Assembly (NCBI GenBank): GCA_964554435.1
Contig: CAZKOO010000003.1
Location: forward strand, 5,252-69,251
Length of the DNA stretch: 64,000 bases
Source: an uncultured Candidatus Peribacteria bacterium
GTDB taxonomy: Bacteria; Patescibacteriota; Gracilibacteria; Peribacterales; Peribacteraceae
Direction of reading: 5' to 3'
The notes below the pieces were generated by a model. That model saw nothing but the letters and a program-made list of their open reading frames with translations, was not told where the DNA came from and made no database searches. This document shows positions 1 through 64,000 of the stretch, one piece after another. The translations under genes were made by a program, and so were the position numbers. Position 1 is the first letter of the stretch, and each line of letters begins with the position of its first letter.

Positions 1-1301
1 CGGGGCTTTCGTTCTACGGATCAAAAGACTACCTCGTGAAAGACATGTACATCCATCACTTCGGAGCAGATGGCATCTATATTGGAGGCGGAGGAACTCC
101 TGCAAATTACCCTAGTCCTGAACCCATCAATCCCACAGATCGTCCTGCACGGCTCGCCGACCGATCTGTGCGTGTTCACAATGTACGCATGGCAAACAAC
201 GGAAGACAAGCGATGACCGTTGTACAAGCTCGCGACGTATGGCTCAGTAATAGCCAATTTCTCGACACAGGACGAGTGACAAAATTTGGACAAATAAGTA
301 TGAATTACAGACCTGTTGAGCCCTCTGCAGGCATCGACATCGAGCCCAATTATTTTGATCTTGCGAGAGATAGTACAAACAATCGAGAGACAGGATCGTA
401 CGATGACAAAAAAATTGACGTAGTCACCGGAGATATCCTCATTGAAAATTCAAGGTTTGCAAGAAATGTTGGAGCTCAACTCACTGCGGTGCTCGGTCGT
501 CCCATCAACCCCTACATCAAAGCAGATGGCACCTGTTGTGACAGTGTCTGTAGTGCAAAATGTGCACCTCCATGGAATAGTACAAATAATAGTTTTGGAA
601 TCTGGCCACATCCACGCGTTGAAAATGTGACCATTCGCTTCTCTGATTTTCAGAGTGCAAGCGACTCTTCGCAGTACGTCATTGCTCTTGCTGCTCGCAA
701 TGGAGTTCTTGAACACTCTCTTGTGAATGCAATGGAAACGCCAAATGGAAAAATATATCTCACATTTCATGGCGGCTCGAGTACTGGACCCAATAAAAAT
801 GATGAACTCATCACAACAACCATCCGAAAAAACACCATCTTCTCAAATGACGAAGGAATTCTCTATGCGCACTGGGCAAGACATCCAATTGAAATCTCTC
901 AAAATCTCATTCGTGGAACTGCAACAATGCTCACTCCAGAAATTATTCCGAGTGCAGTAGGTGAGAAAAAGATCCTTCGCAATTTCTGGTCCATTCCTGT
1001 TCCTTCTACAGCGTGGTTCTCACCGCTCTCTGCAATCACTCCTTCCTCTCCAGGAAAAAGCATCATGCGTCTCTTTGCGAACGTCTTTGAAAACAATACC
1101 TATTGCTTAAGTGGCATGAGTGATGAATCTTTTGGATGCACGTCCTATACAGATGCAGATCGAGAGAAAGGATATGGCAATATGGATTTCGCCTCTCCTC
1201 GCCTTTCTCAGAATGAAGAGTACAGAAGTGGATGTCTGCTTCGTCCATTTGCAAACTTCACAAGTTGTACAACTACTCCATACATCTTCAGCTATCCATA
1301 A
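1..1301 (+). CDS. right-handed parallel beta-helix repeat protein (5' end outside window)
   Basis: The ORF track starts at GTG 36, but the frame stays open back to base 3, so the gene probably starts upstream. HHFGADGIYIGGGG, NVRMANNGRQAMTV, IDIEPN and ILIENSRFARNVGAQL read as successive beta-helix coils. Assigned by motif recall only. Confidence 0.6.
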   Translation, partial: GLSFYGSKDYLVKDMYIHHFGADGIYIGGGGTPANYPSPEPINPTDRPARLADRSVRVHNVRMANNGRQAMTVVQARDVWLSNSQFLDTGRVTKFGQISMNYRPVEPSAGIDIEPNYFDLARDSTNNRETGSYDDKKIDVVTGDILIENSRFARNVGAQLTAVLGRPINPYIKADGTCCDSVCSAKCAPPWNSTNNSFGIWPHPRVENVTIRFSDFQSASDSSQYVIALAARNGVLEHSLVNAMETPNGKIYLTFHGGSSTGPNKNDELITTTIRKNTIFSNDEGILYAHWARHPIEISQNLIRGTATMLTPEIIPSAVGEKKILRNFWSIPVPSTAWFSPLSAITPSSPGKSIMRLFANVFENNTYCLSGMSDESFGCTSYTDADREKGYGNMDFASPRLSQNEEYRSGCLLRPFANFTSCTTTPYIFSYP

Positions 1302-1563
1302 AATATAGCTACAATATTATAAATGTACATACATTTGTCGCCTTGATGAGCTTTGTATTCACTGTTCATGTGCGAAGCGTCAAGCGATGTGCATCTGTTT
1401 GAGGAGCGAAGCGACGAGTCTGCACATCGCAGCGGAGCACATGAAATACAGTGATCAAAGCGAATCACGAGCGACGATTTTTTCCTTGTCCCCCGAAGCC
1501 CTGAGCAAAGCGAGGGCGTAGGGGGATTTATCACCTTCTTTTGTAGCGACAAAAGAAAGGAAA
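1302..1563 (+). repeat. structured intergenic repeat element, copy A (MITE-like)
   Basis: Starts with AATATAGCTAC 1 nt after the stop codon. About 200 nt are nearly identical to 18865..19071 in the same orientation. The ends carry inverted TTTGTCGC...GCGACAAA. There is an internal 10-bp stem GCGATGTGCA/TGCACATCGC. Copy A has an extra ~47-nt GC hairpin (TCCCCC..GGGGGA) that copy B lacks. Confidence 0.75.
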
Positions 1564-1689
1564 GACTATGAAGAGAAATCATTATTCACGATCTTTTTCT
1601 GCCAAATGATGATGGTTTGGGTATATGATTAGAATAAAAAAAAGAGGAATGTAGCAAGTCATTTCTTTGTCGCTTCTCTATCATTGATA

Positions 1690-1718
1690 TTGAATGTTGT
1701 GCAAAATATTGATACAAT
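1690..1718 (+). promoter_or_regulatory. sigma70-like promoter (TTGAAT-17-TACAAT)
   Basis: TTGAAT at 1690-1695, a 17-nt spacer, TACAAT at 1713-1718, 43 nt upstream of ATG 1762. The same block is duplicated at 5006..5034. Confidence 0.45.
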
Positions 1719-1761
1719 AAAAAGATTTTTTCTCTGCATATAAATTTACCCTTCTCTCAAC

Positions 1762-4700
1762 ATGCCTCTCATGAATTCCATCCACGCTCACCGAAAGACC
1801 ATCATCGGTGCTTCGCTTGCACTCATTCTTATGGGTGTCTATTTTGCACTCCAGAAACCAGCACAAGCAGTCGTGCCATTTGAGAAGGGGGGCATCCCCA
1901 TCCCTTTCCTGGAGACATCAAAAGATGGGCAATCTGGGTTAAAAGGAGCAGTGACATTCTACGACAAACGCAATAACATCGATGTCTATGAAGTCACATT
2001 CACTGCAGGAGAAACATCGGAAGCCTTGAGTGAGAATCTCATTTACTTAGTGCACATTCCAAATGACAGCGCCATCACAGAAAAGGATTTTGATAGCGTC
2101 ATGCGCCAAACAAACGAAGGAAGAGCAGTGAATTACTATGGATATCAATACACCGATGCGCTTGCAACTGTTGAGCGTCAGAACATCAACAATGCAGATT
2201 TCAAACTTCGTTTCCCAGGACAATTCTTTGCATCCGCAAAGGCACGAGCAGAAGATGCAACGCACGGCAATGGCATTGTCAATTTTGAACGCGATCGTGG
2301 CATTACCTTCCGAAATACAAATGGATCGCTTCCAAAAAGTACACTCCAAAAAAATGCTCTCTATGTTCTGATTAGCAATGAAGCAGGAGCAAATTCAACA
2401 AAGATCTATCCAAAAGGCGCACCAGCACTCTGTGGCGATGGTGTCCGCGAAGGAACAGAAGTCTGTGATGATGGAGATCAGAACAACACAAATGCCTGTA
2501 AGAATGACTGTACAGCAAACACAGGAAATGACCCCGTATGTGGAAACGGTGTAAAAGAGGGCACAGAACAATGTGATGATGGAAACACCAACAACACTGA
2601 CTCCTGTACCAATAGTTGTACAGTCAACACTCCACCACCAGTCTGTGGAAACGGAACACGCGAAGGAACAGAACAATGTGATGATGGAAACACAAACAAC
2701 ACCGATGCGTGTAAGAATGATTGTACCTCAAATACAGGAAATGACCCTGTATGTGGAAATGGTGTAAAAGAGGGTACAGAACAATGTGATGACGGAGACC
2801 AGAATAACAATAACCTCTGTCGTACCGATTGTACTGTTGGTCTTCCTGTACCCTTTACTACAGAGTCAGCCAAAACTACTGTGGTAATTGATCCTGAGAT
2901 CACTACAAATCCCAATACAGAAAACGAAGATATAATATTCACCTCATTGTATTTACCAGAGGAAGGAATCATTCAATTTCCTCAGTCAAATCAAGTAACG
3001 GAAGCAACGAACCGATTCAGCCTAAAGGCAAGAGAAGGCATTTCCCCAAAGGTAACACAACTTCGTTTTAGAGTAACATCCCCTTCTCAGCCAGCGGAAA
3101 ATTTCACACTCTGGAAAGACACAAATAATGATGGAGAAGTTGATCAAAAAATAAATATTGTCCCATTTTTCGACACAACACTCGATAATCCAATTATCAT
3201 AAAAAATTTAAGTTTTCCTTTCTTATCTCACTTACCACTTATTTTCCCTATCAATGATCAAATAACACTCTCCTCGACTCCAGTTATTTTTGAAGTACAT
3301 GTATCTCCTGCTAAAAATACATATACTCAGGAGGCTATGTTTTATTTAGTTAGTCCACTTTTCTTTTCAGGAACCTTTTATCAAGACTCAATAGCGTACC
3401 CTCTGGGTATTGGTCATAGTGTGCTAGCAAAAGAATGTGGAGAAAATGAATGTACAGTAAAAGAAAATATGAGCCACTCCGGAAAATCTATACATTTTGG
3501 AAATGTTGGTATTACTCCTCCTTGGAATACTGATATAAACATCAGGAACTTATCGATATATAAGAATAATGGTCCTGAGAAAGGAGTCATCTTTCCTCAG
3601 CTACCTAAACAACCAATGGAAACATTTACCAGGTTCACTCTTGAAGCAAGAGAGGGCATCTCCCCAACAGTGAAGCAGCTTGAATTTACCAATGGTATTG
3701 GTGATAATACTTATGGTCGTTTACTTCAATACCATTTTGTAGATAAAACGACAATCCCCACCACTCTATTTTCTCAGGGTTCCATCTCTATGGCACACGA
3801 TTACGAGCTCTGGAAAGACACAGATGATGATGGAATTGTTGATCAAAAAATAAACAGTAAACCGATCGGTGAAACAACAAATGTACTTGTTCTTTCAATT
3901 GATGATCAAATCACATTGAGAAAAAGGCCAACTATCTTTGAACTACATGGGCGTCCTCAGGCAAAAGGATTACTACGCATCACACTCAAAGGAGATAGTG
4001 CAATTGATGCATTTAGTATAAAAGCAGAAGGTTGTGGGGAGAATCCATGTACAATCACTGAACCACATTATGGAGGACAACCAATTTTCTTTTTCTCTCC
4101 CGATGGTTCTAAGCCACTCAATCTTCCTCTCTTAATAGAACAAATAGAGAAAACATCCACAGGAACGATAAAAGCAAACGAAAGAACATCTATCTTTGCC
4201 TTCAAGGCAAGATCAAGCCTGTACAATGGCAATAATATTGCCTTGAAGGCACTAAAATTTAAAGTAGTCAGTGGTGTTCCGAGCGATGCGCGCTACGAAT
4301 TGTGGTACGACAATGATCATAATGGAGAAGTAGAAACACAGTCCCCCATTCTTGGAACAATTGACCCTGTATCAAAAATTGTTACCTTTGAAGCAGAAAA
4401 TGGAGTCATTCTAGGATCTTTGATGGATGATCACGTACAACAACTCTACGAAGTTCATGCCATTCACGATCCTGTAGCATCAGCAAACAACACCGAGTTT
4501 AAGATGACCTTTGCAATTACAGATCCTCTCTATATCACTGCCGTAGAAATTTTTAATGACGATCTAGCCAGCGCACAACCAATAAATGGGCTCCGAACGA
4601 ACGGTATCGATTATAAGGGAAGACATAATATTTTTGTCACAGAGAAACAATCCACAACATTTACTCTGAATACCATTACCGACATTAGTCCTCTCTGTGG

Positions 4701-4827
4701 TAATTCCTATAAAGAAGAAGGTGAAGAGTGTGATAATGGAATGCTAAATGGTGTAATTTGTACAGCGCAAGCAGGACAATCGTGTACTTACTGTTCCTCT
4801 ACTTGCACTTCAAAAACAGGACAATAA
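1762..4827 (+). CDS. large secreted/anchored cysteine-rich-repeat surface protein (adhesin-like), paralog 1
   Basis: 1021 aa. Has an N-terminal hydrophobic anchor (IIGASLALILMGVYFAL). Four tandem ~35-aa repeats CG[DN]G..EGTE.CDDG..NN..C..DC match the Myxococcus-type cysteine-rich repeat. Three large modules each carry LW.D.[ND].DG.VD. A fifth Cys-rich repeat sits at the C-terminus. Confidence 0.8.
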   Translation: MPLMNSIHAHRKTIIGASLALILMGVYFALQKPAQAVVPFEKGGIPIPFLETSKDGQSGLKGAVTFYDKRNNIDVYEVTFTAGETSEALSENLIYLVHIPNDSAITEKDFDSVMRQTNEGRAVNYYGYQYTDALATVERQNINNADFKLRFPGQFFASAKARAEDATHGNGIVNFERDRGITFRNTNGSLPKSTLQKNALYVLISNEAGANSTKIYPKGAPALCGDGVREGTEVCDDGDQNNTNACKNDCTANTGNDPVCGNGVKEGTEQCDDGNTNNTDSCTNSCTVNTPPPVCGNGTREGTEQCDDGNTNNTDACKNDCTSNTGNDPVCGNGVKEGTEQCDDGDQNNNNLCRTDCTVGLPVPFTTESAKTTVVIDPEITTNPNTENEDIIFTSLYLPEEGIIQFPQSNQVTEATNRFSLKAREGISPKVTQLRFRVTSPSQPAENFTLWKDTNNDGEVDQKINIVPFFDTTLDNPIIIKNLSFPFLSHLPLIFPINDQITLSSTPVIFEVHVSPAKNTYTQEAMFYLVSPLFFSGTFYQDSIAYPLGIGHSVLAKECGENECTVKENMSHSGKSIHFGNVGITPPWNTDINIRNLSIYKNNGPEKGVIFPQLPKQPMETFTRFTLEAREGISPTVKQLEFTNGIGDNTYGRLLQYHFVDKTTIPTTLFSQGSISMAHDYELWKDTDDDGIVDQKINSKPIGETTNVLVLSIDDQITLRKRPTIFELHGRPQAKGLLRITLKGDSAIDAFSIKAEGCGENPCTITEPHYGGQPIFFFSPDGSKPLNLPLLIEQIEKTSTGTIKANERTSIFAFKARSSLYNGNNIALKALKFKVVSGVPSDARYELWYDNDHNGEVETQSPILGTIDPVSKIVTFEAENGVILGSLMDDHVQQLYEVHAIHDPVASANNTEFKMTFAITDPLYITAVEIFNDDLASAQPINGLRTNGIDYKGRHNIFVTEKQSTTFTLNTITDISPLCGNSYKEEGEECDNGMLNGVICTAQAGQSCTYCSSTCTSKTGQ

Positions 4828-4867
4828 AATAGACGAAGGAGATTTTCCAAAAAAAAACGGATATCTC

Positions 4868-4930
4868 CTTCGTCCATTTGCAAGCTTCACAAGTTGTACA
4901 ACTACTCCATACATCTTCAGCTATCCATAA
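4868..4930 (+). pseudogene. orphan duplicate of the last 20 codons + stop of the beta-helix gene
   Basis: 63 nt equal 1239..1301 with 1 mismatch and read LRPFASFTSCTTTPYIFSYP*. No ORF leads into the fragment. Confidence 0.7.
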
Positions 4931-5005
4931 AAAGAAAAATAATTCATTTCAACAAAAGATACAAGGATTGCAAGTCATTTCTTTGTCGCTTCTCTATCAT
5001 TGATA

Positions 5006-5034
5006 TTGAATGTTGTGCAAAATATTGATACAAT
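5006..5034 (+). promoter_or_regulatory. duplicated sigma70-like promoter (TTGAAT-17-TACAAT)
   Basis: 4970..5043 duplicates 1654..1727 with ~1 mismatch. The -35 is at 5006-5011 and the -10 at 5029-5034, 24 nt upstream of ATG 5059. Confidence 0.45.
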
Positions 5035-5058
5035 AAGAAGATTCTTTTTCTCTTTTCT

Positions 5059-5559
5059 ATGAAGATTTCTTCCATCATTCTAAGCGCCATCCTCCTTGCG
5101 AGTGTGCCTAGTGCTGTTTCTGCCTACCTTTCACCAGAGCAAGTCTTTGGTGGACAAGGAACTGTTGCAACCCCTCCTCCTACCCCACGCGAAGGAGAAG
5201 ATCGTGTCACCACACAGCAAGAAGAGAGTGCAAGACGACGAGAGGAAGAACAGCAAGCTCTTCGTCCAAATTATTTGGAGCCACAAAATACGTATATCCC
5301 AACCACAACATCGAGTGCTTCAAAGAATCCGTTTAGCGATCAGGCACAGTACGAACGACGAATGGAAAAATTGAACGAGAAGAAATCACAACCCACCATC
5401 ATCATTGGAGGAAATGGCTCAGTCACCGATGCGCGTGGGAATGTACTGCATAGTGGCGCCCCTCTTGTCTCTCAAACAGGACCCGAAAGCATGATGGCTC
5501 TCGCTCTTCTTGGTATTGCAGCCCTGAGCACACTTGCTTACGCCTTTGCGAAAAACTAA
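5059..5559 (+). CDS. small secreted Pro/Glu/Gln-rich protein with C-terminal membrane anchor
   Basis: Signal peptide MKISSIILSAILLASVPSAVSA, a low-complexity middle, and a C-terminal GPES + hydrophobic helix + KN tail. Confidence 0.6.
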   Translation: MKISSIILSAILLASVPSAVSAYLSPEQVFGGQGTVATPPPTPREGEDRVTTQQEESARRREEEQQALRPNYLEPQNTYIPTTTSSASKNPFSDQAQYERRMEKLNEKKSQPTIIIGGNGSVTDARGNVLHSGAPLVSQTGPESMMALALLGIAALSTLAYAFAKN

Positions 5560-5638
5560 CAACAAAAACGCGGCTAGAAAAGCCGCTCTTCCATAGCCAA
5601 TAGCCAATTGCCACAAGCTACTAGCCAAATCACACAAA

Positions 5639-5655
5639 CTACCTACTACCAACTA
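5639..5655 (+). repeat. dispersed 17-nt intergenic motif (variant CTACCTACTACCAACTA)
   Basis: One mismatch to CTACCTACTAACAACTA. Sense orientation, 43 nt upstream of ATG 5699, inside a G-poor TAG/TAA-rich spacer. Confidence 0.7.
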
Positions 5656-5698
5656 ATAACTAGCTACTAACCACTCTCTATCCCTTCCCATCCACCCC

Positions 5699-8600
5699 AT
5701 GTCTCTCGTTACTTCCATCCACGCTCACCGAAAGACCATCATCGGTGCTTCGCTTGCACTCATTCTTATGGGTGTCTATTTTGCACTCCAGAAACCAGCA
5801 CAAGCAGTCGTGCCATTTGAGAAGGGGGGCATCCCCATCCCTTTCCTGGAGACATCAAAAGATGGGCAATCTGGGTTAAAAGGAGCAGTGACATTCTACG
5901 ACAAACGCAATAACATCGATGTCTATGAAGTCACATTCACTGCAGGAGAAACATCGGAAGCCTTGAGTGAGAATCTCATTTACTTAGTGCACATTCCAAA
6001 TGACAGCGCCATCACAGAAAAGGATTTTGATAGCGTCATGCGCCAAACAAACGAAGGAAGAGCAGTGAATTACTATGGATATCAATACACCGATGCGCTT
6101 GCAACTGTTGAGCGTCAGAACATCAACAATGCAGATTTCAAACTTCGTTTCCCAGGACAATTCTTTGCATCCGCAAAGGCACGAGCAGAAGATGCAACGC
6201 ACGGCAATGGCATTGTCAATTTTGAACGCGATCGTGGCATTACCTTCCGAAATACAAATGGATCGCTTCCAAAAAGTACACTCCAAAAAAATGCTCTCTA
6301 TGTTCTGATTAGCAATGAAGCAGGAGCAAATTCAACAAAGATCTATCCAAAAGGCGCACCAGCACTCTGTGGCGATGGTGTCCGCGAAGGAACAGAAGTC
6401 TGTGATGATGGAGATCAGAACAACACAAATGCCTGTAAGAATGACTGTACAGCAAACACAGGAAATGACCCCGTATGTGGAAACGGTGTAAAAGAGGGCA
6501 CAGAACAATGTGATGATGGAAACACCAACAACACTGACTCCTGTACCAATAGTTGTACAGTCAACACTCCACCACCAGTCTGTGGAAACGGAACACGCGA
6601 AGGAACAGAACAATGTGATGATGGAAACACAAACAACACCGATGCGTGTAAGAATGATTGTACCTCAAATACAGGAAATGACCCTGTATGTGGAAATGGT
6701 GTAAAAGAGGGTACAGAACAATGTGATGACGGAGACCAGAATAACAATAACCTCTGTCGTACCGATTGTACCAATGGACTTCCAGTGCCATTCACCACAG
6801 AGCCAACCACAACACCTCCAACAACAACTCCACCAACTGTCACACCCCCGACAACAACTCCTCCGACAACTGTTGCGCCTACAACTGTAAATCCGCCAAG
6901 CGAAGATCTTGTCTTTACTGCATTAGAGGTACCAAGTGTAAAAGGAGTAGTATTTCCACAAGTCTCAAATCAACCAATCGAAACTTTTTCTCGATTCTCA
7001 TTACAAGGAAATGGAACTCTAAAAAAACTTGAATTTACAGCAGTGCAAGGATCAATTCCAATGGCATATGACTATCGTCTTTGGAAGGATACAAATGGAG
7101 ATGGAACAGTTGATCAAGAAATGAGTATTCGTGCAGTAAGCGAAGAAAATGCAACGCTCGTCTTTAATCTTACAAATGAAATTATTGCGACCAGCACGCC
7201 AATGATTTTTGAGCTACGAGCATTACCTCAAGCAACTGGATTGCTACAAATATTTATTGGAGGATATCCAAATAGCATCGTAGGAGATACTTGTTCACAT
7301 TCACCATGTACTATTTCTATTGGCAGAGAACATCAGCCAACCGTCTTCGCCTTCTCCGCTCATGGATCTGCACCAAGTCCGTATGCGCTCACTGTTGAAG
7401 GAGTTGATGCTCCAGCAGCAGGAATTCTTAAGGCAAATGAAAAGAAAAGTATTATGGCATTCCGTGTTACTCCTCATATTTATGATGACTCCAGTGCTTT
7501 TGGGCTCACATCTCTCAAGGTAAAAGTAGTAACAGGAGTAGCAAGCAATGCTCAATATGAACTTTGGTCGGATTCAAATGGAGATGGAGTTATTAATGGA
7601 ATTCCACGAGATGAGAGCTATGACAGTGTCTGTCGAAAAGGCGTTGTGAACGCTACAACAAGAGTGGTTACCTTTGAAAACCCCATCGATCCTACTGATC
7701 CTACAGCCACATCTAAAACCATGCTTCCTTGTACTTTCCTTGCCGTTGATGGTCAGTCAAAATACTTTGAAATTCACGCCATTCATGACCCAGTCCCTGC
7801 CACAGAATTCAAGATGACATTTGCTATTGATCAAGCGAACTATATTGAAGCTATTAAAGATGATTTAAATGATGGAACAAAGACAGTAGTCATTACCAAT
7901 ATTCGTACGAACGGTATCTGTAATGGGGAATGTAGTATTGATGTAACTGAAAAACCAACTACTCTCTTCACAGTCGATACTACCAACCCCGTTCCGCTCT
8001 GTGGAAATAAATATAAAGAAGGAAGTGAGCAATGCGATAATGGTGGGGAAGAAGGATGTTACACAAACTGTCAAATTGATGCTGGATATGAATGTACTGG
8101 CACACATCCATCTATTTGTACATTCATTGATCATGCACTCTGTGGCAATGGAAATATTGATTACAACGACGATGAAGAATGTGATGATAAAAATAAAACA
8201 AGTGGTGATGGATGTAGTAGCGCTTGTACTATTGAAGAACACTACAGTTGTGATGGGCAAGAAATTCTCGGCGATCGAAGTTCTTGCTTCCGCTGTGGAG
8301 ATGCACATTTTGAAGAAAGAGTAGAAGATTGTGATGATGGAAATACCGTAGGTGGAGATGGTTGTTCAGCAGATTGTGGTAGCACAGAAGACGGATACAT
8401 CTGTGAAACAGATACAACTGGAAAAAGTATTTGTACAACAGAGAACGGAGGAAATGGTGGCAATACCGCCGCCTGTGGAAACGGTACGAAAGAAGGCTCT
8501 GAAGCGTGTGATGCTGGCGCACAAAATGGCGTTGTTTGTACTGCACAGGCAGGACAAACGTGTACCTACTGTTCCGCTACTTGTACATCAGTCACAGTCC

Positions 8601-8968
8601 AAGGAAGTGGAGGAGGAGCTAGTCTGTGCGGAAATGGAGTCATCAATGCAGGTGAAACGTGTGACCAAGGAGGTGGAAACGTAACGAATGGAGATGGCTG
8701 TAGTGCCACTTGTACCACTGAAGCAAACTTCCGTTGTACAGGAACACCAACTACGTGTATTTCCTATCTCAATTTCGTCAAAAACCTCGCCGATACCAAC
8801 AAAGATGGCACAGTGGATGAAAATGAATCTTTTAGCTTTGTATTAACGATTGGCATCCTCTTCTCACAAGACAATCCAGTCATCGACATCAAGTACGACA
8901 TCAATGGAGATGGTGCTGGCACCATGGCAGACATCTCTCTCATTGCCCCTCTTATGAATTCCCTCTAA
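5699..8968 (+). CDS. large cysteine-rich-repeat surface protein with C-terminal dockerin-like module, paralog 2
   Basis: 1089 aa. Residues ~6-357 are identical to paralog 1. Then a Pro/Thr linker (TTPPTTTPPTVTPPTTTPP), two LW.D.NGDG modules and many further CGNG..E.CD.G repeats. The C-terminus carries DTNKDGTVDENE and DINGDGAGTMADISLI, a dockerin/EF-hand-like pair. Confidence 0.8.
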   Translation: MSLVTSIHAHRKTIIGASLALILMGVYFALQKPAQAVVPFEKGGIPIPFLETSKDGQSGLKGAVTFYDKRNNIDVYEVTFTAGETSEALSENLIYLVHIPNDSAITEKDFDSVMRQTNEGRAVNYYGYQYTDALATVERQNINNADFKLRFPGQFFASAKARAEDATHGNGIVNFERDRGITFRNTNGSLPKSTLQKNALYVLISNEAGANSTKIYPKGAPALCGDGVREGTEVCDDGDQNNTNACKNDCTANTGNDPVCGNGVKEGTEQCDDGNTNNTDSCTNSCTVNTPPPVCGNGTREGTEQCDDGNTNNTDACKNDCTSNTGNDPVCGNGVKEGTEQCDDGDQNNNNLCRTDCTNGLPVPFTTEPTTTPPTTTPPTVTPPTTTPPTTVAPTTVNPPSEDLVFTALEVPSVKGVVFPQVSNQPIETFSRFSLQGNGTLKKLEFTAVQGSIPMAYDYRLWKDTNGDGTVDQEMSIRAVSEENATLVFNLTNEIIATSTPMIFELRALPQATGLLQIFIGGYPNSIVGDTCSHSPCTISIGREHQPTVFAFSAHGSAPSPYALTVEGVDAPAAGILKANEKKSIMAFRVTPHIYDDSSAFGLTSLKVKVVTGVASNAQYELWSDSNGDGVINGIPRDESYDSVCRKGVVNATTRVVTFENPIDPTDPTATSKTMLPCTFLAVDGQSKYFEIHAIHDPVPATEFKMTFAIDQANYIEAIKDDLNDGTKTVVITNIRTNGICNGECSIDVTEKPTTLFTVDTTNPVPLCGNKYKEGSEQCDNGGEEGCYTNCQIDAGYECTGTHPSICTFIDHALCGNGNIDYNDDEECDDKNKTSGDGCSSACTIEEHYSCDGQEILGDRSSCFRCGDAHFEERVEDCDDGNTVGGDGCSADCGSTEDGYICETDTTGKSICTTENGGNGGNTAACGNGTKEGSEACDAGAQNGVVCTAQAGQTCTYCSATCTSVTVQGSGGGASLCGNGVINAGETCDQGGGNVTNGDGCSATCTTEANFRCTGTPTTCISYLNFVKNLADTNKDGTVDENESFSFVLTIGILFSQDNPVIDIKYDINGDGAGTMADISLIAPLMNSL

Positions 8969-8974
8969 TTCTTC

Positions 8975-10015
8975 ATGCAAAAAAAGGTACTTCTCTCTAT
9001 CGGCGGACTCGTCGTTGCACTCGGCATGATTGCAATGCAAAAAGGATATGTAGGCACACTAAAAGGCGCTGTCACGAGCACAGGACCGCTCTCGCACAGC
9101 GAAGTGCGATCCATCATTGATACAGACTCTTCATCGGTTGGAACAATCACTATTACAGAAATGCGTAGTGCGCTCGTCAAGACTATTAAAACAGCCATTC
9201 TACAGTCTGCAAATGCGCCAATTGATGCGCCAATTGATGCGCCAACCATCCTTCTCTACGACCTTGATCGAAATGGAAGAGTCGAAAAAAATGATATTGG
9301 ACTCATGATTGGACACATTCTGCAAATTCGTCAGTGTGGCAATGGTCAAGTGTCAGGAAATGAACAATGTGATGATCGTAATACCTTCAATGGAGATGGA
9401 TGCTCCAATCAATGCACAACAGAAGCAGGATACAGCTGTGATATATTGAATGGAATGAGCGTCTGTCGTTCGTGTGGAAATGGACGCATCGAAGGCCCAG
9501 AGCAATGTGATGACGGCACAAATAATGCACTAACGTGTGTCGTTCCTGCAGGGCAAGCGTCCTGCTCGTTCTGTTCTAGTGCCACATGCACCCTTGCAAC
9601 ACAACAAAACCCATGTGGAAACGGCTCTCTCGACGCAGGAGAACAATGTGACCAGGGAAATGGTAACCGCACCAATGGAGATGGATGTTCAGCGACCTGT
9701 CAGCAAGAGCAAGGGTACCGTTGTGGAAACGCTGTGCCAAGTGTTTGTACAAGCTATACAGACATTATAAAGAAGCTTATTGGTATTGAAGACAATATGG
9801 CAGAGGAACAAAAAAATAGTATTGCCATCGATTTCGAACTTAATTTCTATTACGCAGTGTTCAGCAATGAAAATTATCCAACTCCACTCTTCGATACCAA
9901 TGAAGATGGAATCAAAAACCAATCCGATTTCGACATCAATAATGATGGTATTGTCAATGAGAGTGATGTCACCACCATGCTCGATCTCCTCTCAACCGTT
10001 GTGCCACTACCCTAA
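8975..10015 (+). CDS. cysteine-rich-repeat protein with N- and C-terminal dockerin-like modules
   Basis: Signal anchor LLSIGGLVVALGMIAM. Dockerin-like segment YDLDRNGRVEKNDIGLMIGHIL. Four repeats of the CGNG..E.CDD..NGDGCS type. C-terminal DTNEDGIKNQSDFDINNDGIVNESDVTTMLDLL. Confidence 0.75.
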   Translation: MQKKVLLSIGGLVVALGMIAMQKGYVGTLKGAVTSTGPLSHSEVRSIIDTDSSSVGTITITEMRSALVKTIKTAILQSANAPIDAPIDAPTILLYDLDRNGRVEKNDIGLMIGHILQIRQCGNGQVSGNEQCDDRNTFNGDGCSNQCTTEAGYSCDILNGMSVCRSCGNGRIEGPEQCDDGTNNALTCVVPAGQASCSFCSSATCTLATQQNPCGNGSLDAGEQCDQGNGNRTNGDGCSATCQQEQGYRCGNAVPSVCTSYTDIIKKLIGIEDNMAEEQKNSIAIDFELNFYYAVFSNENYPTPLFDTNEDGIKNQSDFDINNDGIVNESDVTTMLDLLSTVVPLP

Positions 10016-10030
10016 GTCCATTCTTTGTCC

Positions 10031-11014
10031 ATGCGCTATCTCAGCATTATTACCGGCAGCATCATTCTCCTAATTGGTCTCTCCATTCTTTTTATTTCTC
10101 AAAAGGAGCAAATCTCTTCCTCTTTACGAGGAAGTATTGTTTCCAAAGATGTACGAATTGAGCGCATTCGATCCATGGTGGACATCAACCCTGCAGACTT
10201 CACACTCACAAAACAAGAGATGAAAAACGCAATGGTGACAGCAATTATAAAAGTAATTATTGGCACCGATCTCACGTATGATTTCAGTGGAAATGGCATA
10301 CTAAATAAAGAGGATCTTCGTTTTTTCTTAGAAGTGATACAGTACCTTCTTTCCTGTGGAAATGGTGGAACGAGCAACATAGAAGAGTGCGATGACGGAA
10401 ACACGTTCTCAGGAGATGGATGTAGCGCCATCTGCACTCAAGAAGATGGATTTATTTGTAGTTATGAACCAGATTCGCCAAGTATCTGCGAAAACAATCC
10501 TCTACCATATTGTGGAAACGGAAAAACTAATGTCACAGAAGAGTGCGATGATGGAAACACACATAATGGAGATGGTTGTTCGGCACAGTGTAACATTGAA
10601 CAAGGATATACATGCGAGATTACAGCACTGGAAATGAGCGCATGTTACGTATGTGGTAATGGAAAAATAGAAATGTATGAAGAGTGTGATGACGGAAACA
10701 CCGTCAGTGGAGATGGCTGTACTGGCACAGATCCAAATCTTAGACAAGCAGCCTGTAAACTTGATTTTTGTGGAAATGGAAGGCTCGAGGTTGAAAAACG
10801 AGAGCAATGTGATGATGGTAGTAGGAATGCACTATCATGTGTTGCTACTTCAGATCAGGAATTTTGTTCATTCTGCCGTAGTGTTTGGTGCACTGTGGTA
10901 CGACAACCAAATCCATGTGGAAATGGCATTCTCGATCCAGGAGAAGAATGTGATGAGGGGCGCGAAAGCTCCTCTAGATGCTCAAATACTTGTAAAAGTC
11001 TTATTCTCATGTAA
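10031..11014 (+). CDS. cysteine-rich-repeat protein with N-terminal dockerin-like module
   Basis: I prefer ATG 10031 over the track's TTG 10025. TM helix IITGSIILLIGLSILFI. VDINPADFTLTKQEMKNAM and YDFSGNGILNKEDLRFFLEVIQYLL form a loop-helix pair. Five to six repeats of the CGNG..E.CDDGN..SGDGCS type follow. Confidence 0.75.
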   Translation: MRYLSIITGSIILLIGLSILFISQKEQISSSLRGSIVSKDVRIERIRSMVDINPADFTLTKQEMKNAMVTAIIKVIIGTDLTYDFSGNGILNKEDLRFFLEVIQYLLSCGNGGTSNIEECDDGNTFSGDGCSAICTQEDGFICSYEPDSPSICENNPLPYCGNGKTNVTEECDDGNTHNGDGCSAQCNIEQGYTCEITALEMSACYVCGNGKIEMYEECDDGNTVSGDGCTGTDPNLRQAACKLDFCGNGRLEVEKREQCDDGSRNALSCVATSDQEFCSFCRSVWCTVVRQPNPCGNGILDPGEECDEGRESSSRCSNTCKSLILM

Positions 11015-11034
11015 ATACCCCCTCCCCCCTCTCT

Positions 11035-11829
11035 ATGCGTCATGACTCCCTCAAGATCATCGGTATACTCGTCATTGTTGCGTGCATCGTATTCCTTGTA
11101 AAAAAAGGATCATTCTCATCGATACGAGGAGAACTCCTCGCGCCAGACACAACAGTGTACGAACGAGTACGCACCATGGTGGACATCAACCCTGCAGACT
11201 TCACACTCACAAAACGAGAGATGAAAACGGCAATGGTGACAGCAATTACAAAAGTAATTATTGGCACCGATCTCACCTATGATTTCAGTGGAAATGGCGC
11301 CATCAGTAAGAATGATTTGCGTCTATTCTTAAGCGCTATTCAATATCTTCTCACCTGTGGAAATGGACAAATCACAAGCCCAGAAACCTGTGACGATGGC
11401 AACACACGAAATGAAGATGGATGTAGCGCCATCTGCACGACAGAAACTGGCTTTACCTGTACTGGTACACCAAGTGTGTGCCAAGGCATTCCATCCACAC
11501 AATGTGGAAATGGAACAGTCGAAGCAGGCGAACAGTGTGATGATGGAAATACAGTGAGTGGAGATGGATGTAGTGGAACTGAGGCAAACATTCCAAATGG
11601 TGCGTGCCAACATGAATTCTGTGGAGATGGATACAAAGATGCCGATGGACACCCAGGTGACCCCTCAACCATTGAGCAATGTGACGATGGAGGGGTGTGC
11701 CAAGGAGGACCAAATGATGGAAACCCCTGCACTGGTTTTCTGGATGACCCTGCCTGTGGAGCGCAAGGAACATGTATGAAAATCAACTCTCCTATTTGTT
11801 CTGCATCATGCACTCTTCTTAGTCTATAA
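11035..11829 (+). CDS. cysteine-rich-repeat protein with N-terminal dockerin-like module
   Basis: The N-terminal ~100 aa are close to the 10031 gene (VDINPADFTLTKREMKTAMVTAITKVIIGTDLTYDFSGNGAISKNDLRLFL). Cys-rich repeats follow. Confidence 0.75.
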   Translation: MRHDSLKIIGILVIVACIVFLVKKGSFSSIRGELLAPDTTVYERVRTMVDINPADFTLTKREMKTAMVTAITKVIIGTDLTYDFSGNGAISKNDLRLFLSAIQYLLTCGNGQITSPETCDDGNTRNEDGCSAICTTETGFTCTGTPSVCQGIPSTQCGNGTVEAGEQCDDGNTVSGDGCSGTEANIPNGACQHEFCGDGYKDADGHPGDPSTIEQCDDGGVCQGGPNDGNPCTGFLDDPACGAQGTCMKINSPICSASCTLLSL

Positions 11830-11843
11830 TCCCCCATCTTCAT

Positions 11844-14519
11844 ATGAAAAACATGCGTTTCACAGCACTATCAACACCACTTTTCATTGTAACGAGTATT
11901 ATAGTACTTGCAATACTGATGGTAACAACAACACTCCTACCATCAAACAAAGCGCTATTAATACAAAATGTGGAACGCTTTGATATTCCAAGCAACGCAC
12001 GCATTGTCACAGTCACAAACCTGAATGCAGATGGACCAGGTAGCTTCACCGATGCCATGCTGCAAACAGGGCCACGTGTTATTGTGTTTGAAGTCGGAGG
12101 AGTCATCGACTTGCGCTCGAAGTCAGCACAAAGACTTACTCAAATGATTTCACTGAAGAATGGAAATGGGAATGTGGTTGTTGCAGGAGAAACAGCGCCA
12201 TCTCCAGGAATTCATCTGATTGGTGCACCACTTGAAATTCTCACATCAAATGTTGTTATTCGACACTTGAGCATCTACACAGGCACTCAATTCCCATATT
12301 ATTTAAGTTCCGATGCTCTGAAGATCGACTCATTTGGAGGAAATAACATTCGTAATATTCTCATTGAAAACAATACCTTTCTCTGGGCAATTGATGAAAC
12401 CGGAGAGCTGTGGACTGATCCTCTCAATTATGACGTTGGACGTATTAAAGATATCATTTTCCGCAAAAATATCTTCGGAGAAGCACTTCTTGCTGCTAAT
12501 CAAGGCACAGGAAATCCTGAAGGAGCACTTCATCCAAAAGGCCCACACTCCAACGGATTTTTACTCTCTCACGGAGCTCAGCAGATTACATTTGAACGCA
12601 ATATTTTTGCCAGCAACTATCGAAGAAATCCATGGATCACTGGAAATACAACGTCGTTTTTCTTAAATAACCTCATCTTCAATCCCGATCGTCATGCGTT
12701 CATCTTCTCGGGAGGAAATGTGTATGGCGACCCTCCAAAAGATGTACTAAGTGCTCAAGTAACAGCGGTAGGAAACGTTGCTTTTGCTGGTCAGGACACA
12801 CAAGATTGGCTGATGGGCGATACTGATGGACAACCAAAAATGTTCTTTGGCGCACCAGATTCAGTGGGAAGAAATACAAAACTCTATCTGGATGATAATG
12901 CATTCTTTGCAAGAAATGGATCACTCATTGGAAAGGACTGGGGTGTAGTGTATGACTCGAATGAAAATTCAGAATTTGCACTACAGGGCTCAGAAACGCC
13001 AATGACATGGTATCCGCTCTCAAGCTACTCCGTTCTCCCATCTTCACAGGTAAAAACAACTGTTTTGAACGAAGCTGGAGCACGACCATTTGATAGCAAT
13101 CGTCCGCATACAAGTCGCCTCATCAATGCCATGAAAGATGGTACAAGTCGCATCGTAAACGTTGAAGCAGACGTGGGAGGCTATCCTGTTCTTACAAAAA
13201 CAACGCGCGCATTTACTATTGCAACGCTTGACCCCATTCCCGCTGGCTATTTAGCATTATCAACAATTGGAACCAGTCAAGGACTGACATCTTCCATTTT
13301 TAACACATCTTCAAGTCAATCGAGTCTTCCGACGACAGCAACAGTTACTCTCCCGACACCTGTTGGTCAATGGCTCATGAACAGCACCACTCTTCTTCCA
13401 GACGTCTCCAATCACGGAAATACTCTCACGCTTATGGGAAGTGTACCAAAGGTCACTGCAGATACACAGTACGCAGCAAGTTTTACTGGAAACATCAATA
13501 ACTATCTCTTTGCAAACCCATCGAGCACCATCAACATGAATGGAAACAGCTTTACCATCAGTGCGTGGTTTAAGCCAACGGATGTCACGTCCGGCATTCG
13601 TGGTATCGTCTCAAAATCAAAAATGGGGCGCTTTGGCGATGCTCCCATTCAAATTTATCATGAGAATGATGTGGTCCGTATGAGTATTGGTGACTCCACT
13701 ATTCAAACGAGTGGCGACCCATATTTTCTTGGAAAAACACGCGCCGATAACATCTTCTCTCCAGCACATATTGAAGCAGGTCGATGGAACCATGTTCTTG
13801 CATGGTACGACGCAACAGAAGATGTGATGGGTATTTCAGTGAATGGCGAAACTCCTACAGTAAAACCAACTCCCTATACAAGGGGTTACGATTTTTTCAC
13901 TGATACCACACCATTCAATATTGGAAAAATGTATAGTCAAGCACCCTTCAATGGTCTCCTCTCGCACATCGAAATGTGGAGAACAATTCTCACGCCTGAA
14001 CAACGAAAGAAACTCTTCCAAGAGAACGTCCACTGCACCGCAGGAACGCTCGACTGTACGCTTTCTTCGATGATCATCAGCCCTGACGAGGAAGGATTTT
14101 ACGCATATGGTTTTGAAAAGACGACCACCCCTGCGTTCCGAGGAGTCACGAAAGATCGCGATGTTCCTTCTCTTCTTGTAACGCCAGTAAAAAAAGGAAT
14201 CTGGCTACTCAAAGACGCTGAAGCAGGAACCTATGACGTCTTCACGACATGGACCCAAACCCCCACTCGCACACAAAACGTTCCTCTCCGTATTGTGGTA
14301 CCTGGAGAGCAACTTGCACCAATTGCTACAACGATCAATCAAGCAAATGCTCCGCGTATTGACTCTTCATTTGGCAATGGAAAATGGCAAAAGATTGGCA
14401 GTGTAACACTGCTGAACCGAGGATCGATTCGCGTTGAACTCTCACCTGGAACATCGAGTACGAACGCAAGAACAACACTCGATTCTGTGCTATTTCAGAA
14501 GAAAACAATCCTACAATAG
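11844..14519 (+). CDS. secreted pectate-lyase-fold beta-helix protein fused to a LamG/concanavalin-like domain
   Basis: 891 aa with a signal anchor. VTVTNLNADGPGSFTDAMLQTGPRVIVFEVGGVIDL resembles the pectate-lyase N-terminal motif. GNSFTISAWFKPTD...GRWNHVLAWYD is typical of the LamG (Laminin_G_3-like) fold. Confidence 0.6.
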   Translation: MKNMRFTALSTPLFIVTSIIVLAILMVTTTLLPSNKALLIQNVERFDIPSNARIVTVTNLNADGPGSFTDAMLQTGPRVIVFEVGGVIDLRSKSAQRLTQMISLKNGNGNVVVAGETAPSPGIHLIGAPLEILTSNVVIRHLSIYTGTQFPYYLSSDALKIDSFGGNNIRNILIENNTFLWAIDETGELWTDPLNYDVGRIKDIIFRKNIFGEALLAANQGTGNPEGALHPKGPHSNGFLLSHGAQQITFERNIFASNYRRNPWITGNTTSFFLNNLIFNPDRHAFIFSGGNVYGDPPKDVLSAQVTAVGNVAFAGQDTQDWLMGDTDGQPKMFFGAPDSVGRNTKLYLDDNAFFARNGSLIGKDWGVVYDSNENSEFALQGSETPMTWYPLSSYSVLPSSQVKTTVLNEAGARPFDSNRPHTSRLINAMKDGTSRIVNVEADVGGYPVLTKTTRAFTIATLDPIPAGYLALSTIGTSQGLTSSIFNTSSSQSSLPTTATVTLPTPVGQWLMNSTTLLPDVSNHGNTLTLMGSVPKVTADTQYAASFTGNINNYLFANPSSTINMNGNSFTISAWFKPTDVTSGIRGIVSKSKMGRFGDAPIQIYHENDVVRMSIGDSTIQTSGDPYFLGKTRADNIFSPAHIEAGRWNHVLAWYDATEDVMGISVNGETPTVKPTPYTRGYDFFTDTTPFNIGKMYSQAPFNGLLSHIEMWRTILTPEQRKKLFQENVHCTAGTLDCTLSSMIISPDEEGFYAYGFEKTTTPAFRGVTKDRDVPSLLVTPVKKGIWLLKDAEAGTYDVFTTWTQTPTRTQNVPLRIVVPGEQLAPIATTINQANAPRIDSSFGNGKWQKIGSVTLLNRGSIRVELSPGTSSTNARTTLDSVLFQKKTILQ

Positions 14520-14528
14520 GAGATGATT

Positions 14529-15260
14529 TTAGAGTGAAATAGCATTGGTATGCACCTCAGACACATCATCATTCTCCTCGAGGACCTCAATAAGGTGCTC
14601 AAGGCTTTCTAGTGCAGAAGAATCGAGAGGAGTGGTTTGCTTTGGAATATACTGTAGCTCTGCAGAATCGATGACTATTCCCTGTGAAAGAAGGAATGCA
14701 CGTGCCTGAGCAAGAGAAGACATCTCTGTCGTGATGTGAATGGAATCGTCAAGAACCTCAAAATCCTCTGCTCCATGGTCGATGAGGGCTAACTCTAGTT
14801 CTTCCAGAGAAGACGCGTCTACGGTGCCTTTTTGTGCCACGATGACACCCTTGCGTGCGAACATCCACAGAACAGAACCATTCTCTGCAAAACGACCACC
14901 ATTCTTTCCAAGTGCTGTCTTCACAGCAGTGAGCGAGCGATTGCGATTGTCGGTGAGACACTCAATGAGAAGCGCAACACCAGAAGGACCATATCCTTCG
15001 TACATCACTTCTTCCATCGCATCTCCCTTCAGTGCGCCAGTGCCTTTTTGAATCGCACGATCGATGTTGGCATTGGGCACGCTCTCGGCTTTTGCTGAAT
15101 CAATCAATGTACGAAGACGTGCATTCGCACTCGGATCTCCTCCGCCTTCGCGTGCTGCAATCTCAATGAGGCGAGCATACTTGGTGTAGATCTTCCCTTT
15201 TCGCGCATCGGTTGCTGTTTTGCGTACGCGAATATTATGCCACTTTGAGTGTCCTGACAT
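14529..15260 (-). CDS. yebC: YebC/PmpR family DNA-binding transcriptional regulator
   Basis: MSGHSKWHNIRVRKTATDARKGKIYTK.. is the canonical N-terminus; typical length of 243 aa. Confidence 0.95.
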   Translation of the reverse strand: MSGHSKWHNIRVRKTATDARKGKIYTKYARLIEIAAREGGGDPSANARLRTLIDSAKAESVPNANIDRAIQKGTGALKGDAMEEVMYEGYGPSGVALLIECLTDNRNRSLTAVKTALGKNGGRFAENGSVLWMFARKGVIVAQKGTVDASSLEELELALIDHGAEDFEVLDDSIHITTEMSSLAQARAFLLSQGIVIDSAELQYIPKQTTPLDSSALESLEHLIEVLEENDDVSEVHTNAISL

Positions 15261-15283
15261 AGAAAGAAAGGAAGAAAAAGGAA

Positions 15284-15520
15284 TTACTTACGGTACGCAA
15301 GGAAGCCCATAAAACGTGCGCGCTCTACTGCGTTCTTGAGCATCTTCTGATATTTGAGAGACACGCCAGTGTAGTAACGCTTACGAATGTTTCCAAAGTA
15401 ATCGACGTATGGCTTCATTGTTGGGTAGTCTTTATAGTCGATGTACTGTGTGTTCGTCTTTGTAAACGGACACATCTTTTTCTGTACAGTCTTTACTTTT
15501 TGTTGGTTGTTGGTAGACAT
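15284..15520 (-). CDS. rpsR: 30S ribosomal protein S18
   Basis: CPFTK..IDYKDY..MKPYV..GNIRKRYYTGVSLKYQKMLKNAVERARFMGFL. Confidence 0.95.
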   Translation of the reverse strand: MSTNNQQKVKTVQKKMCPFTKTNTQYIDYKDYPTMKPYVDYFGNIRKRYYTGVSLKYQKMLKNAVERARFMGFLAYRK

Positions 15521-15533
15521 AGTTATAAGTGGG

Positions 15534-15550
15534 TAGTTGTTAGTAGGTAG
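15534..15550 (-). repeat. dispersed 17-nt intergenic motif (exact CTACCTACTAACAACTA on minus strand)
   Basis: The plus strand reads TAGTTGTTAGTAGGTAG. Sense to rpsR, 13 nt upstream of its ATG, in the rpsF-rpsR spacer. Confidence 0.75.
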
Positions 15551-15594
15551 TAATAAGGGAAGTTCATTCTTAATTGTTAATTATTAAAAACAAA

Positions 15595-16143
15595 TTACAT
15601 CTTCAAATCTTCATCGGAAATGAGCTTATCAAGTTCATGGGAAATATCATCTGTCTTAAGAGTAACAGATTTCTTTGCAGATTCTGGCTTTTTGAGAGCA
15701 CGCTTTGCAGTGGTAGCAACCTGCTCTTTTACTTTGTCTTCCTTCTTCTGGCGACGCATGTCACTCACACTCACGCGTGTTTTAAGCCAGTCTTGGTAAC
15801 GACTTTCGTAACTGACTGCCTCATATCCCTTTGGTGGAAGCACGATAAGGTGACGCAAAACACCACGCTCGAGACGAAGTTGCTCATCAAATTCACGAAC
15901 GTTTTTTGGATCCATCTCTACGTAGTAGATCACGTACTTTGCTTCTGTGTGACCATCGATAGGATACGCAAGACCGCGCTTGCTCCATGGATCTTTGAAC
16001 AGAGTGATGGCTTTTGCTTCAGCAAAAAGACCATCAATATTTTTAAGGAGAAGAGTCTCGGACTTCTGATCGAGTGTTGCAGGATACATCACAGCAACTT
16101 CGTAGATGCGGACATCCTCATTACTTGGGATAAGTGTAGGCAT
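15595..16143 (-). CDS. rpsF: 30S ribosomal protein S6 with Lys/Glu-rich C-terminal extension
   Basis: I prefer ATG 16143 (MPTLIPSNEDVRIYEVAVMY...) over the track start at 16230. The S6 core reads ...WSKRGLAYPIDGHTEAKYVIYYVEMDP.... Confidence 0.9.
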   Translation of the reverse strand: MPTLIPSNEDVRIYEVAVMYPATLDQKSETLLLKNIDGLFAEAKAITLFKDPWSKRGLAYPIDGHTEAKYVIYYVEMDPKNVREFDEQLRLERGVLRHLIVLPPKGYEAVSYESRYQDWLKTRVSVSDMRRQKKEDKVKEQVATTAKRALKKPESAKKSVTLKTDDISHELDKLISDEDLKM

Positions 16144-16268
16144 AAAACTTGTGGGTAAAACCCGTTCCTTTGAGCAGGAAGGGGAAGAAATAAGCTGAAA
16201 TACTCTACGAGAAGACAAGTGATATGTCAAGAAGAGAGAAGGGAAAGAAGATGGTATACTGACTCTCT

Positions 16269-18857
16269 ATGCGCGCTCGGTCACTTCTCTCTCTCCCTCT
16301 TCTTGTCATATTGATGATGCAAAGCATCGTTCCTTTGTCAGATGCATTTGCACAGGAAAGTGATAGTTCCATCCTCTTTGTAGAAAAAAAATTTACGAAA
16401 CCTATTGATGCGCTCAGCATCAGACTTCCTGAGTCGCAAGAGGCTGTCTTGTATCAATACGAACACAAAGGGAGATGGTCAACGTGGCAAGAATATGACA
16501 ATGATGGCGACGCAATATCAGGTGAGGAATCGGAACTATTCATGATCCCCAAAGGAGTAACAGGCGTTCGTATTCATCCTTCCATTGCCGAGAAAGACAT
16601 TCATGAAATTATTGTCTCGCATGAACCATTACAATATAACATTGTCAGCACAAAAAATGTCGAGCGAAGAATCATGACAAGAGCGGAATGGGGTGCAGAT
16701 GAGAGTGTGGCATTGCGCTCTCCTATGCCTTCATCGGACAGTGATGGAAATGCAACAAAGGGAGATAATGGATCGCTACAGACCAATGAAAAACGAGAGC
16801 AAGATTGCATGAATTTGCGCAATGCGTTTTCTGGTGAATTTACCATCGATCACACTGTATCAAAAGATAAAAAGGGACGATCGTACAGTTGGCCACTGCA
16901 ATATTCAAAAGATGTGCGTCTTTTAGTGGTGCATCATACTGCACTTGGCGTCACGAACGATCCAAGATCAGGAGTGGAACGCATGCGTGCGCTCTACAAA
17001 TATCACGCCATCAATAAAGGATGGGGAGATATTGGCTACCACTACGCAATTGATGAAAAAGGAATGATCTACGAAGGAAGAGCAGGGGGTTCAAAGGTGA
17101 TCGGAGGACATGCCTACTGCAACAACATCGGCACTATTGGCGTTGTGCTGATGGGGAATTTTGAGCTTGAAAAACCAAGCCAAGCACAGGCAAAAAGTTT
17201 GCAATGGCTTCTTGCTGATCTCTCAAAAGAGTACAACATCAACCTTGCAAAGCCTGTGACATTTCACGGAAAAACCTTCAAAAGCCCCATTGTTGGACAT
17301 CGTGACCTTCTTTCCACTGCCTGCCCAGGCGCAACGCTCTTTGCAGGGCTTGCACAAATACGAAGTAATACTGTTGATGGAAGGCTCGATAGTGCAGTCG
17401 ATTTTCCTGAGCCTCCACACTCTCTTTCTTCGTCAAAAAATACGAGTGGCGGAACACTCCAAAATACCCTCGATCAGAACGGCATGCAGGAAGGAATTGG
17501 TTTTACAGGACGCACGCAAATTGGCATGAATCCTGGAGGAAAACAACGCATCAGTTTTACCTACACAACAGGACAAGATGGTGTGTATCAGGGGAAGAAA
17601 ATTGCTGATATTTCTCTTTCACATCCTGAGGTAAAACTATGGATTGATGATGGGCAGTATCTCCTTCCTGTGCGCACTGCCATCCTCAGTCCGTCGGATA
17701 TTCCTGCAGGTGAAACACTCTCGTTTCAGCTCATTCTTGAGGCACCGATGACCGCTGGCACCTACCCTCTTCGCATTGGAGGCATTGACTTGACACTAAT
17801 TGTGGAAGGACGTCGCGCACGCACAGGAACGTTCACAAATCCGTTCTACGCAAAGCCTGCACTCATTGTAAAACCACAGAGTAGTAGCTCATCCCCCTCT
17901 CTTTTGCAGAAAAAAATCGCTCGACAAACACAGAAGCAATCATCAAAAAAAACAAGATCAGAAAGCCTTTCTTCAAGTGCAACAACAAAAAAAACTTCAT
18001 CATCACTTTCTTCGCTAGTACCTAAAACCTATCACCTAGAACCTAACAACATCCGCATTGCTCTCTCAATTGACGCAGAGCCAATCATTGCCTTTCAAGA
18101 TGATGGATTTGTGGGAGACATGGCAATTCACGGAGGACGAGCATTCTCTCTTATCGGAAGAAAAGATGAATGCGTTGTACTGTCTCAGGGGCAAGAATTT
18201 GCACACGATCGAATCATTCGATTCAAATCAAACACATCGGTTCCGCTCACGGTACAAGGAGTGAAAGGGATGAACAGACTTTACCAAGGAAACCTCGAGT
18301 GTCGCATTGTCGACGGAGCACTCACGCTCATCAATGAACTTCCACTCGAAGAATACATGGCAGGCCTTGCCGAAGAACCAGATACCGAACCTTACGAAAA
18401 ACAACGTGCCTTTGCCATTGCAGCGAGGACATACGCCACCTATTACATGGATCCAAAGAATAGAAAATTCCCCGGAAAACCTTTTGATGGTTCCGATGAC
18501 CCTGCAAAATTTCAAGTGTATAAAGGAGTCGATTTTGCCATGCAAAACCCACAGTGGAAAAAGGCAGTAGAATCAACAAAAAAACAAGTACTTACCTATA
18601 AAAACGCGCTCATCAGACCCCCCTATTTTTCGAGTGATGATGGCAGAACACGCAGTCCAAGTGAAGCAGGTTGGAACAACTTTCCGAATGCAGAAATTCT
18701 TGAATCAAAACCAGACCCGTGGTGCACTGGCATGACCCTTCGAGGACACGGAGTAGGAATGTCAGGGTGCGGCGCAAAAGGTCAAGCAAAAGAAGGCCGA
18801 AGCGCAGAGCAAATCTTGCAGTACTACTACCCAGGTGTGAGGATTATTGAGCAGTAG
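16269..18857 (+). CDS. secreted peptidoglycan hydrolase: N-acetylmuramoyl-L-alanine amidase (Amidase_2/PGRP) fused to SpoIID/LytB domain
   Basis: Amidase_2 motifs: LVVHHTA, GYHYAIDEKGMIYEGRAGG, GHRDLLSTACPG. SpoIID motifs: LEEYMAGLAEEP..EKQRAFAIAARTYA, FQVYKG, YFSSDDGRT, GHGVGMSGCGA..ILQYYYPG. A Ser/Lys-rich linker lies between the two domains. Confidence 0.85.
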   Translation: MRARSLLSLPLLVILMMQSIVPLSDAFAQESDSSILFVEKKFTKPIDALSIRLPESQEAVLYQYEHKGRWSTWQEYDNDGDAISGEESELFMIPKGVTGVRIHPSIAEKDIHEIIVSHEPLQYNIVSTKNVERRIMTRAEWGADESVALRSPMPSSDSDGNATKGDNGSLQTNEKREQDCMNLRNAFSGEFTIDHTVSKDKKGRSYSWPLQYSKDVRLLVVHHTALGVTNDPRSGVERMRALYKYHAINKGWGDIGYHYAIDEKGMIYEGRAGGSKVIGGHAYCNNIGTIGVVLMGNFELEKPSQAQAKSLQWLLADLSKEYNINLAKPVTFHGKTFKSPIVGHRDLLSTACPGATLFAGLAQIRSNTVDGRLDSAVDFPEPPHSLSSSKNTSGGTLQNTLDQNGMQEGIGFTGRTQIGMNPGGKQRISFTYTTGQDGVYQGKKIADISLSHPEVKLWIDDGQYLLPVRTAILSPSDIPAGETLSFQLILEAPMTAGTYPLRIGGIDLTLIVEGRRARTGTFTNPFYAKPALIVKPQSSSSSPSLLQKKIARQTQKQSSKKTRSESLSSSATTKKTSSSLSSLVPKTYHLEPNNIRIALSIDAEPIIAFQDDGFVGDMAIHGGRAFSLIGRKDECVVLSQGQEFAHDRIIRFKSNTSVPLTVQGVKGMNRLYQGNLECRIVDGALTLINELPLEEYMAGLAEEPDTEPYEKQRAFAIAARTYATYYMDPKNRKFPGKPFDGSDDPAKFQVYKGVDFAMQNPQWKKAVESTKKQVLTYKNALIRPPYFSSDDGRTRSPSEAGWNNFPNAEILESKPDPWCTGMTLRGHGVGMSGCGAKGQAKEGRSAEQILQYYYPGVRIIEQ

Positions 18858-18864
18858 TACGGAT

Positions 18865-19071
18865 AATATAGCTACGTACATTTGTCGCCTTGATGAGCTT
18901 TGTATTCACTGTTCATGTGCGTAGCGTAAAGCGATGTGCATCTGTTTGAGGAGCGAAGCGACGAGTCTGCACATCGCAGCGGAGCACATGAAATACAGTG
19001 ATCAAAGCGAATCACGAGCGACGATTTTTTCTTTCGTTTCCTTTCTTTTGTAGCGACAAAAGAAAGGAAAA
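18865..19071 (+). repeat. structured intergenic repeat element, copy B
   Basis: Starts with AATATAGCTAC 7 nt after the TAG of the amidase-SpoIID gene. Near-identical to copy A apart from two indels. Ends with the CTTTTGTAGCGACAAAAG hairpin. Confidence 0.75.
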
Positions 19072-19157
19072 TGAGAAACGACATCATTCTTGGTGTCGAT
19101 TAATGAAAAAGTATAGTGGTTTGGCTATAAATCGATAAAATGTTTGCTTTGAGTGTT

Positions 19158-19319
19158 TTAGTTATGAATTGACGGAGGTTCAGGAGGTAGTAAATCCGGT
19201 CTTAATCTTTGGATTTCTGCTCGACGAGCCTCTTGAAATCTCTGTAAATAATCCTCTGGTCTTTCACCAACGTTCAATGGCAAACGCTCATGAAGAGGAG
19301 GGATTGATTGTATTTCCAT
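19158..19319 (-). CDS. hypothetical small protein (53 aa), below the ORF-track cutoff
   Basis: My hand translation gives MEIQSIPPLHERLPLNVGERPEDYLQRFQEARRAEIQRLRPDLLPPEPPSIHN*. It is the only open frame in a 355-nt spacer. No homology recognised. Confidence 0.3.
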   Translation of the reverse strand: MEIQSIPPLHERLPLNVGERPEDYLQRFQEARRAEIQRLRPDLLPPEPPSIHN

Positions 19320-19443
19320 AGTTCCTAAAAGCATAAAATAAAAGAGGAATAAATTATAGATATAATCTTCTCATTCATTGATAAAAAATCAACTATTTCC
19401 AAGTCACAACAAATAAAAGAGGATCAGTAAGAGAAAAAATCAC

Positions 19444-20601
19444 CTATGCAACATTCTTTTGAAGCTCTTCAAGACGTGTGCACTTTTCCCATGCAATGTC
19501 CAAATCTTCTCGTCCCATGTGCCCGTACGCTGCCACTTGGCGATACTGTGGTTTGAGGAGATCTAAGTCGCGGATGATGCTTGCAGGGCGAAGATCAAAT
19601 GTTTTGGAGACAGCATCTTCAAGCACGCGATCGGACACAGTCCCTGTACCAAACGTATCCACGCGAAGCGACACAGGAGCGGCAACACCAATGGCGTAGG
19701 CAATCTGCACTTCGCACTTCTTTGCGAACCCTGCTTTTACGATGTGCTTGGCTACCCAGCGTGCGGCGTACGCTGCACTGCGATCGACTTTGCTTGGGTC
19801 TTTTCCGGAGAATGCACCACCACCATGGCGGCTGTATCCACCGTAGGTATCCACAATGATCTTGCGACCAGTCAGCCCACAGTCCCCTGGAGGCCCACCA
19901 ATGACGAAGCGACCTGTGGGGTTGATGTGATAGATGGTTTTTGCGTCGAGGTAGTCGCCACAAATCGGTTCGATGACGTGTTTTTTGATGTCTGCACAAA
20001 TCTGTTCATGCCCTACATCTTCTGCGTGTTGTGTCGAAAGAACAACAGTGTGGATGCGCTGTGGCACTCCATCATCGCTATATTCAACGGTGACTTGGCT
20101 TTTGCCATCGGGTCGCAAATATGGAAGCTCGCCCGACTTACGAACAGTCGACAGTTTGTGTGTGAGTTTGTGTGCAAGACTGATGGGAAGTGGCATGAGC
20201 TCTGGTGTTTCGTCGCACGCAAAACCAAACATCAACCCTTGATCCCCCGCTCCTTGTTCTTTGGTTGCAGTCTTCTCTGCCTCCACTCCTTGGTTGATAT
20301 CGGGGCTTTGCTCTCCTACACACACCATCACCGCACATGCCTTGTGATCGAAGCCAAAAATGCCATCGTTGTAGCCAATTTCTTCAATGGTTTTTCGAGC
20401 CACTTCTGCCATGGGGATGTACGTATTGGTGGTAATTTCTCCTGCAATGACGACGAGTCCTGTGGTCGCAAGACACTCACACGCAACGTGTGCCTTTGGG
20501 TCATTTGCAAGGGCATAGTCGAGCACTGCATCGCTAATTTGATCGCAGAGCTTATCGGGGTGACCCTCGGTAACGGATTCGGAAGTGAAGAAAGAGGACA
20601 T
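19444..20601 (-). CDS. metK: S-adenosylmethionine synthetase
   Basis: [62 protein letters not shown]. Confidence 0.97.
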
Positions 20602-20628
20602 GGGGATGAGTGGGTAGTGGGGAGTAAT

Positions 20629-20645
20629 TAGTTGTTAGTGGGTAG
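20629..20645 (-). repeat. dispersed 17-nt intergenic motif (variant CTACCCACTAACAACTA on minus strand)
   Basis: The plus strand reads TAGTTGTTAGTGGGTAG. Sense to metK, 27 nt upstream of its ATG. Followed by an AGCTATTAGCTATTAGCT low-complexity tract. Confidence 0.7.
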
Positions 20646-20963
20646 TGGCAGTTAGCTATTAGCTATTAGCTTGTAGCGATCAGTAAGTAATAAATCTGAA
20701 CGCAGGGGGAAGAGGACACACTAGGGTAACAAAAGAGAAATCTTACAAGAAAAACCTTTCGACATCTGAGAGAGGAAAGAAATGCTTATTCACTATCTCT
20801 CCCAAATGATTGGGCTGGAGGAACCACCATTTCACGCGGGAAGGGTTGGTAGATGCGTTGTGACGAGCCAGATCTCGATTCCGCATCATTCTGGATAGAC
20901 GATGATGTGCACTCACTATACTCCGTTTTTCCGTGATGCAAATATTGACTTTTAGAAGAAAAT

Positions 20964-21317
20964 ATGAATAATGATAGTATGTCACAAAATAGAAGAGTAT
21001 CCCTCACAATATTAAGTGATGGAGAAAGTCAACTTGTCATGACCACCCAGTCAGCTAATCATACTGGAACAGTAGCAATTACAATGGGTGACAAAAGAAT
21101 GTTTTCGATAGCAAGAGTCGATAATATTTGCGAAGTAACAGAAGCATCATTACGACTTATACTTAACGAAATATTAACAAAAATTACAGACGATGATTCT
21201 ATGGTCGATTTTATAGAAGCAATGAATGATAAGGAGGCACAAAGAAAATGGGGAGCATTCTTAAGACAAATAGCACAAAAATTTGAAAATAATGAACTAG
21301 GATTAGAATCAGAATAA
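20964..21317 (+). CDS. hypothetical protein (AT-rich gene)
   Basis: 117-aa ORF with an ATG start and no recognisable motifs. Composition is noticeably more AT-rich than its neighbours. Confidence 0.45.
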   Translation: MNNDSMSQNRRVSLTILSDGESQLVMTTQSANHTGTVAITMGDKRMFSIARVDNICEVTEASLRLILNEILTKITDDDSMVDFIEAMNDKEAQRKWGAFLRQIAQKFENNELGLESE

Positions 21318-21344
21318 CAACGATTTTTTTAAAAACTCTGATGT

Positions 21345-21863
21345 CTATGCATTGAATACAGTTTGCGGTATTTCTCGAACACCATACCCATGTCCTGTGT
21401 ATGCGAACCATTTCATCAAACCCTCACGATCGATCGTGAGTGTTGCTGTGTTCACCATGGGATGAAAACGAAATTGCCCAATAGTCCATGCATCTTCGTC
21501 GATGATCACTTCCAAGATATGATCGGTGTCGTGCATTAAGCCAAATGGAGTGACGGACCCTGGAGTCACGCCTAATAACTTCATCATCACCTCTTCTGAG
21601 GCAAAGCTAAAGCTCTGCACACCGTACTGTTTTGCGAGTGCTTTGGTATCCACCTTCTTATCGTGCATTACAATGAGAAGAAGATGCTTGTCGTGCTTCT
21701 TCGAACGAAGAAGAAGTTGCTTCGTATGTGCGCCTGGAATGTCGATGTCGAGCCCTTCTGATTCATGGCAATGAAACACGGCTTTGTGAGTGTACTCTGT
21801 AAAAGGAATGCCAAGAGTGGTGAGAAGGGAGTGGAGAATGGTTGAAGTATAGCAAATACTCAA
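21345..21863 (-). CDS. YbaK/ProX-type aminoacyl-tRNA editing (deacylase) domain protein
   Basis: PGAHTKQLLLRSKK..LLLIVMHDKKVDTKALAKQYG...SFASEEVMMKLLGVTPGSVTPFGL...FHPMVNTAT is typical of prolyl-tRNA-synthetase-associated trans-editing proteins. Confidence 0.8.
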   Translation of the reverse strand: MSICYTSTILHSLLTTLGIPFTEYTHKAVFHCHESEGLDIDIPGAHTKQLLLRSKKHDKHLLLIVMHDKKVDTKALAKQYGVQSFSFASEEVMMKLLGVTPGSVTPFGLMHDTDHILEVIIDEDAWTIGQFRFHPMVNTATLTIDREGLMKWFAYTGHGYGVREIPQTVFNA

Positions 21864-21876
21864 AATCCTAGAAGCA

Positions 21877-21900
21877 AATCACTTGCAATTGCAAGTGATT
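21877..21900. promoter_or_regulatory. perfect 24-bp palindrome (operator-like) between divergent genes
   Basis: AATCACTTGCAA|TTGCAAGTGATT lies in the 90-nt spacer between the ProX-like gene (minus) and zwf (plus). Confidence 0.5.
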
Positions 21901-21953
21901 GGTAAAAACAAAAATCATTGTTCATTCCACTCTGTTCATTCTATGATAAGAGT

Positions 21954-23393
21954 ATGCAAAGCGCATCACTTCCGTTCTCGTTCATCCTCTTCGGCGCATC
22001 GGGACACCTCGCACGCATTAAGATTTTCCCTGCGCTCTACTTTCTCGCACTCAAAAAACGCTTTCCAGAACACTACGCAATCGTTGGATACGCGAGAACA
22101 TCGCTCTCTCATGAAGAATTCCGCGCAATCATTCGAGATTCCATTCAAAGCTATGTGCCTGAAGTGAATGAAGGCGTGCTCGCAGAACTCCTCAAGCACT
22201 GCCACTACCACAGTGGGCAGTACGATCGAACGGACGATTTCAAGGCGCTTGCAACCCTGCTCCAGTCACTCGAAAATGGACAACCAAATGTCGTGCGCTT
22301 AGCCTATCTTTCCATTCCTCCAAGTGCATTTTCAGCAACTATTGAAAATCTCTGCAAAGGAGGCGTACACACGCATGGCGCACCATTTCGCTTACTCCTC
22401 GAAAAGCCAGTCGGCACTGATGAGACGTCGTGCGAAGCCATCTTTCAAAAAATGAATGGCTGTTTTTCAGAGGATGACATCTACATTCTCGACCACTATC
22501 TTGGCAAGGAAGCAGTGCGCAACGTGTACTACTTGCGTCACGCCAACCCCATCATCGAACGACTCCTCAAGCACACACTCATTACAAACATCCAAATTAG
22601 CGCGATGGAAACCGATGGGCTCGAAGGACGCGCAGGCTACTTTGACTCAGTTGGAACACTACGCGACATGGTGCAGAGTCATCTGCTAGAAATTGCAGCA
22701 CTGCTCACTATGCGACTGTGCGACACCATTGGTGGCATAAAATCAGCGCGCTTAAGTGCACTGAAAGATCTGTTTATTCCAGAAAAAAACAGTACACCAA
22801 TTGTGCAAGGGCAGTATGAAAAAGGGATGGTTGGCAAGCAGAATGTACAAGGATATCGTGAGGAAGAAGGTGTGAGTGAGCACTCACGCACGCCAACATT
22901 TGTCGCACTTGAGGTGCAAACAAAGGCCGAACGCTTCATGGGTGTACCCATCTTCCTTCGTTCAGGAAAACGATTGAAGACAAAAGAAACGCGTATTTCC
23001 ATTGAATTCCGAGAGTCCCCTACGCTCATTGGAAAGAATGAAAATCGCAATCGTCTTGACATTATTTTACAAGGTGAAGCTGGCATGAAGCTTCATCTAC
23101 AAACAAAAATTGGAGGACGAGAACCACAATTTAGACCACTGATCATGGAAGATCCACTCGTGTGCATGGGCGACTGTCTCATTGAACACAGTCTTCTCCT
23201 CCTCGAAGCCATCAATGGCAATAAAGAATGGTTCTTAGATGAAGAAGAAGTGAGAACGTGCTGGAAGCTCATCGATCCACTCCAACGCTCTCTCGATGAT
23301 CCTTCAGCACCTCTTGCAATGTACAATGCAGGAACAACTGGTCCACAAGAAGCAGATCAATACATCGAAGAAAGGGGCTATCAGTGGCTGTAA
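21954..23393 (+). CDS. zwf: glucose-6-phosphate 1-dehydrogenase
   Basis: FILFGASGHLARIKIFPALY is the NADP-binding motif and DHYLGKEAVRN is the active-site motif. I prefer ATG 21954 to the track's TTG 21918. Confidence 0.93.
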   Translation: MQSASLPFSFILFGASGHLARIKIFPALYFLALKKRFPEHYAIVGYARTSLSHEEFRAIIRDSIQSYVPEVNEGVLAELLKHCHYHSGQYDRTDDFKALATLLQSLENGQPNVVRLAYLSIPPSAFSATIENLCKGGVHTHGAPFRLLLEKPVGTDETSCEAIFQKMNGCFSEDDIYILDHYLGKEAVRNVYYLRHANPIIERLLKHTLITNIQISAMETDGLEGRAGYFDSVGTLRDMVQSHLLEIAALLTMRLCDTIGGIKSARLSALKDLFIPEKNSTPIVQGQYEKGMVGKQNVQGYREEEGVSEHSRTPTFVALEVQTKAERFMGVPIFLRSGKRLKTKETRISIEFRESPTLIGKNENRNRLDIILQGEAGMKLHLQTKIGGREPQFRPLIMEDPLVCMGDCLIEHSLLLLEAINGNKEWFLDEEEVRTCWKLIDPLQRSLDDPSAPLAMYNAGTTGPQEADQYIEERGYQWL

Positions 23394-23397
23394 AAAA

Positions 23398-24636
23398 CTA
23401 CTTCTGCTCAAGAAGAACCTGTACTGCCTTTTCCATTTGAGGATCTTTCCCTTCTTTCATTTGCTCGAGAGTGCGGTCAAGAAGAATGTCAGGAGTCACG
23501 CCCTTCTTGCTCAAATCATGACCAGCGGGAGTGAGCCAACGCGCAACAGTCACACGCAAGCTCGATCCTCCTGAGAGTTCCAACACTTCCTGCACTGTTC
23601 CTTTGCCAAAAGTTTGTGTGCCGATGATGGTTGCGCGCTTCTGGTCTTGCAGTGCTCCTGCTGTAATTTCCGAGGCACTCGCAGAGCCACCATTGACGAG
23701 AACGACAAGAGGACGAGTTGGTTCAAGCGGATGCCCAGACACAAGATGTGACTCAGGTGGCACATTGCGACGCTCAACCGTCACCACCTTTCCGCTCTGA
23801 AGAAACATCGACACAATATCAACAGCACCCTCGAGGTATCCACCACCATTGAAACGCAAATCGAGAATAATTCCCTTTGTTTTTGGAGTGATGTTTTCAA
23901 GGGCAGTACGAACACCATCAACGGTATCATCACCAAATTGATTCACAATCACAACTAATACATCACCTCTCGAATCGGACACTGTTTTTGTTTCAACGCT
24001 CGGAATGTGAATGCTCTCACGAGACACTGTTTTTTGTACAAGTGGACCAGAACCAAGATGGAGAATGCCAAGAGTCACGGACGTATTCTTCGGACCACGA
24101 ATTTTGCTCACAACCTCTTCAAGCGAGAGGCCTGCAACCGATGTACCGTTGACTTCAGCAATCACATCCTTTGGTGTAAGACCTGCACGCTCCGCAGGAG
24201 AACCCTTCAGAGGAGCGACGACCACAACTTTCCCATTGGAAAAATCGAGCTGAGCACCAATGCCCTCAAGCGTTCCACTCAAGGAATCTTGAAACATTTT
24301 TGAATCAGTTGGAGTCATGAAGAGTGTGTACGGATCGCCAAGAGATGCCACCAAACCAGTAATAGCACCATAGGTCATTTTCTGAATAGTCATTGCCTCA
24401 GGATGCACATAGCGCTTCTGTAAGAGCTTCCACACTTGCCAAAAAAGCGTCATGTTTACCTCTTGTTCTGGATCTTGTACAACCAGCTTTCCACTTCCCG
24501 ATTGCTTAAGCGACTCCTCAAGAACAGTAGAGTTGTTCCGAAGGAGAAGATCTTGATAGCGCGTGCCAAGGTGAAAGCCAATGGCAAGCGTAAGAAGAAG
24601 TAAAACGATGTACGATGCAATACGAAATGGTTTCAT
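23398..24636 (-). CDS. carboxyl-terminal processing protease (S41 family) with PDZ domain
   Basis: GIILDLRFNGGGYL and NGGSASASEI are catalytic-region motifs. PDZ region: GKVVVVAPLKGSPAERAGLTPKDVI. I prefer ATG 24636 (MKPFRIASYIVLLLL). Confidence 0.9.
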   Translation of the reverse strand: MKPFRIASYIVLLLLTLAIGFHLGTRYQDLLLRNNSTVLEESLKQSGSGKLVVQDPEQEVNMTLFWQVWKLLQKRYVHPEAMTIQKMTYGAITGLVASLGDPYTLFMTPTDSKMFQDSLSGTLEGIGAQLDFSNGKVVVVAPLKGSPAERAGLTPKDVIAEVNGTSVAGLSLEEVVSKIRGPKNTSVTLGILHLGSGPLVQKTVSRESIHIPSVETKTVSDSRGDVLVVIVNQFGDDTVDGVRTALENITPKTKGIILDLRFNGGGYLEGAVDIVSMFLQSGKVVTVERRNVPPESHLVSGHPLEPTRPLVVLVNGGSASASEITAGALQDQKRATIIGTQTFGKGTVQEVLELSGGSSLRVTVARWLTPAGHDLSKKGVTPDILLDRTLEQMKEGKDPQMEKAVQVLLEQK

Positions 24637-24741
24637 AGGAGATGTGTAGCGTATACTATATTGCAAGTGAAAAGACGACAAACTCCCCCTTCTGCCAAGT
24701 CAAAGAAAGCACCTTCACAAAAGGTGACATCGAAGCAGATC

Positions 24742-25287
24742 ATGCCAACAGTGCATCGTTGGATGAGCATTGCTGATCTTGTAGATGTGCACCCAGATGT
24801 TGGTGACATCCTTGCACTCTACGGACTCCACTGTATTGGATGTGCTTTTAGTGGATCGGACACACTGGAAGATGGCGCACTTCTCCATGGTCTCACCGAT
24901 GATGACATCGACAACATCCTCATCGATATCAATGATCTATTAGAAAATAAAAAAGCAGATGGAACGTCATCTTTTCTTACAATCACTCTTACAGAAGCTG
25001 GCGCAAAAGCACTGGAGGCATTGGTAGAAAAAACACTGGAACCACCTTTTCTTCTGGCTATTCACATTGATGATGAACAGAAGTTTTTCTTAGAACCAAT
25101 AACAGAGTGTCCTTCGAACTACCAAACCTTCTCTCATGCTCTTGTGCCACATCTTTCAGTTGCAATCGAAGACGCTCTGCTACGACGCATTCACGGTGGA
25201 ACCATTGACTTCCGTGACGGAAGACTGAAATTGGATCTTCCAAAAAAAGAAAACTGTTGTAAGAAAAAGAAGGAAGACGTACTCTAA
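24742..25287 (+). CDS. DUF1858-type (hybrid-cluster-protein-associated redox disulfide) domain protein with IscA/HesB-like C-terminal half lacking the Cys ligands
   Basis: MSIADLVDVHPDVGDILALYGLHCIGCAFSGSDTLEDGALLHGL is the CxxC redox motif. The C-terminal half, ITLTEAGAKALEAL...GGTIDF, resembles the IscA fold. Start chosen at ATG 24742. Confidence 0.55.
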   Translation: MPTVHRWMSIADLVDVHPDVGDILALYGLHCIGCAFSGSDTLEDGALLHGLTDDDIDNILIDINDLLENKKADGTSSFLTITLTEAGAKALEALVEKTLEPPFLLAIHIDDEQKFFLEPITECPSNYQTFSHALVPHLSVAIEDALLRRIHGGTIDFRDGRLKLDLPKKENCCKKKKEDVL

Positions 25288-25297
25288 CAATCAATCT

Positions 25298-25846
25298 ATG
25301 CATCTGCCACTCTCTCTCCAAAAAAAACTAAGCATCCTCTTCCCAGAGCAAAAAGAACGCGATGCATTCATCATCGAAACAATCGAAAAAGCCATAGAAC
25401 ACAACACGTCATCAAACGCTGAAACGAACATCGTAGTAGGGGGAACTCTTCATCTTTTTTCTGATGGAGGCTCGCGCGGAAACCCCGGTCGTGCTGCCAT
25501 TGGCTGTGTGCTGATCGATCCGCACACAGGAACCATTCTCAAAGAACATGGCGTAACCATTGGCATTGAAACAAACAACATCGCAGAGTACAAAGCACTC
25601 ATTGAGGGGTTACGCATAGCGCAGAACTATCACCCTAATGCGCTCATCTGCCACCTCGACTCTGAGCTTGTCGTGAAGCAACTCAAAGGAGAATACAAAG
25701 TAAAGATGCCGTCCTTTCAACCACTCATTGCCGAAATTGTGACACTCTGCAAGCACTTTCCTTCAGTGTCATTTGTGGCAATCCCCCGCGCTCGCAACAG
25801 CCACGCCGATCGCCTCGTGAACGAAGCATTGGATGGGAGGAGGTAG
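25298..25846 (+). CDS. RNase H (type 1, RVT_3-like) with N-terminal extension
   Basis: LFSDGGSRGNPGRAAIGCVL, ETNNIAEYKALIEGL, LDSELVVKQLKGEYKVK, PRARNSHADRLVNEAL. Confidence 0.85.
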   Translation: MHLPLSLQKKLSILFPEQKERDAFIIETIEKAIEHNTSSNAETNIVVGGTLHLFSDGGSRGNPGRAAIGCVLIDPHTGTILKEHGVTIGIETNNIAEYKALIEGLRIAQNYHPNALICHLDSELVVKQLKGEYKVKMPSFQPLIAEIVTLCKHFPSVSFVAIPRARNSHADRLVNEALDGRR

Positions 25847-25932
25847 GAAAGAAAAAAATCCATGCTATTGTTGTTGTATTAATCTTTCAGAAAATCCTCT
25901 TGCGTAAACCTAGCACTGCAACCTAACAAATC

Positions 25933-25960
25933 TTGACCTAAATGCCAAATAGCGTACGAT
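25933..25960 (+). promoter_or_regulatory. candidate promoter TTGACC-16-TACGAT placed for a leaderless transcript
   Basis: The -10 ends 6 nt before ATG 25967. Confidence 0.3.
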
Positions 25961-25966
25961 TTATTT

Positions 25967-26869
25967 ATGTTAAAAAAAGATGAGTATTTAAAGGCTTTTA
26001 ATCTAGAGGGTTACAGAAAAATTTCAAATATGGACGATCCTTATGTTGGAGTTTCTCTTATTATTGATCATGACAAAAGGCTTATTCAAAAGCTTAAATT
26101 ACGAGATGAGAAATGGATTGCTTTAATCAATGTGTATCTAGAAAAGAATTGGACAAAAACCCAAGATAATATGAAATCTATCCATGGAAGAGTTGTGTTA
26201 ACAATTGATAGTAATGATAATCAATATTTAATGATAGATAAAAGAAAATTTGGGGCAAACATTCCAATCGATATATATTCAAAAGATGAATATTTCTTTG
26301 ATATAAACACAAATAAATTTTATAAATGTTCAAGTGAAATCACATTCAAAAACATCGTAGACGAACTCTTTAACCTCCATCTAAAGACAACTAAGCCTAT
26401 TTCTGGCTTTATTCTAAGGTTAAAAATAATGCTATTTAATTTTTTAGAACAATCTACATTATTCCTAGCCAAATTCATTGCTTTTATATGCTACATACTT
26501 TTTGGAGAAAAAGTTCCATATGATTTTTTCTCTGAATACATGCAAAAAAAAGATATAACAGAACCAACTCCAATCAAGAAAAGTAAAAAAATAAGTATTT
26601 TCGGTTATGAAGCTTCTGTGCATTTGATATCGTTTTTTTGCCTATGCCACTTGATCATATTTGTTTCTGCTCAATTTTATCAATGGAATAATCCAATAAT
26701 CATATCTATTTTTAATAACAACTTTTTAACTCTAGCATATTCAATATTGGTTTTATATATACTCGAAGAATACATGCACCCATCCCTAAAAGGGGTATTA
26801 AAATGGCTTATTTCAATTGCAAGAAATCTACATGAGAAATTGGAAGGAAAAGAAATAAAAATTTCCTAA
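25967..26869 (+). CDS. hypothetical membrane protein, strongly AT-rich gene
   Basis: 300 aa with Lys/Asn/Ile-rich codon usage, visibly different from its neighbours. Several hydrophobic helices in the C-terminal half (FLAKFIAFICYILF, LISFFCLCHLIIFV, LTLAYSILVLYIL). Confidence 0.55.
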   Translation: MLKKDEYLKAFNLEGYRKISNMDDPYVGVSLIIDHDKRLIQKLKLRDEKWIALINVYLEKNWTKTQDNMKSIHGRVVLTIDSNDNQYLMIDKRKFGANIPIDIYSKDEYFFDINTNKFYKCSSEITFKNIVDELFNLHLKTTKPISGFILRLKIMLFNFLEQSTLFLAKFIAFICYILFGEKVPYDFFSEYMQKKDITEPTPIKKSKKISIFGYEASVHLISFFCLCHLIIFVSAQFYQWNNPIIISIFNNNFLTLAYSILVLYILEEYMHPSLKGVLKWLISIARNLHEKLEGKEIKIS

Positions 26870-26916
26870 AACAATCTTCTTCATCATTCCCCTCTTTTCC
26901 TGCTACACTCTCTCAT

Positions 26917-28185
26917 GTGAAGCGCTCTTGGCAATTCATCGGCATTGCACTCCTCAGCACCGTGCCTCACTTAGCATATGCCATGCCAGCAAGCATCACC
27001 TACCAAAGCGGGCATTTTGCATGGACCATTTCCACACAAAAAATTCAGGCACAGAGCCTGAGCGAGGAAGAAGTGTGGCTTTTTCGAGGGGTGGAGGCAA
27101 TTCCAAAAACACCAGTGACGGAAGGGGTGGACGAAGGGTGGACGAAGGTAAAAAGACAGCGAAAAGATCGGAAGAACATTGTTGCGCTTCTTGAGAAAGA
27201 AATTGCAAGCTCGTTCAACCGTACACCAGGACGAGTGACCATTGGACGAACGGCATCGGGAGGCATTGCCTTCTCAGGCGCAGGCTTACTCGGACGCACA
27301 GTCAACACCAATCTCCTTGCGCAAATGACAGAAAGAGCGATGGAACAAAATGTTGAGTTTATTGAACTTCCTGTCGAGTTTCATCAACCTTCTATTACAA
27401 TCGAAGATGCGTCATTACGGGAAAAAGGGATTCAAGAAGTACTCGCAGTAGGAGAGTCATCCTTCACAGGATCGCCAAAAAATCGACGACATAACATCCG
27501 TGTTGGCATCGATCATTTCAATGGACACATCATCCCTCAAGGCGAAACATTTTCGTTCGTGAAAATACTCGGACCCGTCAATGCAACAACAGGCTACAAA
27601 AAAGAACTTGTCATTCAAGGTGACAAGACCATCCCTGACTTTGGCGGAGGGCTGTGCCAAGTGAGTTCCACAGCCTACCGTGGAGCGTGGGAATATGGCC
27701 TGCCCATCATCAAACGAAAAAACCATAGCTACGCTGTAGGGTACTACAGCCCACAAGGAACCGACGCAACCATCTACCCTCCCAATGTTGACTTGCAATT
27801 CAAGAACGACACAGCAGGAGACATTCTCATTCAGAGTTTTATCGATGAAAAAGATCGTGCATATTTCATCTACTACGGCACACGAGATCATCGTCGTGTA
27901 TCGCTCTTTGGCCCGTTCGTTTCACGCGTGACACCTGCGCCAAAAGAGGAAAAAATTGTCTATTCCACAGACCTTGCGCCAGGCGAAAGAAGGAAGAATG
28001 GAGAACGACACGACGGAAAAGATGTAACGTGGTATCGCGAAGTGCAGGGCAGTCCAACACTGCCAGTAAAAATTGAAACAGTCTTCTCGTCGTACGAAGC
28101 ACGACCACTCTTCTACGAAATTGGCGTCACGCCAGAAGAAATGTCGGCACTCACGGAGGAGCACGTCAAGGTACAGCCTAATTGA
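26917..28185 (+). CDS. VanW family protein
   Basis: GETFSFVKILGPVNATTGYKKELVI.GDK..PDFGGGLCQVSSTAYRGAWEYGLPIIKRKNHSY is the VanW core. GTG start with a signal peptide. Confidence 0.88.
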   Translation: MKRSWQFIGIALLSTVPHLAYAMPASITYQSGHFAWTISTQKIQAQSLSEEEVWLFRGVEAIPKTPVTEGVDEGWTKVKRQRKDRKNIVALLEKEIASSFNRTPGRVTIGRTASGGIAFSGAGLLGRTVNTNLLAQMTERAMEQNVEFIELPVEFHQPSITIEDASLREKGIQEVLAVGESSFTGSPKNRRHNIRVGIDHFNGHIIPQGETFSFVKILGPVNATTGYKKELVIQGDKTIPDFGGGLCQVSSTAYRGAWEYGLPIIKRKNHSYAVGYYSPQGTDATIYPPNVDLQFKNDTAGDILIQSFIDEKDRAYFIYYGTRDHRRVSLFGPFVSRVTPAPKEEKIVYSTDLAPGERRKNGERHDGKDVTWYREVQGSPTLPVKIETVFSSYEARPLFYEIGVTPEEMSALTEEHVKVQPN

Positions 28186-28865
28186 TGATGGAGAAAGAAG
28201 GAACTCAACTCTTCAAGCTCTTTCTGCGCACGCACACTCATATGTAAAAACTCTCGCGCAGATTGCTTTGCAATCCCTCGAACAATGGACACTGTTTCAG
28301 GAGAAAGTGATGGATGAGAGTGATGATCTTCTCGAATGCAAAAACCTCCCTGCTCTCGATGAAAAGAGATGGGCATGTGTGGCTCAAGAACGCTATTGGA
28401 AATGCAACACCGATCAACGGATGGAGCAAGACCAAGTGCGGTAATGTACTGCAATGCAAAGATGGTCGGCACAGAGAGGGTTGATGAATCATTGTAGAGT
28501 GATAGTGCTTCTTCGAGTAACACATACACCTCAGGCAATGGAGATCGCTCTTCTGTGGTTTTCAAGATCATCTCAATCATTTGATAGCTACGACTAAATT
28601 TTTCAGGAGAAAGCCACACATTCGTCCACGGAGTAGTATCGACTGCTTCACATACACGCATGCCAGAACCATGCTCTTCAAGCGTGACAGAGACGCGATG
28701 AAGCGCAAGAAGCCCACGACAATGACGACTCTTTGTAGTCCGTGCACCATGCACACGAGCGGACACTCGCCCCATTGTTTTTGTAAGAAGAAGGCAGAAG
28801 CGATCTGTTTCTCCGACATTGAATGTACGAAGCACAATGGCGTCATCACTATATTTTCTTGCCAT
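28113..28865 (-). CDS. recO: DNA repair protein RecO
   Basis: MARKYSDDAIVLRTFNVGETDRFCLLLTKTMGRVSARVHGARTTKSR is a RecO N-terminal OB fold. ATG 28865 chosen. The 3' end overlaps the convergent VanW gene by 73 nt. Confidence 0.8.
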   Translation of the reverse strand: MARKYSDDAIVLRTFNVGETDRFCLLLTKTMGRVSARVHGARTTKSRHCRGLLALHRVSVTLEEHGSGMRVCEAVDTTPWTNVWLSPEKFSRSYQMIEMILKTTEERSPLPEVYVLLEEALSLYNDSSTLSVPTIFALQYITALGLAPSVDRCCISNSVLEPHMPISFHREQGGFCIREDHHSHPSLSPETVSIVRGIAKQSAREFLHMSVRAQKELEELSSFFLHHQLGCTLTCSSVSADISSGVTPIS

Positions 28866-29790
28866 ACGGACGGTGGGAAGAAAAAGGGCGAGTGAGGAAA
28901 AACACAGCAAAAAGCGAGAGAAGTAATCCGATGACACACATCAACGCACACGATTGCACAAAAAGAGTAAAAGAGAGAAGAGGTGTTGTAAGGAAGAATG
29001 AACACACAAAAAGAAATGTAAGGACAAGGAAAGTGGCACACGCACCAGAACACACAACATGCACAAGAAGAGAGCCAAAACACACACTCTGAAGCGAGCG
29101 AAGAGAAGCTCCTAAACGATGGCAATCACGAAGATCTTCCATGCACAACATCTTCCAGCAAGAAAGGATGACAAACGCAAGAAGAACCAGAAGAACAACA
29201 GCGCAAAAAGCAGCAACGCGAAGAGCTTCAAGAACGTTCGAACGATAAGAAAGAAGCGTGCGAAAAGAATCCTCAAAGGCAAGAGTGGAGCGTAGTGCCT
29301 GTTCATCAAATAAACCTGCATGCACCTGATTGCGCAGAGTCACAAGAAGTGATCGGTAGAGCGACGGAGATGAAAGTGGAATGCGCAGAGCATCTTGACT
29401 AACAGTCGATTGATGGAGAACTGAAGCAAGGTGTGACTTGTCCTTCGCTGTCATTTCTATCAAGCGTTCTTTGGTTTCATACTGCACGCCTCGGAGCGCA
29501 GGAACAGATTGCATCGAGAGAAAAAATTGTTCCATCTCCTCAGGGGTGGCGCGAGCAGAAAAAGGAAGGCTGATCGTTTGTACACGAAACAGATCGGAGA
29601 GAGTGCTAAGAGCATACTCCGACCCAAGAATGGCACCGTAGACAAGGAGAAAAAAGCAAAGAAGAAGCGGAAACACCATCGATGTCCACAGTGTGCTCCA
29701 ACCATGTCGCACGCCAAAAAGGAAAAGCTGACGATACGATGGATGTCCACATGCTGGAGGCATGGAAAAGAGTGTAGCAAGAGAACGCAC
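28849..29790 (-). CDS. FtsX-like permease family membrane protein
   Basis: Topology is one TM helix, an extracytoplasmic alpha/beta domain (ATPEEMEQFFLSMQSVPALRGVQYETKERLIEM) and three C-terminal TM helices. No ftsE lies adjacent. The start could be GTG 29790 or ATG 29763. Confidence 0.5.
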   Translation of the reverse strand: MRSLATLFSMPPACGHPSYRQLFLFGVRHGWSTLWTSMVFPLLLCFFLLVYGAILGSEYALSTLSDLFRVQTISLPFSARATPEEMEQFFLSMQSVPALRGVQYETKERLIEMTAKDKSHLASVLHQSTVSQDALRIPLSSPSLYRSLLVTLRNQVHAGLFDEQALRSTLAFEDSFRTLLSYRSNVLEALRVAAFCAVVLLVLLAFVILSCWKMLCMEDLRDCHRLGASLRSLQSVCFGSLLVHVVCSGACATFLVLTFLFVCSFFLTTPLLSFTLFVQSCALMCVIGLLLSLFAVFFLTRPFSSHRPYGKKI

Positions 29791-29844
29791 AATCTTCTAG
29801 CATCCTCCACCATTTTTCTGCTGAGTTGCAAGATGATCGTGAAA

Positions 29845-30441
29845 TCATTCCAATGTAGACTGTTCGCTACTATCCAATTCTTTCGCCATTTCAAGGCACT
29901 CAAGAGTGCGCACATTGAGTGGATCGATTGTCAATGCGTGTTCAAAGAGAGACAGTGCTTTTTGAGTCGATCGAAGATGCAGATGAATCATGCCAAGATC
30001 ACAGAGGATGTACACGCTATCTGTATCCAAATTCAATGCACGCTCAAGTGTCACAAGCCCTGAAACCTGATCACCATTCATGAAAAGAGACCACCCTAAG
30101 CACCGCAGAATTTCACTATCATTCGGCTCAAGGTGATTCGCTTTTTGCAGAAAAGAAATAGACTCTTTCCACTTCTTCTGATGAGAAAAAATGAACCCAA
30201 GAATGTAGAGCGCAGGGCAACTATCGGGGTTGAGTGTCAGTGCTTGTTGCGCTGCTTTCTGCGCACGATGATGTTCTCCAAGGCTCAATTCATTGTCCGC
30301 AATTTCCTCAAAAATTTCAGGGCACTGAGGAAATTCAAGAAGGAGCGACTCAAGAAGCGCAAGTGCCTCAGTGTGTTGTCCTGCAATTTTCAATTCTTCT
30401 GCCATGTGCAATTGTTCAAAAACATCAGGAGGGAGTGTCAT
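29845..30441 (-). CDS. tetratricopeptide (TPR) repeat protein
   Basis: Repeated A..L.kAl.L.P.....l..LG blocks (ALTLNPDSCPALYILGFIF, ANHLEPNDSEILRCLGWSL, ALNLDTDSVYILCDLGMIH, ALTIDPLNVRTLECL). Confidence 0.8.
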   Translation of the reverse strand: MTLPPDVFEQLHMAEELKIAGQHTEALALLESLLLEFPQCPEIFEEIADNELSLGEHHRAQKAAQQALTLNPDSCPALYILGFIFSHQKKWKESISFLQKANHLEPNDSEILRCLGWSLFMNGDQVSGLVTLERALNLDTDSVYILCDLGMIHLHLRSTQKALSLFEHALTIDPLNVRTLECLEMAKELDSSEQSTLE

Positions 30442-30447
30442 AGGAAA

Positions 30448-30789
30448 TTAGAATCCAGCAATAAAGAACACAACTGTACTAAGAATCATCCACGATGCCA
30501 AGACAATTGCAAGACCAATAGCTGCAGACTTCATCATTGTCTTGCCCATCGAAAGATAGTCATCGTTTCCAGCGGAAGCAACCATGGTAAAGGCACCAAG
30601 AAGAAAAACTGATGTTGAAATGGTCCCTCCCCAGTACAGCAGTAAATCGACAATGCCTGTCAGCACTGAAATCACTGTGACATTCGTTCCAATACCCGTA
30701 TTAATAGTGACAATGCGCGGAGCAGCAACAGCAAACAGAGGGAACAGAAAGCTGCAAATGCCGACAAACAGTGACGCTATCCGACGCAT
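30448..30789 (-). CDS. small membrane protein, VirB2/TrbC-like (CPR-type T4SS pilin) candidate
   Basis: Has a signal peptide, then two hydrophobic helices separated by SAGNDDYLSMGKTMMKSAAIG. This matches my recollection of the pilin family common in CPR genomes. I prefer ATG 30789. Confidence 0.45.
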   Translation of the reverse strand: MRRIASLFVGICSFLFPLFAVAAPRIVTINTGIGTNVTVISVLTGIVDLLLYWGGTISTSVFLLGAFTMVASAGNDDYLSMGKTMMKSAAIGLAIVLASWMILSTVVFFIAGF

Positions 30790-30827
30790 AGAAACATCAT
30801 AGCACACGAGAGAACGCAGAGAAAGAA

Positions 30828-31865
30828 TTACAGAAACGGAAGAAGTGTGCGTACCGCAGCCACAAACTGATGAACAAATGCAACAGCACGATCGAGAATC
30901 TGAAGCACTGCTTTTGTCTTCTCTTCTTTCTGCTGCTGCTCAAGAAGTGCATCGCGAGAGACAGAAAGCCCAAGATGTGTGAGAGAGCGTACCGCTCGTT
31001 GTGCATCGAGACGCTGTGCTTCCGTCATTTGAAGAGAGAGTGATTCACGTGCACGACTGAGAGTCTGTTCTCGCTCAAGAAGCAGGCGATCGAGCGATGC
31101 CAATTGACGCTGTGTCTGATGGAGAGATGTAGGAGGCTGAGTGATGACCGCAAACGCCAAAACGCTTGCAACAATGACGTTCGAAAGCACCGCAAAAACA
31201 GTACCAATCATCACCCATTGCATGGTACGAACATGGAGTTGCTGTGCTTTCAGTGTGAGCGCATCTTCCAGTGACACCACAGTCGATGTATGCATACTTG
31301 GAAGAAATGCAAGATCAGAAAGATGGAGAGAAACACTCTGAGAAGGAGACCATCGCTCCAAAAAATGCGAACGAGCCTGTTCAATGCGCGTCAAAATCGA
31401 TTGCTTCGACAGTCGAAGTGCATCGGCACTATCATCAGCAGAAAGTCCCACAAGAAGGGTAAATGTGAGAAGTGCCTGCTCCTGAGCAGGAAGAGACCAC
31501 AGTGCTTCATGAAGCGACGACACAGAAGATCGATCTTCTTCCTCTCCGCCCCATGGAACCGATGGCACATAGACCGTTTCAATATCAACAGAAAGCGAGG
31601 AAGACGCATGAATGTGTGACTCCGCAAGGCGAACAAGAGTCGATAGATCAGTCGATTGAAACCACCAGAATGAGAGTGTTTTGGAAAGAAGATCGATGTA
31701 CACACTGGAGAGAATTTCTTCAGCACGCTGAAGAGACCCTGTTCGATGGTACACATACGCAAAGAACACATCGTGTGTGTGACGGAAAAAATCGAGATAC
31801 ACATCAATACTTCCTGTGAAACGCAGGAGAGCAGAAGGGCCAAGAAGCGAAAGAATTTGATTCAT
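30828..31865 (-). CDS. ECF sigma-70-like protein fused to a transmembrane helix and coiled-coil C-terminal domain
   Basis: Region-2-like FFAYVYHRTGSLQRAEEILSSVYIDLL. Region-4-like LHEALWSLPAQEQALLTFTLLVGLSADDSADALRLSKQSILTRIEQARSHF. TM helix WVMIGTVFAVLSNVIVASVLAFAVI. ATG 31865 overlaps the upstream TAA by 1 nt (TAATG). Confidence 0.55.
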   Translation of the reverse strand: MNQILSLLGPSALLRFTGSIDVYLDFFRHTHDVFFAYVYHRTGSLQRAEEILSSVYIDLLSKTLSFWWFQSTDLSTLVRLAESHIHASSSLSVDIETVYVPSVPWGGEEEDRSSVSSLHEALWSLPAQEQALLTFTLLVGLSADDSADALRLSKQSILTRIEQARSHFLERWSPSQSVSLHLSDLAFLPSMHTSTVVSLEDALTLKAQQLHVRTMQWVMIGTVFAVLSNVIVASVLAFAVITQPPTSLHQTQRQLASLDRLLLEREQTLSRARESLSLQMTEAQRLDAQRAVRSLTHLGLSVSRDALLEQQQKEEKTKAVLQILDRAVAFVHQFVAAVRTLLPFL

Positions 31866-33577
31866 TATTGAGGAGAAATGTAATCTTGCACGCGACCCAC
31901 AAGACGTGTGAAGAAGCTCGTCTGACGAACTGCATCTTGTAAGCGAAGAGTGTACGAATGAATGCACGTAATGAGCGCAGAAGTATTATCATCACAAGGA
32001 CGATTGGTATTCTGAGAATGACTGAGTGCATCGATGTCGCCCTGCAATGCCTCATACTCTGTAAGAAGATCGGTGAGATGATGCTCTTTCGCGCGAACGA
32101 GGAGAGATTGCAACACATCATCCTGCAGAAGAAGTGTATGAAGAACAGTTGCTTGCTCAGTAGAAGTGCCAAGACGAAATGCCTCTACAGTCGCAGGTGC
32201 AAGAGATGCAGAAGAAGATGAAAGAAGCGCAGGACGAGAAGAAGAAGTGTGCGAGGTTGGCACTGGAAGTGCGCGCATCAGAGTTGTTTCAATCGGTTGT
32301 AATGCCGATGCAGACAATTGATCGGACGCAAGAAGCGAAGAAGCACGAGACAGAAGGGCAGAAAATTCTTCCGAAGAAAGGCCCGATTCACGCTCAAGGA
32401 GTGTTGCGTTGTCACGCAAGAATGCAATCTGCTCTTTAAGAAGTTGCTTCGATGCAGAAACATCAGTGGAGGCAAGAGGGGCAAGGCGTTGCTTCAGCGC
32501 AACAATCTGCGAGAGAAGCGAGAGTGCAGTGCCATGATCATCCGATCGCAAAGCACGTAACGTCTGTTCATCAAGGGAAAGAGAGGTAAGAGACGCAAGG
32601 AGCTCCTCACGATCAACAGAAGAAAATGGGCGGTACTTCTCCTCGAGCGAGCGAAGAATATCGGCAAGGGAACCTGAGCGAAGCAGTGCAGGGTCGAGGA
32701 ATTGTGAGAGAGTAACCTCTTCGCTGAGCACACCATCGATGAGTGAAGCAAGTAAGGAACTATACTTCTCACGATCACGATCGAGCGCAGAAGAGAGATG
32801 TTCACGAAGAGCAGGAATGGCATCTTTCTGCTCTTGATTGATCTTTTTTCCTTGTCCGAGAGAGCGCAGAAGATTCAAAAGAAATGCCTGATCATCGGAA
32901 GAAAGAAGGGAAAGAATGTCTTCTCCTTGCGGTGAAGTAAAAAATGTTTGAGAAGCAAGAGCAGTGCGCTGAGACAGAGGAATAGATGGAGAAGAAGCAC
33001 GTGAAGACGCAGCAGAATGAAGCGACTCTGAAAGAGAAGAGGAAACACTCGACGCAAGTGATGATGAAACAACGGAAGACAGAGAAGAGGACGATTGCTC
33101 TTCTGGATCAGAAATTTCCTTTGTACATCTCGCAGAACAGCCATCATCATCAAGAGCATTGCCATCATCGCACTGTTCAGAGAGAAGAATCTGCTGAATA
33201 CCATCACCACAGTATTCAATCTGACACAGTGCATCACACCCATCACTCCGACGCGTGTTTCCATCGTCACACTGTTCACCTGTTTCGAGAACGCCATTCC
33301 CACACATCTCTATCTCACACACAGGAGAGCACCCATCTCCAAATGATAAATTACCATCGTCACACTGCTCTGTGTCCGTCACCTCGCCATCACCACACAC
33401 CGCATCTTCCGCAAGAGCAAATTGCGCAAAGAGCACAATGAATGCAAGAGTGAAACCACTCAAGAGAACAGCGCCAAGATGGATGCGAGAAAGCTTCAAG
33501 GGAAAGGAAATGTGTATGAAAATATCGAAATAGTATACCACAAAAAGAAGGAAAAGCTGATCAAATAAAGCTGACAA
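31865..33577 (-). CDS. secreted cysteine-rich-repeat protein with long Ser/Leu-rich helical C-terminal region
   Basis: Signal anchor, then three CG[DN]G..E..EQCDDGN...DGCS..C repeats, a poly-Ser linker, and ~380 aa that is helical and Leu/Ser-rich. Only a TTG start is available at 33577. Confidence 0.65.
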   Translation of the reverse strand: MSALFDQLFLLFVVYYFDIFIHISFPLKLSRIHLGAVLLSGFTLAFIVLFAQFALAEDAVCGDGEVTDTEQCDDGNLSFGDGCSPVCEIEMCGNGVLETGEQCDDGNTRRSDGCDALCQIEYCGDGIQQILLSEQCDDGNALDDDGCSARCTKEISDPEEQSSSSLSSVVSSSLASSVSSSLSESLHSAASSRASSPSIPLSQRTALASQTFFTSPQGEDILSLLSSDDQAFLLNLLRSLGQGKKINQEQKDAIPALREHLSSALDRDREKYSSLLASLIDGVLSEEVTLSQFLDPALLRSGSLADILRSLEEKYRPFSSVDREELLASLTSLSLDEQTLRALRSDDHGTALSLLSQIVALKQRLAPLASTDVSASKQLLKEQIAFLRDNATLLERESGLSSEEFSALLSRASSLLASDQLSASALQPIETTLMRALPVPTSHTSSSRPALLSSSSASLAPATVEAFRLGTSTEQATVLHTLLLQDDVLQSLLVRAKEHHLTDLLTEYEALQGDIDALSHSQNTNRPCDDNTSALITCIHSYTLRLQDAVRQTSFFTRLVGRVQDYISPQ

Positions 33578-33657
33578 AAACAGAAAGTATGATGTAATAA
33601 CTAGAATAGAAAAGACAAGCTCTTGTCCGACGAGACCTCTTCTGTCACCATACCGTC

Positions 33658-34965
33658 ATGATCGACCTTGAACACCTCCGCAGTCATCCTGATGCCTATG
33701 CAATGGCATGCTCACTCAAGAACATCTCTCTCAACATCCATGCATTTTTGAAGTTGGATGAACGCAGGCGCGAAGCATTGAAAAAATTAGAAACCATGCG
33801 TGCAGAACGCAACAGCGTGAGTAAAGCCATCCCTACAATGCAAGGCGACGAGAAGCAACAAGCGATCGACGCGATGAAAATTCTCGGTGACACACTCAAA
33901 AAAGAAGAAGATCTCTTTGAGGAAATAGAGAAAGAGTGGCAACACGATCAACTCCTCATTCCTGCCATTCCACTCGAAAAAGTGCCAGTCGGAAAAGATG
34001 ACACGGAAAACGTAGAAATTCGCACAGTGGGAGAAAAGCCAACATTTGACTTCGAACCAAAGGATCACGTTTCTCTTGGCGAAACCCTCGACATCATCGA
34101 TATTCCACGTGGTGTCAAGATCGCAGGATCTCGCACCTACTTTCTCAAAGGAGATGGTATGCGCCTTGAAATGGCAGTGCTGATGTTCACACTCGACCTT
34201 CTGGTGAAGCGTGGCTACACCCCATTCCTTCCGCCACTCCTCGTGCAATACAACGCCATGATGGGGACAAGCTACTTCCCTGGAGGGGAAGAGCAAGCCT
34301 ACAGCGTTGGTGTACAGAAAAAGAAAGGGGAGATGATTGAATCGGATGAAGCGTATCTCATTGGAACATCGGAAGTGTCAGTCACAAGCTACCATGCCGA
34401 TGAAACACTGCATGTTACAGAACTTCCAAAGCGATATTGTGGCATGTCTCCGTGCTTCCGCCGTGAAGCAGGAACCTATGGAAAAGACACACGTGGTCTC
34501 TATCGCATCCATCAATTTCAGAAAGTAGAACAAGTCATTCTCTGTGAGAATGATCCAGCAATAAGCGCAACAATGCACGCGGAGATTCTCGGAAATGCTG
34601 AGGCAGTCCTTCAGGCTCTGAAGCTCCCCTACCGCGTTGTAGATGTCTGTACAGGCGACATGGGTCGTGGACAGGTCTATAAAAATGATATCGAAACATG
34701 GATGCCAAGCCGAAATGGTTATGGCGAAACACACAGTTGTTCCACGTTTTATGATTTCCAATCACGTCGACTGAACATTAAATACACCGACGCAGAAGGC
34801 AACCGAAAATTTGTACACACACTCAATAACACCTGCATTGCCTCACCGCGTGTGCTCATCCCTATTCTGGAAATCTACCAGAATGCTGATGGTTCTGTGA
34901 CCATTCCAGAAGTACTACGCCCCTACATGGGAGGACAGGAGAAAATTACTGCTCCAAAGAAATAG
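33658..34965 (+). CDS. serS: seryl-tRNA synthetase
   Basis: MIDLEHLRSHPD, class II motifs FRREAGTYGKDTRGLYRIHQF.KVE and GETHSCSTFYDFQSRRL, and LNNTCIASPR. Confidence 0.96.
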   Translation: MIDLEHLRSHPDAYAMACSLKNISLNIHAFLKLDERRREALKKLETMRAERNSVSKAIPTMQGDEKQQAIDAMKILGDTLKKEEDLFEEIEKEWQHDQLLIPAIPLEKVPVGKDDTENVEIRTVGEKPTFDFEPKDHVSLGETLDIIDIPRGVKIAGSRTYFLKGDGMRLEMAVLMFTLDLLVKRGYTPFLPPLLVQYNAMMGTSYFPGGEEQAYSVGVQKKKGEMIESDEAYLIGTSEVSVTSYHADETLHVTELPKRYCGMSPCFRREAGTYGKDTRGLYRIHQFQKVEQVILCENDPAISATMHAEILGNAEAVLQALKLPYRVVDVCTGDMGRGQVYKNDIETWMPSRNGYGETHSCSTFYDFQSRRLNIKYTDAEGNRKFVHTLNNTCIASPRVLIPILEIYQNADGSVTIPEVLRPYMGGQEKITAPKK

Positions 34966-36217
34966 AGGAATGTGCGAATGTGCGACGCTGAAACCATGCA
35001 TATGCCGCATACCCAAGAGCAAGAGCTGTAATGAGCGATGTGCCAAAACCAGACTCCGGAAGTGTGAGCGATCGCGTCACAGGAGGCGACACTGTTTGAC
35101 CTGTAATACTGAGGAGTTGTACCGAAAGATCGGTGCCAGAGCGAACGTGAGTGAGAAGTGCCTGTCGATCGGATGGTCGTAAGCGCATTTGTTCAGTAAA
35201 ACGAGATCCATTGAGACTCGTGAGTAAACGATACCCATCCACAGGAGCATCGTTTGTCCATGTCACAAGCACATCGAAGTAACCATTCTTCTCGTTCTGA
35301 AGAGAGAGTGAAAGCTCAGGAAGAACAGAGGGAACAAGTGTGGCTTGCAGAGATGGTGATGGCTGCTCCTGATGATCAGGAGTGGAAGATGACGAAGAGG
35401 AAAGAGAAGAAGAATCAGCCAAAGAAGATGACAATGAAGAGGAGGAAGAAGCCGCCTCTGAAAGGGCTTGCATCACACGAAGAACATCATCGGAAAAACC
35501 AAGGAATTTCGCTGGTGCAGAATAGGCAGGGAACACAGAACCATCGGAAGAAGGGATGTTTTCAAGGAAAGAAAGAACGTAGGCTGTTTGAGGCTTTTGC
35601 GGAGCAGTATGAAGCAACAACGTATTGGTTCCACGCTCAATGCGTGTGAGAGGAAGTGTGGCTCCACTGGCATCAGCAATTGGAAAATTGCTCACAACCG
35701 TGCGGTAAGAAGGGCTGATCTCTTTCGTGAATGTGATGAGCACACCCGTACTCGATACAGGACGAAGAGCCGAAATGGTCATGAGAGAAGGCATGGAAAC
35801 CGAAGAAGAGCTCGATGATGGCACAGAAGGAAGAGTAGGAACCGCATTGGCAACTACCGGCACAACCGTGACACTTGCCTCTGTCTCAAACCCATCACTC
35901 TCTTGTCCTTGACTGTCGAGCGCAAGAACCGACACATACAACACACCACTCTCAAAAGGAGGGCGAGGGAACGTATAGCGTGTGCTTCCACCCATAACTC
36001 GCACAGAATCATCGTAGTCTCCACCAGAGTTGAGAATGGACTGATGACTGTAATACACAACGTACGACTCTGCGTTCGCGACAGGTGACCACGTGACTGT
36101 AATAGCATTGTTTTGATACGATGCAGAGATGTTCGAAACCGAGTCTGGTGCTGCAAAAACAAGCACTGGCACAAGGAGCGAAAGAAGACCGAAGAGTGAG
36201 ATGTATTTGAATGTCAT
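34946..36217 (-). CDS. secreted FN3-like surface protein with LPxTG-like C-terminal sorting signal
   Basis: Signal peptide. APDSVSNISASYQNNAITVTWSPVANAESYVVYY is FN3-like. Poly-Ser linkers. C-terminal LPESG + hydrophobic helix + QRR tail. ATG 36217 overlaps the upstream TGA (TGATG). Confidence 0.65.
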   Translation of the reverse strand: MTFKYISLFGLLSLLVPVLVFAAPDSVSNISASYQNNAITVTWSPVANAESYVVYYSHQSILNSGGDYDDSVRVMGGSTRYTFPRPPFESGVLYVSVLALDSQGQESDGFETEASVTVVPVVANAVPTLPSVPSSSSSSVSMPSLMTISALRPVSSTGVLITFTKEISPSYRTVVSNFPIADASGATLPLTRIERGTNTLLLHTAPQKPQTAYVLSFLENIPSSDGSVFPAYSAPAKFLGFSDDVLRVMQALSEAASSSSSLSSSLADSSSLSSSSSSTPDHQEQPSPSLQATLVPSVLPELSLSLQNEKNGYFDVLVTWTNDAPVDGYRLLTSLNGSRFTEQMRLRPSDRQALLTHVRSGTDLSVQLLSITGQTVSPPVTRSLTLPESGFGTSLITALALGYAAYAWFQRRTFAHSSISLEQ

Positions 36218-36630
36218 CAAGACATTGTACCAGATTTCTTCTCTTTTCTCAAGAGACTCGATTTATACTGCTCAGGAAAATACGCCCCAACACGGAGAAT
36301 GGTGATTCCAGAAAGATCCTCATCTGTCATGGGAGGAGGAAGTTTCTGATCGTATCCAAGCACAAGGAGATCGGGGTTGATGGTTGTGATGGATGATCGA
36401 ACATCGTGCTCATCTCCAGCAACCACTGTGACCATGGGGAATCGCTCAGCAATAGCCCTCATACGCTCTTCGAGGGACTCATCAGGCATAAACCCCTTGA
36501 TGCGCTCCACTGTCGCATCACGCGCAACAAGAACGGTCACAGCACCATGGGTAAGTGCCTCAGAGAGAAGAAACACATGTCCTTCATGGAGATGATCGAA
36601 CGTGCCGCAGACTAAGACGGAGGGAGACAT
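36217..36630 (-). CDS. cytidylyltransferase-like nucleotidyltransferase (HxGH family)
   Basis: VCGTFDHLHEGHVFLLSEA is the HxGH motif; 137 aa. Confidence 0.7.
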   Translation of the reverse strand: MSPSVLVCGTFDHLHEGHVFLLSEALTHGAVTVLVARDATVERIKGFMPDESLEERMRAIAERFPMVTVVAGDEHDVRSSITTINPDLLVLGYDQKLPPPMTDEDLSGITILRVGAYFPEQYKSSLLRKEKKSGTMS

Positions 36631-36660
36631 AGAAAAGAAGTCAAAGACATCTTTATACTC

Positions 36661-38661
36661 CTACTTCTCCTGCAGATCAATCACGTAGATCTTCTTCTCA
36701 TCAAGGACGTAGAGACGAGAGCCGTCAGGGTCAACTGAGAGATCTTGAAGAGTGCCTACTTGCTCTGCGTCGAACACGTACTGCTTTAAGTAGAGAGAGT
36801 CACCAATGTCACCATCATTGGTTGTCACAACAATGCGCTTTCCTTTCGGGTCGAGGAAGTAGAAATTGCCATTCTGCCCCTTCACAATCTTCGTTGTGTT
36901 GAGGAGTGCTTGTGGAGGCATGTTGCGGATGGAGAACGTTTGCTTCTCACCACGAAGGAGCTTCACAACATCACGATCTCCTGCTTTGCCACTCACGGAA
37001 GAGGTGTCTTTCAAAACATACACAGGGCCTGCAATGGTCATATCAAGTGCGCCAGTGAGGTCGCCACTCACGTTGTATTCCGATGCAGGGCCATAGCGAC
37101 CAGAAAGATGTTCATACTTATAAATTTGCTTCTTCTCAGGGGAGAGGATGTACAAATAGCGCAAGTATGACTCCATATCGCTACCGTTCACCCATCCTGC
37201 AGGATCATCTGTTTTAAGTGACTCGATGGAAGGAGATGCAGAATTGGCATTGCTCACCTCAAGAACGCTGCTTGCATTGGTGAGGAACACCTTGCTCTGC
37301 GTGCGCGCAAAATCGGTCGCATGAAGGATGGTCTCTTCCTTTGTAACACGCTTCGGATCGGACACAGTATTAAGAGACACTCCGTACAAATCTTTCTCGC
37401 TAAAAACATAGAACGAACCATTGCCCCCACCAACAAAACCGCGCGCAGAAACATTTGCATCTTTTCCGCTCAAGCTTGCCATAACACGAGGAGCACTCAA
37501 ACGAATGATGCGATTCATGTCCTCACGCTTTGAGTGAATGCGATCGAGAATATCGAGTGCTTCTGTGCGGAAAAGACCACTCTCATTGCTCATCACTTGT
37601 TTTGCGCGCTCTTCAGCACGCTCTAAAATGGCATTGGCGCTATCGGTATCCCCTGCAAGTTCACGGCTTTCTGCAGTGGAAATATCGCTGTTAATTTGCT
37701 CCACCAATTGCTTCAATTGTTCGCGTGTTTGCGTGCGCTGACTGAAGAGAGAAAGTTGCACCACCATCCACAGAAGCACAAACACACCGACGCTTCCCGC
37801 AAGGAGAAGTAAATGTGCTCGACGTTTGCGCTCAGGATGATAGAGGTCACTGAAAAATTGCGTGCATTTCTCTCGTGCAAAACCGAAGGAGTCAAGGAAA
37901 GAACGCGTGCGTCCTCCAAAAGAAAAAGATGGAAGAGACAACGAGGGGCGAAGGCGAGCAGTTTTTTGCTGAACACTACTGAGAACGCTAGCAGAGAGCG
38001 ACGTGCGAGGAGCACGACGAGAAGGAGTAATAACCTGTGGAGCATCTTTCGCGCCAGAAAGACGCAAATGAAGCAGTGAAGCGCTTTCACCTTCATCATT
38101 CAATTGCGAGACAATAGCGCTCAATGCTGTTGTGCCATTTTGCTGAACAACCTGTGTTAATTGCGCTGGTGTAAAAATTCGCAGTAAGCGCTGCGTCGAC
38201 AAAATGCAATCATCGTGTGGCTCAAGATCGCCTGTGACAATGTGCATGAATGCTGTTGGTGGCTTTCCTCGATAGTACTCTGTAATTTGAACAGTAGAAC
38301 CAGCGCGTACCATGTACGCTTCTGCACGACCTGTGTGAGAAAGATGAAGTGTTCCACTTGCCTCAAGAACAGCAACAATGGCATGCACATCGTGAATGCC
38401 ACTCGACAGGAAAAATCCTTTCAGTAAACCATTGAGTTCTTTCAATGCACTTTCCAAGCGAGAATACCCATCTCCTTCTCCTTCAAGAATGGCATGCGTT
38501 AAAATATTGACACACTCCTCCCTGAAGGCATCTTCTTTGCTTCCTCCATCGCTTTGAAGAAGGAAAAAAACGCGATCAGCACCTTCTTCACCAAGAGTAA
38601 TGGCTGGAAGAAGGCTATCGCCCCCGGCTTTTGTGTGGCTGGTACGAACATCAAGCTTCAT
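36661..38661 (-). CDS. membrane protein with degenerate PP2C/SpoIIE-like N-terminal domain and large extracytoplasmic C-terminal domain
   Basis: AIVAVLEASGTLHLSHTGRAEAYMVRAGS and GDLEPHDDCILSTQRL resemble PPM motifs. One TM helix (LLLLAGSVGVFVLLWMVVQLSLF). ATG 38661 chosen. Confidence 0.45.
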   Translation of the reverse strand: MKLDVRTSHTKAGGDSLLPAITLGEEGADRVFFLLQSDGGSKEDAFREECVNILTHAILEGEGDGYSRLESALKELNGLLKGFFLSSGIHDVHAIVAVLEASGTLHLSHTGRAEAYMVRAGSTVQITEYYRGKPPTAFMHIVTGDLEPHDDCILSTQRLLRIFTPAQLTQVVQQNGTTALSAIVSQLNDEGESASLLHLRLSGAKDAPQVITPSRRAPRTSLSASVLSSVQQKTARLRPSLSLPSFSFGGRTRSFLDSFGFAREKCTQFFSDLYHPERKRRAHLLLLAGSVGVFVLLWMVVQLSLFSQRTQTREQLKQLVEQINSDISTAESRELAGDTDSANAILERAEERAKQVMSNESGLFRTEALDILDRIHSKREDMNRIIRLSAPRVMASLSGKDANVSARGFVGGGNGSFYVFSEKDLYGVSLNTVSDPKRVTKEETILHATDFARTQSKVFLTNASSVLEVSNANSASPSIESLKTDDPAGWVNGSDMESYLRYLYILSPEKKQIYKYEHLSGRYGPASEYNVSGDLTGALDMTIAGPVYVLKDTSSVSGKAGDRDVVKLLRGEKQTFSIRNMPPQALLNTTKIVKGQNGNFYFLDPKGKRIVVTTNDGDIGDSLYLKQYVFDAEQVGTLQDLSVDPDGSRLYVLDEKKIYVIDLQEK

Positions 38662-38805
38662 ACAGAGGAAAACCCTACTCCTCTCGAATGCAAATCGCAA
38701 GAGCTGGAGAAAGAGGAGAGATTGACAGAGTCGCAGAGCATGTGAGAAGTACACTCAGAGGAACTGTTCCATGCACTCTATTCTTCTGCTACACTCTACT
38801 CCCCT

Positions 38806-40350
38806 ATGCACTCTCTACCCCATCGTCGCGCACTTCTGTCTGTGTCTGATAAAACAGGAATCATCCCGCTTGCAAAGGCATTACACCATGCTGGCTTTGA
38901 ACTCGTGTCAACAGGAGGAACGCAGAAAGCACTCGAAGAAGCAGGGCTCTTTGTTACACATATTGAAAAAATTACACAATTTCCAGAGTGCTTTGGCGGG
39001 AGAGTAAAAACCATGCATCCACTTGTGATGGGAGGCGTGCTCTTTAAAAGAGAAGATGCTGATCATGTGTACGAAGCAGGTACATTTGGCATTACGCCAA
39101 TTGATATTGTCGTCGTCAATTTATATCCATTTCAAGAAACAGTCGCAACACTCACGGCAGAAGAGAAGTCACAAGAAGGTTTGTCCGCTCGAGTAATTGA
39201 GCAAATTGATATTGGAGGACCAACGCTTCTCCGAAGTGCAGCAAAAAATCACTCTTCTGTCACAGTGCTCTGCGATCCAAAAGACTACCAAGAAGCCATC
39301 GAACTACTCACTGAGCACAAAAACACCACACCAGAATTTCGAAAGCGTTGTGCGCAGAAAGTCTTTGAACACACAGCAACATACGATGCATGCATCGCGC
39401 ACTATTTCTCAAAAGGGGAAACTGATTGCATTCCTCTCACAAAAGGCACAACTCTTCGCTATGGAGAAAATCCACATCAATGGGGCACATTCTTTTCATG
39501 CGCCGACCAAAAAAATTGGATGCAACTCCAAGGAAAAGAATTGAGTTACTTAAACCTCTTCGATGGCGATAGTGCGTGGCGTGCAGTGAGTGAATTTACT
39601 ACTCCTGCTGCCGTGTTTGTCAAACATGCAAACCCCTGCGGCGTGGCAACACGTCCTACCATTGAAGATGCATTTCAGGTCGCCTACGACTGCGACAAGC
39701 TCTCTGCATTTGGCGTCATCATTGCCATCAACCGAGAATGTAACGAAGAAATTGCACAAAAAATCATCGATCAAAAAATGTTCGTCGAAGTACTCCTTGC
39801 TCCATCGTTCACACAAAAAGCGCTCGATCTCCTCAAGGAAAAAACAAATCTCCGCCTACTACAGATGAATGCTCTCTACGATGGAAAGAGCACACTCTAC
39901 CGATCGGTACCATCATTCTCTGGAATGATTGTACAAAATGATGATGATCGCGTGATTACAGAAGCGGACCTCACCGTCGTAACATCTTGCGCCCCAACGA
40001 CAGAGCAACTCAAAGATCTTCTGTTTGCGTGGAACGTCGTGAAACACACAAAATCGAACGCTATTGTTCTTGCAAAAAATGAACGAACACTCGGTATTGG
40101 CGCAGGACAAACAAGTCGAGTAGATGCTGTCTGGATTGCTGCAAAGCGTGCGGGGCAAATGATGGAAGGATCGGTCCTCGCGAGTGATGCGTTCTTCCCC
40201 TTCCCTGACTCTATCGAAGAAGCGGCAAAGCAAGGCATTAGTGCCATCATTCAGCCAGGAGGATCGGTGCGAGATAGCGAAGTATTCAAGCGAGCAGAAG
40301 AGCTTGGCATTGCAATGGTAACAACAGGGGTACGAGCATTCCGACATTAA
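38806..40350 (+). CDS. purH: bifunctional AICAR transformylase / IMP cyclohydrolase
   Basis: ALLSVSDKTGI..LA..L...GFELVSTGGT, GRVKTMHP, DIGGPTLLRSAAKN, ASDAFFPF.D.....A..GI.AIIQPGGS.RD. Confidence 0.96.
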   Translation: MHSLPHRRALLSVSDKTGIIPLAKALHHAGFELVSTGGTQKALEEAGLFVTHIEKITQFPECFGGRVKTMHPLVMGGVLFKREDADHVYEAGTFGITPIDIVVVNLYPFQETVATLTAEEKSQEGLSARVIEQIDIGGPTLLRSAAKNHSSVTVLCDPKDYQEAIELLTEHKNTTPEFRKRCAQKVFEHTATYDACIAHYFSKGETDCIPLTKGTTLRYGENPHQWGTFFSCADQKNWMQLQGKELSYLNLFDGDSAWRAVSEFTTPAAVFVKHANPCGVATRPTIEDAFQVAYDCDKLSAFGVIIAINRECNEEIAQKIIDQKMFVEVLLAPSFTQKALDLLKEKTNLRLLQMNALYDGKSTLYRSVPSFSGMIVQNDDDRVITEADLTVVTSCAPTTEQLKDLLFAWNVVKHTKSNAIVLAKNERTLGIGAGQTSRVDAVWIAAKRAGQMMEGSVLASDAFFPFPDSIEEAAKQGISAIIQPGGSVRDSEVFKRAEELGIAMVTTGVRAFRH

Positions 40351-40396
40351 ATGTCACTCTTTTCTTTCTTCCTGTTCCTCGCTATTCTGTACTCCC

Positions 40397-40936
40397 ATGA
40401 ACGATCGCATCATCCAAACAACCGGCTCACTCCTCCAATTCCTTGGCATTGAATACAGTGATATCACCGTCCATCAAGATGGTGAAATTGTACGTGTCGA
40501 TATTGTGGCAAAAGAACCAAGCCGATTAATCGGCTTCCACGGAGAAACACTCAATGCTGTACAACATCTTGTAAAATCGATTCTTCGCAGTGAATTAAAA
40601 ACAGAAAAAGCGCCATTTATTGTGATGGATGTAGATGGGTACCGCGCAATGCAAGAAGAGAAGGTTCGTAGTATTGCAGAGGCAAAGGCCGATTTTGTGC
40701 GTCGTACTGGTGCACGGGTCACACTCCCTCCAATGAGCCCGTACTTCCGACGCATTGTCCACACACACATCTCTCAAACACCAACACTCACAGATCTTAC
40801 AACCGAAAGTGTGGGTGAAGGAGAGTATCGACAAGTTGTCATTCGCCTCAAAAATGCACGCAAACAAGAAGAGGGTGGAGAAGAGCTCTCGCCTGTTCTC
40901 GATGAACATGATGATTTAAGTAATCTGGATATTTAA
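40397..40936 (+). CDS. jag: Jag/KhpB-type RNA-binding protein (KH + R3H domains)
   Basis: KH-like region LIGFHGETLNAVQHLV. R3H region LPPMSPYFRRIVHTHIS. Confidence 0.8.
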   Translation: MNDRIIQTTGSLLQFLGIEYSDITVHQDGEIVRVDIVAKEPSRLIGFHGETLNAVQHLVKSILRSELKTEKAPFIVMDVDGYRAMQEEKVRSIAEAKADFVRRTGARVTLPPMSPYFRRIVHTHISQTPTLTDLTTESVGEGEYRQVVIRLKNARKQEEGGEELSPVLDEHDDLSNLDI

Positions 40937-40966
40937 TCCATCATCTCTTTGTGTTTTCACAAAAGG

Positions 40967-41821
40967 ATGAGTATGCTGTACCTCCTTATGAGGAAGTGCC
41001 TCTTCCCTCTCAGCATCGCCGTCTTCATCATCAGTCTGATTGGATGGCACGAATATACGGTGTTCCCTGACGGAAACACTCATGTCCATTTTCTCGATGT
41101 TGGACAAGGAGATAGCACACTCATCACAACAAAGGAAGGGAAAGCAATTCTCATCGACGGAGGACCAAGTTGGGAAACAGCAAGCGCACTTGCGCGCTAT
41201 CGATCGCTCTTCAATCGAACGATTGACGTCATGATTCTCTCTCATGCCAACCTCGATCATCTCGCAAGTTTTCCTACTCTCCTTCGTTACTACCACGTTC
41301 GAACACTCCTCATCAGTGGCATTGGAGACAAGAGTGAGTGGTATCAGGCAATTCAACGAGAAGCGACGCAATCGGGAACAGCCATTCAACTTCTCAGCGC
41401 AGGACAAGCTGTGAAGATTGACGAACTCACGCTCGATGTTCTCTGGCCTCCCAAAACAATTGGTCGTGAATTTTTAGCTGATCTGAATAACGTTTCGTTG
41501 ATCTTGAGGATTGGTGATGGAACACATTCTGCACTCTTCACTGGCGATAGTGAAGAACGCGTGGAGAAGATTCTTGTGCAGAGTGGAGTCGATCTTTCAG
41601 CTGATATTCTCAAGGTTCCACATCACGGAAGCAAGACATCCTCATCACTCAATTTTTTGAAAAAAATACACGCAAAAGATGCGGTCATCTCTGTAGGAAA
41701 AAACTCCTACGGACATCCAAATAAAGATGTCTTAAGTCGCTATGCATCGCTTGGAATACGCGTACGACGCACCGATCGTGAAGGAGATATTTCGTACACA
41801 TGGTCACCGCAAAAAGAATGA
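40967..41821 (+). CDS. ComEC/Rec2-related metallo-beta-lactamase fold hydrolase
   Basis: VHFLDVGQGDSTLITTKEGKAILIDGG, ILSHANLDHL, LKVPHHGSKTSSS, ISVGKNSYGHP. Has an N-terminal TM helix. Start ambiguous (40949, 40967 or 40973). Confidence 0.8.
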   Translation: MSMLYLLMRKCLFPLSIAVFIISLIGWHEYTVFPDGNTHVHFLDVGQGDSTLITTKEGKAILIDGGPSWETASALARYRSLFNRTIDVMILSHANLDHLASFPTLLRYYHVRTLLISGIGDKSEWYQAIQREATQSGTAIQLLSAGQAVKIDELTLDVLWPPKTIGREFLADLNNVSLILRIGDGTHSALFTGDSEERVEKILVQSGVDLSADILKVPHHGSKTSSSLNFLKKIHAKDAVISVGKNSYGHPNKDVLSRYASLGIRVRRTDREGDISYTWSPQKE

Positions 41822-41852
41822 TCTATACTAGAGATCCTTTTCCTTTTCTTTT

Positions 41853-43118
41853 ATGTCTATTTGCTACTCCATTGATGGCGGAACATCACTCCATGGCACA
41901 GTACACGTGAGCGGATCGAAGAACGCAGCACTCCCACTGCTTGCGGGAGCAGCCATCATCAATGGTGTGACTACATTTCACAATGTTCCTGACCTTCGGG
42001 ATATCACCAATTTACTCACAATTTTTGAGTACCTTGAGGCAACAGTGACAAGAGACGGAAGCACTGTCACCATCGATGCAAGTACGCTTCAAAATAAGTC
42101 GATCCCCCATGAGCTTGTCTCAAAACTGCGCGGATCGATCGTGCTTCTTGGCCCACTCCTTGCGCGTTTCGGCACAGTGGAGATGGCGTATCCTGGAGGA
42201 TGCGTTCTTGGAAAACGACCAGTGGGTTCACACATCGATGTTCTCACACAGCTCGGCGCAGAAAATAAGGGAGATCACCAAACGCTCAAGCTCACCGGAA
42301 CACTTGCAAATGGTCGTGTGCTCTTTCCTGAATTTTCGGTGACAGCAACGGAGAATGCACTTCTTGCAGCAGCACTTGTCCCTGGTAAAACAACCCTCGA
42401 ACTCGCAGCACTCGAACCACATGTACTCGACGTTGTTCGTTTTATTGAGCAAGCAGGATGCACCGTGATCATGAACGAACCACATCAAATAATTGTGGAA
42501 AGCCCTGAGCATCTTCATACTTCCATGACACACACAATTATTGGAGACTACCTTGAAGCAGGAGCATTCCTCATTGCAGGACTCATTACGAAAGGATGTG
42601 TCACTGTCACTGGAGTCGAGAACGCCGATTTACGATCGTTCCTCCTTGCGCTCAAGCGCACAGGAGCTGTCATCTCCGAAGGAGAAAAGACAATCACTGC
42701 CGATGGAACAAAGAGCACTCTCTCTGCAACAAAAATTCAGACGAATATTTTCCCTGGTTTCCCGACCGATCTTCAAGCGCCATTTGGAGTGCTCATGACA
42801 CAAGCGAGTGGTGTAGGACGCATTTTTGAAATTCTCTTTGAGGGTCGCATGGCGTATCTCTATGAACTCGAGAAGATGGGTGCACATATTGAAATCTTGA
42901 ATGCGCATCAAGCACTCGTCATTGGCCCTACTCCGCTTCGCGGACGCACAGTGCAAAGCAACGACATTCGCGCAGGAGTTGCCATGGTTCTTGCGGGGCT
43001 GATTGCAGAAGGAACAACCACTGTCACTGATATTCAGTACATCGAACGTGGGTACGATCGCCTCGAAGAAAAGCTACGCTCTCTCGGTGCAAAGATTGTG
43101 AAGAAGGAGGGGGTGTGA
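41853..43118 (+). CDS. murA: UDP-N-acetylglucosamine 1-carboxyvinyltransferase
   Basis: VSGSKNAALPLLAGA, KLRGSI.LLGPLLARFG, GGC.LGKRP...H, FPGFPTDLQAPF, YIERGYDRLEEKL. Confidence 0.96.
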   Translation: MSICYSIDGGTSLHGTVHVSGSKNAALPLLAGAAIINGVTTFHNVPDLRDITNLLTIFEYLEATVTRDGSTVTIDASTLQNKSIPHELVSKLRGSIVLLGPLLARFGTVEMAYPGGCVLGKRPVGSHIDVLTQLGAENKGDHQTLKLTGTLANGRVLFPEFSVTATENALLAAALVPGKTTLELAALEPHVLDVVRFIEQAGCTVIMNEPHQIIVESPEHLHTSMTHTIIGDYLEAGAFLIAGLITKGCVTVTGVENADLRSFLLALKRTGAVISEGEKTITADGTKSTLSATKIQTNIFPGFPTDLQAPFGVLMTQASGVGRIFEILFEGRMAYLYELEKMGAHIEILNAHQALVIGPTPLRGRTVQSNDIRAGVAMVLAGLIAEGTTTVTDIQYIERGYDRLEEKLRSLGAKIVKKEGV

Positions 43119-43146
43119 TTGTACACAAGAAAATTGTGCGTATACT
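43119..43146 (+). promoter_or_regulatory. candidate promoter TTGTAC-16-TATACT for the R-M island
   Basis: Starts 1 nt after the murA stop. The -10 ends 9 nt before ATG 43156. Confidence 0.4.
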
Positions 43147-43155
43147 GTAGAAAGT

Positions 43156-45723
43156 ATGACTCAAAGAAAGGAAGCGCAGGCAAGAATTAAAATAAACAAA
43201 CTGCTAGAAGAAGCAGGATGGCGTTTTGAAAAAGATAAAAATGGACCAGCCAACATTCAGCTTGAGCCCAACATAAAGATCACAGATCTTGGTGATGATT
43301 TCGAGTATGAATCAAAGGGATATATTGATTTTCTTTTGCTTGATAAAGATGGACGTCCTCTTGTCGTGGTGGAAGCTAAGAGAGAGTCTATCGAACCACT
43401 ATCCGCCAAGGAACAAGCGCGTGCCTATGCTCGTACTGTGAATGCCCGATTTATTATTCTTTCCAATGGCAACATTCACTATCTCTGGGATACAAAACAT
43501 GGAAATCCAGAGACTATTTCGCGTTTTCCCACACAAGAATCAATTACCCAATATGAGACATATACTCCTGATCCAACGGAACTTGCAAATACTCCTGTAG
43601 ATGAGAACTACATTCTTGCATCGCAGATGCCGACCTTTACCAAAGATCCTGCTTTCATAGATGAATCAACAAGATCAGAATTTCTTCGAGATAATAAACT
43701 CAAACAAATGCGACCATATCAGGTACAGGCAATCAAAAATTTGCAGTCTGCAGCCAAAGAAGGTAAAAGTCGTTTTTTATTTGAGATGGCTACTGGAGCT
43801 GGAAAAACACTGATTTCTGCTGCCGTTATCAAACTCTTTCTATCCTCAGGTAATGCTCGTCGTGTCCTCTTCCTTGTTGACCGATTGGAATTGGAAGATC
43901 AGGCGCAAAAAGCATTTCGCAATTATCTTGGAAAGGATTACACGTCCATGATTTACAAGGAAAACAAGGATTCTTGGAGAAATGCACAGATCGTTGTCTC
44001 TACCATCCAAACATTTCTTGCAGGTGATCGGTATAGAAAGGAATTTTCACCAACAGATTTTGAACTTGTCATCTCCGATGAAGCACACCGTTCCATTGGA
44101 GGAAACAGTCGTGCAGTCTTCGAGTACTTCGTCGGTTACAAGCTTGGACTGACAGCAACACCCAAGAATTACCTAAAGGGATTTGATCAAGATGATGGAA
44201 ACACCCAGCGTGAGTTTGAACGACGATTATTTCTTACCACCTACACTACATTCGGCTGTAAGCCTGGAGAGCCTACTTTTAGCTATGGTCTCACGAATGG
44301 TGTGGCTGATGGTTATCTTATCAACCCTATTGTTGTCGATGCTCGTACAGAGATAACGGCGCAACTCCTTTCGGATGAAGGGTACGCGGTGCACACAGTT
44401 TCTGATGATGGCGAGGCTGTTGATGAAATATTTAATGAACGCCACTACGAGCGCAAAATTTTTAACGAAGAAACAAATGTCGCAATGTGCAAAGCATTTC
44501 TTGATAAAGGACTCTACGATCCAATGGCAAGGAAATGCGGAAAGGAATTATTCGGAAAGTCTATCATCTTCTGTGTATCACAACGACATGCTTCACGGGT
44601 CACCAACATCCTCAACAGGCTTGCTATGGAGAAATGGCCACAGGACTACGGCGGTTCATCTGATTTTGCTATGCAAGTAACGTCCGATGCTAGAGATGCT
44701 CAAAAGATGACAGTGAATTTTTCCAATAGGATGCTTGGAGGAAAAACAAAGAGCCCCGAGGGTTATGACTCCGATAAAACTCGTGTTTGCGTGACAGTTG
44801 GAATGATGACAACCGGTTACGACTGTGAAGATCTTCTGAACATCGCTCTTATGCGTCCAGTATTTAGCCCTTCTGACTTTGTGCAAATCAAGGGACGAGG
44901 AACGCGAAAATACATCTTTGAATGGTTTGACCATGAAGCAAAAGAATCGCATAAAAATCCAAAGGAACACTTCAAGTTTTTCGACTACTTTGCAACATGT
45001 GAATATTTCGACAAAGAATTTAAATACGACGAAAAAATCAAGCTACCACATATCAAGAAAATGCCTAAGGGAGGAAAAGAGGCAGTCGGAGAACATGTGC
45101 AGAGCGAGTTTGTGGATGAAGAGGGTAAGAAAATCTTCAAAGGTCCGATGGATCTCGCTACGTCAGATTCTATCCAAACTATTGCAGAAACACCTGTAGG
45201 CGCTGAAGGAATGCGCATTGACCGCGAAGGCTTTAAGCGCGCAGTCGCTGAAGATGTGCTCGCCAATGTCGAACTCAATGCACTATGGGGAAATGGGGAT
45301 ATTGTGGGGGCTGAGGAATACACGAAAAAGCATATCTTTGACAAGCCCCATCATTTTCTCAATCTTGAAAAAATTCGCAAGGCATTCAATGTTGATCGTC
45401 GTATTTCCATACGCGAGTTTCTGCAAGTTGCCTTCGGTCTAAAAGATGGATTTGAGATGAAGGATGATCTTCTGGAATCTGAGTGGAGCAAGTTCCAAGA
45501 AGTAAATGATGTCGATCAGGAACACTATGCACCTACAAAAAGCTTCTTCAAAGCATATATTATTGATCCAGAAGTTCGCACTATCATCGAGAAAAACACT
45601 CCTGCGCAATTTAATTTTTGTCACACCTTCGGGTTCGATGAATATGAAAAACTGAACGGATTTAAGAGTATTGTTCCGCAGTACGTAAAAGACTTTGTAC
45701 CTCTTAATACCTTCATGAGTTAA
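43156..45723 (+). CDS. hsdR: type I restriction endonuclease R subunit (HsdR), EcoEI-like short form
   Basis: N-terminal nuclease domain: INKLLEEAGW...YIDFLLLDKDGRPLVVVEAKRE. Helicase motifs: RPYQVQAI, MATGAGKT, ISDEAHRS, LGLTATP, QIKGRGTR. Confidence 0.85.
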   Translation: MTQRKEAQARIKINKLLEEAGWRFEKDKNGPANIQLEPNIKITDLGDDFEYESKGYIDFLLLDKDGRPLVVVEAKRESIEPLSAKEQARAYARTVNARFIILSNGNIHYLWDTKHGNPETISRFPTQESITQYETYTPDPTELANTPVDENYILASQMPTFTKDPAFIDESTRSEFLRDNKLKQMRPYQVQAIKNLQSAAKEGKSRFLFEMATGAGKTLISAAVIKLFLSSGNARRVLFLVDRLELEDQAQKAFRNYLGKDYTSMIYKENKDSWRNAQIVVSTIQTFLAGDRYRKEFSPTDFELVISDEAHRSIGGNSRAVFEYFVGYKLGLTATPKNYLKGFDQDDGNTQREFERRLFLTTYTTFGCKPGEPTFSYGLTNGVADGYLINPIVVDARTEITAQLLSDEGYAVHTVSDDGEAVDEIFNERHYERKIFNEETNVAMCKAFLDKGLYDPMARKCGKELFGKSIIFCVSQRHASRVTNILNRLAMEKWPQDYGGSSDFAMQVTSDARDAQKMTVNFSNRMLGGKTKSPEGYDSDKTRVCVTVGMMTTGYDCEDLLNIALMRPVFSPSDFVQIKGRGTRKYIFEWFDHEAKESHKNPKEHFKFFDYFATCEYFDKEFKYDEKIKLPHIKKMPKGGKEAVGEHVQSEFVDEEGKKIFKGPMDLATSDSIQTIAETPVGAEGMRIDREGFKRAVAEDVLANVELNALWGNGDIVGAEEYTKKHIFDKPHHFLNLEKIRKAFNVDRRISIREFLQVAFGLKDGFEMKDDLLESEWSKFQEVNDVDQEHYAPTKSFFKAYIIDPEVRTIIEKNTPAQFNFCHTFGFDEYEKLNGFKSIVPQYVKDFVPLNTFMS

Positions 45724-45724
45724 T

Positions 45725-46162
45725 ATGGAAAAAGCTTTTGATCAATGGAATATCGTGAAAAAACGACTGGAAGCAAGACCTATTGATCCATCGCTCTTCT
45801 TTTATGAGCGTGAAGTCTGGTGGTCATCTATTGGCATCAATATCGGGGTTGAAACAGACGGCAAAAACGAGCACTTTGAACGTCCTGTACTCATTCTAAA
45901 AAAGTTTAATGGACACATGCTTTGGGTCATCCCACTTACATCAAAGCAGCGTGACGGAATTCATTATTTGAAAATTACACATGACCGAGGTGTATCCTAT
46001 GCCTGCCTTTCACAAATGAAAACAATAAGCAGCAAACGACTATTGCGTAAAATTGGAATGATTACCGAGGATGAATTTGATGCAATTAGCAATCGTATGA
46101 TTGGCTACATTAAAAAATCGGACCCCGCTTTGGGCGGAGTCCTCGGAGGCCGAAGCCACTAG
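45725..46162 (+). CDS. PemK/MazF-family toxin-like protein embedded in the R-M operon
   Basis: REVWWSSIGINIGVETDGKNEHFERPVLILKKF...VIPLTSKQ...SYACLSQMKTISSKRLLRKIGMITEDEF matches the PemK/MazF fold pattern. The ATG lies 1 nt after the hsdR TAA. Confidence 0.7.
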   Translation: MEKAFDQWNIVKKRLEARPIDPSLFFYEREVWWSSIGINIGVETDGKNEHFERPVLILKKFNGHMLWVIPLTSKQRDGIHYLKITHDRGVSYACLSQMKTISSKRLLRKIGMITEDEFDAISNRMIGYIKKSDPALGGVLGGRSH

Positions 46163-46205
46163 TACATATATACTACCTCATTACACCCTTCCCTGTCAAT
46201 ATCTC

Positions 46206-48707
46206 ATGCTTACATCTGACACAAAACGTCACATCGATGCGGCTCGCCAAGTTTTGGTAGGTGTTGTGCCAAATCCTGCCGAACAAATCAATCAAATCAC
46301 CAATGCGCTGATCTACAAGTTCATGGATGATATGGATCAGGGTGCCATCAAGGCCGGAGGTCGGCCATCATTTTTTACTGGTGAATTAGAACGTTATGCA
46401 TGGACACGTCTTATGGACAGTAGAATCGGCAATCAGGAACGAATGAATCTGTATTCAGAAGCACTTCTAAAGTTTTCAGAGGCAAAACAACTACCAGAAC
46501 TATTCCGTGGAATTTTTAAATCTGCCTTTCTGCCCTACCGATCACCAGAAGTATTGGGGCTTTTTCTTCAAGAAATTTCCTACTTCGACTACTCACACTC
46601 AGAGGAGCTAGGTAACGCCTACGAGTACTTGCTCTCCATCATGAGTAGTCAAGGCGATGCAGGACAGTTCCGAACGCCACGACACATCATCGACTTCATT
46701 GTTGCCGTCGTAAACCCAACAAAGGACGACAAAGTACTTGACCCCGCATGTGGAACGGCAGGGTTCCTCATCAGCGCCTACAAACACATTATCGAGCAAC
46801 ACGACGGCAAGAACACCGATGGATCGAAGAACGAGGAGAAGCCGCTCACGCCAGATCAACGCCGAGCACTTTTCAGCAACTTTGAAGGCTACGATATAGA
46901 CCCCAGTATGGTGCGCATTGCGCAGGTGAATATGTACCTGCATCAATTTAAAAATCCAAAAATCTTTCAATACGATTCGCTTTCAAGCGACGAGCGGTGG
47001 AACGAAAAATTTGATGTCATTCTTGCAAATCCGCCCTTCATGTCGCCAAAGGGTGGCATCAAACCGCATAGTAAATTCAGCATTCCTTCCAGTCGTAGTG
47101 AGGTACTTTTCGTGGATTACATCATGAACCATCTGCGACCAAAAGGACGTGCCGGCATCATCGTGCCGGAAGGCATTATTTTTCAATCAGGAGCGGGGCA
47201 TAAACAACTTCGTAAAAATCTCGTGAATGATGGTCTTTATGCAGTCGTTAGTTTGCCATCGGGCGTATTTGCACCATACAGCGGAGTGAAAACGAGTATT
47301 TTACTGTTCAATAATGAGCTAGCAAAAAAAAGCCAAGAGATTTTGTTTGTAAAAATAGAGAGTGATGGATTCGATCTTGGGGCACAAAGAAGAATCAGCA
47401 CAAAAAATGATTTACCGATGGCTTTAGATATTTTAAACAAATGGAACACAGGTGAAAAAGTGGAAAATAAACTGGCAGTGTACATCGAAAAATCAAAAAT
47501 TGCCGAAAACGGCGACTACAATCTTTCTGGCGATCGCTATCGTGAAGCTACCGATTACACCAATGCTAAGTGGCCGATGGTTGGATTGGGGGAAATTGCA
47601 AAGTTTATTGATGATGGCGATTGGATAGAATCAAAAGATCAATCCGATGATGGAATTAGACTAATTCAAACTGGGAATGTTGGCATTGGTGAATATTTAG
47701 ATAAGGATGGGAAAGAGCGATATATTTCCAATGAAACATTTAAAAAGTTAAAGTGCACGGAAATATTTGAAGGAGATGTTTTGCTTTCACGATTGCCTGA
47801 TCCAGTCGGACGTTCTTGTGTGCTTCCCAAGCTAGGCGAAAGAGCAATAACCTCGGTTGATTGCACTATTTTTAGATTTAATAGCCGGATAGAAGCCAAG
47901 TATTTTGTTTATTTAACGCTGTCTGAAGAATACCAAACTAAAATTGATTCGATGCTATCAGGAGCTACAAGGCAAAGAATCAGCAAGGGAAACCTTCTTG
48001 AAATTAAAATTCCTCTTCCTCCTCTCGAAGTTCAGCAACAGATTGTAGAGGAGTTAGATGGCTACCAAAAAATCATTTCCGGTGCGCGGCAGGTGGTGGA
48101 GAATTGGAAGCCGAGGATTGAGATTGATCCTGAGTGGGAGAGGGTGAAGTTGGGGGAGGTTTGCAAAATCGAGAGAGGCGCATCACCACGACCGATTGAT
48201 CAGTTTATAACTGAAGACCTAAACGGATTTAATTGGGTAAAAATTGGAGATACAAAAAACGCTGATAAATACATTACTCAAACGGCAGAAAAAATAACAA
48301 GCGAAGGAGCTGAAAAATCTCGCAAAGTTTTCATTGGCGATTTTGTACTTTCAAACTCAATGAGTTTTGGACGTCCATACATAATGAAAATTGAGGGATA
48401 CATACATGACGGTTGGCTGCGTTTAATGGAAGATACAAAGAGGATCAGCAAGGATTATCTATATTACATTTTAGGTTCAGATATTGTGATGGAGCAATTT
48501 GAAAATGCTGCCACTGGCGGGGTTGTTAGAAATCTTAATTCTAAATTAGTTAGGAATGTAGTAATCCCTCTCCCGCCGCTTGAAACCCAGAAAATGATAG
48601 TGGAAAAAATCGAAGCAGAAAGGGTATTGGTTGACGCGGCAAAAAAGATGATTGGGATTTACGATCAAAAAACCAAAGAGGCGATTGCTAAACTTTGGGC
48701 AGAATAA
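46206..48707 (+). CDS. fused type I R-M methyltransferase (HsdM) and specificity (HsdS, two TRDs) subunit
   Basis: HsdM part: QFRTPRHII, DPACGTAGFL, ILANPPFMSPKG. It runs in one frame into two TRD-plus-conserved-helix units: WPMVGLGEIAKFIDDGDW...LPPLEVQQQIVEEL and WERVKLGEVCKIERGASPRP...LPPLETQKMIVEKIE. I prefer ATG 46206 to the track's TTG 46101. Confidence 0.85.
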   Translation: MLTSDTKRHIDAARQVLVGVVPNPAEQINQITNALIYKFMDDMDQGAIKAGGRPSFFTGELERYAWTRLMDSRIGNQERMNLYSEALLKFSEAKQLPELFRGIFKSAFLPYRSPEVLGLFLQEISYFDYSHSEELGNAYEYLLSIMSSQGDAGQFRTPRHIIDFIVAVVNPTKDDKVLDPACGTAGFLISAYKHIIEQHDGKNTDGSKNEEKPLTPDQRRALFSNFEGYDIDPSMVRIAQVNMYLHQFKNPKIFQYDSLSSDERWNEKFDVILANPPFMSPKGGIKPHSKFSIPSSRSEVLFVDYIMNHLRPKGRAGIIVPEGIIFQSGAGHKQLRKNLVNDGLYAVVSLPSGVFAPYSGVKTSILLFNNELAKKSQEILFVKIESDGFDLGAQRRISTKNDLPMALDILNKWNTGEKVENKLAVYIEKSKIAENGDYNLSGDRYREATDYTNAKWPMVGLGEIAKFIDDGDWIESKDQSDDGIRLIQTGNVGIGEYLDKDGKERYISNETFKKLKCTEIFEGDVLLSRLPDPVGRSCVLPKLGERAITSVDCTIFRFNSRIEAKYFVYLTLSEEYQTKIDSMLSGATRQRISKGNLLEIKIPLPPLEVQQQIVEELDGYQKIISGARQVVENWKPRIEIDPEWERVKLGEVCKIERGASPRPIDQFITEDLNGFNWVKIGDTKNADKYITQTAEKITSEGAEKSRKVFIGDFVLSNSMSFGRPYIMKIEGYIHDGWLRLMEDTKRISKDYLYYILGSDIVMEQFENAATGGVVRNLNSKLVRNVVIPLPPLETQKMIVEKIEAERVLVDAAKKMIGIYDQKTKEAIAKLWAE

Positions 48708-48708
48708 T

Positions 48709-49098
48709 ATGGCTACAATTCCTCTTCATTATCCGGCTGGGTGTACAGACGAACAAATTCAATCTTTTATCACTGAAAGCTCGAAGGAAATGGTCTCTGC
48801 TTACGAAGATCCTACTATGATAGTACGGTCTAATCCAATAATCTCTCTCGGAGAATTTGAATTACAAAAAAGGATTATTCAGGGATTACATTCAGAAATA
48901 CAAAAACAATCAGAATCTTCAAAAAGAACTGAAAGATCTTCATGGAGAATATCTGTAGCAGCTTTAATCCTGTCTATTGTATCAATTGGAATTACAATTT
49001 ATTTTTCTCATCAATCAGATACACAAAATGAGGCATGGCAAAAAACTCAAATTGATCTGCTTCAGAAACTAATTGATAAACCTCAGTTCCCACGATGA
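48709..49098 (+). CDS. hypothetical small protein with C-terminal TM helix
   Basis: The ATG lies 1 nt after the TAA of the M-S gene. TM helix ISVAALILSIVSIGITIYF. AT-rich. Confidence 0.5.
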   Translation: MATIPLHYPAGCTDEQIQSFITESSKEMVSAYEDPTMIVRSNPIISLGEFELQKRIIQGLHSEIQKQSESSKRTERSSWRISVAALILSIVSIGITIYFSHQSDTQNEAWQKTQIDLLQKLIDKPQFPR

Positions 49099-49172
49099 AC
49101 AAGGAAATCATGATTGCAACAACTCATTTTCTCTTGCATCTCTGATTGAAGAAGGTGTACATTAGTTCACCT

Positions 49173-50009
49173 ATGAAACCCAACCTCATTCACCACTATC
49201 AGCAATCCTTTGAAGATCATGCTCGTACATATCAGGGCATCGAATGTTGGTCTGCGCGAGAGTTGCAATTGCTACTCGGATACGATGAATGGCGAAACTT
49301 TTTATTGGTCATTTCTAAGGCGATAGAATCCTGCAAAAATAGCAAAGAGGAGCCAAAATATCATTTTGTTGAGGTCAACAAATTGATCGAAACGGGCAAG
49401 GGTGCAAATCGTCAAATTGAGGACTACTTCCTCACTCGCTACGCCTGTTACCTCATTGCCCAAAACGGCGACCCGCGCAAAGAAGTCATTGCGTTTGCGC
49501 AGAGCTATTTCGCGCTTCAGACGCGGAAGCAGGAAATACTTGAAGAAAGAATCTTACTACAGGAACGCTTGCAAGCACGCGCAAAATTAACGGAAACAGA
49601 AAAGAAACTGAGTGAAAATTTGTATCAACGCGGAGTGAACGAGAAAGGATTTGCAACCATTCGTAGTAAAGGAGATACGGCGCTCTTTGGTGGATATTCG
49701 ACGGGAGCAATGAAACAAAAATTGGGCATCAAGAGCGGTGCGCTCGCTGATCATTTACCGACGATTACCATGAAGGCAAAGGATTTTGCTGCAGAGCTTA
49801 CGAATTTCAATGTAGAAAAAGAAGATATGCATGGAGAGCCGAGCATTACGACGGAACATGTGAAAAATAATACGGAAGTGCGTGCGCTACTACACAAGCG
49901 TGGTATTCAGCCGGAAGAATTACCCGCAGAAGAAGATGTCAAGAAACTGAAGCGAAGGGTCGAGAGACAACAAAAAAATCTTCCATCTGATCTTCCAAAA
50001 TTTCCCTAG
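49173..50009 (+). CDS. dinD: DNA damage-inducible protein D (DinD) family
   Basis: CWSARELQLLLGYDEWRNF..VISKAIESC....YHF...LTRYACYLIAQNGDPRKEVIAFAQSYFALQTRKQE closely follows the DinD N-terminal pattern as I recall it. Confidence 0.75.
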   Translation: MKPNLIHHYQQSFEDHARTYQGIECWSARELQLLLGYDEWRNFLLVISKAIESCKNSKEEPKYHFVEVNKLIETGKGANRQIEDYFLTRYACYLIAQNGDPRKEVIAFAQSYFALQTRKQEILEERILLQERLQARAKLTETEKKLSENLYQRGVNEKGFATIRSKGDTALFGGYSTGAMKQKLGIKSGALADHLPTITMKAKDFAAELTNFNVEKEDMHGEPSITTEHVKNNTEVRALLHKRGIQPEELPAEEDVKKLKRRVERQQKNLPSDLPKFP

Positions 50010-50197
50010 GTTACCAAAATTGTATGCCTACGTTTGCCGATCAATACACACGGCAAAAAACAAATGATTTACTTCACTCATGATTGTAGAGGAAAGAATT
50101 TTTTGCATGTGCTCTTGTTCATTTTTTTCTTCTTTCATCATTCCTCTTGTCAAAGTGAATTCACACTCGCTAGAATGATCTCCGTTCCCTCCTTCCT

Positions 50198-50419
50198 ATG
50201 TCAGCAACTCTTCTCAACACAATTCGTCGTCTTCGCTTCGAAAACGGAATGACGCAAGAAGAATTGGCGTTACGCGTTGGGGTGAGTCGTCAAACAATTA
50301 TGTCGATTGAACGCGGAACAACCAATCCATCTGCGCTTCTTGCATTTAAAATTGCGGTTGCACTCGACGCACAATTCACACAAGTCTTTCAAATTGAAGG
50401 AGAACTTCTTCCTGTATAA
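50198..50419 (+). CDS. XRE-family helix-turn-helix transcriptional regulator
   Basis: LRFENGMTQEELALRVGVSRQTIMSIERGTTNPSALLAFKIAVAL. A TTGTCA-18-TAGAAT promoter-like pair lies at 50147-50176. Confidence 0.9.
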   Translation: MSATLLNTIRRLRFENGMTQEELALRVGVSRQTIMSIERGTTNPSALLAFKIAVALDAQFTQVFQIEGELLPV

Positions 50420-50423
50420 AAAA

Positions 50424-52055
50424 TCACAAAGCAATACGCAGATCTTTCAAGAGATACTGTGGTTCTTTTTGGTTATTCCATTCATTGATACTCAGTGTCA
50501 CGAGTGCATCAATGGTTGATTGTTTTTGCAAGAGAGGAAGAAGATGTCCAAGTCCAAAACCAATTGTTTTGATACCTTGTAAGCGACACTGCAAATGAGA
50601 TGCATCTGCCCCAACAGTGCGAAGATCTGTCAGAGAAAAACGCGGACAGTAGAACACTGGTTCTTCATTCTGCGCTCCAAATGGATGTAAAACGCTGACA
50701 GAATCAATGAACGAAATGGAGGGAAGAATGTTTTTCGACAACGATGCATGTGCAGTGATGCTTGGACACAGCGTTTCCGTATCGACAGATGATGCAATGA
50801 TCTCTGTAAGAATTCGATGCACATCTTCTTTATTCGATGCATGGAAAGAACATCCTGCTGCCTGTGCATGCCCTCCAAAACTGATGAGAAGCGGTGCGAG
50901 GCGAGGGTCGCTCAAACAATCGGCAATGTGCACCGAGGAAGGGCTACGAAGAGATGCAATGCAGATGTCTCCCTGTGGCGCACTCACCATGCTTGGCTTT
51001 CCTGTTTTTTCTGTGAGCTTTCCTGCAAGAAGTCCAACCGTTCCTGCGGTGGCACTCGACGCAAAATGCGCGAGTAAAGGAAGTGGTGACGAGAGAAGAT
51101 GATCAACCTCATTCCACAATTCTTTCACCGTCTCTTGCCTCTCTTCATTGAGCGTGTGAAGGATGGAAAGTGCCTCTCCTCCATCTCGAAGTGCATCAAA
51201 GGCGAGACGAGGGTGTGCCATGCGTCCTGCAGCATTGAGGCGTGGCACAATGCGAAACGCAATATCGCTACTTGTGATGGGGCGATGACTACACACAAGA
51301 TCAAGAAGTTCACTCAAAGGGGACATCTTCAGTGCTTCCATTTTTTTAAGACCATAGCGCACAAGTGTGCGATTTTCTCCGGTGAGTGGCACAATGTCAC
51401 CAATCGTTCCAATGGCAGCAAGAGCTAAATCTTCATCCACTCCTTCCCATGGTTTTTCATCTTCGAGGGCACGAATGAGCATGAAGGCAACCCCAGCGCC
51501 ACAGAAATGCTCGTAGCCGCACGAACTTGGCACGGTAGGGTGGATGACTGCAGAAGCAGGCGGACGCCCTCTACGTGCATGGTGGTGATCGGTGACGATG
51601 ACATCAATGTTCTGGAGGAGCGCATAAAGAATTTCATCGTGCGCTGTGATGCCTGTATCCACGGTGATGATGAGATCAACACCCTCTTGTTTACACCAAT
51701 CGATGATCGATTTCTTGAGACCATACCCTTCCTTCATGCGATCGGGCAAATAGACGAGTGGCTCGACACCGTGACGTTTGAAAAATCGGAAAAGTTGCAA
51801 GGAAGCTGTAATGCCATCCGCGTCATAGTCTCCCACAATGCAAATTGTCTTCTTCTCATTCATCGCAGAACGAATGATCTCGAGCACTTGTTTCATCTCA
51901 GGAAATGCGAAAGGAGAGCACAATTTTTTCTGCGCATCGGACGTGAGATCAATCCCTCGTTTCTGCGCAAGAGAGGAGATCGCTCCAGAGGAAAGATCGA
52001 TCGGGTCGAGCGATTCGATGATCCAATGCTTGTTGGTGAGGGAGGGGGAGGACAT
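50424..52055 (-). CDS. recJ: single-stranded-DNA-specific exonuclease RecJ
   Basis: DHH motifs: IVGDYDADGITAS, ITVDTG, VTDHH. DHHA1 motif: GGHAQAAG. Confidence 0.93.
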   Translation of the reverse strand: MSSPSLTNKHWIIESLDPIDLSSGAISSLAQKRGIDLTSDAQKKLCSPFAFPEMKQVLEIIRSAMNEKKTICIVGDYDADGITASLQLFRFFKRHGVEPLVYLPDRMKEGYGLKKSIIDWCKQEGVDLIITVDTGITAHDEILYALLQNIDVIVTDHHHARRGRPPASAVIHPTVPSSCGYEHFCGAGVAFMLIRALEDEKPWEGVDEDLALAAIGTIGDIVPLTGENRTLVRYGLKKMEALKMSPLSELLDLVCSHRPITSSDIAFRIVPRLNAAGRMAHPRLAFDALRDGGEALSILHTLNEERQETVKELWNEVDHLLSSPLPLLAHFASSATAGTVGLLAGKLTEKTGKPSMVSAPQGDICIASLRSPSSVHIADCLSDPRLAPLLISFGGHAQAAGCSFHASNKEDVHRILTEIIASSVDTETLCPSITAHASLSKNILPSISFIDSVSVLHPFGAQNEEPVFYCPRFSLTDLRTVGADASHLQCRLQGIKTIGFGLGHLLPLLQKQSTIDALVTLSINEWNNQKEPQYLLKDLRIAL

Positions 52056-52064
52056 GAGAGTTGG

Positions 52065-52090
52065 TAGTTGTTAGTAGGTAGTTGTTAGTC
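52065..52090 (-). repeat. dispersed 17-nt motif (exact) plus partial tandem copy
   Basis: The plus strand reads GGTAGTTGTTAGTA|GGTAGTTGTTAGTC, a 14-nt unit twice. Sense to recJ, 9 nt upstream of its ATG. Forms an inverted pair with 52478..52494. Confidence 0.75.
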
Positions 52091-52091
52091 T

Positions 52092-52442
52092 TTATTTGAG
52101 TGAGCCCTGAAACGCTCTCATCATTTTACCTACCTCTTCAAGTAACTGAATTATTACATCGAATTGAGGCTGGGAAATATACCCTATCTCATATGCAAGA
52201 ATATACTGTGTTTGCAATTCTGCCAAAGATCCACGCGCAATAGAAAGAAAGTGTGAAAATTCTTTTGAAGAATTTCTCTGGCTACCCTCTGCAATATTGG
52301 ATGGTATTGAGACAGATGCTCGTCTCATTTGAGAAGATAGTCCATAAAGTTCTTCTTTTGGGAAAAGTCGTAATAATCGATATGTTTCTTTGGCTAGAGA
52401 CATTGACTTTGTCCAAATATGTAGTTTTTGAAAAGGGAGCAT
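52092..52442 (-). CDS. four-helix-bundle protein (23S rRNA intervening-sequence protein family)
   Basis: LYGLSSQMRRASVSIPSNIAEGSQRNSSKEFSHFLSIARGSLAELQTQ is the family signature. Confidence 0.9.
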   Translation of the reverse strand: MLPFQKLHIWTKSMSLAKETYRLLRLFPKEELYGLSSQMRRASVSIPSNIAEGSQRNSSKEFSHFLSIARGSLAELQTQYILAYEIGYISQPQFDVIIQLLEEVGKMMRAFQGSLK

Positions 52443-52477
52443 AGAGTGGATTGTATGGCAAGAAAATCTACAATCAA

Positions 52478-52494
52478 CTACCTACTAACAACTA
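52478..52494 (+). repeat. dispersed 17-nt motif (exact CTACCTACTAACAACTA)
   Basis: Lies 36 nt upstream of ATG 52442 but in antisense orientation to it. It is the inverted partner of 52065..52081. Confidence 0.75.
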
Positions 52495-52520
52495 ACCACT
52501 ACCGACTCATTGATTTTCCG

Positions 52521-53909
52521 CTACCACTTCACCTCTTCGTATGTTCTCAAGTGCAAAAGAACGGTGTCCTTCACTTCCGCTAATTTCTCTGCTGATCTCG
52601 CTTCAATGCAGATACTCAAGCACGGACTGGTATTGCTATAACGAATGCCTGCCCATGCACTGTCGCCAAAATCGATGCGTGCGCCGTCGAGTGTGAGCAC
52701 AGGGTAGTCAGTTTGAAAATGCGCAATCACACGATCAATCACACTGCGCTTCTGATCATCGCTACAGTATGGACGGAGTTCTTCCATTTGATAGACCTGC
52801 GGATATTCTGCAATCTTTGCGCTCAGGGTTTTTTGCTGTCGCACGCTCTGAAAAAAGGAGAGAATGCGCAAGCTCGCGACAATGGCATCATCAAAAGAAA
52901 AATAGTTTTCAGCACAGAAGAAATGCCCCGATTGCTCTCCACCGAGAAGCGCAGAATGTTCATGCATGGCATGCTCCACAAACGAGTGTCCCACCTTGCA
53001 CAACACAGATGTTCCTCCCCACTTCAGAACCTCTGTTTCGATGATGCTCGAGTTACTCACAGTGGAGATCACTGTTCCGCCTTTGGTGCGAGAAAGATGA
53101 TCTTCTGCGAGGAGTAACAACACTTGATCGGCTGTCACAATCTCTCCTCGCTCATCGATGAGCCCAACTCTGTCTCCATCCCCATCAAACGCAAGGCCAA
53201 AATCTGCTTTGTGCTCTTTCACGGATGCTTGTACATCTTTGAGTGTTGCGTACTTACTTGGGTCCGCTGCGTGATTGGGGAATGTGCCATCTGGCTCGGT
53301 AAAAAGTTCAACGACAGTTGCACCCACTGCTTTGAGAATCTGACTATACACAGGTCCTGCAATGCCATTGCCTGCATCGATCGATACTGTCACATCTTTT
53401 CCTGCATTTGGAAATAGACGAGAAAGATGCTGAACGTAGGGCGTCACGGCATCGAACGCTTCTTCACTTCCGCCATCACAGCGACGAAGTCCGCCTGCAA
53501 GAATGCGCTGAAACAGCATCTGTAAATCTTCTCCTGCAAACGCATTCGCACCCTCTGTACAAAGCTTGATACCATTATCTTCTTTGGGGTTATGGCTGGC
53601 CGTAATCTGCATGCCTCCATCGGCATCAGTCGTGCAAATGGTGAAGTAATTGATGGGGCTTGGAGTCGCACCAATCGTCTGCACTGCACAACCCGCGTGC
53701 TTGAGGCCTTCGATCACTTCTCGTTCAAGTTCAGGACCATGCGTGCGTGCATCGCGCCCTACAATGACAACTGGATGCTCTTTCTGTGTTCGTTCAAAAA
53801 GGATGGTTCCAAATGCTTGACCAATGAGAAAACATGCATCGGTGGTGAGGTCAATGTGTGCCTTTCCACGAATGTCATAGGCACGGAAGATGTGAGGGTT
53901 GAGGGTCAT
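52521..53909 (-). CDS. phosphomannomutase/phosphoglucomutase
   Basis: FRAYDIRG; ITASHNPKEDNGIKL is the active-site Ser loop; FDGDGDR is the Mg loop; GGEQSGH. ATG 53909 chosen. Confidence 0.92.
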   Translation of the reverse strand: MTLNPHIFRAYDIRGKAHIDLTTDACFLIGQAFGTILFERTQKEHPVVIVGRDARTHGPELEREVIEGLKHAGCAVQTIGATPSPINYFTICTTDADGGMQITASHNPKEDNGIKLCTEGANAFAGEDLQMLFQRILAGGLRRCDGGSEEAFDAVTPYVQHLSRLFPNAGKDVTVSIDAGNGIAGPVYSQILKAVGATVVELFTEPDGTFPNHAADPSKYATLKDVQASVKEHKADFGLAFDGDGDRVGLIDERGEIVTADQVLLLLAEDHLSRTKGGTVISTVSNSSIIETEVLKWGGTSVLCKVGHSFVEHAMHEHSALLGGEQSGHFFCAENYFSFDDAIVASLRILSFFQSVRQQKTLSAKIAEYPQVYQMEELRPYCSDDQKRSVIDRVIAHFQTDYPVLTLDGARIDFGDSAWAGIRYSNTSPCLSICIEARSAEKLAEVKDTVLLHLRTYEEVKW

Positions 53910-53956
53910 GAGGGAAGTATAGCAAAGAAAATCGAAAGAGACGATCTTGCATAGGT

Positions 53957-53975
53957 GATACACTTATGATACACT
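53957..53975 (+). promoter_or_regulatory. direct repeat GATACACT-3 nt-GATACACT upstream of TA operon (operator candidate)
   Basis: Two 8-mers with 11-bp centre-to-centre spacing, 20 nt upstream of ATG 53995. They overlap a TACACT -10-like hexamer. Confidence 0.35.
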
Positions 53976-53994
53976 CTATCTATTCACTCATTCT

Positions 53995-54216
53995 ATGCCT
54001 ACACTCAAAAAACGCATCAACATCAGCTTGCCACACGAGATCGATCAAGTTCTTTCCTTCGTTGCAAAGAGAGATGATCTGCCACAAGCAACAAAAGCAT
54101 TACATCTTCTGACTCTTGCACTGGAGATTGAAGAAGATAGTGCGCTCAATGCGATTGCAAAGAAGAGAAATACAAAACATGCAACATTTATTTCTCATGA
54201 AGACGCATGGAAGTAG
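53995..54216 (+). CDS. ribbon-helix-helix type antitoxin (RelB/ParD-like)
   Basis: 73 aa. KKRINISLPHEIDQVLSFVAKRD is an N-terminal RHH strand-helix. Overlaps the toxin gene by 10 nt. Confidence 0.7.
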   Translation: MPTLKKRINISLPHEIDQVLSFVAKRDDLPQATKALHLLTLALEIEEDSALNAIAKKRNTKHATFISHEDAWK

Positions 54217-54497
54217 CCTATATCGTTACCTATCATGAAGATGTGTTACGGGATGACATTCCAGCTCTTCCAAAAACAATGAAAATACGCATCAAAAAAG
54301 CAATTGAAGAAAAACTGATGACCGCTCCTGATCTTTTTGGAAAGCCACTCTGGAGAGATTTAATTGGTATGAAAAAGCTTCGCGTCGGTGATTATCGTAT
54401 TGTGTTCTGCATTCAGAAAAAAACCGTACGCATTCTTTCTATTAATCATCGATCGATTGTGTATGACAGAAAAATCGAGAAACGATTGGAAAAGTAA
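54207..54497 (+). CDS. RelE/ParE family toxin
   Basis: IKKAIEEKLMTAPDLFGKPLWRDLIGMKKLRVGDYRIVFCIQKKTVRILSINHR. Confidence 0.88.
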   Translation: MEVAYIVTYHEDVLRDDIPALPKTMKIRIKKAIEEKLMTAPDLFGKPLWRDLIGMKKLRVGDYRIVFCIQKKTVRILSINHRSIVYDRKIEKRLEK

Positions 54498-54507
54498 GGT
54501 CTAAAAT

Positions 54508-54531
54508 CCCCCCCCCGTGTACACGGGGGGG
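54508..54531. terminator. GC palindrome hairpin between convergent genes
   Basis: C9-GTGTACAC-G7 (CCCCCCCGTGT/ACACGGGGGGG) lies 11 nt after the relE stop and 23 nt after the ssb stop. No U-tract on either side. Confidence 0.5.
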
Positions 54532-54553
54532 ATACACATCGAAAGAAACAATA

Positions 54554-55429
54554 TTAAAACGGAAGATCTTCTGGTTTGATGTCCGACTCGTACTTAATAT
54601 CTGGGAGTGGAGCAGAAGAGACAGGCGCAACGTGAGGAGCATCTGAAAGATGTTCTGGAGTAGAAGGCGCAGGAGCGGAGGCAAAGCCAGAGTCGGACTT
54701 GATGTTCGATAGAGCATCAGCATTGCGGACGCCAACAACGGTCACTGTATCGGCAATGATTTCTGTAGTGGTACGCTTTTGACCTGTTTGTGTTTCCCAT
54801 GCGCGAGTTTGCACTCGTCCAGAAACATACACCTTTTGGCCTTTTTTGAGTCCCATACTAATTTCTTTTGCAAGGTCACCCCATGCAACAACGTTATGAA
54901 ACTCCACGCGTTCTTTTTGCTCATTCGTTGCCTTTTCGCGCCAACGCTCATTCGTGGCAATGCCAAAACTCACAACGTTCTGGCCACTTGTTGTGGTGCG
55001 CATCTCAGGATCTTTTGTCAGATTTCCAAGAACCTGTGCAGTATTGAGTGATGTGCCAATTTTTTGGAGAGAGGTAGCAGGAGTTGTTTGACCTTCTTTT
55101 GGATCGAGAAGAATCATATCGAGTCCAACAATTTTTGTCTTCGAACGCTTTTCATTGGTCTGAGGATCGTCCCAAGAATCGGTCTGTAAACGTCCGGAAA
55201 TGAACAGGTGAGAACCAGGCTTCACATACTGACCGGCAATATCTGCCATGGCACCCCAGAGGGTAACGGTGTGAAAACTCTTACTTGTCACCACATCCCC
55301 TTTTTCTGTCGTAATAGAGAGTGGAACAACAATATTGAGATCGGTAACATTCGTACCACCTGGTGTGGCGCGAAGTGTGACTGGCTCTGTTTGATAGCCG
55401 ATGATGTCGATGCGATTGAGGGAGAACAT
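54554..55429 (-). CDS. ssb: single-stranded DNA-binding protein with two tandem OB folds
   Basis: ATG 55429 chosen (MFSLNRIDIIGY). OB1: ...FHTVTLWGAMADIAGQYVKPGSHLFISGRLQTDSWDD. OB2: LNTAQVLGNLTKDPEMR...FHNVVAWGDLAKEISMGLKKGQKVYVSGRVQTRAWE. C-terminal tip: DIKPEDLPF. Confidence 0.88.
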   Translation of the reverse strand: MFSLNRIDIIGYQTEPVTLRATPGGTNVTDLNIVVPLSITTEKGDVVTSKSFHTVTLWGAMADIAGQYVKPGSHLFISGRLQTDSWDDPQTNEKRSKTKIVGLDMILLDPKEGQTTPATSLQKIGTSLNTAQVLGNLTKDPEMRTTTSGQNVVSFGIATNERWREKATNEQKERVEFHNVVAWGDLAKEISMGLKKGQKVYVSGRVQTRAWETQTGQKRTTTEIIADTVTVVGVRNADALSNIKSDSGFASAPAPSTPEHLSDAPHVAPVSSAPLPDIKYESDIKPEDLPF

Positions 55430-55622
55430 AAAAATGTGGGGTATGGAAGTAAAGGAGGTCTCGAGAGAAATCTTCCAATCGCAGAAGGAAGACGCTCTTT
55501 GTTGACGTGAACGATCGTACACCAAAAGAAAAGAAAGGGTCAAGAAAACAGACTTGCATTTTTGGAAAAAAAGTATAAAAAACCTTATAGACAGCCAGAA
55601 GGAGACAGTGGATACTACACGC

Positions 55623-56411
55623 ATGTCACTTCTATCACTTCACGATCTTCATGTTGCAATTGATGAGAAAGAAATTCTCAAAGGTCTCTCGCTGACTGTC
55701 GAAAAAGGAGAAATTCATGCCATCATGGGGCCCAACGGATCGGGGAAATCGACGCTTGCATCCACACTGCTAGCTCATCCAGCATACACTGTCAGAAGCG
55801 GAGAAATGCTTCTCGAGGGCGAGAACATCCTTCCTTTATCGACTGATGAACGCGCGCGAAAAGGCATCTTTCTTGCACTGCAGTATCCAAAAGAAATTGC
55901 CGGTGTATCACTGCGGAGCTTCCTTCTTGCAGCAACCGAAGCACAGCGTCAAGCACGGAATCCTGATCATAAAAAACTCTCACCTGTGCGATTTGCAAAA
56001 GAAGTGGAAGAAGTGATGACGTCCCTCTCTATGGACCCATCATTCATGAATCGATCAGTGAATCAAGGGTTTTCTGGAGGCGAGAAAAAGAAAGCAGAAA
56101 TTTTACAAATGATGCTCTTAAAGCCACGTCTTGCCGTTCTCGATGAAACCGACTCAGGGCTCGATGTCGATGCACTAAAAATTGTTGCAGAAGGCGTTAA
56201 TCGTCTTCGTGGGCCCGATTTCTCAGCAATCATTGTCACGCACTATGCGAGGCTTCTTGAGTACATCGTCCCCGATTATGTCCATGTGATGATCAAGGGA
56301 AAGATTGTTGACAGTGGCACCGCCGATCTTGCCTACAAATTAGAAAAAGAAGGATATGCACAATATGGCGTACAGGAAAACATTACACTCGACACAGATA
56401 CGATGATCTAA
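55623..56411 (+). CDS. sufC: Fe-S cluster assembly ATPase SufC
   Basis: LSLHDLHVAIDEKEILKGLSL.VEKGEIHAIMGPNGSGKSTL, NQGFSGGEKKK.EILQM, LAVLDETDSGLD. ATG 55623 chosen. Confidence 0.9.
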   Translation: MSLLSLHDLHVAIDEKEILKGLSLTVEKGEIHAIMGPNGSGKSTLASTLLAHPAYTVRSGEMLLEGENILPLSTDERARKGIFLALQYPKEIAGVSLRSFLLAATEAQRQARNPDHKKLSPVRFAKEVEEVMTSLSMDPSFMNRSVNQGFSGGEKKKAEILQMMLLKPRLAVLDETDSGLDVDALKIVAEGVNRLRGPDFSAIIVTHYARLLEYIVPDYVHVMIKGKIVDSGTADLAYKLEKEGYAQYGVQENITLDTDTMI

Positions 56412-57040
56412 TGCCAAACAGAAAACGTCTTTCATACTCCTCTATGTCCCTCCTTCCTCCACAAATTCAAAAGACCATCGATGAGCTGAGTAAGCTTCCT
56501 GGCATTGGCCCAAAGAGCGCAGAACGCCTGACATTTCATCTTCTTCGTAGTACAAAAGCAACGCCAGAAGCGCTAGGAAATGCCCTTCTCAGCCTCAAGC
56601 GAGAGCTCCACTATTGCAGAATCTGCCAAATGATTACACTCGAGGAACACTGTGCAATTTGCCAAAAAACTGATCGTGATCGCACAACCATTTTGGTCGT
56701 CGAGGAGCCTCTCGAAGTTGTTGCTTTTGAGAAATCGGGGTACAAAGGTGTGTACCATGTGCTCCATGGTGTCCTCTCCCCTATTGATGGCATGGGACCT
56801 GAACAACTGAAACTTCGCGAGCTCATCGATCGTGCACAAAAGGGAGACATCACAGAAATCATCATTGCAACAAATTTGGATGTGGAAGGCGAAGCAACTG
56901 CAGCCTTCATTCGTCAAAAACTCTCATCACTTCCACTCACCATCACACGCCTCGCACACGGACTCCCCATGGGCGCGGACATCGAATTTGCCGATCACAT
57001 CACACTGAAAGAAGCTCTGGCAGGAAGAAGGAAGGCGTAG
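56411..57040 (+). CDS. recR: recombination protein RecR
   Basis: LSKLPGIGPKSAERLTFHLL is the HhH motif. CRIC....CAIC is the zinc finger. Toprim region: ILVVEEPLEVVAFEKSG.Y.G.YHVL.G.LSP. ATG 56411 overlaps the sufC TAA (TAATG). Alternative ATG at 56444. Confidence 0.92.
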   Translation: MPNRKRLSYSSMSLLPPQIQKTIDELSKLPGIGPKSAERLTFHLLRSTKATPEALGNALLSLKRELHYCRICQMITLEEHCAICQKTDRDRTTILVVEEPLEVVAFEKSGYKGVYHVLHGVLSPIDGMGPEQLKLRELIDRAQKGDITEIIIATNLDVEGEATAAFIRQKLSSLPLTITRLAHGLPMGADIEFADHITLKEALAGRRKA

Positions 57041-57629
57041 GATGAGCACTTATAACAGTAATACCCATCATTCTCGTTCGATAGGAGAACACTGCTGCAC
57101 AAATGCCCTCCTCCTCGCCAAGAGTAACGTAGATTTGAGAAAGAATTTCCCGACAGCTTGGTTTTGACCAATCATCATTCTCCCAGTCTTTCCAACTGCC
57201 TTGACTTTTTCGTTGTGATCTTGCTTCTTCTCTCTGACGATATTCTGTTTCTGTATGATCATGAATCTCTTGAAGAAAAGGACGAAGTAATTCCCGTTGT
57301 TCTTCACGAAGAATCATCTGCAGACCAACCAAGCGTACCTCAACGCCGATATCACCACCTTTGGGACCAGTCGTAAGATAGGAAATCCAGTACTCTGCAA
57401 GAGGGTCGGAAGAAGAAAGGGAAAGCATACAATATGGAAAAAACCCCGCATGGAATGTGCGAGGGAAGGTAGAAGTGAAAAACATCACAACACACACTCT
57501 CGCACAGCGTGCATCATCATGTGTTGCATCAACAATGAGAGAAGTAGTTGCATTAGGAATCAGTATTCTCCTTTCTTTTTTATCGTCAAGTATTTCATCA
57601 AAGAATAGAAAAAGATGGCTTTCGAACAA
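57000..57629 (-). CDS. hypothetical protein
   Basis: It is the longest ORF in a 650-nt stretch that is otherwise unassigned. No motifs recognised. Its 3' end overlaps recR by 41 nt. Confidence 0.35.
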   Translation of the reverse strand: MFESHLFLFFDEILDDKKERRILIPNATTSLIVDATHDDARCARVCVVMFFTSTFPRTFHAGFFPYCMLSLSSSDPLAEYWISYLTTGPKGGDIGVEVRLVGLQMILREEQRELLRPFLQEIHDHTETEYRQREEARSQRKSQGSWKDWENDDWSKPSCREILSQIYVTLGEEEGICAAVFSYRTRMMGITVISAHPTPSFFLPELLSV

Positions 57630-57686
57630 TAAAAAATGGTCACCCTGAGAATTCTCATGGTAACCATTTTCAAGACAACACTCTGT

Positions 57687-58433
57687 TTATTGCAATTCGT
57701 ACACAAGAGTAACAGACGATGTAATTTCCTGATCGCCAGTAGGGAGCTGAATTTTCTCCATCGCATAATCCATTGCCCCTCCGCCAACGCCACGCGCCAT
57801 CATCGGCATTGGAACCATGCCACCATCTTCACTGAAACCAACCATCTTTCCAACAGACATCCCTAAGTTTTTTGCAAGAATATCTGCTTTCTCTTTCGCT
57901 TTTGTAATTGCCTCAGTACGTGCAAGTGCCTTTGCAGCATCAGGATTTTCTACCTCAAAGCTGATGCCTCCTGCTTGATTTGCGCCTGCAGAAATAGCAG
58001 CAGTAAGAACATCTCCTGCCTTATCTAAATCGCGCACTTTTACAAAGAGAGATTGACTTGCCTGAAACCCACGAGGAAGTTGACCATTTTGTGTGTAATC
58101 AAATTCTGGATTGAGTGAAAAATTCTGAGTGGTGATGTCTTTTTTGAGAGCACCAGCTTTTGTGATGGCATCAATAATCTTCTCCATTTGCTTCGCAACA
58201 ACATCACTCGCCTGCTTTGCAGTTGTCTGACGTCCACTCGTGACACCAAATGTCATACTTGCAATATCTGGGCTGATGGATGTCTTTGCATTCGCGCTCA
58301 CAGAAATGGTGAGTGGCCCACTATAGGGCATGCGCTCCATCTTTTTTCCAACAAGATAGAAAGACCCTCCAATGGCAACAGCAAGAAGAAAAGCCCACAC
58401 AGGAGGACGAAGGGTAAGAGTAGAATCGGACAT
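57687..58433 (-). CDS. SIMPL (DUF541) domain periplasmic/secreted protein
   Basis: Signal anchor, then ISVSANAKTSISPDIASMTFGV......AKQASDVVAKQMEKIIDAI and NFSLNPEFDY, which is typical of the SIMPL family. Confidence 0.8.
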   Translation of the reverse strand: MSDSTLTLRPPVWAFLLAVAIGGSFYLVGKKMERMPYSGPLTISVSANAKTSISPDIASMTFGVTSGRQTTAKQASDVVAKQMEKIIDAITKAGALKKDITTQNFSLNPEFDYTQNGQLPRGFQASQSLFVKVRDLDKAGDVLTAAISAGANQAGGISFEVENPDAAKALARTEAITKAKEKADILAKNLGMSVGKMVGFSEDGGMVPMPMMARGVGGGAMDYAMEKIQLPTGDQEITSSVTLVYELQ

Positions 58434-58518
58434 AGGAGAAAAAGAAAAGAAATAGAGAATGAAAAAAGTATACAGAACAGAAGACGAGGGAGAGAGTTAT
58501 TTCTTACAAAAAATGTCT

Positions 58519-58950
58519 TTACAATTCTCGAACTCTTCGAGCAATGTCACGTTCTTTGATCACCTGACGTTTATCAAACTTCTTGCGCCCGCGCGCAATG
58601 CCAATGGTGAGTTTAATGTATCGATCTGCAGTCATCTGCAGTGGAATAATGGTGAGTCCTTTGGATGTTTCCGCGGAAAGCAGTTGTTCCATCTCGCGTT
58701 TTTGTAGCAGAAGCTCCCGTTCACGCTTCATATCATAGTGTGGATCTGGGCCTGCAAAAGAATAGCGAGAAATGCTCATGCCTTTCAGTACTGGCCTACC
58801 CGATCGAAGAGAGATGAATGCTCCTGCAAGATTGATGTGCCCAAGGCGACAAGACTTTACTTCTTGCCCTGTCAGAATGATGCCCGCAGTCAGTGTATCG
58901 ACAATCTCATAATCGAACTTTGCCCGACGATTGATGGCAACAATTTTCAT
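58519..58950 (-). CDS. smpB: SsrA-binding protein SmpB
   Basis: ATG 58950 chosen (MKIVAINRRAKFDYEIVDTLTAGIILTGQEVKS.R....NL..AF). Basic C-terminal tail: RGRKKFDKRQVIKERD. Confidence 0.93.
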   Translation of the reverse strand: MKIVAINRRAKFDYEIVDTLTAGIILTGQEVKSCRLGHINLAGAFISLRSGRPVLKGMSISRYSFAGPDPHYDMKRERELLLQKREMEQLLSAETSKGLTIIPLQMTADRYIKLTIGIARGRKKFDKRQVIKERDIARRVREL

Positions 58951-59119
58951 AGCAAGATGATACAAGACTCCGCACAACATCAACAAAAGATCAGAACAGA
59001 AGCTATTGACAAAATAAAAAGAAGGCATAGAATAATGTATGCCAAGATGTGAATTTCCCCCGTAATCACGGGGGGGCAACCCTCATGTAGGGACCTGCAG
59101 CAATTCCTTTGGTACTCTT

Positions 59120-59176
59120 GAGACCTTGTTGCCGTGTAGGCAAGCCTGTCTGTAGGGCAACAAGGTCTCTTTTTTT
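59120..59176 (+). terminator. 14-bp perfect stem + T7: intrinsic-terminator shape oriented for the plus strand
   Basis: GAGACCTTGTTGCC (59120-59133), a 22-nt loop, GGCAACAAGGTCTC (59156-59169), then TTTTTTT (59170-59176). It abuts the stop codon of the minus-strand gene 59175..59990. Confidence 0.55.
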
Positions 59177-59990
59177 ACAACGATGTCCACTCCTCCTTTC
59201 TATCAGCACGAATCAGAAAGAACGCTCCAAAGAGAGAAAGGACAAGAGCAATATTGAGGCCCATCCCCGAATCAGTCAGATGCTCGATGGGCTCAGAAGA
59301 AGGAACTGGCACTTCTTTGATGATTACCTTTGGAGGAGTAGAAACAGGAACTTTAACCTCTCGAATGATGGTCTTTTGTGGAGTGGGTACTTTTATTTCA
59401 CGAGTGACAACCCTTGGTGGAGTATCAACTGGTACGCGAACCTCTCGTACAACAGTGCGCTCAGGAGTAGGGATGATGGGCGCAGGAATAGGCTGAGGAA
59501 TGCCCTTTCCTTTTCCCTTTCCCTTCCATTGTTCTTCTGGGCTAATTGGATCAGAAAGTGGCTTATATCCTGGTGCACCAGAGTGTTCTTGAATGGACTG
59601 TAAACGCTCTGTACGAAGTGCAAGTCGATTGTATGGCGCAGAAGAAGTTGAGGAAGACAGTGGCGCAGCTGCATGCAATGCATCGTCAGGTGATGACGAA
59701 GACTGATGAATATCATCGGAAGAAACCGATGAAGAACTCGACTGCAGGAATGATGCAACCTTTTGCGCGTTTCGCTGAAGCGTACGCTCTGTACTCGGAT
59801 CAACATCCACTCTATTGGTACGCACATCCAGAGCATTGTCAGTGGCTGGAAGATCGGATGCAAGGTACCCACGAACAGTATTGAGGGAGAAGGAAACATT
59901 GAATGCTGTGTAACTAAGAACAGCAATACTCATTCCAAGGAGCGCTCCAAGAAATTGTTTTTTTGCAGATGGATGAAGAGACGGTGACAT
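59175..59990 (-). CDS. secreted Ser/Pro-rich surface protein with tandem (R/K)E(V/I)KVP repeats and C-terminal anchor
   Basis: ATG 59990 chosen (MSPSLHPSAKKQFLGALLGMSIAVL). Repeats: VVREVRVPVDTPPRVVTREIKVPTPQKTIIREVKVPVSTPPKVIIKEVPVP. C-terminal LTDSG + hydrophobic helix + RADRKEE. Confidence 0.65.
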   Translation of the reverse strand: MSPSLHPSAKKQFLGALLGMSIAVLSYTAFNVSFSLNTVRGYLASDLPATDNALDVRTNRVDVDPSTERTLQRNAQKVASFLQSSSSSVSSDDIHQSSSSPDDALHAAAPLSSSTSSAPYNRLALRTERLQSIQEHSGAPGYKPLSDPISPEEQWKGKGKGKGIPQPIPAPIIPTPERTVVREVRVPVDTPPRVVTREIKVPTPQKTIIREVKVPVSTPPKVIIKEVPVPSSEPIEHLTDSGMGLNIALVLSLFGAFFLIRADRKEEWTSL

Positions 59991-60079
59991 GGGTATGTGT
60001 TTGGTAAATCTAAATAGTATACCAGAAAACAAAGAAAAAGCCAAAAGAAAATCTGTGCTATACTGTGAGCATCTCAACG

Positions 60080-60494
60080 ATACGTCATCGGTCAGCTGTG
60101 TGCTTTTTCTCTAATCTATCGTTACGGGAGGCTTCTATCGGAGGAGTTCGTGGACTTCTCCTGCGGTCACCCACCTGCAATTGCGGGGACGAGCGCACAG
60201 AGGACGGACGGTCGTTTGGATGTGGATCAAAGAAAACAAGGATGATCGTAAGAAAAAAGAGGTGATTGTAGAGACGCGATTCATCGCGTCTCATTATCAA
60301 GCAGAGCAGGTCTCCGACCTGCGGATGATGAAGAAATCGAAGAAGGCAAGGATGATCTTAAAGGAAAAGAAGTCTCATGCTTTAGAATACAATGATTCCA
60401 TGGGAGCAGGATTCTTCCTGCGGATATCAATCGGAACCTCATCCCTCAGTAGTAGGTCTCCGACCCGCGGATGATAAAAAAAGAAATGTATTCT
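60080..60494. other. ORF-poor, hairpin-dense region (candidate structured ncRNA, family unassigned)
   Basis: Stems: GAGACGCGA/TCGCGTCTC (60271-60292), GCAGGTC/GACCTGC (60306-60322) and GCAGGA/TCCTGC (60406-60421). GGTCTCCGACC[TC]GCGGATGAT occurs twice. GGATGAT occurs four times. CAAGGATGATC.TAA.G.AAAAGA.GT occurs twice. Confidence 0.35.
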
Positions 60495-60523
60495 AAAAAT
60501 TCCCACCCCGCATTCGCGGGGTG
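60495..60523 (-). terminator. intrinsic terminator of the small SD-bearing ORF
   Basis: The minus strand reads CACCCCGC-GAAT-GCGGGGTG followed by GGAATTTTT. It lies 43 nt after the stop at 60566. Confidence 0.7.
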
Positions 60524-60565
60524 AGATAGTGCCTGCTTCACAAATACGAGTTGAAAAAAGAAAAT

Positions 60566-60787
60566 TTACTCCGTAAGCCATGCACAAGATCCGCATGGCT
60601 CTTGCCAAAGAACAGAATCATTTTCCGATCGAATAGCATGATCGGAGGAGATATGAACACATCGACTATCAATGTGTAACAGCTGAGCAATTCGTTTTGG
60701 AAGATGAACACACGTGTTCATCATTCCTTTTCGAAGGATTCGAATCATCCATCGTTGGATTTTGAGGTCGCGATCTGATAGGCTCAT
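60566..60787 (-). CDS. hypothetical small Cys-containing protein (73 aa) with a strong Shine-Dalgarno
   Basis: AAGGAGGG lies 5 nt upstream of ATG 60787 and the gene has its own terminator downstream. No family recognised. It carries a C-terminal CGSC. Confidence 0.5.
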   Translation of the reverse strand: MSLSDRDLKIQRWMIRILRKGMMNTCVHLPKRIAQLLHIDSRCVHISSDHAIRSENDSVLWQEPCGSCAWLTE

Positions 60788-60886
60788 TGGAGCCCTCCTT
60801 TTCTGGGAAGTTAAGGGGTGGTGTGAAGTAGGGCGATCAAAAGACTCTGTCTCCTCATCGCCCTACTTTCTGTGTTGTGAATGAAC

Positions 60887-60909
60887 AAAAAAACCGCCAA
60901 CCGTGGCGG
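60887..60909 (-). terminator. intrinsic-terminator-shaped hairpin on the minus strand inside a divergent spacer
   Basis: The minus strand reads CCGCCA-CGGT-TGGCGG followed by TTTTTTT. No minus-strand gene lies upstream of it. Confidence 0.45.
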
Positions 60910-61071
60910 GGAAAGAAATCATAAGGAAGAAAAAATATTATGACCGCTTGCCTGCCACAGGAATGGAGTAGGTACGAACCCAGACACAGCGAGTGATGTA
61001 TGTCACTATGCCCCGATTGTATTCTTCCTCTCTCGTCTTTGCAAGATATTTCTGTTACACTTCCTTTCTCC

Positions 61072-62124
61072 ATGCTTCATCCCGCTGCAACTCCCCTCAC
61101 CGGCACACGTGGACGAATGCATGCTGAAGAACAAGACGAAACGAGGTCTCCTTTTCAACGCGATCGAGATCGCATTCTTCATGCGCAAGCGTTTCGCAGG
61201 CTGGCAGGGAAAACACAAGTGTTCACACCCGGTTCTGGAGATCACTACCGAACACGCATCACCCACACACTGGAAGTCGCACAAATGAGTAGGGACAGTG
61301 CGCGATTTTTAGGGCTCAATGAAGATCTCGCAGAATGCATCGCACTTGCACACGATCTTGGCCACACACCCTTCGGACACTCGGGCGAAGAAGCGTTACA
61401 TGAATGTGTGAAGCAATATGATCTTTCCTTTGAACACAATGATGAGTCAGTGTTCATTGTCACGACACTCGAAGAATATTCATCGCACTATGCTGGACTC
61501 AATCTCAATCTCGAAGTCATCGAAGGCTTACAGAAGCACCACACTGTCTATGACCATCCATCAGAAAATAGTGAAAAACGCGCGCCAAGCCTTGAGGCAC
61601 AGGTTGTGAATATCGCCGATGAAATTGCCTACACCGCACATGACATTGATGACGGACTACGTTCTGGAATTCTAAAAAAAGAAGATATAATAGCCCTAAA
61701 ACTAGGGTCTCGTGCAATAGAGCGAGCACAAAAAAGAGGAACAGACATCCGCGGAAACATCATCCATCTTCTCCTCACTGATCTCTATAAGGAGACACAA
61801 AAGTGTATCACCGAAAAAGGCATTCATTCACTTGCGGATGTCTATAGCAGTGATGAAGAAATTGTGCGTTTTTCAGAAGAGATGAAAGAACAAATCCGTG
61901 AATTGCGATCTCTTCTCTGGCATCAATTCTATATGAGTGCAGTGGTGCAAGAAGAGATGAAAAAGGGGCAAGAGATCATTCGATCATTATGGAGTAAATA
62001 CAGAGAACATCCACCAGAAAAAGTGTTGAAATTAAAAGAAAAACATCTTTTCTCAGTAGAAGAAGCAGTCATGCACTATGTCGCCGGAATGACGGATGAG
62101 TTTGCACGAAAAGCGAGTTGCTAA
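61072..62124 (+). CDS. dgt: dGTP triphosphohydrolase-like HD-domain protein
   Basis: SPFQRDRDRILHAQAFRRLAGKTQVF, HYRTRITHTLEVAQ, ALAHDLGHTPFGH, ADEIAY..HDIDDG. Start uncertain (61000, 61072 or 61117). Confidence 0.88.
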   Translation: MLHPAATPLTGTRGRMHAEEQDETRSPFQRDRDRILHAQAFRRLAGKTQVFTPGSGDHYRTRITHTLEVAQMSRDSARFLGLNEDLAECIALAHDLGHTPFGHSGEEALHECVKQYDLSFEHNDESVFIVTTLEEYSSHYAGLNLNLEVIEGLQKHHTVYDHPSENSEKRAPSLEAQVVNIADEIAYTAHDIDDGLRSGILKKEDIIALKLGSRAIERAQKRGTDIRGNIIHLLLTDLYKETQKCITEKGIHSLADVYSSDEEIVRFSEEMKEQIRELRSLLWHQFYMSAVVQEEMKKGQEIIRSLWSKYREHPPEKVLKLKEKHLFSVEEAVMHYVAGMTDEFARKASC

Positions 62125-62388
62125 TTGCCAAAAGCTACAAGCTACTTACTAATAAACCGAAACGCCCCCGCAGGTGGGACACCTGCTGCTGATGTGTGAT
62201 AGGTGACAAAGAAAAGCTATACTCAATTGCTTTAATAATTTCGAATATATCGGCGTAGCCGAAACATCATAATTGCTTCTCATAGCAATGCTCTATGAGA
62301 GAAGAATCAAAAATTATTGAGGCAAAGCCGTATAACTGCTACAAGCCAAAAGCTAACTGCTAATGGCTCATTGCTCCAACCTAAAAAA

Positions 62389-62405
62389 CTACCCACTAAC
62401 AACTA
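62389..62405 (+). repeat. dispersed 17-nt motif (variant CTACCCACTAACAACTA)
   Basis: Same variant as the metK copy. Lies in the 302-nt spacer between convergent dgt and uvrB. Confidence 0.7.
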
Positions 62406-62426
62406 TCAACTCAGCGATCAACCCTC

Positions 62427-64000
62427 CTACAACTCCCTCTTGAGTAGCTCAATCTCATCACGAAGATCGGCAGCTTTTTCAAACTCCATATTCTCTGCTG
62501 CGATCTCCATTTGAGCATTCAATTCTTCAATGAGGCGCTTCTTCTCATCTTTTGGAATCTTCTGATGATCGTACTTCTTGCGACCAAGTTTGAGCTTGCT
62601 GTGTTCTTCTGCAATATCTTGAATGGCTTTCAGAATGGTCTGTGGAGTGATGCCATGCTGAATGTTATACGCCTCTTGAATCGCACGACGACGATTGGTT
62701 TCGCCAATAGCAGCATCCATCGCAGGAGTCATTTTGTCGGCATACAGCGTCACATGTCCATTGATGTTACGAGCAGCACGACCAATGGTTTGAATAAGTG
62801 CATCACGAGAGCGCAAGAAGCCTTGTTGATCGGCGTCTAAAATAGCGATGAAACTCACCTCAGGAAGATCAAGTCCCTCACGAAGAAGGTTGATACCAAT
62901 GAGGATGTCGATGTCACCGGAACGAAGTTGACGCAAAATTTCGATGCGTTCCATTGTTTCGATGTCACTATGCAAATAGCGCACTTTGTAATCCAAGTCT
63001 TGAAAATACTTTGCAAGATCTTCTGCACTTTTTTTCGTAAGAGCAGTAATGAGCACACGCTCTCCTCGAGCAATAGCTGAGGCAATCTCACTCTGAATAT
63101 CATCAATTTGATGTTTTTTTGGATGAATTTTCACGATAGGGTCAAGAAGACCAGTTGGGCGAATAATCTGTTCAACGATGAGATCCTTCTTCTGTGATGT
63201 CTCTTCACGAGTGTGCTTGTACTCATACGGGCCAGGAGTCGCTGATACATACACTGCCTGATTGATGCGCTCTTCAAATTCATGGAACTGGAGCGGTCTA
63301 TTATCGAGCGCACTTGGCAAACGGAAGCCAAAATCGATGAGCGTTCTCTTGCGTTGTAAGTTTCCTTCGTACATTCCTCCAATCTGCGGAATGGAAATGT
63401 GTGACTCGTCGATGAAGAGAAGAAAGTCATCAGGGAAATAATCGATGAGTGTTTCTGGGGGCATGCCCGATTCTCGGTTACTCAAATACCGCACATAGTT
63501 CTCGATGCCTGTGCAGTACCCTGTCTCACGAAGCATCTCAAGGTCGTACTCCGTACGAGCACGAATGCGCTCTGCTTTTGCAATTTCACCAAGAGCAAGG
63601 AGTTCTGCCTCACGCGCTTTCATATCCTCCTCAATACGAACCACTGCGCCATCAATTTTTTCTTTCGTTGTCACGTTGTGCGCTGCAGGAAACACGGTAA
63701 TTTCTTGCAAATCAGTGATCACCTCACCCGTGAAACTATCCACTTCTTGAATGCTGTCAATTTCATCAAACGGCATCTCAATGCGAAGAACGGTGTCTCC
63801 ATTTGGAGGGAAAATTTCCACGGTATCACCAAGCACGTGGAACATCCCTTGCTTGAATGTCATGCTACTACGCTTGTATTGAATGTCTGTGAGAAGGCGC
63901 AGAAGTCGTTGACGTTGAAATGGCATGCCACGTGACAACTTGATGGCGAGCGATTCATAGTCAGCAACATCTCCAAGACCATAAATACATGACACAGACG
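62427..64000 (-). CDS. uvrB: excinuclease ABC subunit B (N-terminus outside window)
   Basis: YVSATPGPYE, LLREGLDLPEVS, DADQQGFLRS, GRAARN. C-terminal UVR motif: EFEKAADLRDEI. The frame is open to the window edge. Confidence 0.95.
   Translation of the reverse strand, partial: SVSCIYGLGDVADYESLAIKLSRGMPFQRQRLLRLLTDIQYKRSSMTFKQGMFHVLGDTVEIFPPNGDTVLRIEMPFDEIDSIQEVDSFTGEVITDLQEITVFPAAHNVTTKEKIDGAVVRIEEDMKAREAELLALGEIAKAERIRARTEYDLEMLRETGYCTGIENYVRYLSNRESGMPPETLIDYFPDDFLLFIDESHISIPQIGGMYEGNLQRKRTLIDFGFRLPSALDNRPLQFHEFEERINQAVYVSATPGPYEYKHTREETSQKKDLIVEQIIRPTGLLDPIVKIHPKKHQIDDIQSEIASAIARGERVLITALTKKSAEDLAKYFQDLDYKVRYLHSDIETMERIEILRQLRSGDIDILIGINLLREGLDLPEVSFIAILDADQQGFLRSRDALIQTIGRAARNINGHVTLYADKMTPAMDAAIGETNRRRAIQEAYNIQHGITPQTILKAIQDIAEEHSKLKLGRKKYDHQKIPKDEKKRLIEELNAQMEIAAENMEFEKAADLRDEIELLKREL

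Follow-up and report, generated by a model that had tools for sequence, protein, structure and literature searches.

Two neighbouring genes of an uncultured Peribacteria (CPR) bacterium begin with what is written as a perfect direct repeat of more than one kilobase. The locus raises the question whether this identity belongs to the genome or to its assembly, and by what kind of event two otherwise diverged genes came to share their 5' part. It was addressed in the window, which here means the whole 64-kb stretch of DNA that was analysed.

Gene cluster and protein family

The two genes, B1 and B2, are adjacent tandem genes in direct orientation. The genes referred to below are:

36..1301, + strand: gene A, at least 421 aa, with no more than a weak beta-helix match (PF13229, E 0.018, short of the cut-off)
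1762..4827, + strand: B1, 1021 aa
5059..5559, + strand: small conserved gene, 166 aa, with a signal peptide
5699..8968, + strand: B2, 1089 aa
8975..11829, + strand: three more DUF4215 genes in this cluster (346, 329 and 264 aa), all without the N-domain

The products of B1 and B2 are large secreted cysteine-rich proteins. B1 consists of a signal peptide (AQA|VV), a Peribacteria-specific N-domain, four DUF4215 Cys repeats, three beta-sandwich modules carrying an LWxDxNxDG motif and, at the end, a single Cys repeat. B2 starts with the B1-type 5' module, which is followed by a Thr/Pro-rich linker, two beta-sandwich modules, five to six Cys repeats and a dockerin/EF-hand-like C-terminus. Both belong to the DUF4215/TIGR02232 cysteine-rich acidic repeat proteins, as defined by several repeats of ~35-47 aa of the form CGNG..E.CDDGN....D.C...C scoring above the curated cut-off: PF13948 (cut-off 27 bits) matched B1 with E 3.8e-16 and B2 with E 7.9e-24, and TIGR02232 (cut-off 20.8 bits) gave 69.4 and 162.3 bits, respectively. 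The middle modules were modelled as beta-sandwiches, with a weak best fold match to the CBM-like domain of the sialidase 4fj6 (TM 0.43) and TM values of 0.24-0.28 for the models against MSCRAMM adhesins. A search for a fold match to the N-domain returned none. A DUF4215 protein is present among the adhesive trail proteins of diatoms (bioRxiv 10.1101/2023.03.06.531300).

The small gene product has a conserved core, PTIIIGG...NGNVLHSGAP, and at the C-terminus a TGPES motif with a TM helix behind it, an arrangement that resembles a sorting signal. The reading frame of gene A is open at the window start, so its 5' end is probably cut off; no homolog of gene A was found beside the locus in relatives.

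The repeat as written in the window

1776..2834, + strand: repeat copy 1, exact in the window
5713..6771, + strand: repeat copy 2, exact in the window

The two copies agree at 1059 of 1059 positions, far above chance, and the coordinates are the exact maximal boundaries. The repeat spans codons 6-358 of both genes. As originally predicted, it comprises the signal anchor or peptide, the N-domain and four Cys-rich DUF4215/TIGR02232 repeats, the N-domain measuring ~190 aa instead of ~215 aa. That the copies are identical throughout, as the original prediction had it, is true of the window letters and not of the contigs from the sample, which contain three internal two-allele patches.

An abrupt end of identity had also been proposed. 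The exact match does end abruptly; the homology continues on both sides. Directly 3' of position 2834 the third position differs in 7 of 11 conserved codons (T-x-GLPVPFTTE), a saturated level of third-position differences, and left of the repeat 11 of 15 nt still match. The C-terminal parts of B1 and B2 show 38 % identity across 425 aa (E 2e-72), more than the bare module architecture originally predicted for the downstream sequence. The tracts are thus bounded by sequence that is homologous and of old divergence.

Copy number and junctions

Depths and alleles were taken from the k=31 Logan contigs for the three source-sample runs, in which the alleles designated alpha and beta are unphased between B1 and B2. 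Unique contigs (1-1285, 2805-4914, 5007-5742 and 6742-9500) were covered at 11-14x, and contigs shared by the two copies (1776-1901, 1969-2426, 2572-2636 and 2704-2834) at 20-36x, that is, about twofold. All four repeat junctions were found as contigs (1691-1805, 2805-4914, 5007-5742 and one starting at 6742), giving two different left and two different right junctions, each at single depth. The segment between the copies (2835-5712, 2,878 nt) was likewise at single-copy depth, which argues against subpopulations with excision or amplification. With the repeat at 2x and this segment at 1x, the order gene A, repeat, segment, repeat, B2 is the sole path through the graph. The two-copy layout is real.

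An independent SPAdes assembly (ERZ3430527) has contigs that match the window exactly from 2780 to 5767, and another that starts at 6717, each stopping 55 nt inside the repeat. Both right-hand junctions singled out for checking in the original prediction, 2834/2835 and 6771/6772, are therefore carried by Logan as well as by independent SPAdes contigs. A pure misassembly, with a single N-terminal module and one of the genes a chimeric join, could be suspected from the facts that independent assemblies stop at the repeat and that neither full-length protein is recorded in any other assembly. It is contradicted by the doubled depth of the repeat, by two left and two right junctions at 1x and by two 1x alleles in each of the bubbles described below, and its probability is close to negligible. 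A collapsed-repeat artefact concerns the degree of identity of the copies, not their existence. Of the artefact initially raised as an alternative, the part in which a collapse hides differences between copies stands, and a false two-copy structure is contradicted by the 2x depth and the four junctions.

Three patches inside the repeat

In the k=31 contigs the repeat is interrupted by three bubbles with two alleles at 1:1:

1901..1968 (also 5838-5905), + strand: patch 1, the beta allele with 15 substitutions and 2 compensating indels
2427..2571 (also 6364-6508), + strand: patch 2, two alternative 205-nt contigs at 1:1
2637..2703 (also 6574-6640), + strand: patch 3, the beta allele with 11 substitutions and 2 indels

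Alpha/beta depths were 16.6/16.8, 15.9/12.3; 17.6/14.6, 12.8/10.3, 13.7/12.1; 15.3/14.2, 18.1/6.2, 11.1/14.2, so that each patch allele lies near ~1x, the single-copy depth. The tracts that are exact in the reads are 1776-1900, 1969-2426, 2572-2636 and 2704-2834 (125, 458, 65 and 131 nt; 779 nt in total). All beta alleles are in frame and preserve the Cys pattern. Patch 1 encodes FLETSKDGQSGLKG in alpha and FLEVLQNGQPEPKG in beta, and patch 3 encodes EGTEQCDDGNTNNTDAC in alpha and EGAEVCDDGNQIDTDAC in beta with the Cys pattern retained; the beta allele of patch 2 has 9 differences in its first 54 nt, and the other 91 nt are not alignable at 80 %. A donor for the beta patches was sought within the 64-kb window and none was found.

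The window carries alpha in both copies. Its base 1968 is A, which in the runs occurs there only with the beta allele. The combination of alpha with A at 1968 is absent from every run examined and marks a chimeric base. Because of this base and the three bubbles, we infer that the assembler collapsed the two copies into one consensus.

The depths alone (alpha and beta both at ~1x, shared sequence at ~2x) would fit equally well with two strains at about 1:1, one alpha/alpha and one beta/beta, each with truly identical copies and the window correct for one of them; alpha-type sequence is indeed present in other samples too. Such strains would have to differ inside the repeat only. A unique region of 20 kb was recovered in contigs of 12-17 kb with 0 differences, and the flanks of 2.1-3.5 kb were equally free of differences in long contigs at full depth. 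This indicates a clonal population, in which the bubbles set one copy of the repeat apart from the other, although the test is not absolute since Logan contigs may pop simple SNP bubbles. Together with the chimeric base, these observations make a mixture of two strains improbable.

Duplicated segments around the repeat

1230..1303, + strand: fragment a, the tail (last ~24 codons) and stop of gene A, original of a 74-nt duplicate
4859..4932, + strand: fragment a', non-coding 96 % copy of the gene A tail, present also in an independent assembly (L027)
1654..1735, + strand: promoter block p (copy 1), immediately 5' of B1, with a promoter-like TTGAAT-17-TG-TACAAT at 1690-1718
4970..5051, + strand: promoter block p' (copy 2), 5' of the small gene, with the same promoter-like site at 5006-5034
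1303..1565, no strand assigned: dispersed high-copy intergenic element between a and the promoter block of copy 1
4832..4874, + strand: strong hairpin just 3' of the B1 stop (-23.7 kcal/mol, z -8.0)

The duplicated gene tail had been predicted with a single mismatch; the duplication is present, with 71 of 74 positions matching, and thus 3 mismatches over its full length and 2 within the interval first proposed. The duplicated promoter block, expected ahead of the small gene in its second copy, was recovered as predicted and matches at 79 of 82 positions (96 %). The intergenic element starts with ATATAGCTAC, ends in the hairpin CTTTTGTAGCGACAAAAG and reached depths of 600-1400x in the Logan contigs, where the genome stands at ~13x; it recurs at 18866-19075, with a 159-nt core at 98 %. 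Its insertion accounts for most of the difference between the spacers from a to p, which measure 350 nt in copy 1 and 37 nt in copy 2. The 3' arm of the hairpin behind B1 is built from a', the original a region having a z of -0.4, and two of the three differences between a and a' fall in this arm and perfect its pairing.

Taken together, a/a' and p/p' show 6 differences in 156 nt, and the exact coding tracts 0 in 779 nt. At the rate of the flanking duplicates, 0 differences in 779 nt would arise with P = 1e-13. It follows that homogenisation reached the coding tracts after these duplicates, or independently of them.

The locus in related genomes

Relatives have a conserved operon in which tandem N-domain/DUF4215 genes come after the gene for the small sorted protein, the small gene always standing directly 5' of the first N-domain gene. 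This operon is a grouping defined here, by the N-domain motif RFPGQFFASAKARAEDAxHGN together with a small-gene homolog directly 5' of the first N-domain gene, and not a curated family. The small gene of the window shares 36-50 % identity with the gene standing upstream in at least 19 loci, and the N-domain profile matched B1 and B2 at 1e-125 or better. B2 has the position expected in the operon; B1 is atypical in sitting 5' of the small gene.

Tandem N-domain paralogs in 14+ related genomes are only 28-52 % identical, compared with 99-100 % for B1 and B2. In a neighbour-joining tree the N-domains of relatives split into two old clades, one of which ("type-1") contains both window copies. Of the related strains X6 and X7, covered at 2-4x, the drinking-water strain X6 has fragments of the same layout: the B1 tail, a'-spacer-p', the stretch from the small gene to the B2 start and the B2-specific junction.

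A second case was found in the Peribacteria contig CAZFCB010000010.1 (locus L017, 4146-4580 and 6454-6888), where the 5' ends of two adjacent DUF4215 genes are identical over 435 nt; the identity sets in 7 nt 5' of the ATG, stops where the first Cys repeat ends and gives way to unrelated sequence downstream. This repeat is shorter than that of B1 and B2, and its N-terminal module is dockerin-like, without the N-domain. One sample showed this repeat at ~2x, the reads giving shallow support (4-10x), and the caveat of assembly collapse applies.

Origin of the shared 5' module

We consider it probable that patchy homologous gene conversion homogenised the 5' module of B1 and B2, which are old paralogs, and that the assembler collapsed the patches. 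Both genes would descend from the type-1 N-domain gene that follows the small gene in relatives. A segmental duplication in this lineage may have provided B1 with its own copy of the operon promoter, leaving a' as a scrap of the gene A tail behind B1. Subsequently, ~1.06 kb at the 5' ends (signal peptide, N-domain and four Cys repeats) would have been homogenised by patchy intrachromosomal homologous recombination, leaving four exact tracts and, between them, three patches that escaped conversion or diverged again. The assembler would then have merged the patches to one consensus and written it twice, hence the apparent perfect 1,059-bp repeat. Gene conversion, as originally suggested, thus gains support from the doubled repeat with its four junctions, the anciently diverged homologous flanks and paralogs that are far closer within this genome than the 28-52 % seen in relatives. 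RecJ, RecR and SSB are encoded within the 64-kb window, and recA and ruv have been reported for Peribacteria (PMC4736985).

The 96 % identity of a' beside C-termini at 38 % fits a simple history of old duplication plus conversion poorly; conversion tracts reaching upstream or a more recent partial duplication are needed. The latter leads to another explanation, in which no recurrent conversion took place: either an older paralog recently received a copy of a, p, (the small gene) and the 5' module, or a diverged allele took the place of the 3' part in a newly made duplicate, and the three patches were brought in afterwards as short stretches of other alleles. In favour of this, the 96 % copies of a and p mean that a recent event took in non-coding flanks; the right end of the repeat coincides with a Cys-repeat edge, where a crossover is plausible; and the 435-nt common 5' end of the other Peribacteria MAG is comparably abrupt. 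A single event of one age nevertheless misfits the disparity between flanks and coding tracts, and the beta-patch donor is absent from the 64-kb window. We regard such a recent event as unlikely; it would also need homologous recombination between the copies and differs from patchy conversion of old paralogs in timing only.

The locus had further been interpreted as a site of cassette exchange, with swapped C-termini and surface variation, the export and N-terminal part staying constant. Differing 3' parts after a common 5' module, the second such pair in another Peribacteria genome and strain variation in large extracellular Peribacteria proteins (PMC4736985) would be in line with this. B1 and B2 are, however, both complete, and their C-termini are those of homologous old paralogs; X6 shows fragments of the same layout. 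Neither promoterless partial copies nor other N-domain copies occur in the 64 kb, the number of inverted repeats in 1-12000 is 0, and the ~46 larger ORFs of the window scanned with Pfam yielded no site-specific recombinase, transposase or reverse transcriptase. Programmed exchange of C-terminal cassettes is accordingly very improbable, and these scans gave no indication of phase variation by silent cassettes, invertons or shufflons. Nor is the locus a diversity-generating retroelement target: the scanned ORFs include no reverse transcriptase, and the patch substitutions are of all kinds and not adenine-specific. A PF13456 match at 25298-25846 is an RNase H-type domain.

Comparison with known systems

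Intragenomic gene conversion between genes for surface or outer-membrane proteins is known from babA/babB and sabA/sabB of Helicobacter pylori and from opa of Neisseria, and occurs also between tufA and tufB. Concerted evolution of the babA/babB, opa and tuf type depends on general homologous recombination. B1 and B2 share with babA/babB, opa and tufA/tufB the segments of identity between paralogs of one genome, the older-diverged bounds, the mosaic tracts and the partial homogenisation. They differ in their direct tandem arrangement, in the CPR host and the uncharacterised family, and in that conversion would have acted on the export and N-terminal module.

Cassette-based antigenic variation, as in pilE/pilS of Neisseria and vlsE/vls of Borrelia, also proceeds by gene conversion and joins an unvarying expressed 5' part to downstream sequence that varies. 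B1 and B2 resemble these systems in their constant 5' and variable downstream parts and in conversion as the proposed mechanism. Unlike them, they lack silent cassettes, are both full length and have a promoter block 5' of each gene, that of B2 ahead of the small gene; the conserved rather than the variable part would have been converted, and population heterogeneity was not seen.

'Candidatus Peribacter riflensis', of the same bacterial class as the present organism and known from complete genomes, has clusters of large extracellular cysteine-rich proteins with signal peptides and weak similarity to a Myxococcus cysteine-rich repeat, which are thought to act in attachment and in which strain variation is concentrated (PMC4736985). 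All five of its genomes contain one direct repeat of about insert size that encloses ~3 kb placed by read pairs (PMC4736985). The topology is that of the present locus with its 2,878 nt between the copies; the study does not name the locus of its repeat, which may or may not correspond to that of B1 and B2. The Peribacter GC content is 58 % versus 44.7 % here, and the N-domain family and the small partner gene are not mentioned (PMC4736985). Gene conversion is an ordinary process, and the homogenisation proposed for B1 and B2 would be an event of a known kind.

Organization of the repeat locus

The genes B1 and B2, which lie in tandem downstream of an open reading frame designated gene A, encode large secreted cysteine-rich proteins. 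In the window, positions 1776-2834 and 5713-6771 agree at 1,059 of 1,059 positions and the limits are the exact maximal ones, so the 1,059-bp perfect direct repeat of the original prediction is an accurate description of the window sequence. The repeat encodes a signal peptide ending at AQA/VV, an N-domain of ~190 aa and four DUF4215/TIGR02232 cysteine-rich repeats.

Features of the locus in window coordinates
1230-1303 and 4859-4932: a and its copy a', the last codons and stop of gene A (ORF 36-1301), 71 of 74 positions identical
1654-1735 and 4970-5051: p and its copy p', a promoter block with a promoter-like TTGAAT-17-TG-TACAAT site, 79 of 82 positions identical
1762-4827: B1, 1021 aa, codons 6-358 within the repeat
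2835-5712: segment between the two repeat copies, 2,878 nt
5059-5559: small gene upstream of B2
5699-8968: B2, 1089 aa, codons 6-358 within the repeat

Copy 1 has a dispersed high-copy element between a and p, which copy 2 lacks. In copy 2 a small gene separates p from the start codon; copy 1 has none there. The idea that the 37-nt spacer between a' and p' is a trimmed form of the 350-nt spacer between a and p was rejected, as convincing homology was not found. An Rfam scan of the whole window returned zero families.

Copy number and junctions

Contigs assembled at k=31 (Logan) and matching the window were obtained from three runs of one freshwater metagenome sample, in which the contigs of this organism carry the run names SRR7369911, SRR7369912 and SRR7369924. 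The breaks in these contigs coincide exactly with the repeat limits. Two left and two right junctions were recovered at single-copy depth, and the repeat itself at double depth.

Depth of k=31 contigs along the locus
1-1285: 11.5-13.5x
1691-1805, promoter-to-B1 junction: 5.7-16x
1776-1901, within the repeat: 23.5-36x
1969-2426, within the repeat: 20-23.5x
2572-2636, within the repeat: 30x
2704-2834, within the repeat: 21-26x
2805-4914: 12-14x
5007-5742: 10.6-12x
6742 onward: 11-14x

Since the repeat is present twice and the intervening segment once, the order gene A, repeat, intervening segment, repeat, B2 is the sole path through the graph. In an independent SPAdes assembly (ENA, ERZ3430527) one contig is identical to window positions 2780-5767 and a 53-kb contig begins at position 6717, both ending 55 nt inside the repeat. 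The two-copy structure is real. The suspicion that the whole arrangement was an assembly artefact is thus contradicted by the doubled repeat depth and the four junctions; it proved justified for the lack of divergence between the copies, as described below.

Divergence between the copies

Inside the repeat the k=31 contigs form three bubbles, each with two alternatives of equal length, here called alpha and beta, at approximately single-copy depth.

Bubbles within the repeat, with alpha/beta depths across the three runs and differences between the alleles
Bubble 1: contig span 1872-1998, differences at 1901-1968; 16.6/16.8 and 15.9/12.3; 15 substitutions and 2 indels
Bubble 2: contig span 2397-2601, differences at 2427-2571; 17.6/14.6, 12.8/10.3 and 13.7/12.1; at least 9 substitutions and 91 nt that are unalignable
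Bubble 3: contig span 2607-2733, differences at 2637-2703; 15.3/14.2, 18.1/6.2 and 11.1/14.2; 11 substitutions and 2 indels

The beta alleles, rebuilt from the listed differences, keep both the reading frame and the cysteine pattern. Patch 1 encodes FLETSKDGQSGLKG in alpha and FLEVLQNGQPEPKG in beta, and patch 3 encodes EGTEQCDDGNTNNTDAC and EGAEVCDDGNQIDTDAC, respectively. Both copies in the window are written with the alpha allele. At positions 1968 and 5905 an A stands beside the alpha-type patch; in the source sample A at 1968 occurred only together with beta, and the alpha-type contigs of all runs examined have G. The A is a chimeric consensus base, and the combination of alpha with A would be the product expected from independent bubble-popping at a smaller k.

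Across a 20-kb unique stretch of the window, contigs of 12-17 kb showed zero differences at 12-14x, which gives no sign of two co-abundant strains in the sample. A third paralog as the origin of the beta alleles was excluded, as the shared tracts occur at twofold and not threefold depth, and beta-like sequence was found nowhere else in the window. The most economical reading is that at each patch alpha belongs to one of the two genes and beta to its partner, either assignment to B1 and B2 being compatible with the k=31 contigs. On the same reading the true copies are mosaics of exact tracts of 125, 458, 65 and 131 nt (779 nt) and three diverged patches. Most likely, a single consensus was written twice by the assembler. 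The zero divergence originally noted holds for the window and is overstated for the organism, given the three 1:1 bubbles in the sample contigs. As written, the proteins B1 and B2 probably contain errors in one or both copies at the three patches, affecting about 6 or more, 2 or more and 5 residues.

Evidence against programmed variation

Cassette exchange had been proposed as one cause of the repeat and found no support. Neither silent cassettes nor further N-domain copies were present in the 64 kb, inverted repeats were absent from positions 1-12000, and no site-specific recombinase, transposase or reverse transcriptase was found among the larger ORFs of the window. The substitutions in the patches showed no adenine bias. 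Diversity-generating retroelement (DGR), inverton and transposon models were rejected for want of a reverse transcriptase, inverted repeats and a recombinase in these scans. Neither excision nor amplification of the intervening segment was seen by depth; its coverage equals that of the flanks, which argues against a sizeable subpopulation with the segment deleted or amplified. In a drinking-water strain (run X6) the B1 tail, the a'-spacer-p' stretch, the small gene up to the start of B2 and the B2-specific right junction were all present. These same-layout fragments point to a stable arrangement and make a programmed variation system unlikely. Coverage in the drinking-water, lake and river runs (X4, X6-X8 and X11) was 2-4x, below the need for allele phasing or for a call on the presence of B1 in X7.

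Origin of the shared tracts

Tandem N-domain paralogs occur in at least 14 related genomes, where the N-domains are only 28-52 % identical and fall into two old clades; type 1 is found in the gene that follows the small gene, and type 2 in the next one. The N-domains of B1 and B2 are both type 1. Homology also links the C-terminal parts of B1 and B2 (38 % over 425 aa, E 2e-72), and these parts are more weakly homologous to the type-1 genes of relatives (26-28 %). Directly after the exact tract, within the conserved peptide T-x-GLPVPFTTE, 7 of 11 conserved codons differ in the third position, and to the left of the tract codons 2-5 differ (PLMN vs SLVT). The tract is thus surrounded by homologous sequence of ancient divergence. 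Such an arrangement is the classic signature of gene conversion or recombinational replacement rather than of a new duplication of the entire gene.

In the non-coding duplicates a/a' and p/p', 6 of 156 positions are different. At this rate the probability of zero differences in 779 exact nucleotides is ~1e-13, which indicates that homogenisation of the coding tracts came after the copying of the flanks or was separate from it. As first suggested, conversion between two real paralogs in tandem is the best supported explanation, with exact tracts flanked by anciently diverged homology, and we hold it to be the probable one. In the most likely order of events, a unit of a, p, small gene and type-1 gene would have duplicated; the first copy would then have lost the small gene and gained the dispersed element, the 3' parts would have diverged over a long time, and short-tract conversion would repeatedly have hit the 5' part and at some time the upstream pieces too. 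A close rival, in which part of the unit was recently duplicated once onto an older paralog and the patches were imported afterwards, differs from the preferred conversion history mainly in timing. General homologous recombination machinery is available, since RecJ, RecR and SSB are encoded in the window and the reported gene set of Peribacteria includes recA and the Ruv pathway (PMC4736985). A paper on gene conversion in CPR surface proteins was not found in the literature.

Gene content and relatives

Homologs of the N-domain were found only in Candidatus Peribacteria/Peribacteraceae, a CPR lineage of the Peregrinibacteria. The remaining window is ordinary chromosome (yebC, rpsF/R, metK, zwf, serS, purH, murA-like) and includes recJ, ssb, recR, smpB, uvrB and a type I restriction-modification system. 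The latter, at 43156-50009, consists of HsdR and a fused HsdM-HsdS (868 aa), followed by a Bro-N domain protein.

In 29 Peribacteria loci the first N-domain gene is immediately preceded by a homolog of the small gene, and it is usually followed by a second N-domain gene and more DUF4215 genes. Besides a signal peptide, the small protein (166-180 aa) contains PTIIIGG...NGNVLHSGAP as its invariant core and a C-terminus with a TGPES/TGPAS motif, a transmembrane helix and a basic RSRR tail, which looks like a sorting signal. The product of the small gene in the window has no basic tail. In one related locus (L003) an exosortase (EpsH) gene is located ~5 kb upstream. A homolog of the small gene with 50 % identity on a 1.1-kb contig binned as Devosia sp. 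(JBEBHC010000436.1) is probably a binning contaminant. The N-domain locus of relatives (L003 and L006) has jag (KH/R3H), dnaJ and a Fic gene as its neighbours. Here jag (40397-40936) lies 35 kb from the N-domain locus and the upstream neighbour, gene A, has no counterpart in the loci of relatives, which indicates that the locus has moved in this lineage.

Neither Pfam nor NCBIfam has a family for the N-domain. For its AF2 model (pLDDT 65.7), Foldseek against PDB gave at best an E-value of 0.014 and a TM of 0.26, which was counted as no match. The middle modules of B1 and B2 (AF2, pLDDT 66) gave only generic beta-sandwich matches with weak CBM-like/MSCRAMM-type similarity, and the C-terminal segment of B2 is dockerin/EF-hand-like. 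B1 and B2 can fairly be called secreted, probably surface-associated binding proteins. The label adhesin is a guess, one that agrees with the proposal for the cysteine-rich extracellular proteins of Ca. Peribacter riflensis (PMC4736985). Exact look-ups of the full-length B1 and B2 proteins returned zero records, as did exact DNA searches with a B1-specific 49-mer in GTDB genomes and a shared 51-mer of the repeat in JGI metagenome contigs.

Intergenic elements

The dispersed element (~200-260 nt) occurs immediately after stop codons, at 1303-1565 behind gene A and at 18866-19075 behind an amidase/SpoIID gene. It starts with ATATAGCTAC, ends in the hairpin CTTTTGTAGCGACAAAAG and has a 159-nt core with 98 % identity between the two window copies; some variants carry a 51-nt insert and others lack it. 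In the source metagenome the k-mers of the element rise to 600-1400x, compared with ~13x for the genome, indicating very many copies, and it had zero Rfam matches.

Right after the B1 stop codon, positions 4832-4874 form a 12-bp hairpin (-23.7 kcal/mol, z -8). The copied tail of gene A supplies its 3' arm, and of the three positions at which this copy departs from the original, two make the pairing of the stem perfect, so that this scrap of gene A may have been kept because it serves B1 as a 3' stem-loop. Low-complexity motifs of the AGCTA/CCAA type, e.g. CCAATAGCCAATTGCCACAAGCTACTAGCC, are found in intergenic regions at 5590-5690, 20608-20670 and 52059-52495; sample contigs link some of these sites in both orientations (joints 1303/5636 and 20670/20629).

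Comparable loci and implications

A similar case was found on one contig of another Peribacteria MAG (CAZFCB010000010.1), where adjacent DUF4215 genes share an exact 435-nt 5' end (4146-4580 and 6454-6888) that begins 7 nt before the ATG and stops where the first cysteine repeat ends. The downstream sequences are unrelated, and the repeat has about double depth in one sample. A single contig in run X18 leaves the intervening segment at its end, crosses the repeat and rejoins the segment at its start, going back 2308; a tandem or a circular form would account for this joint, as would a choice made by the assembler where depth was low. For Ca. P. riflensis, all five complete genomes are reported to have a single direct repeat, close to the insert size in length, with ~3 kb enclosed by it (PMC4736985). 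Its topology is the same as here, the locus not being named in that paper. Shared 5' modules in tandem cysteine-rich genes may recur in this class, with the assembly caveat applying to each case.

We consider it unlikely that the 5' module is a docking and export part matched to the small protein as its anchor and kept uniform by conversion, with different binding heads placed behind it by recombination at cysteine-repeat boundaries. The 5' module would then have to match the small protein, and frequent conversion would keep the tandem genes uniform. If true, an episymbiotic CPR lineage would possess a modular system of surface display, which would recur in other genomes such as that with the 435-nt repeat and perhaps in the direct repeat of Ca. 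Peribacter riflensis.

For long perfect repeats in short-read MAGs, the assembly graph should be checked before biology is read into zero divergence. The locus adds a further case of a known process, from a lineage that has been little studied, and leaves current concepts unchanged. It provides a clean case of partial-gene concerted evolution in a small-genome CPR bacterium. It also brings to light a conserved, undescribed Peribacteria operon, in which a small sorting-signal protein is followed by secreted N-domain/DUF4215 proteins and which is a reasonable candidate for a cell-surface or attachment apparatus of these presumed symbionts.

Follow-up and report, generated by a model that had tools for sequence, protein, structure and literature searches.

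A cluster of genes for cysteine-repeat proteins with EF-hand/dockerin-like modules in Candidatus Peribacteria, a candidate surface adhesion layer

Introduction

CPR bacteria are believed to spend their lives in attachment to other cells, and to our knowledge almost none of the molecules that mediate this contact have been identified.

Peribacteria encode clusters of large, strain-variable, cysteine-rich extracellular proteins, which have weak similarity to Myxococcus repeats and to pappalysin-1 and for which a role in attachment has been proposed (Anantharaman et al. 2016, PeerJ, PMC4736985). In the epibiotic Saccharibacterium Southlakia epibionticum, an envelope protein with a dockerin domain is essential, and adhesion to host glycans or their degradation has been speculated for it (Wang et al. 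2023, Cell, PMC10633639). Here we describe a gene cluster (g1 to g6 and gx) that can be compared with both. It lies in a 64 kb stretch of DNA, which was analysed as a whole and is called the window below.

Comparison with described systems

The earlier note on this DNA had taken its source for a CPR bacterium, and the organism is indeed a Candidatus Peribacteria (Peregrinibacteria, CPR/Patescibacteria); the YebC encoded in the window is 63-67% identical to those of Peribacteria MAGs. The cluster resembles those of Ca. Peribacter riflensis and other Peribacteria (PMC4736985) in lineage, in the grouping of exported proteins of high cysteine content, and in the similarity to Myxococcus repeats and pappalysin-1. 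The rapid variation reported there has its counterpart in the g1/g2 and g4/g5 duplications of the window. However, the window proteins are 264-1089 aa long, whereas the published mean is about 1650 aa. The published 14-gene cluster and ours are likened by description, not by orthology, and the published account gives no domain anatomy. S. epibionticum, also likened by description, is likewise a CPR bacterium with a dockerin-type envelope protein, but it belongs to another phylum-level lineage and the architecture is different.

Our finding extends the published observation on Peribacteria and is not a new kind of system. For one CPR lineage it sets out specific, conserved components, open to tests of Ca2+-dependent assembly and of glycan binding: an N-domain, PAPP-A-type Cys repeats, a beta-sandwich domain, dockerin-like EF-hand modules, an LPXTG-like protein and a lyase-like beta-helix-LamG protein. 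As far as could be found, no earlier description exists of the EF-hand/dockerin-like modules, of the N-domain and the beta-sandwich family, of the LPXTG-like gx or of the PL1-LamG neighbour.

Domain composition, paralogy within the cluster and recurrence of its core in related genomes were all observed. The core, consisting of a gx-like gene, a g1/g2-like gene and a second DUF4215 gene, is present again in four or more other assemblies (L084, L085/L086, L089 and L090), so that the block, which had been proposed for a check of its co-conservation, is kept together at least in its core. Some of the related clusters carry additional genes, for LamG+DUF4215, for DUF4215 with a G8/CEMIP beta-helix, and for a protein with a Pfam-significant Dockerin_1 domain. 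The cluster is absent from the S6-S18-YebC neighbourhood in ten other Peribacteria species, and its position is therefore not conserved.

We consider it most likely, with somewhat better than even confidence in the explanation as a whole, that g1 to g6 and gx encode a surface adhesion layer stabilised by Ca2+ and disulfides, and that the cluster is a chromosomal, operon-like set of genes for exported modular surface proteins typical of the Peribacteria lineage. The products would cover the cell surface with a coat or adhesin layer, held firm by Ca2+ and by disulfide bonds. We infer a role in attachment or on host glycans, which repeats the published speculation about CPR bacteria (PMC4736985, PMC10633639).

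Gene organisation and leaders

All seven ORFs from g0 to g6 were present on the + strand at the coordinates given before. The spacing of 6-20 nt given earlier for g2 to g5 agrees with our measurements (6 nt between g2 and g3, 15 nt between g3 and g4, 20 nt between g4 and g5), and g6 also follows g5 by 14 nt. No terminator-like sites were found in the short gaps between g2 and g6, the scan matches there being inside coding sequence.

The first ORF, g0 (1..1301, +), is truncated at its 5′ end and may encode a right-handed beta-helix protein. It is followed by a terminator-like element, a long palindrome and then a T-run (1326..1484, +), which has a second copy at 18873-19031 with 98% identity. 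The predicted RNA fold of the palindrome at 1326..1484 is −67 kcal/mol (z = −5.0), and a search of Rfam gave no match for this intergenic palindromic repeat or for the whole window. Since this hairpin lies between g0 and g1, g0 is insulated from g1, and it is probably outside the operon. A promoter-like site (TTGAAT-17-TACAAT with TG) was identified 5′ of g1 (1690..1718, +), and its copy at 5006-5034 lies 5′ of gx, within the duplicated segment 1654-1735 / 4970-5053.

Each of the proteins g1 to g6 has a single N-terminal hydrophobic segment by hydropathy. The earlier note had described g1 to g5 as five co-directional genes that combine a signal anchor with Cys-rich repeats. Their direction, hydrophobic leaders and repeats were all found as described, but the leaders of g1 and g2 resemble cleavable signal peptides (AQA/VV) rather than anchors, while the hydrophobic N-termini of g3 to g6 have no obvious cleavage site, as judged in both cases by eye and hydropathy.

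Cysteine-rich repeats

The Myxococcus-type assignment of these repeats was borne out in all five proteins, each of which scored above the curated cut-offs of both TIGR02232 (69-162 bits against a cut-off of 20.8; E 1e-19 to 1e-48) and PF13948 (DUF4215; 42-84 bits against 27). The Cys content is 4.8-8.0% in g2 to g5 and 2.5% in g1. PAPP-A, the only solved example of the Myxococcus-type Cys repeat, was used as fold reference. Foldseek with the g3 model returned PAPP-A chains with a probability of 1.00 (rmsd 1.2-1.5 Å over 47-51 residues, 43-49% identity), and the sequence match of g3 to PAPP-A had an E-value of 6.5e-5. The repeats of g1 to g5 are thus like the Myxococcus Cys-rich acidic repeat (TIGR02232/DUF4215), also found in pappalysin-1, in sequence and predicted fold. 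In Myxococcota, however, the repeat is joined to PA14/fibro-slime domains, whereas in the window it is joined to EF-hand modules and lineage-specific domains. We know of no bacterium in which the function of the repeat has been established.

Beta-sandwich repeats and the search for a cohesin

The g1 gene (1762..4827, +) encodes a protein of 1021 aa. Its signal peptide is followed by an N-domain that is specific to the lineage (aa ~37-222), by four Cys-rich repeats (nt 2431-2835) and by three beta-sandwich repeats (2926-3495, 3529-4098 and 4117-4671), with one further Cys repeat from nt 4696 at the C-terminal end; it has no terminal EF-hand module. Its paralogue g2 (5699..8968, +; 1089 aa) likewise has the N-domain and Cys-rich repeats, and in addition a Thr/Pro linker, two beta-sandwich repeats (6899-7357 and 7379-7978), another block of Cys repeats (8000-8758) and then a C-terminal dockerin-like module with two loops (8762-8965). 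An LW.D.N.DG.V loop is present in every beta-sandwich repeat of the two proteins. The N-domain was also found in 18 out of 150 family representatives; its profile had no significant match in the PDB, and its alignment had none in the metagenome collection.

The AF2 model of the third repeat of g1 is all-beta and forms a beta-sandwich (pLDDT 64.5, pTM 0.68). Exhaustive HMMER search recovered 153 representative proteins at E ≤ 1e-3, whose domains co-occur with DUF11, DUF4215, Dockerin_1 and SLH, all of them domains of surface proteins. This is a widespread family that carries no annotation. Word-indexed homology searches had recovered only the query itself with the central region of g1, and nothing with the alignment of the N-terminal modules; as HMMER later found relatives, these negatives reflect the limits of the tool.

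The earlier note had recognised no cohesin, and our searches of the cluster with Pfam, a PDB profile and Foldseek likewise yielded none. The Pfam Cohesin domain was absent from the cluster and from 57 family members. A profile of 23 beta-sandwich sequences matched no cohesin in the PDB, its top match being RanBP3 (E 8e-4), which we judged spurious. With the beta-sandwich model, Foldseek returned nothing at E ≤ 1e-3; the best TM-score was 0.40, and the best cohesin stood at rank 36 (TM 0.27-0.32). The idea that the central repeats of g1 and g2 are cohesins is therefore unsupported by all three methods. Another candidate, an SdrD-B/CnaB identity for the LW.D.N.DG loop, was also rejected: SdrD_B was found in just two of the 57 family members and in none of the window proteins.

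EF-hand and dockerin-like modules

The g3 gene (8975..10015, +) encodes 346 aa with a hydrophobic N-terminus, an EF-hand-pair module (9113-9334), three Cys repeats (9335-9748) and a C-terminal dockerin-like module (9752-10012), which is homologous to the C-terminal module of g2. The g4 protein (10031..11014, +; 327 aa) has a hydrophobic N-terminus, an EF-hand-pair module (10175-10354) and five Cys repeats. Its paralogue g5 (11035..11829, +; 264 aa) has an EF-hand-pair module (11176-11355) that is 73% identical to that of g4, and two to three Cys repeats. The order in g3 to g5 would thus be a hydrophobic anchor at the N-terminus, a membrane-proximal EF-hand pair and then the Cys-rich repeats.

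A stringent pattern for Ca loops, D.[NDS].[NDS]G.[ILVAM]..x[DE], gave five matches in the ORFs of 100 aa or more across the six frames of the window, and all five were in g2 to g5. This confinement indicates that the matches are not due to chance. Paired Ca loops had been claimed for four of the five genes. Modules were indeed found in g2 to g5, but those of g4 and g5 each have one canonical loop and one degenerate loop (DINPADFTLTKQE), and the N-terminus of g3 also combines a canonical with a degenerate loop. The C-terminus of g3 has two canonical loops and a degenerate third. In the C-terminus of g2, DTNKDGTVDENE and DINGDGAGTMAD are each followed by a helix, forming two tandem segments of ~22 residues with 12-residue Ca2+ loops. 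The tandem loop-helix layout of type I dockerins (PF00404) is therefore complete in the C-terminus of g2 and partial in g3 to g5, where the first loop is degenerate.

None of the window modules reached the gathering threshold of Pfam Dockerin_1 (PF00404), 22.9 bits, in single-sequence Pfam scans. The C-terminus of g2 scored 22.8 bits in two stretches; g3 scored 17.7 bits as a whole protein (stretch 95-120, the N-terminal loop) and 14.0 bits with the isolated C-terminal module; g5 scored 13.6 bits, and g4 had no match. Profiles gave different results for the two kinds of module. A five-sequence profile of the g2/g3 C-terminal module and its homologues matched solved dockerins in the PDB (4fl4_A, E 2.6e-5; CelD, 5.8e-4; 2y3n_B, 8e-4) ahead of calmodulin, which had an E-value of 0.03 or worse. 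The profile of the N-terminal modules of g3 to g5 matched an EF-hand CaBP at 4.8e-5 and dockerins at about 1e-3, so by sequence these modules appear no closer to dockerins than to generic EF-hand proteins. The dockerin assignment of the earlier note is thus supported for the C-terminal module by its profile and not by single sequences, while the N-terminal modules match generic EF-hand pairs.

Taken as a whole, the AF2 models are of moderate quality, with a mean pLDDT of about 65. The modules in the model of g3 are helix-loop-helix, and the segments, which had been suggested for structure prediction, model as loop-helix and not as disorder. The block-mean pLDDT of the C-terminal module of g3 is about 82-93 (residues 221-290) and 86-91 (321-340) with a dip to 47-69 in the loops (291-320), and that of the N-terminal module is 52-67. 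Foldseek with the whole g3 model returned no dockerin.

The g2/g3 terminal modules share with type I dockerins the tandem loop-helix and the Ca2+ loops of the form D-x-N/D-x-D/N-G...D/E. They differ in that the window modules are below threshold with a first loop that is often degenerate, their carriers are non-enzymatic and no cohesin was detected in the cluster; moreover, the modules of g3 to g5 are N-terminal and membrane-proximal. From the sequences, dockerin-mediated assembly appears plausible, and in the proposed adhesion layer the EF-hand/dockerin-like modules would mediate Ca2+-dependent contacts among the cluster's own products.

The modules might instead be structural Ca2+ clamps that stiffen stalks and do no docking, each protein then being an independent adhesin or variable surface antigen. 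Consistent with this, the N-terminal modules match generic EF-hand proteins best, the first loops are degenerate in g3 to g5, no cohesin turned up with any of the three methods in the cluster and 57 family members, and similar Ca loops occur within the beta-sandwich repeats, where they are necessarily structural. In addition, g3 to g5 are already tethered by the hydrophobic segment adjoining the module, so that docking would not be needed for their retention. On the other hand, the C-terminal module of g2 and g3 is closer to dockerins than to calmodulin and has been kept by several relatives as a self-contained module at the terminus (P0128, a 580-aa protein of L085, and P0034), and true Pfam dockerins are present in sister clusters, the homologous Peregrinibacteria clusters containing Dockerin_1 above threshold at 38.5, 110.8 and 25.2 bits. 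We regard a purely structural role as possible but rather unlikely.

It is more doubtful that in Peregrinibacteria the modules dock without a cohesin, in which case the terminal pairs of g2 and g3, together with the membrane-proximal pairs of g3 to g5, would bind a new receptor, either the beta-sandwich repeat of g1 and g2 or gx, and so assemble a multi-protein adhesive structure. If this were true, the beta-sandwich proteins, of which there are at least 153 representative clusters, would do in this system what cohesin does elsewhere, and the docking assembly would serve contact with a partner cell.

The small LPXTG-like protein

The gx gene (5059..5559, +), which the earlier note had overlooked, encodes 166 aa with a signal peptide (VSA/YLSPEQVFGG), a low-complexity middle and an LPXTG-like C-terminal signal consisting of a conserved GNVLHSGAPLVSQTGPE motif, a TM segment and a basic tail. 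It scored 15.3 bits against NCBIfam LPXTG_anchor (TIGR01167), just below the cut-off of 15.9. No sortase was found among the window ORFs scanned with Pfam, which were most but not all of the ORFs. The sorting layout of motif, hydrophobic segment and basic tail is conserved in four homologues, although the motif is LV(S/T)xTG and not LPXTG. In L085, L089 and L090, homologues with 36-49% identity directly precede g1/g2-like genes. These features make gx a candidate wall-anchored component.

Beta-helix proteins

The last gene, g6 (11844..14519, +), encodes 891 aa with a hydrophobic N-terminus, a beta-helix, a LamG domain and a C-terminal beta domain with a weak match to Golvesin_C. Its beta-helix (aa ~12-460) matched NCBIfam PelZ (NF041900) with an E-value of 1.3e-44 and 152.8 bits, the equivalog cut-off being 840, and in the PDB it matched pectate lyase 9buj_A (E 1.7e-7) and pectin lyase B 1qcx_A (E 1.1e-3). 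The LamG-like fusion that had been noticed before was confirmed by Laminin_G_3 (PF13385; LamG/concanavalin-like) at aa 563-720, with 58.8 bits against 27.6 (E 9e-16). The N-terminal half of g6 is thus homologous to PelZ/PL1 pectate lyases, but it is far below the equivalog cut-off and continues into LamG and another C-terminal domain, and g6 is a putative lyase. An RRNP motif is visible in g6 and may be catalytic. In this habitat the substrate is unlikely to be pectin; g6 may bind, and possibly cleave, an acidic polysaccharide.

The array had been described as flanked by beta-helix proteins on both sides. This stands for g6, but g0 matched Pfam Beta_helix with an E-value of 1.6e-4 and 21.7 bits, below the cut-off of 25.9, and had no NCBIfam match and no sequence match in the PDB. 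Search of genome contigs with g6 found nothing, and the best other match in metagenomes was a lyase-like gene, 32% identical, on a soil contig that has no Cys-repeat array. This soil contig has many overlapping ORFs on both strands.

That the products are secreted or membrane-tethered modular proteins, as the leaders and domains indicate, is in line with the surface complex proposed before; a cellulosome-like degradative complex is not indicated. In such a complex, dockerin subunits would sit on a scaffoldin and beta-helix lyases would attack the polysaccharide of a host or partner. The dockerin-like modules and the PL1/PelZ homologue with its lectin-like LamG domain would fit it, as would the relatives that pair Cys-repeat proteins with a G8/CEMIP beta-helix and LamG, and the essential dockerin-domain protein of the epibiotic Saccharibacterium (PMC10633639). 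But the modules are on non-catalytic proteins while g6 has none, which does not indicate a complex of this kind. No cohesin was found in the cluster by three methods, and g6, the single enzyme-like gene, falls far short of the equivalog score and has no close relatives adjoining such arrays; g0, sub-threshold as a beta-helix, is parted from g1 by the terminator-like hairpin. We therefore consider this reading improbable.

Duplication of g1 and g2

The first 1116 nt of g1 and g2 are 98.6% identical and differ at 16 positions, whereas the 3′ two-thirds have 38% protein identity and different numbers of repeats. A footprint of segmental duplication was found between them (4859..5053, +), consisting of a remnant of the 3′ end of g0 (4859-4932) and a copy of the promoter region (4970-5053), 96% identical to 1230-1303 and 1654-1735. 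In the proposed adhesion layer, rapid duplication and gene conversion (g1/g2, g4/g5) would diversify the exposed parts.

It is very improbable that the near-identical 5′ thirds are an assembly artefact, which would make the array of five really one of four: the same organism was also assembled independently (ENA ERZ3430527), and that assembly does break within g2, at the end of this long repeat, but the copies have their 16 differences, distinct flanks and divergent 3′ parts with unlike repeat counts, the leftover copies of the g0 tail and promoter are the traces of a real segmental duplication, and two adjacent g1/g2-like genes are also present in the relatives L085 and L090.

Both the 1116-nt identity and the beta-sandwich repeats had been overlooked in the earlier note.

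Gene organization and transcription signals

Our analysis confirmed that the plus-strand gene cluster at the start of the window is genuine and non-random. It comprises the ORFs g0 (1–1301, cut at its 5′ end), g1 (1762–4827), gx (5059–5559), g2 (5699–8968), g3 (8975–10015), g4 (10031–11014), g5 (11035–11829), and g6 (11844–14519). As the earlier note had claimed, g1–g5 are five co-directional genes with Myxococcus-type Cys-rich repeats, and all five proteins scored above the curated TIGR02232 and PF13948 (DUF4215) cut-offs. Cys makes up 2.5% of g1 and 4.8–8.0% of g2–g5. However, gx and the internal beta-sandwich repeats of g1 and g2 had been missed in that reading.

The intergenic gaps from g2 to g6 are 6, 15, 20, and 14 nt, the first three of which agree with the 6–20 nt given before for the last four array genes. 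This spacing is operon-like. No terminator-like site was found in the short g2–g6 gaps, and the scan matches in this stretch all lay inside coding sequence. A promoter-like sequence (TTGAAT-17-TGnTACAAT) was identified upstream of g1, with a duplicate copy upstream of gx. The 3′ flank of g0 contains a 130-nt hairpin (−67 kcal/mol, z = −5) followed by a T-run, and g0 is therefore probably a transcription unit apart from g1.

A palindromic 159-nt element occurs in two copies with 98% identity (1326–1484 and 18873–19031), 16–25 nt past the stop codons of two plus-strand genes, g0 and an amidase/SpoIID gene. Both copies form a hairpin of about 130 nt (−67 kcal/mol, z −5.0) with a T-run after it. 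The element is REP-like or terminator-like in appearance, and it had no match in Rfam. The amidase/SpoIID gene (16269–18857, +) encodes a secreted protein of 862 aa that joins an N-acetylmuramoyl-L-alanine amidase (Amidase_2) to a SpoIID domain, an unusual pairing in one protein of two modules for peptidoglycan remodelling.

Architecture and duplication of g1 and g2

In both g1 and g2, a signal peptide leads into an N-domain of about 190 aa, after which come four Cys repeats, beta-sandwich repeats of about 150–200 aa each (three in g1, two in g2), and further Cys repeats. No relative of the N-domain was found in the PDB. Alignment of the beta-sandwich repeats revealed a conserved Y.LW.D.N.DG.VD loop.

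The first 1116 nt of the two genes are 98.6% identical (1761–2876 vs. 5698–6813), beginning exactly one base ahead of the ATG, while the remainder shows 38% protein identity. A remnant of the g0 3′ end and the promoter region are also duplicated between g1 and gx (1230–1303 vs. 4859–4932; 1654–1735 vs. 4970–5053). Together these features show that a segmental duplication took place, after which the copies diverged or had their 5′ parts homogenised by gene conversion. The nearly identical 5′ part beside a diverged 3′ part suggests that gene conversion acted on the former. The 1116-nt repeat is the exact point at which an independent short-read assembly from this organism (ENA ERZ3430527) is broken.

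An exhaustive HMMER search established the central beta-sandwich repeat as a real family: 153 representatives pass E ≤ 1e-3, of which 21 pass E ≤ 1e-10. No Pfam family matches it. Motif and HMM counts among 150 family proteins listed gave 49 with CGNG-type repeats, 18 with the g1/g2 N-domain, and 10 with the C-terminal calcium-loop module of g2 and g3. The AF2 model of the repeat is a beta-sandwich (pLDDT 64.5, pTM 0.68).

A cohesin identity of the repeat was not supported: its model had no significant match in a PDB fold search, cohesins were absent from its PDB sequence-profile matches, and a Pfam scan of 57 family members found DUF11 in 16, DUF4215 in 16, Dockerin_1 in 3, SLH in 1, and Cohesin in none. 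The first reading, likewise, had recognised no cohesin.

EF-hand-type calcium modules

In six-frame ORFs of at least 100 aa from the whole window, the strict EF-hand-loop pattern had five matches, all in g2–g5, and none elsewhere. Paired calcium loops had been described in four of the five proteins; loops are indeed present in g2–g5, but one is degenerate in each of g3–g5. The three proteins g3, g4, and g5 share the order of hydrophobic N-terminus, two-segment EF-hand-like module, and Cys repeats. The last 68 aa of g2 form a module that has two canonical loops and is homologous to the C-terminal module of g3. An N-terminal signal anchor had been assigned to all five proteins. This probably holds for the hydrophobic N-termini of g3–g5, but g1 and g2 resemble secretory proteins whose signal peptide is cleaved off (AQA|VV).

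Against Pfam Dockerin_1, the g2 C-terminus alone scored 22.8 bits in two stretches (threshold 22.9) and the remaining single-sequence modules 13–18 bits; EF-hand_1 and EF-hand_6 scores were 15–20 bits. Single-sequence PDB searches yielded both dockerins (E 0.012–0.07) and EF-hand proteins, all as weak matches. With profiles that included homologues found later, the best PDB matches of the C-terminal module were dockerins (4fl4_A, 2.6e-5; CelD, 5.8e-4; 2y3n_B, 8e-4), whereas calmodulin followed at 0.03 or worse. The N-terminal module profile best matched the EF-hand pair 1jfj (4.8e-5, both loops covered), with dockerins near 1e-3.

In the AF2 model of g3, C-terminal helices (261–269, 277–297, and 329–342) are arranged around the loops, with block-mean pLDDT of about 82–93 at 221–290, 86–91 at 321–340, and 47–69 at the loops 291–320. 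The N-terminal module has helices at 60–79 and 105–120 joined by a loop (pLDDT 52–67). The model does not show the modules as disordered, although the loops are its lowest-confidence part. A Foldseek search with the whole model matched only the PAPP-A Cys repeat. The loop-helix segments, earlier called dockerin-like, thus modelled in g3 as helices and loops and not as disorder, but as single sequences those of g2–g5 stayed below the Dockerin_1 threshold. We class the modules of g2–g5 as EF-hand-type Ca2+ modules and the C-terminal module as dockerin-like; they fall outside strict dockerin family membership.

A motif L(K/R)G(A/S/E)(V/I/L) follows the hydrophobic N-terminal segment in g3–g5 (aa ~28–35) and in their L084 and L089 homologues, and also opens the g1/g2 N-domain (aa ~59–66, GLKGAVTF). 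The motif might serve for processing or recognition.

Conservation in related genomes

The YebC adjoining the cluster has 63–67% identity to homologues in Candidatus Peribacteria MAGs. Ten other Peribacteria species keep S6-S18-YebC and lack the cluster beside it. In related Peribacteria, a neighbourhood homologous to the 23–30 kb genes of the window lies near YebC in inverted order, indicating rearrangement.

The core itself recurs elsewhere. The related loci L085/L086, L089, and L090 share the order of a ~375-aa protein, a gx homologue (36–49% identity), a g1/g2-like gene, and a second g1/g2-like or a g3–5-like gene; in L085 a LamG+DUF4215 protein and a DUF4215+G8/CEMIP-beta-helix protein come next. 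L084 has a g1/g2-like gene that includes the C-terminal module and, 4 nt further on, a g3–5-like gene. The block that had been expected to be co-conserved is therefore so for its core (L084, L085/L086, L089, and L090), but neither g6 nor g0 is a conserved partner of it. In the g3–5-like gene of L089 both loops of the N-terminal module are canonical, which supports the view that the degenerate first loop in g4 and g5 is a decayed EF-hand.

Dockerins were also found among relatives. An N-domain protein of Ca. Peregrinibacteria (L087), adjoining P0123 and a gx-like gene, has a Pfam-significant dockerin (38.5 bits), and the Peribacteraceae protein P0133 has the beta-sandwich domain and a dockerin of 110.8 bits (NCBI annotation "dockerin type I domain-containing").

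The ~375-aa protein is conserved and membrane-anchored, two genes ahead of the g1/g2-like gene (L085, 8175–9293; L089, 492–1631; L090, 5567–6688), and the L085 protein contains runs of thrombospondin-type-3-like DxDxDG repeats. A counterpart was not visible within the window; the gene may be missing or may be located ahead of the window start. The g3–5-like gene of L084 (JGI contig, 1974–3270) is apparently split by a frameshift, for which either a sequencing error or pseudogene status could account; reading continues in another frame through a Cys repeat and a Ser-rich linker into a beta-sandwich repeat.

Flanking genes and possible function

The earlier note placed beta-helix proteins on both flanks. 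For g6 this was borne out by homology to PelZ/PL1 pectate lyases (E 1e-44; 152.8 bits vs. an equivalog cut-off of 840) and matches to solved pectate and pectin lyases, and the LamG domain reported in it is present. For g0, however, the Beta_helix match was sub-threshold and the PDB gave no match, so that its beta-helix assignment is a weak candidate.

Peribacteria have been reported to encode large extracellular proteins, some very Cys-rich, including a 14-gene cluster; these vary between strains and are weakly similar to pappalysin-1 and to Cys-rich repeat proteins of Myxococcus, and a role in attachment was proposed (Anantharaman et al. 2016, PMC4736985). A dockerin-domain envelope protein is essential in a Saccharibacterium, for which host-glycan adhesion or degradation was a speculation (Wang et al. 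2023, PMC10633639). Both the type of system and the hypothesis had therefore been published before; our analysis contributes the module-level anatomy and the conserved core, and domain content, paralogy, operon-like spacing, and core conservation were demonstrated here.

The cluster proteins would be exported, g1 and g2 being released or kept by protein contacts, gx probably wall-linked via an LPXTG-like signal (15.3 bits vs. 15.9), and g3–g6 probably tethered through their N-terminal segment. Disulfides and Ca2+ would stiffen the repeats, terminal EF-hand pairs may make Ca2+-dependent contacts with a putative partner, and g6 may bind or cleave an acidic glycan. We consider a general surface coat or adhesin a somewhat favoured reading of the cluster; within that reading, it is less likely than not that the modules truly dock proteins together. 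From the surface complex proposed at first, the EF-hand/dockerin-like modules are supported, but a cellulosome-like degradative complex is not. The cluster would gain in significance only through proof of a receptor for the dockerin-like modules other than a cohesin.

Other genes in the window

The other genes are those of an ordinary chromosome (S6, S18, MetK, G6PD, SerRS, PurH, AroA, RecJ, UvrB, and others). Outside the array, a sixth DUF4215 protein (31865–33577, −), found with 30828–31967 (−), has three Cys repeats and then a long Ser/Leu-rich helical region. A 300-aa ORF (25967–26869, +), Lys/Ile-rich with C-terminal hydrophobic segments and without a Pfam match, falls where the GC content of the window is lowest (0.39 at 26–28 kb) and could be foreign DNA; it adjoins an RVT_3/RNase H-like gene (25298–25846). 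Type I restriction-modification genes (43156–48707, +) encode HsdR and an 868-aa HsdM-HsdS fusion, in that order, and are followed by a Bro-N domain protein (49146–50009, +).
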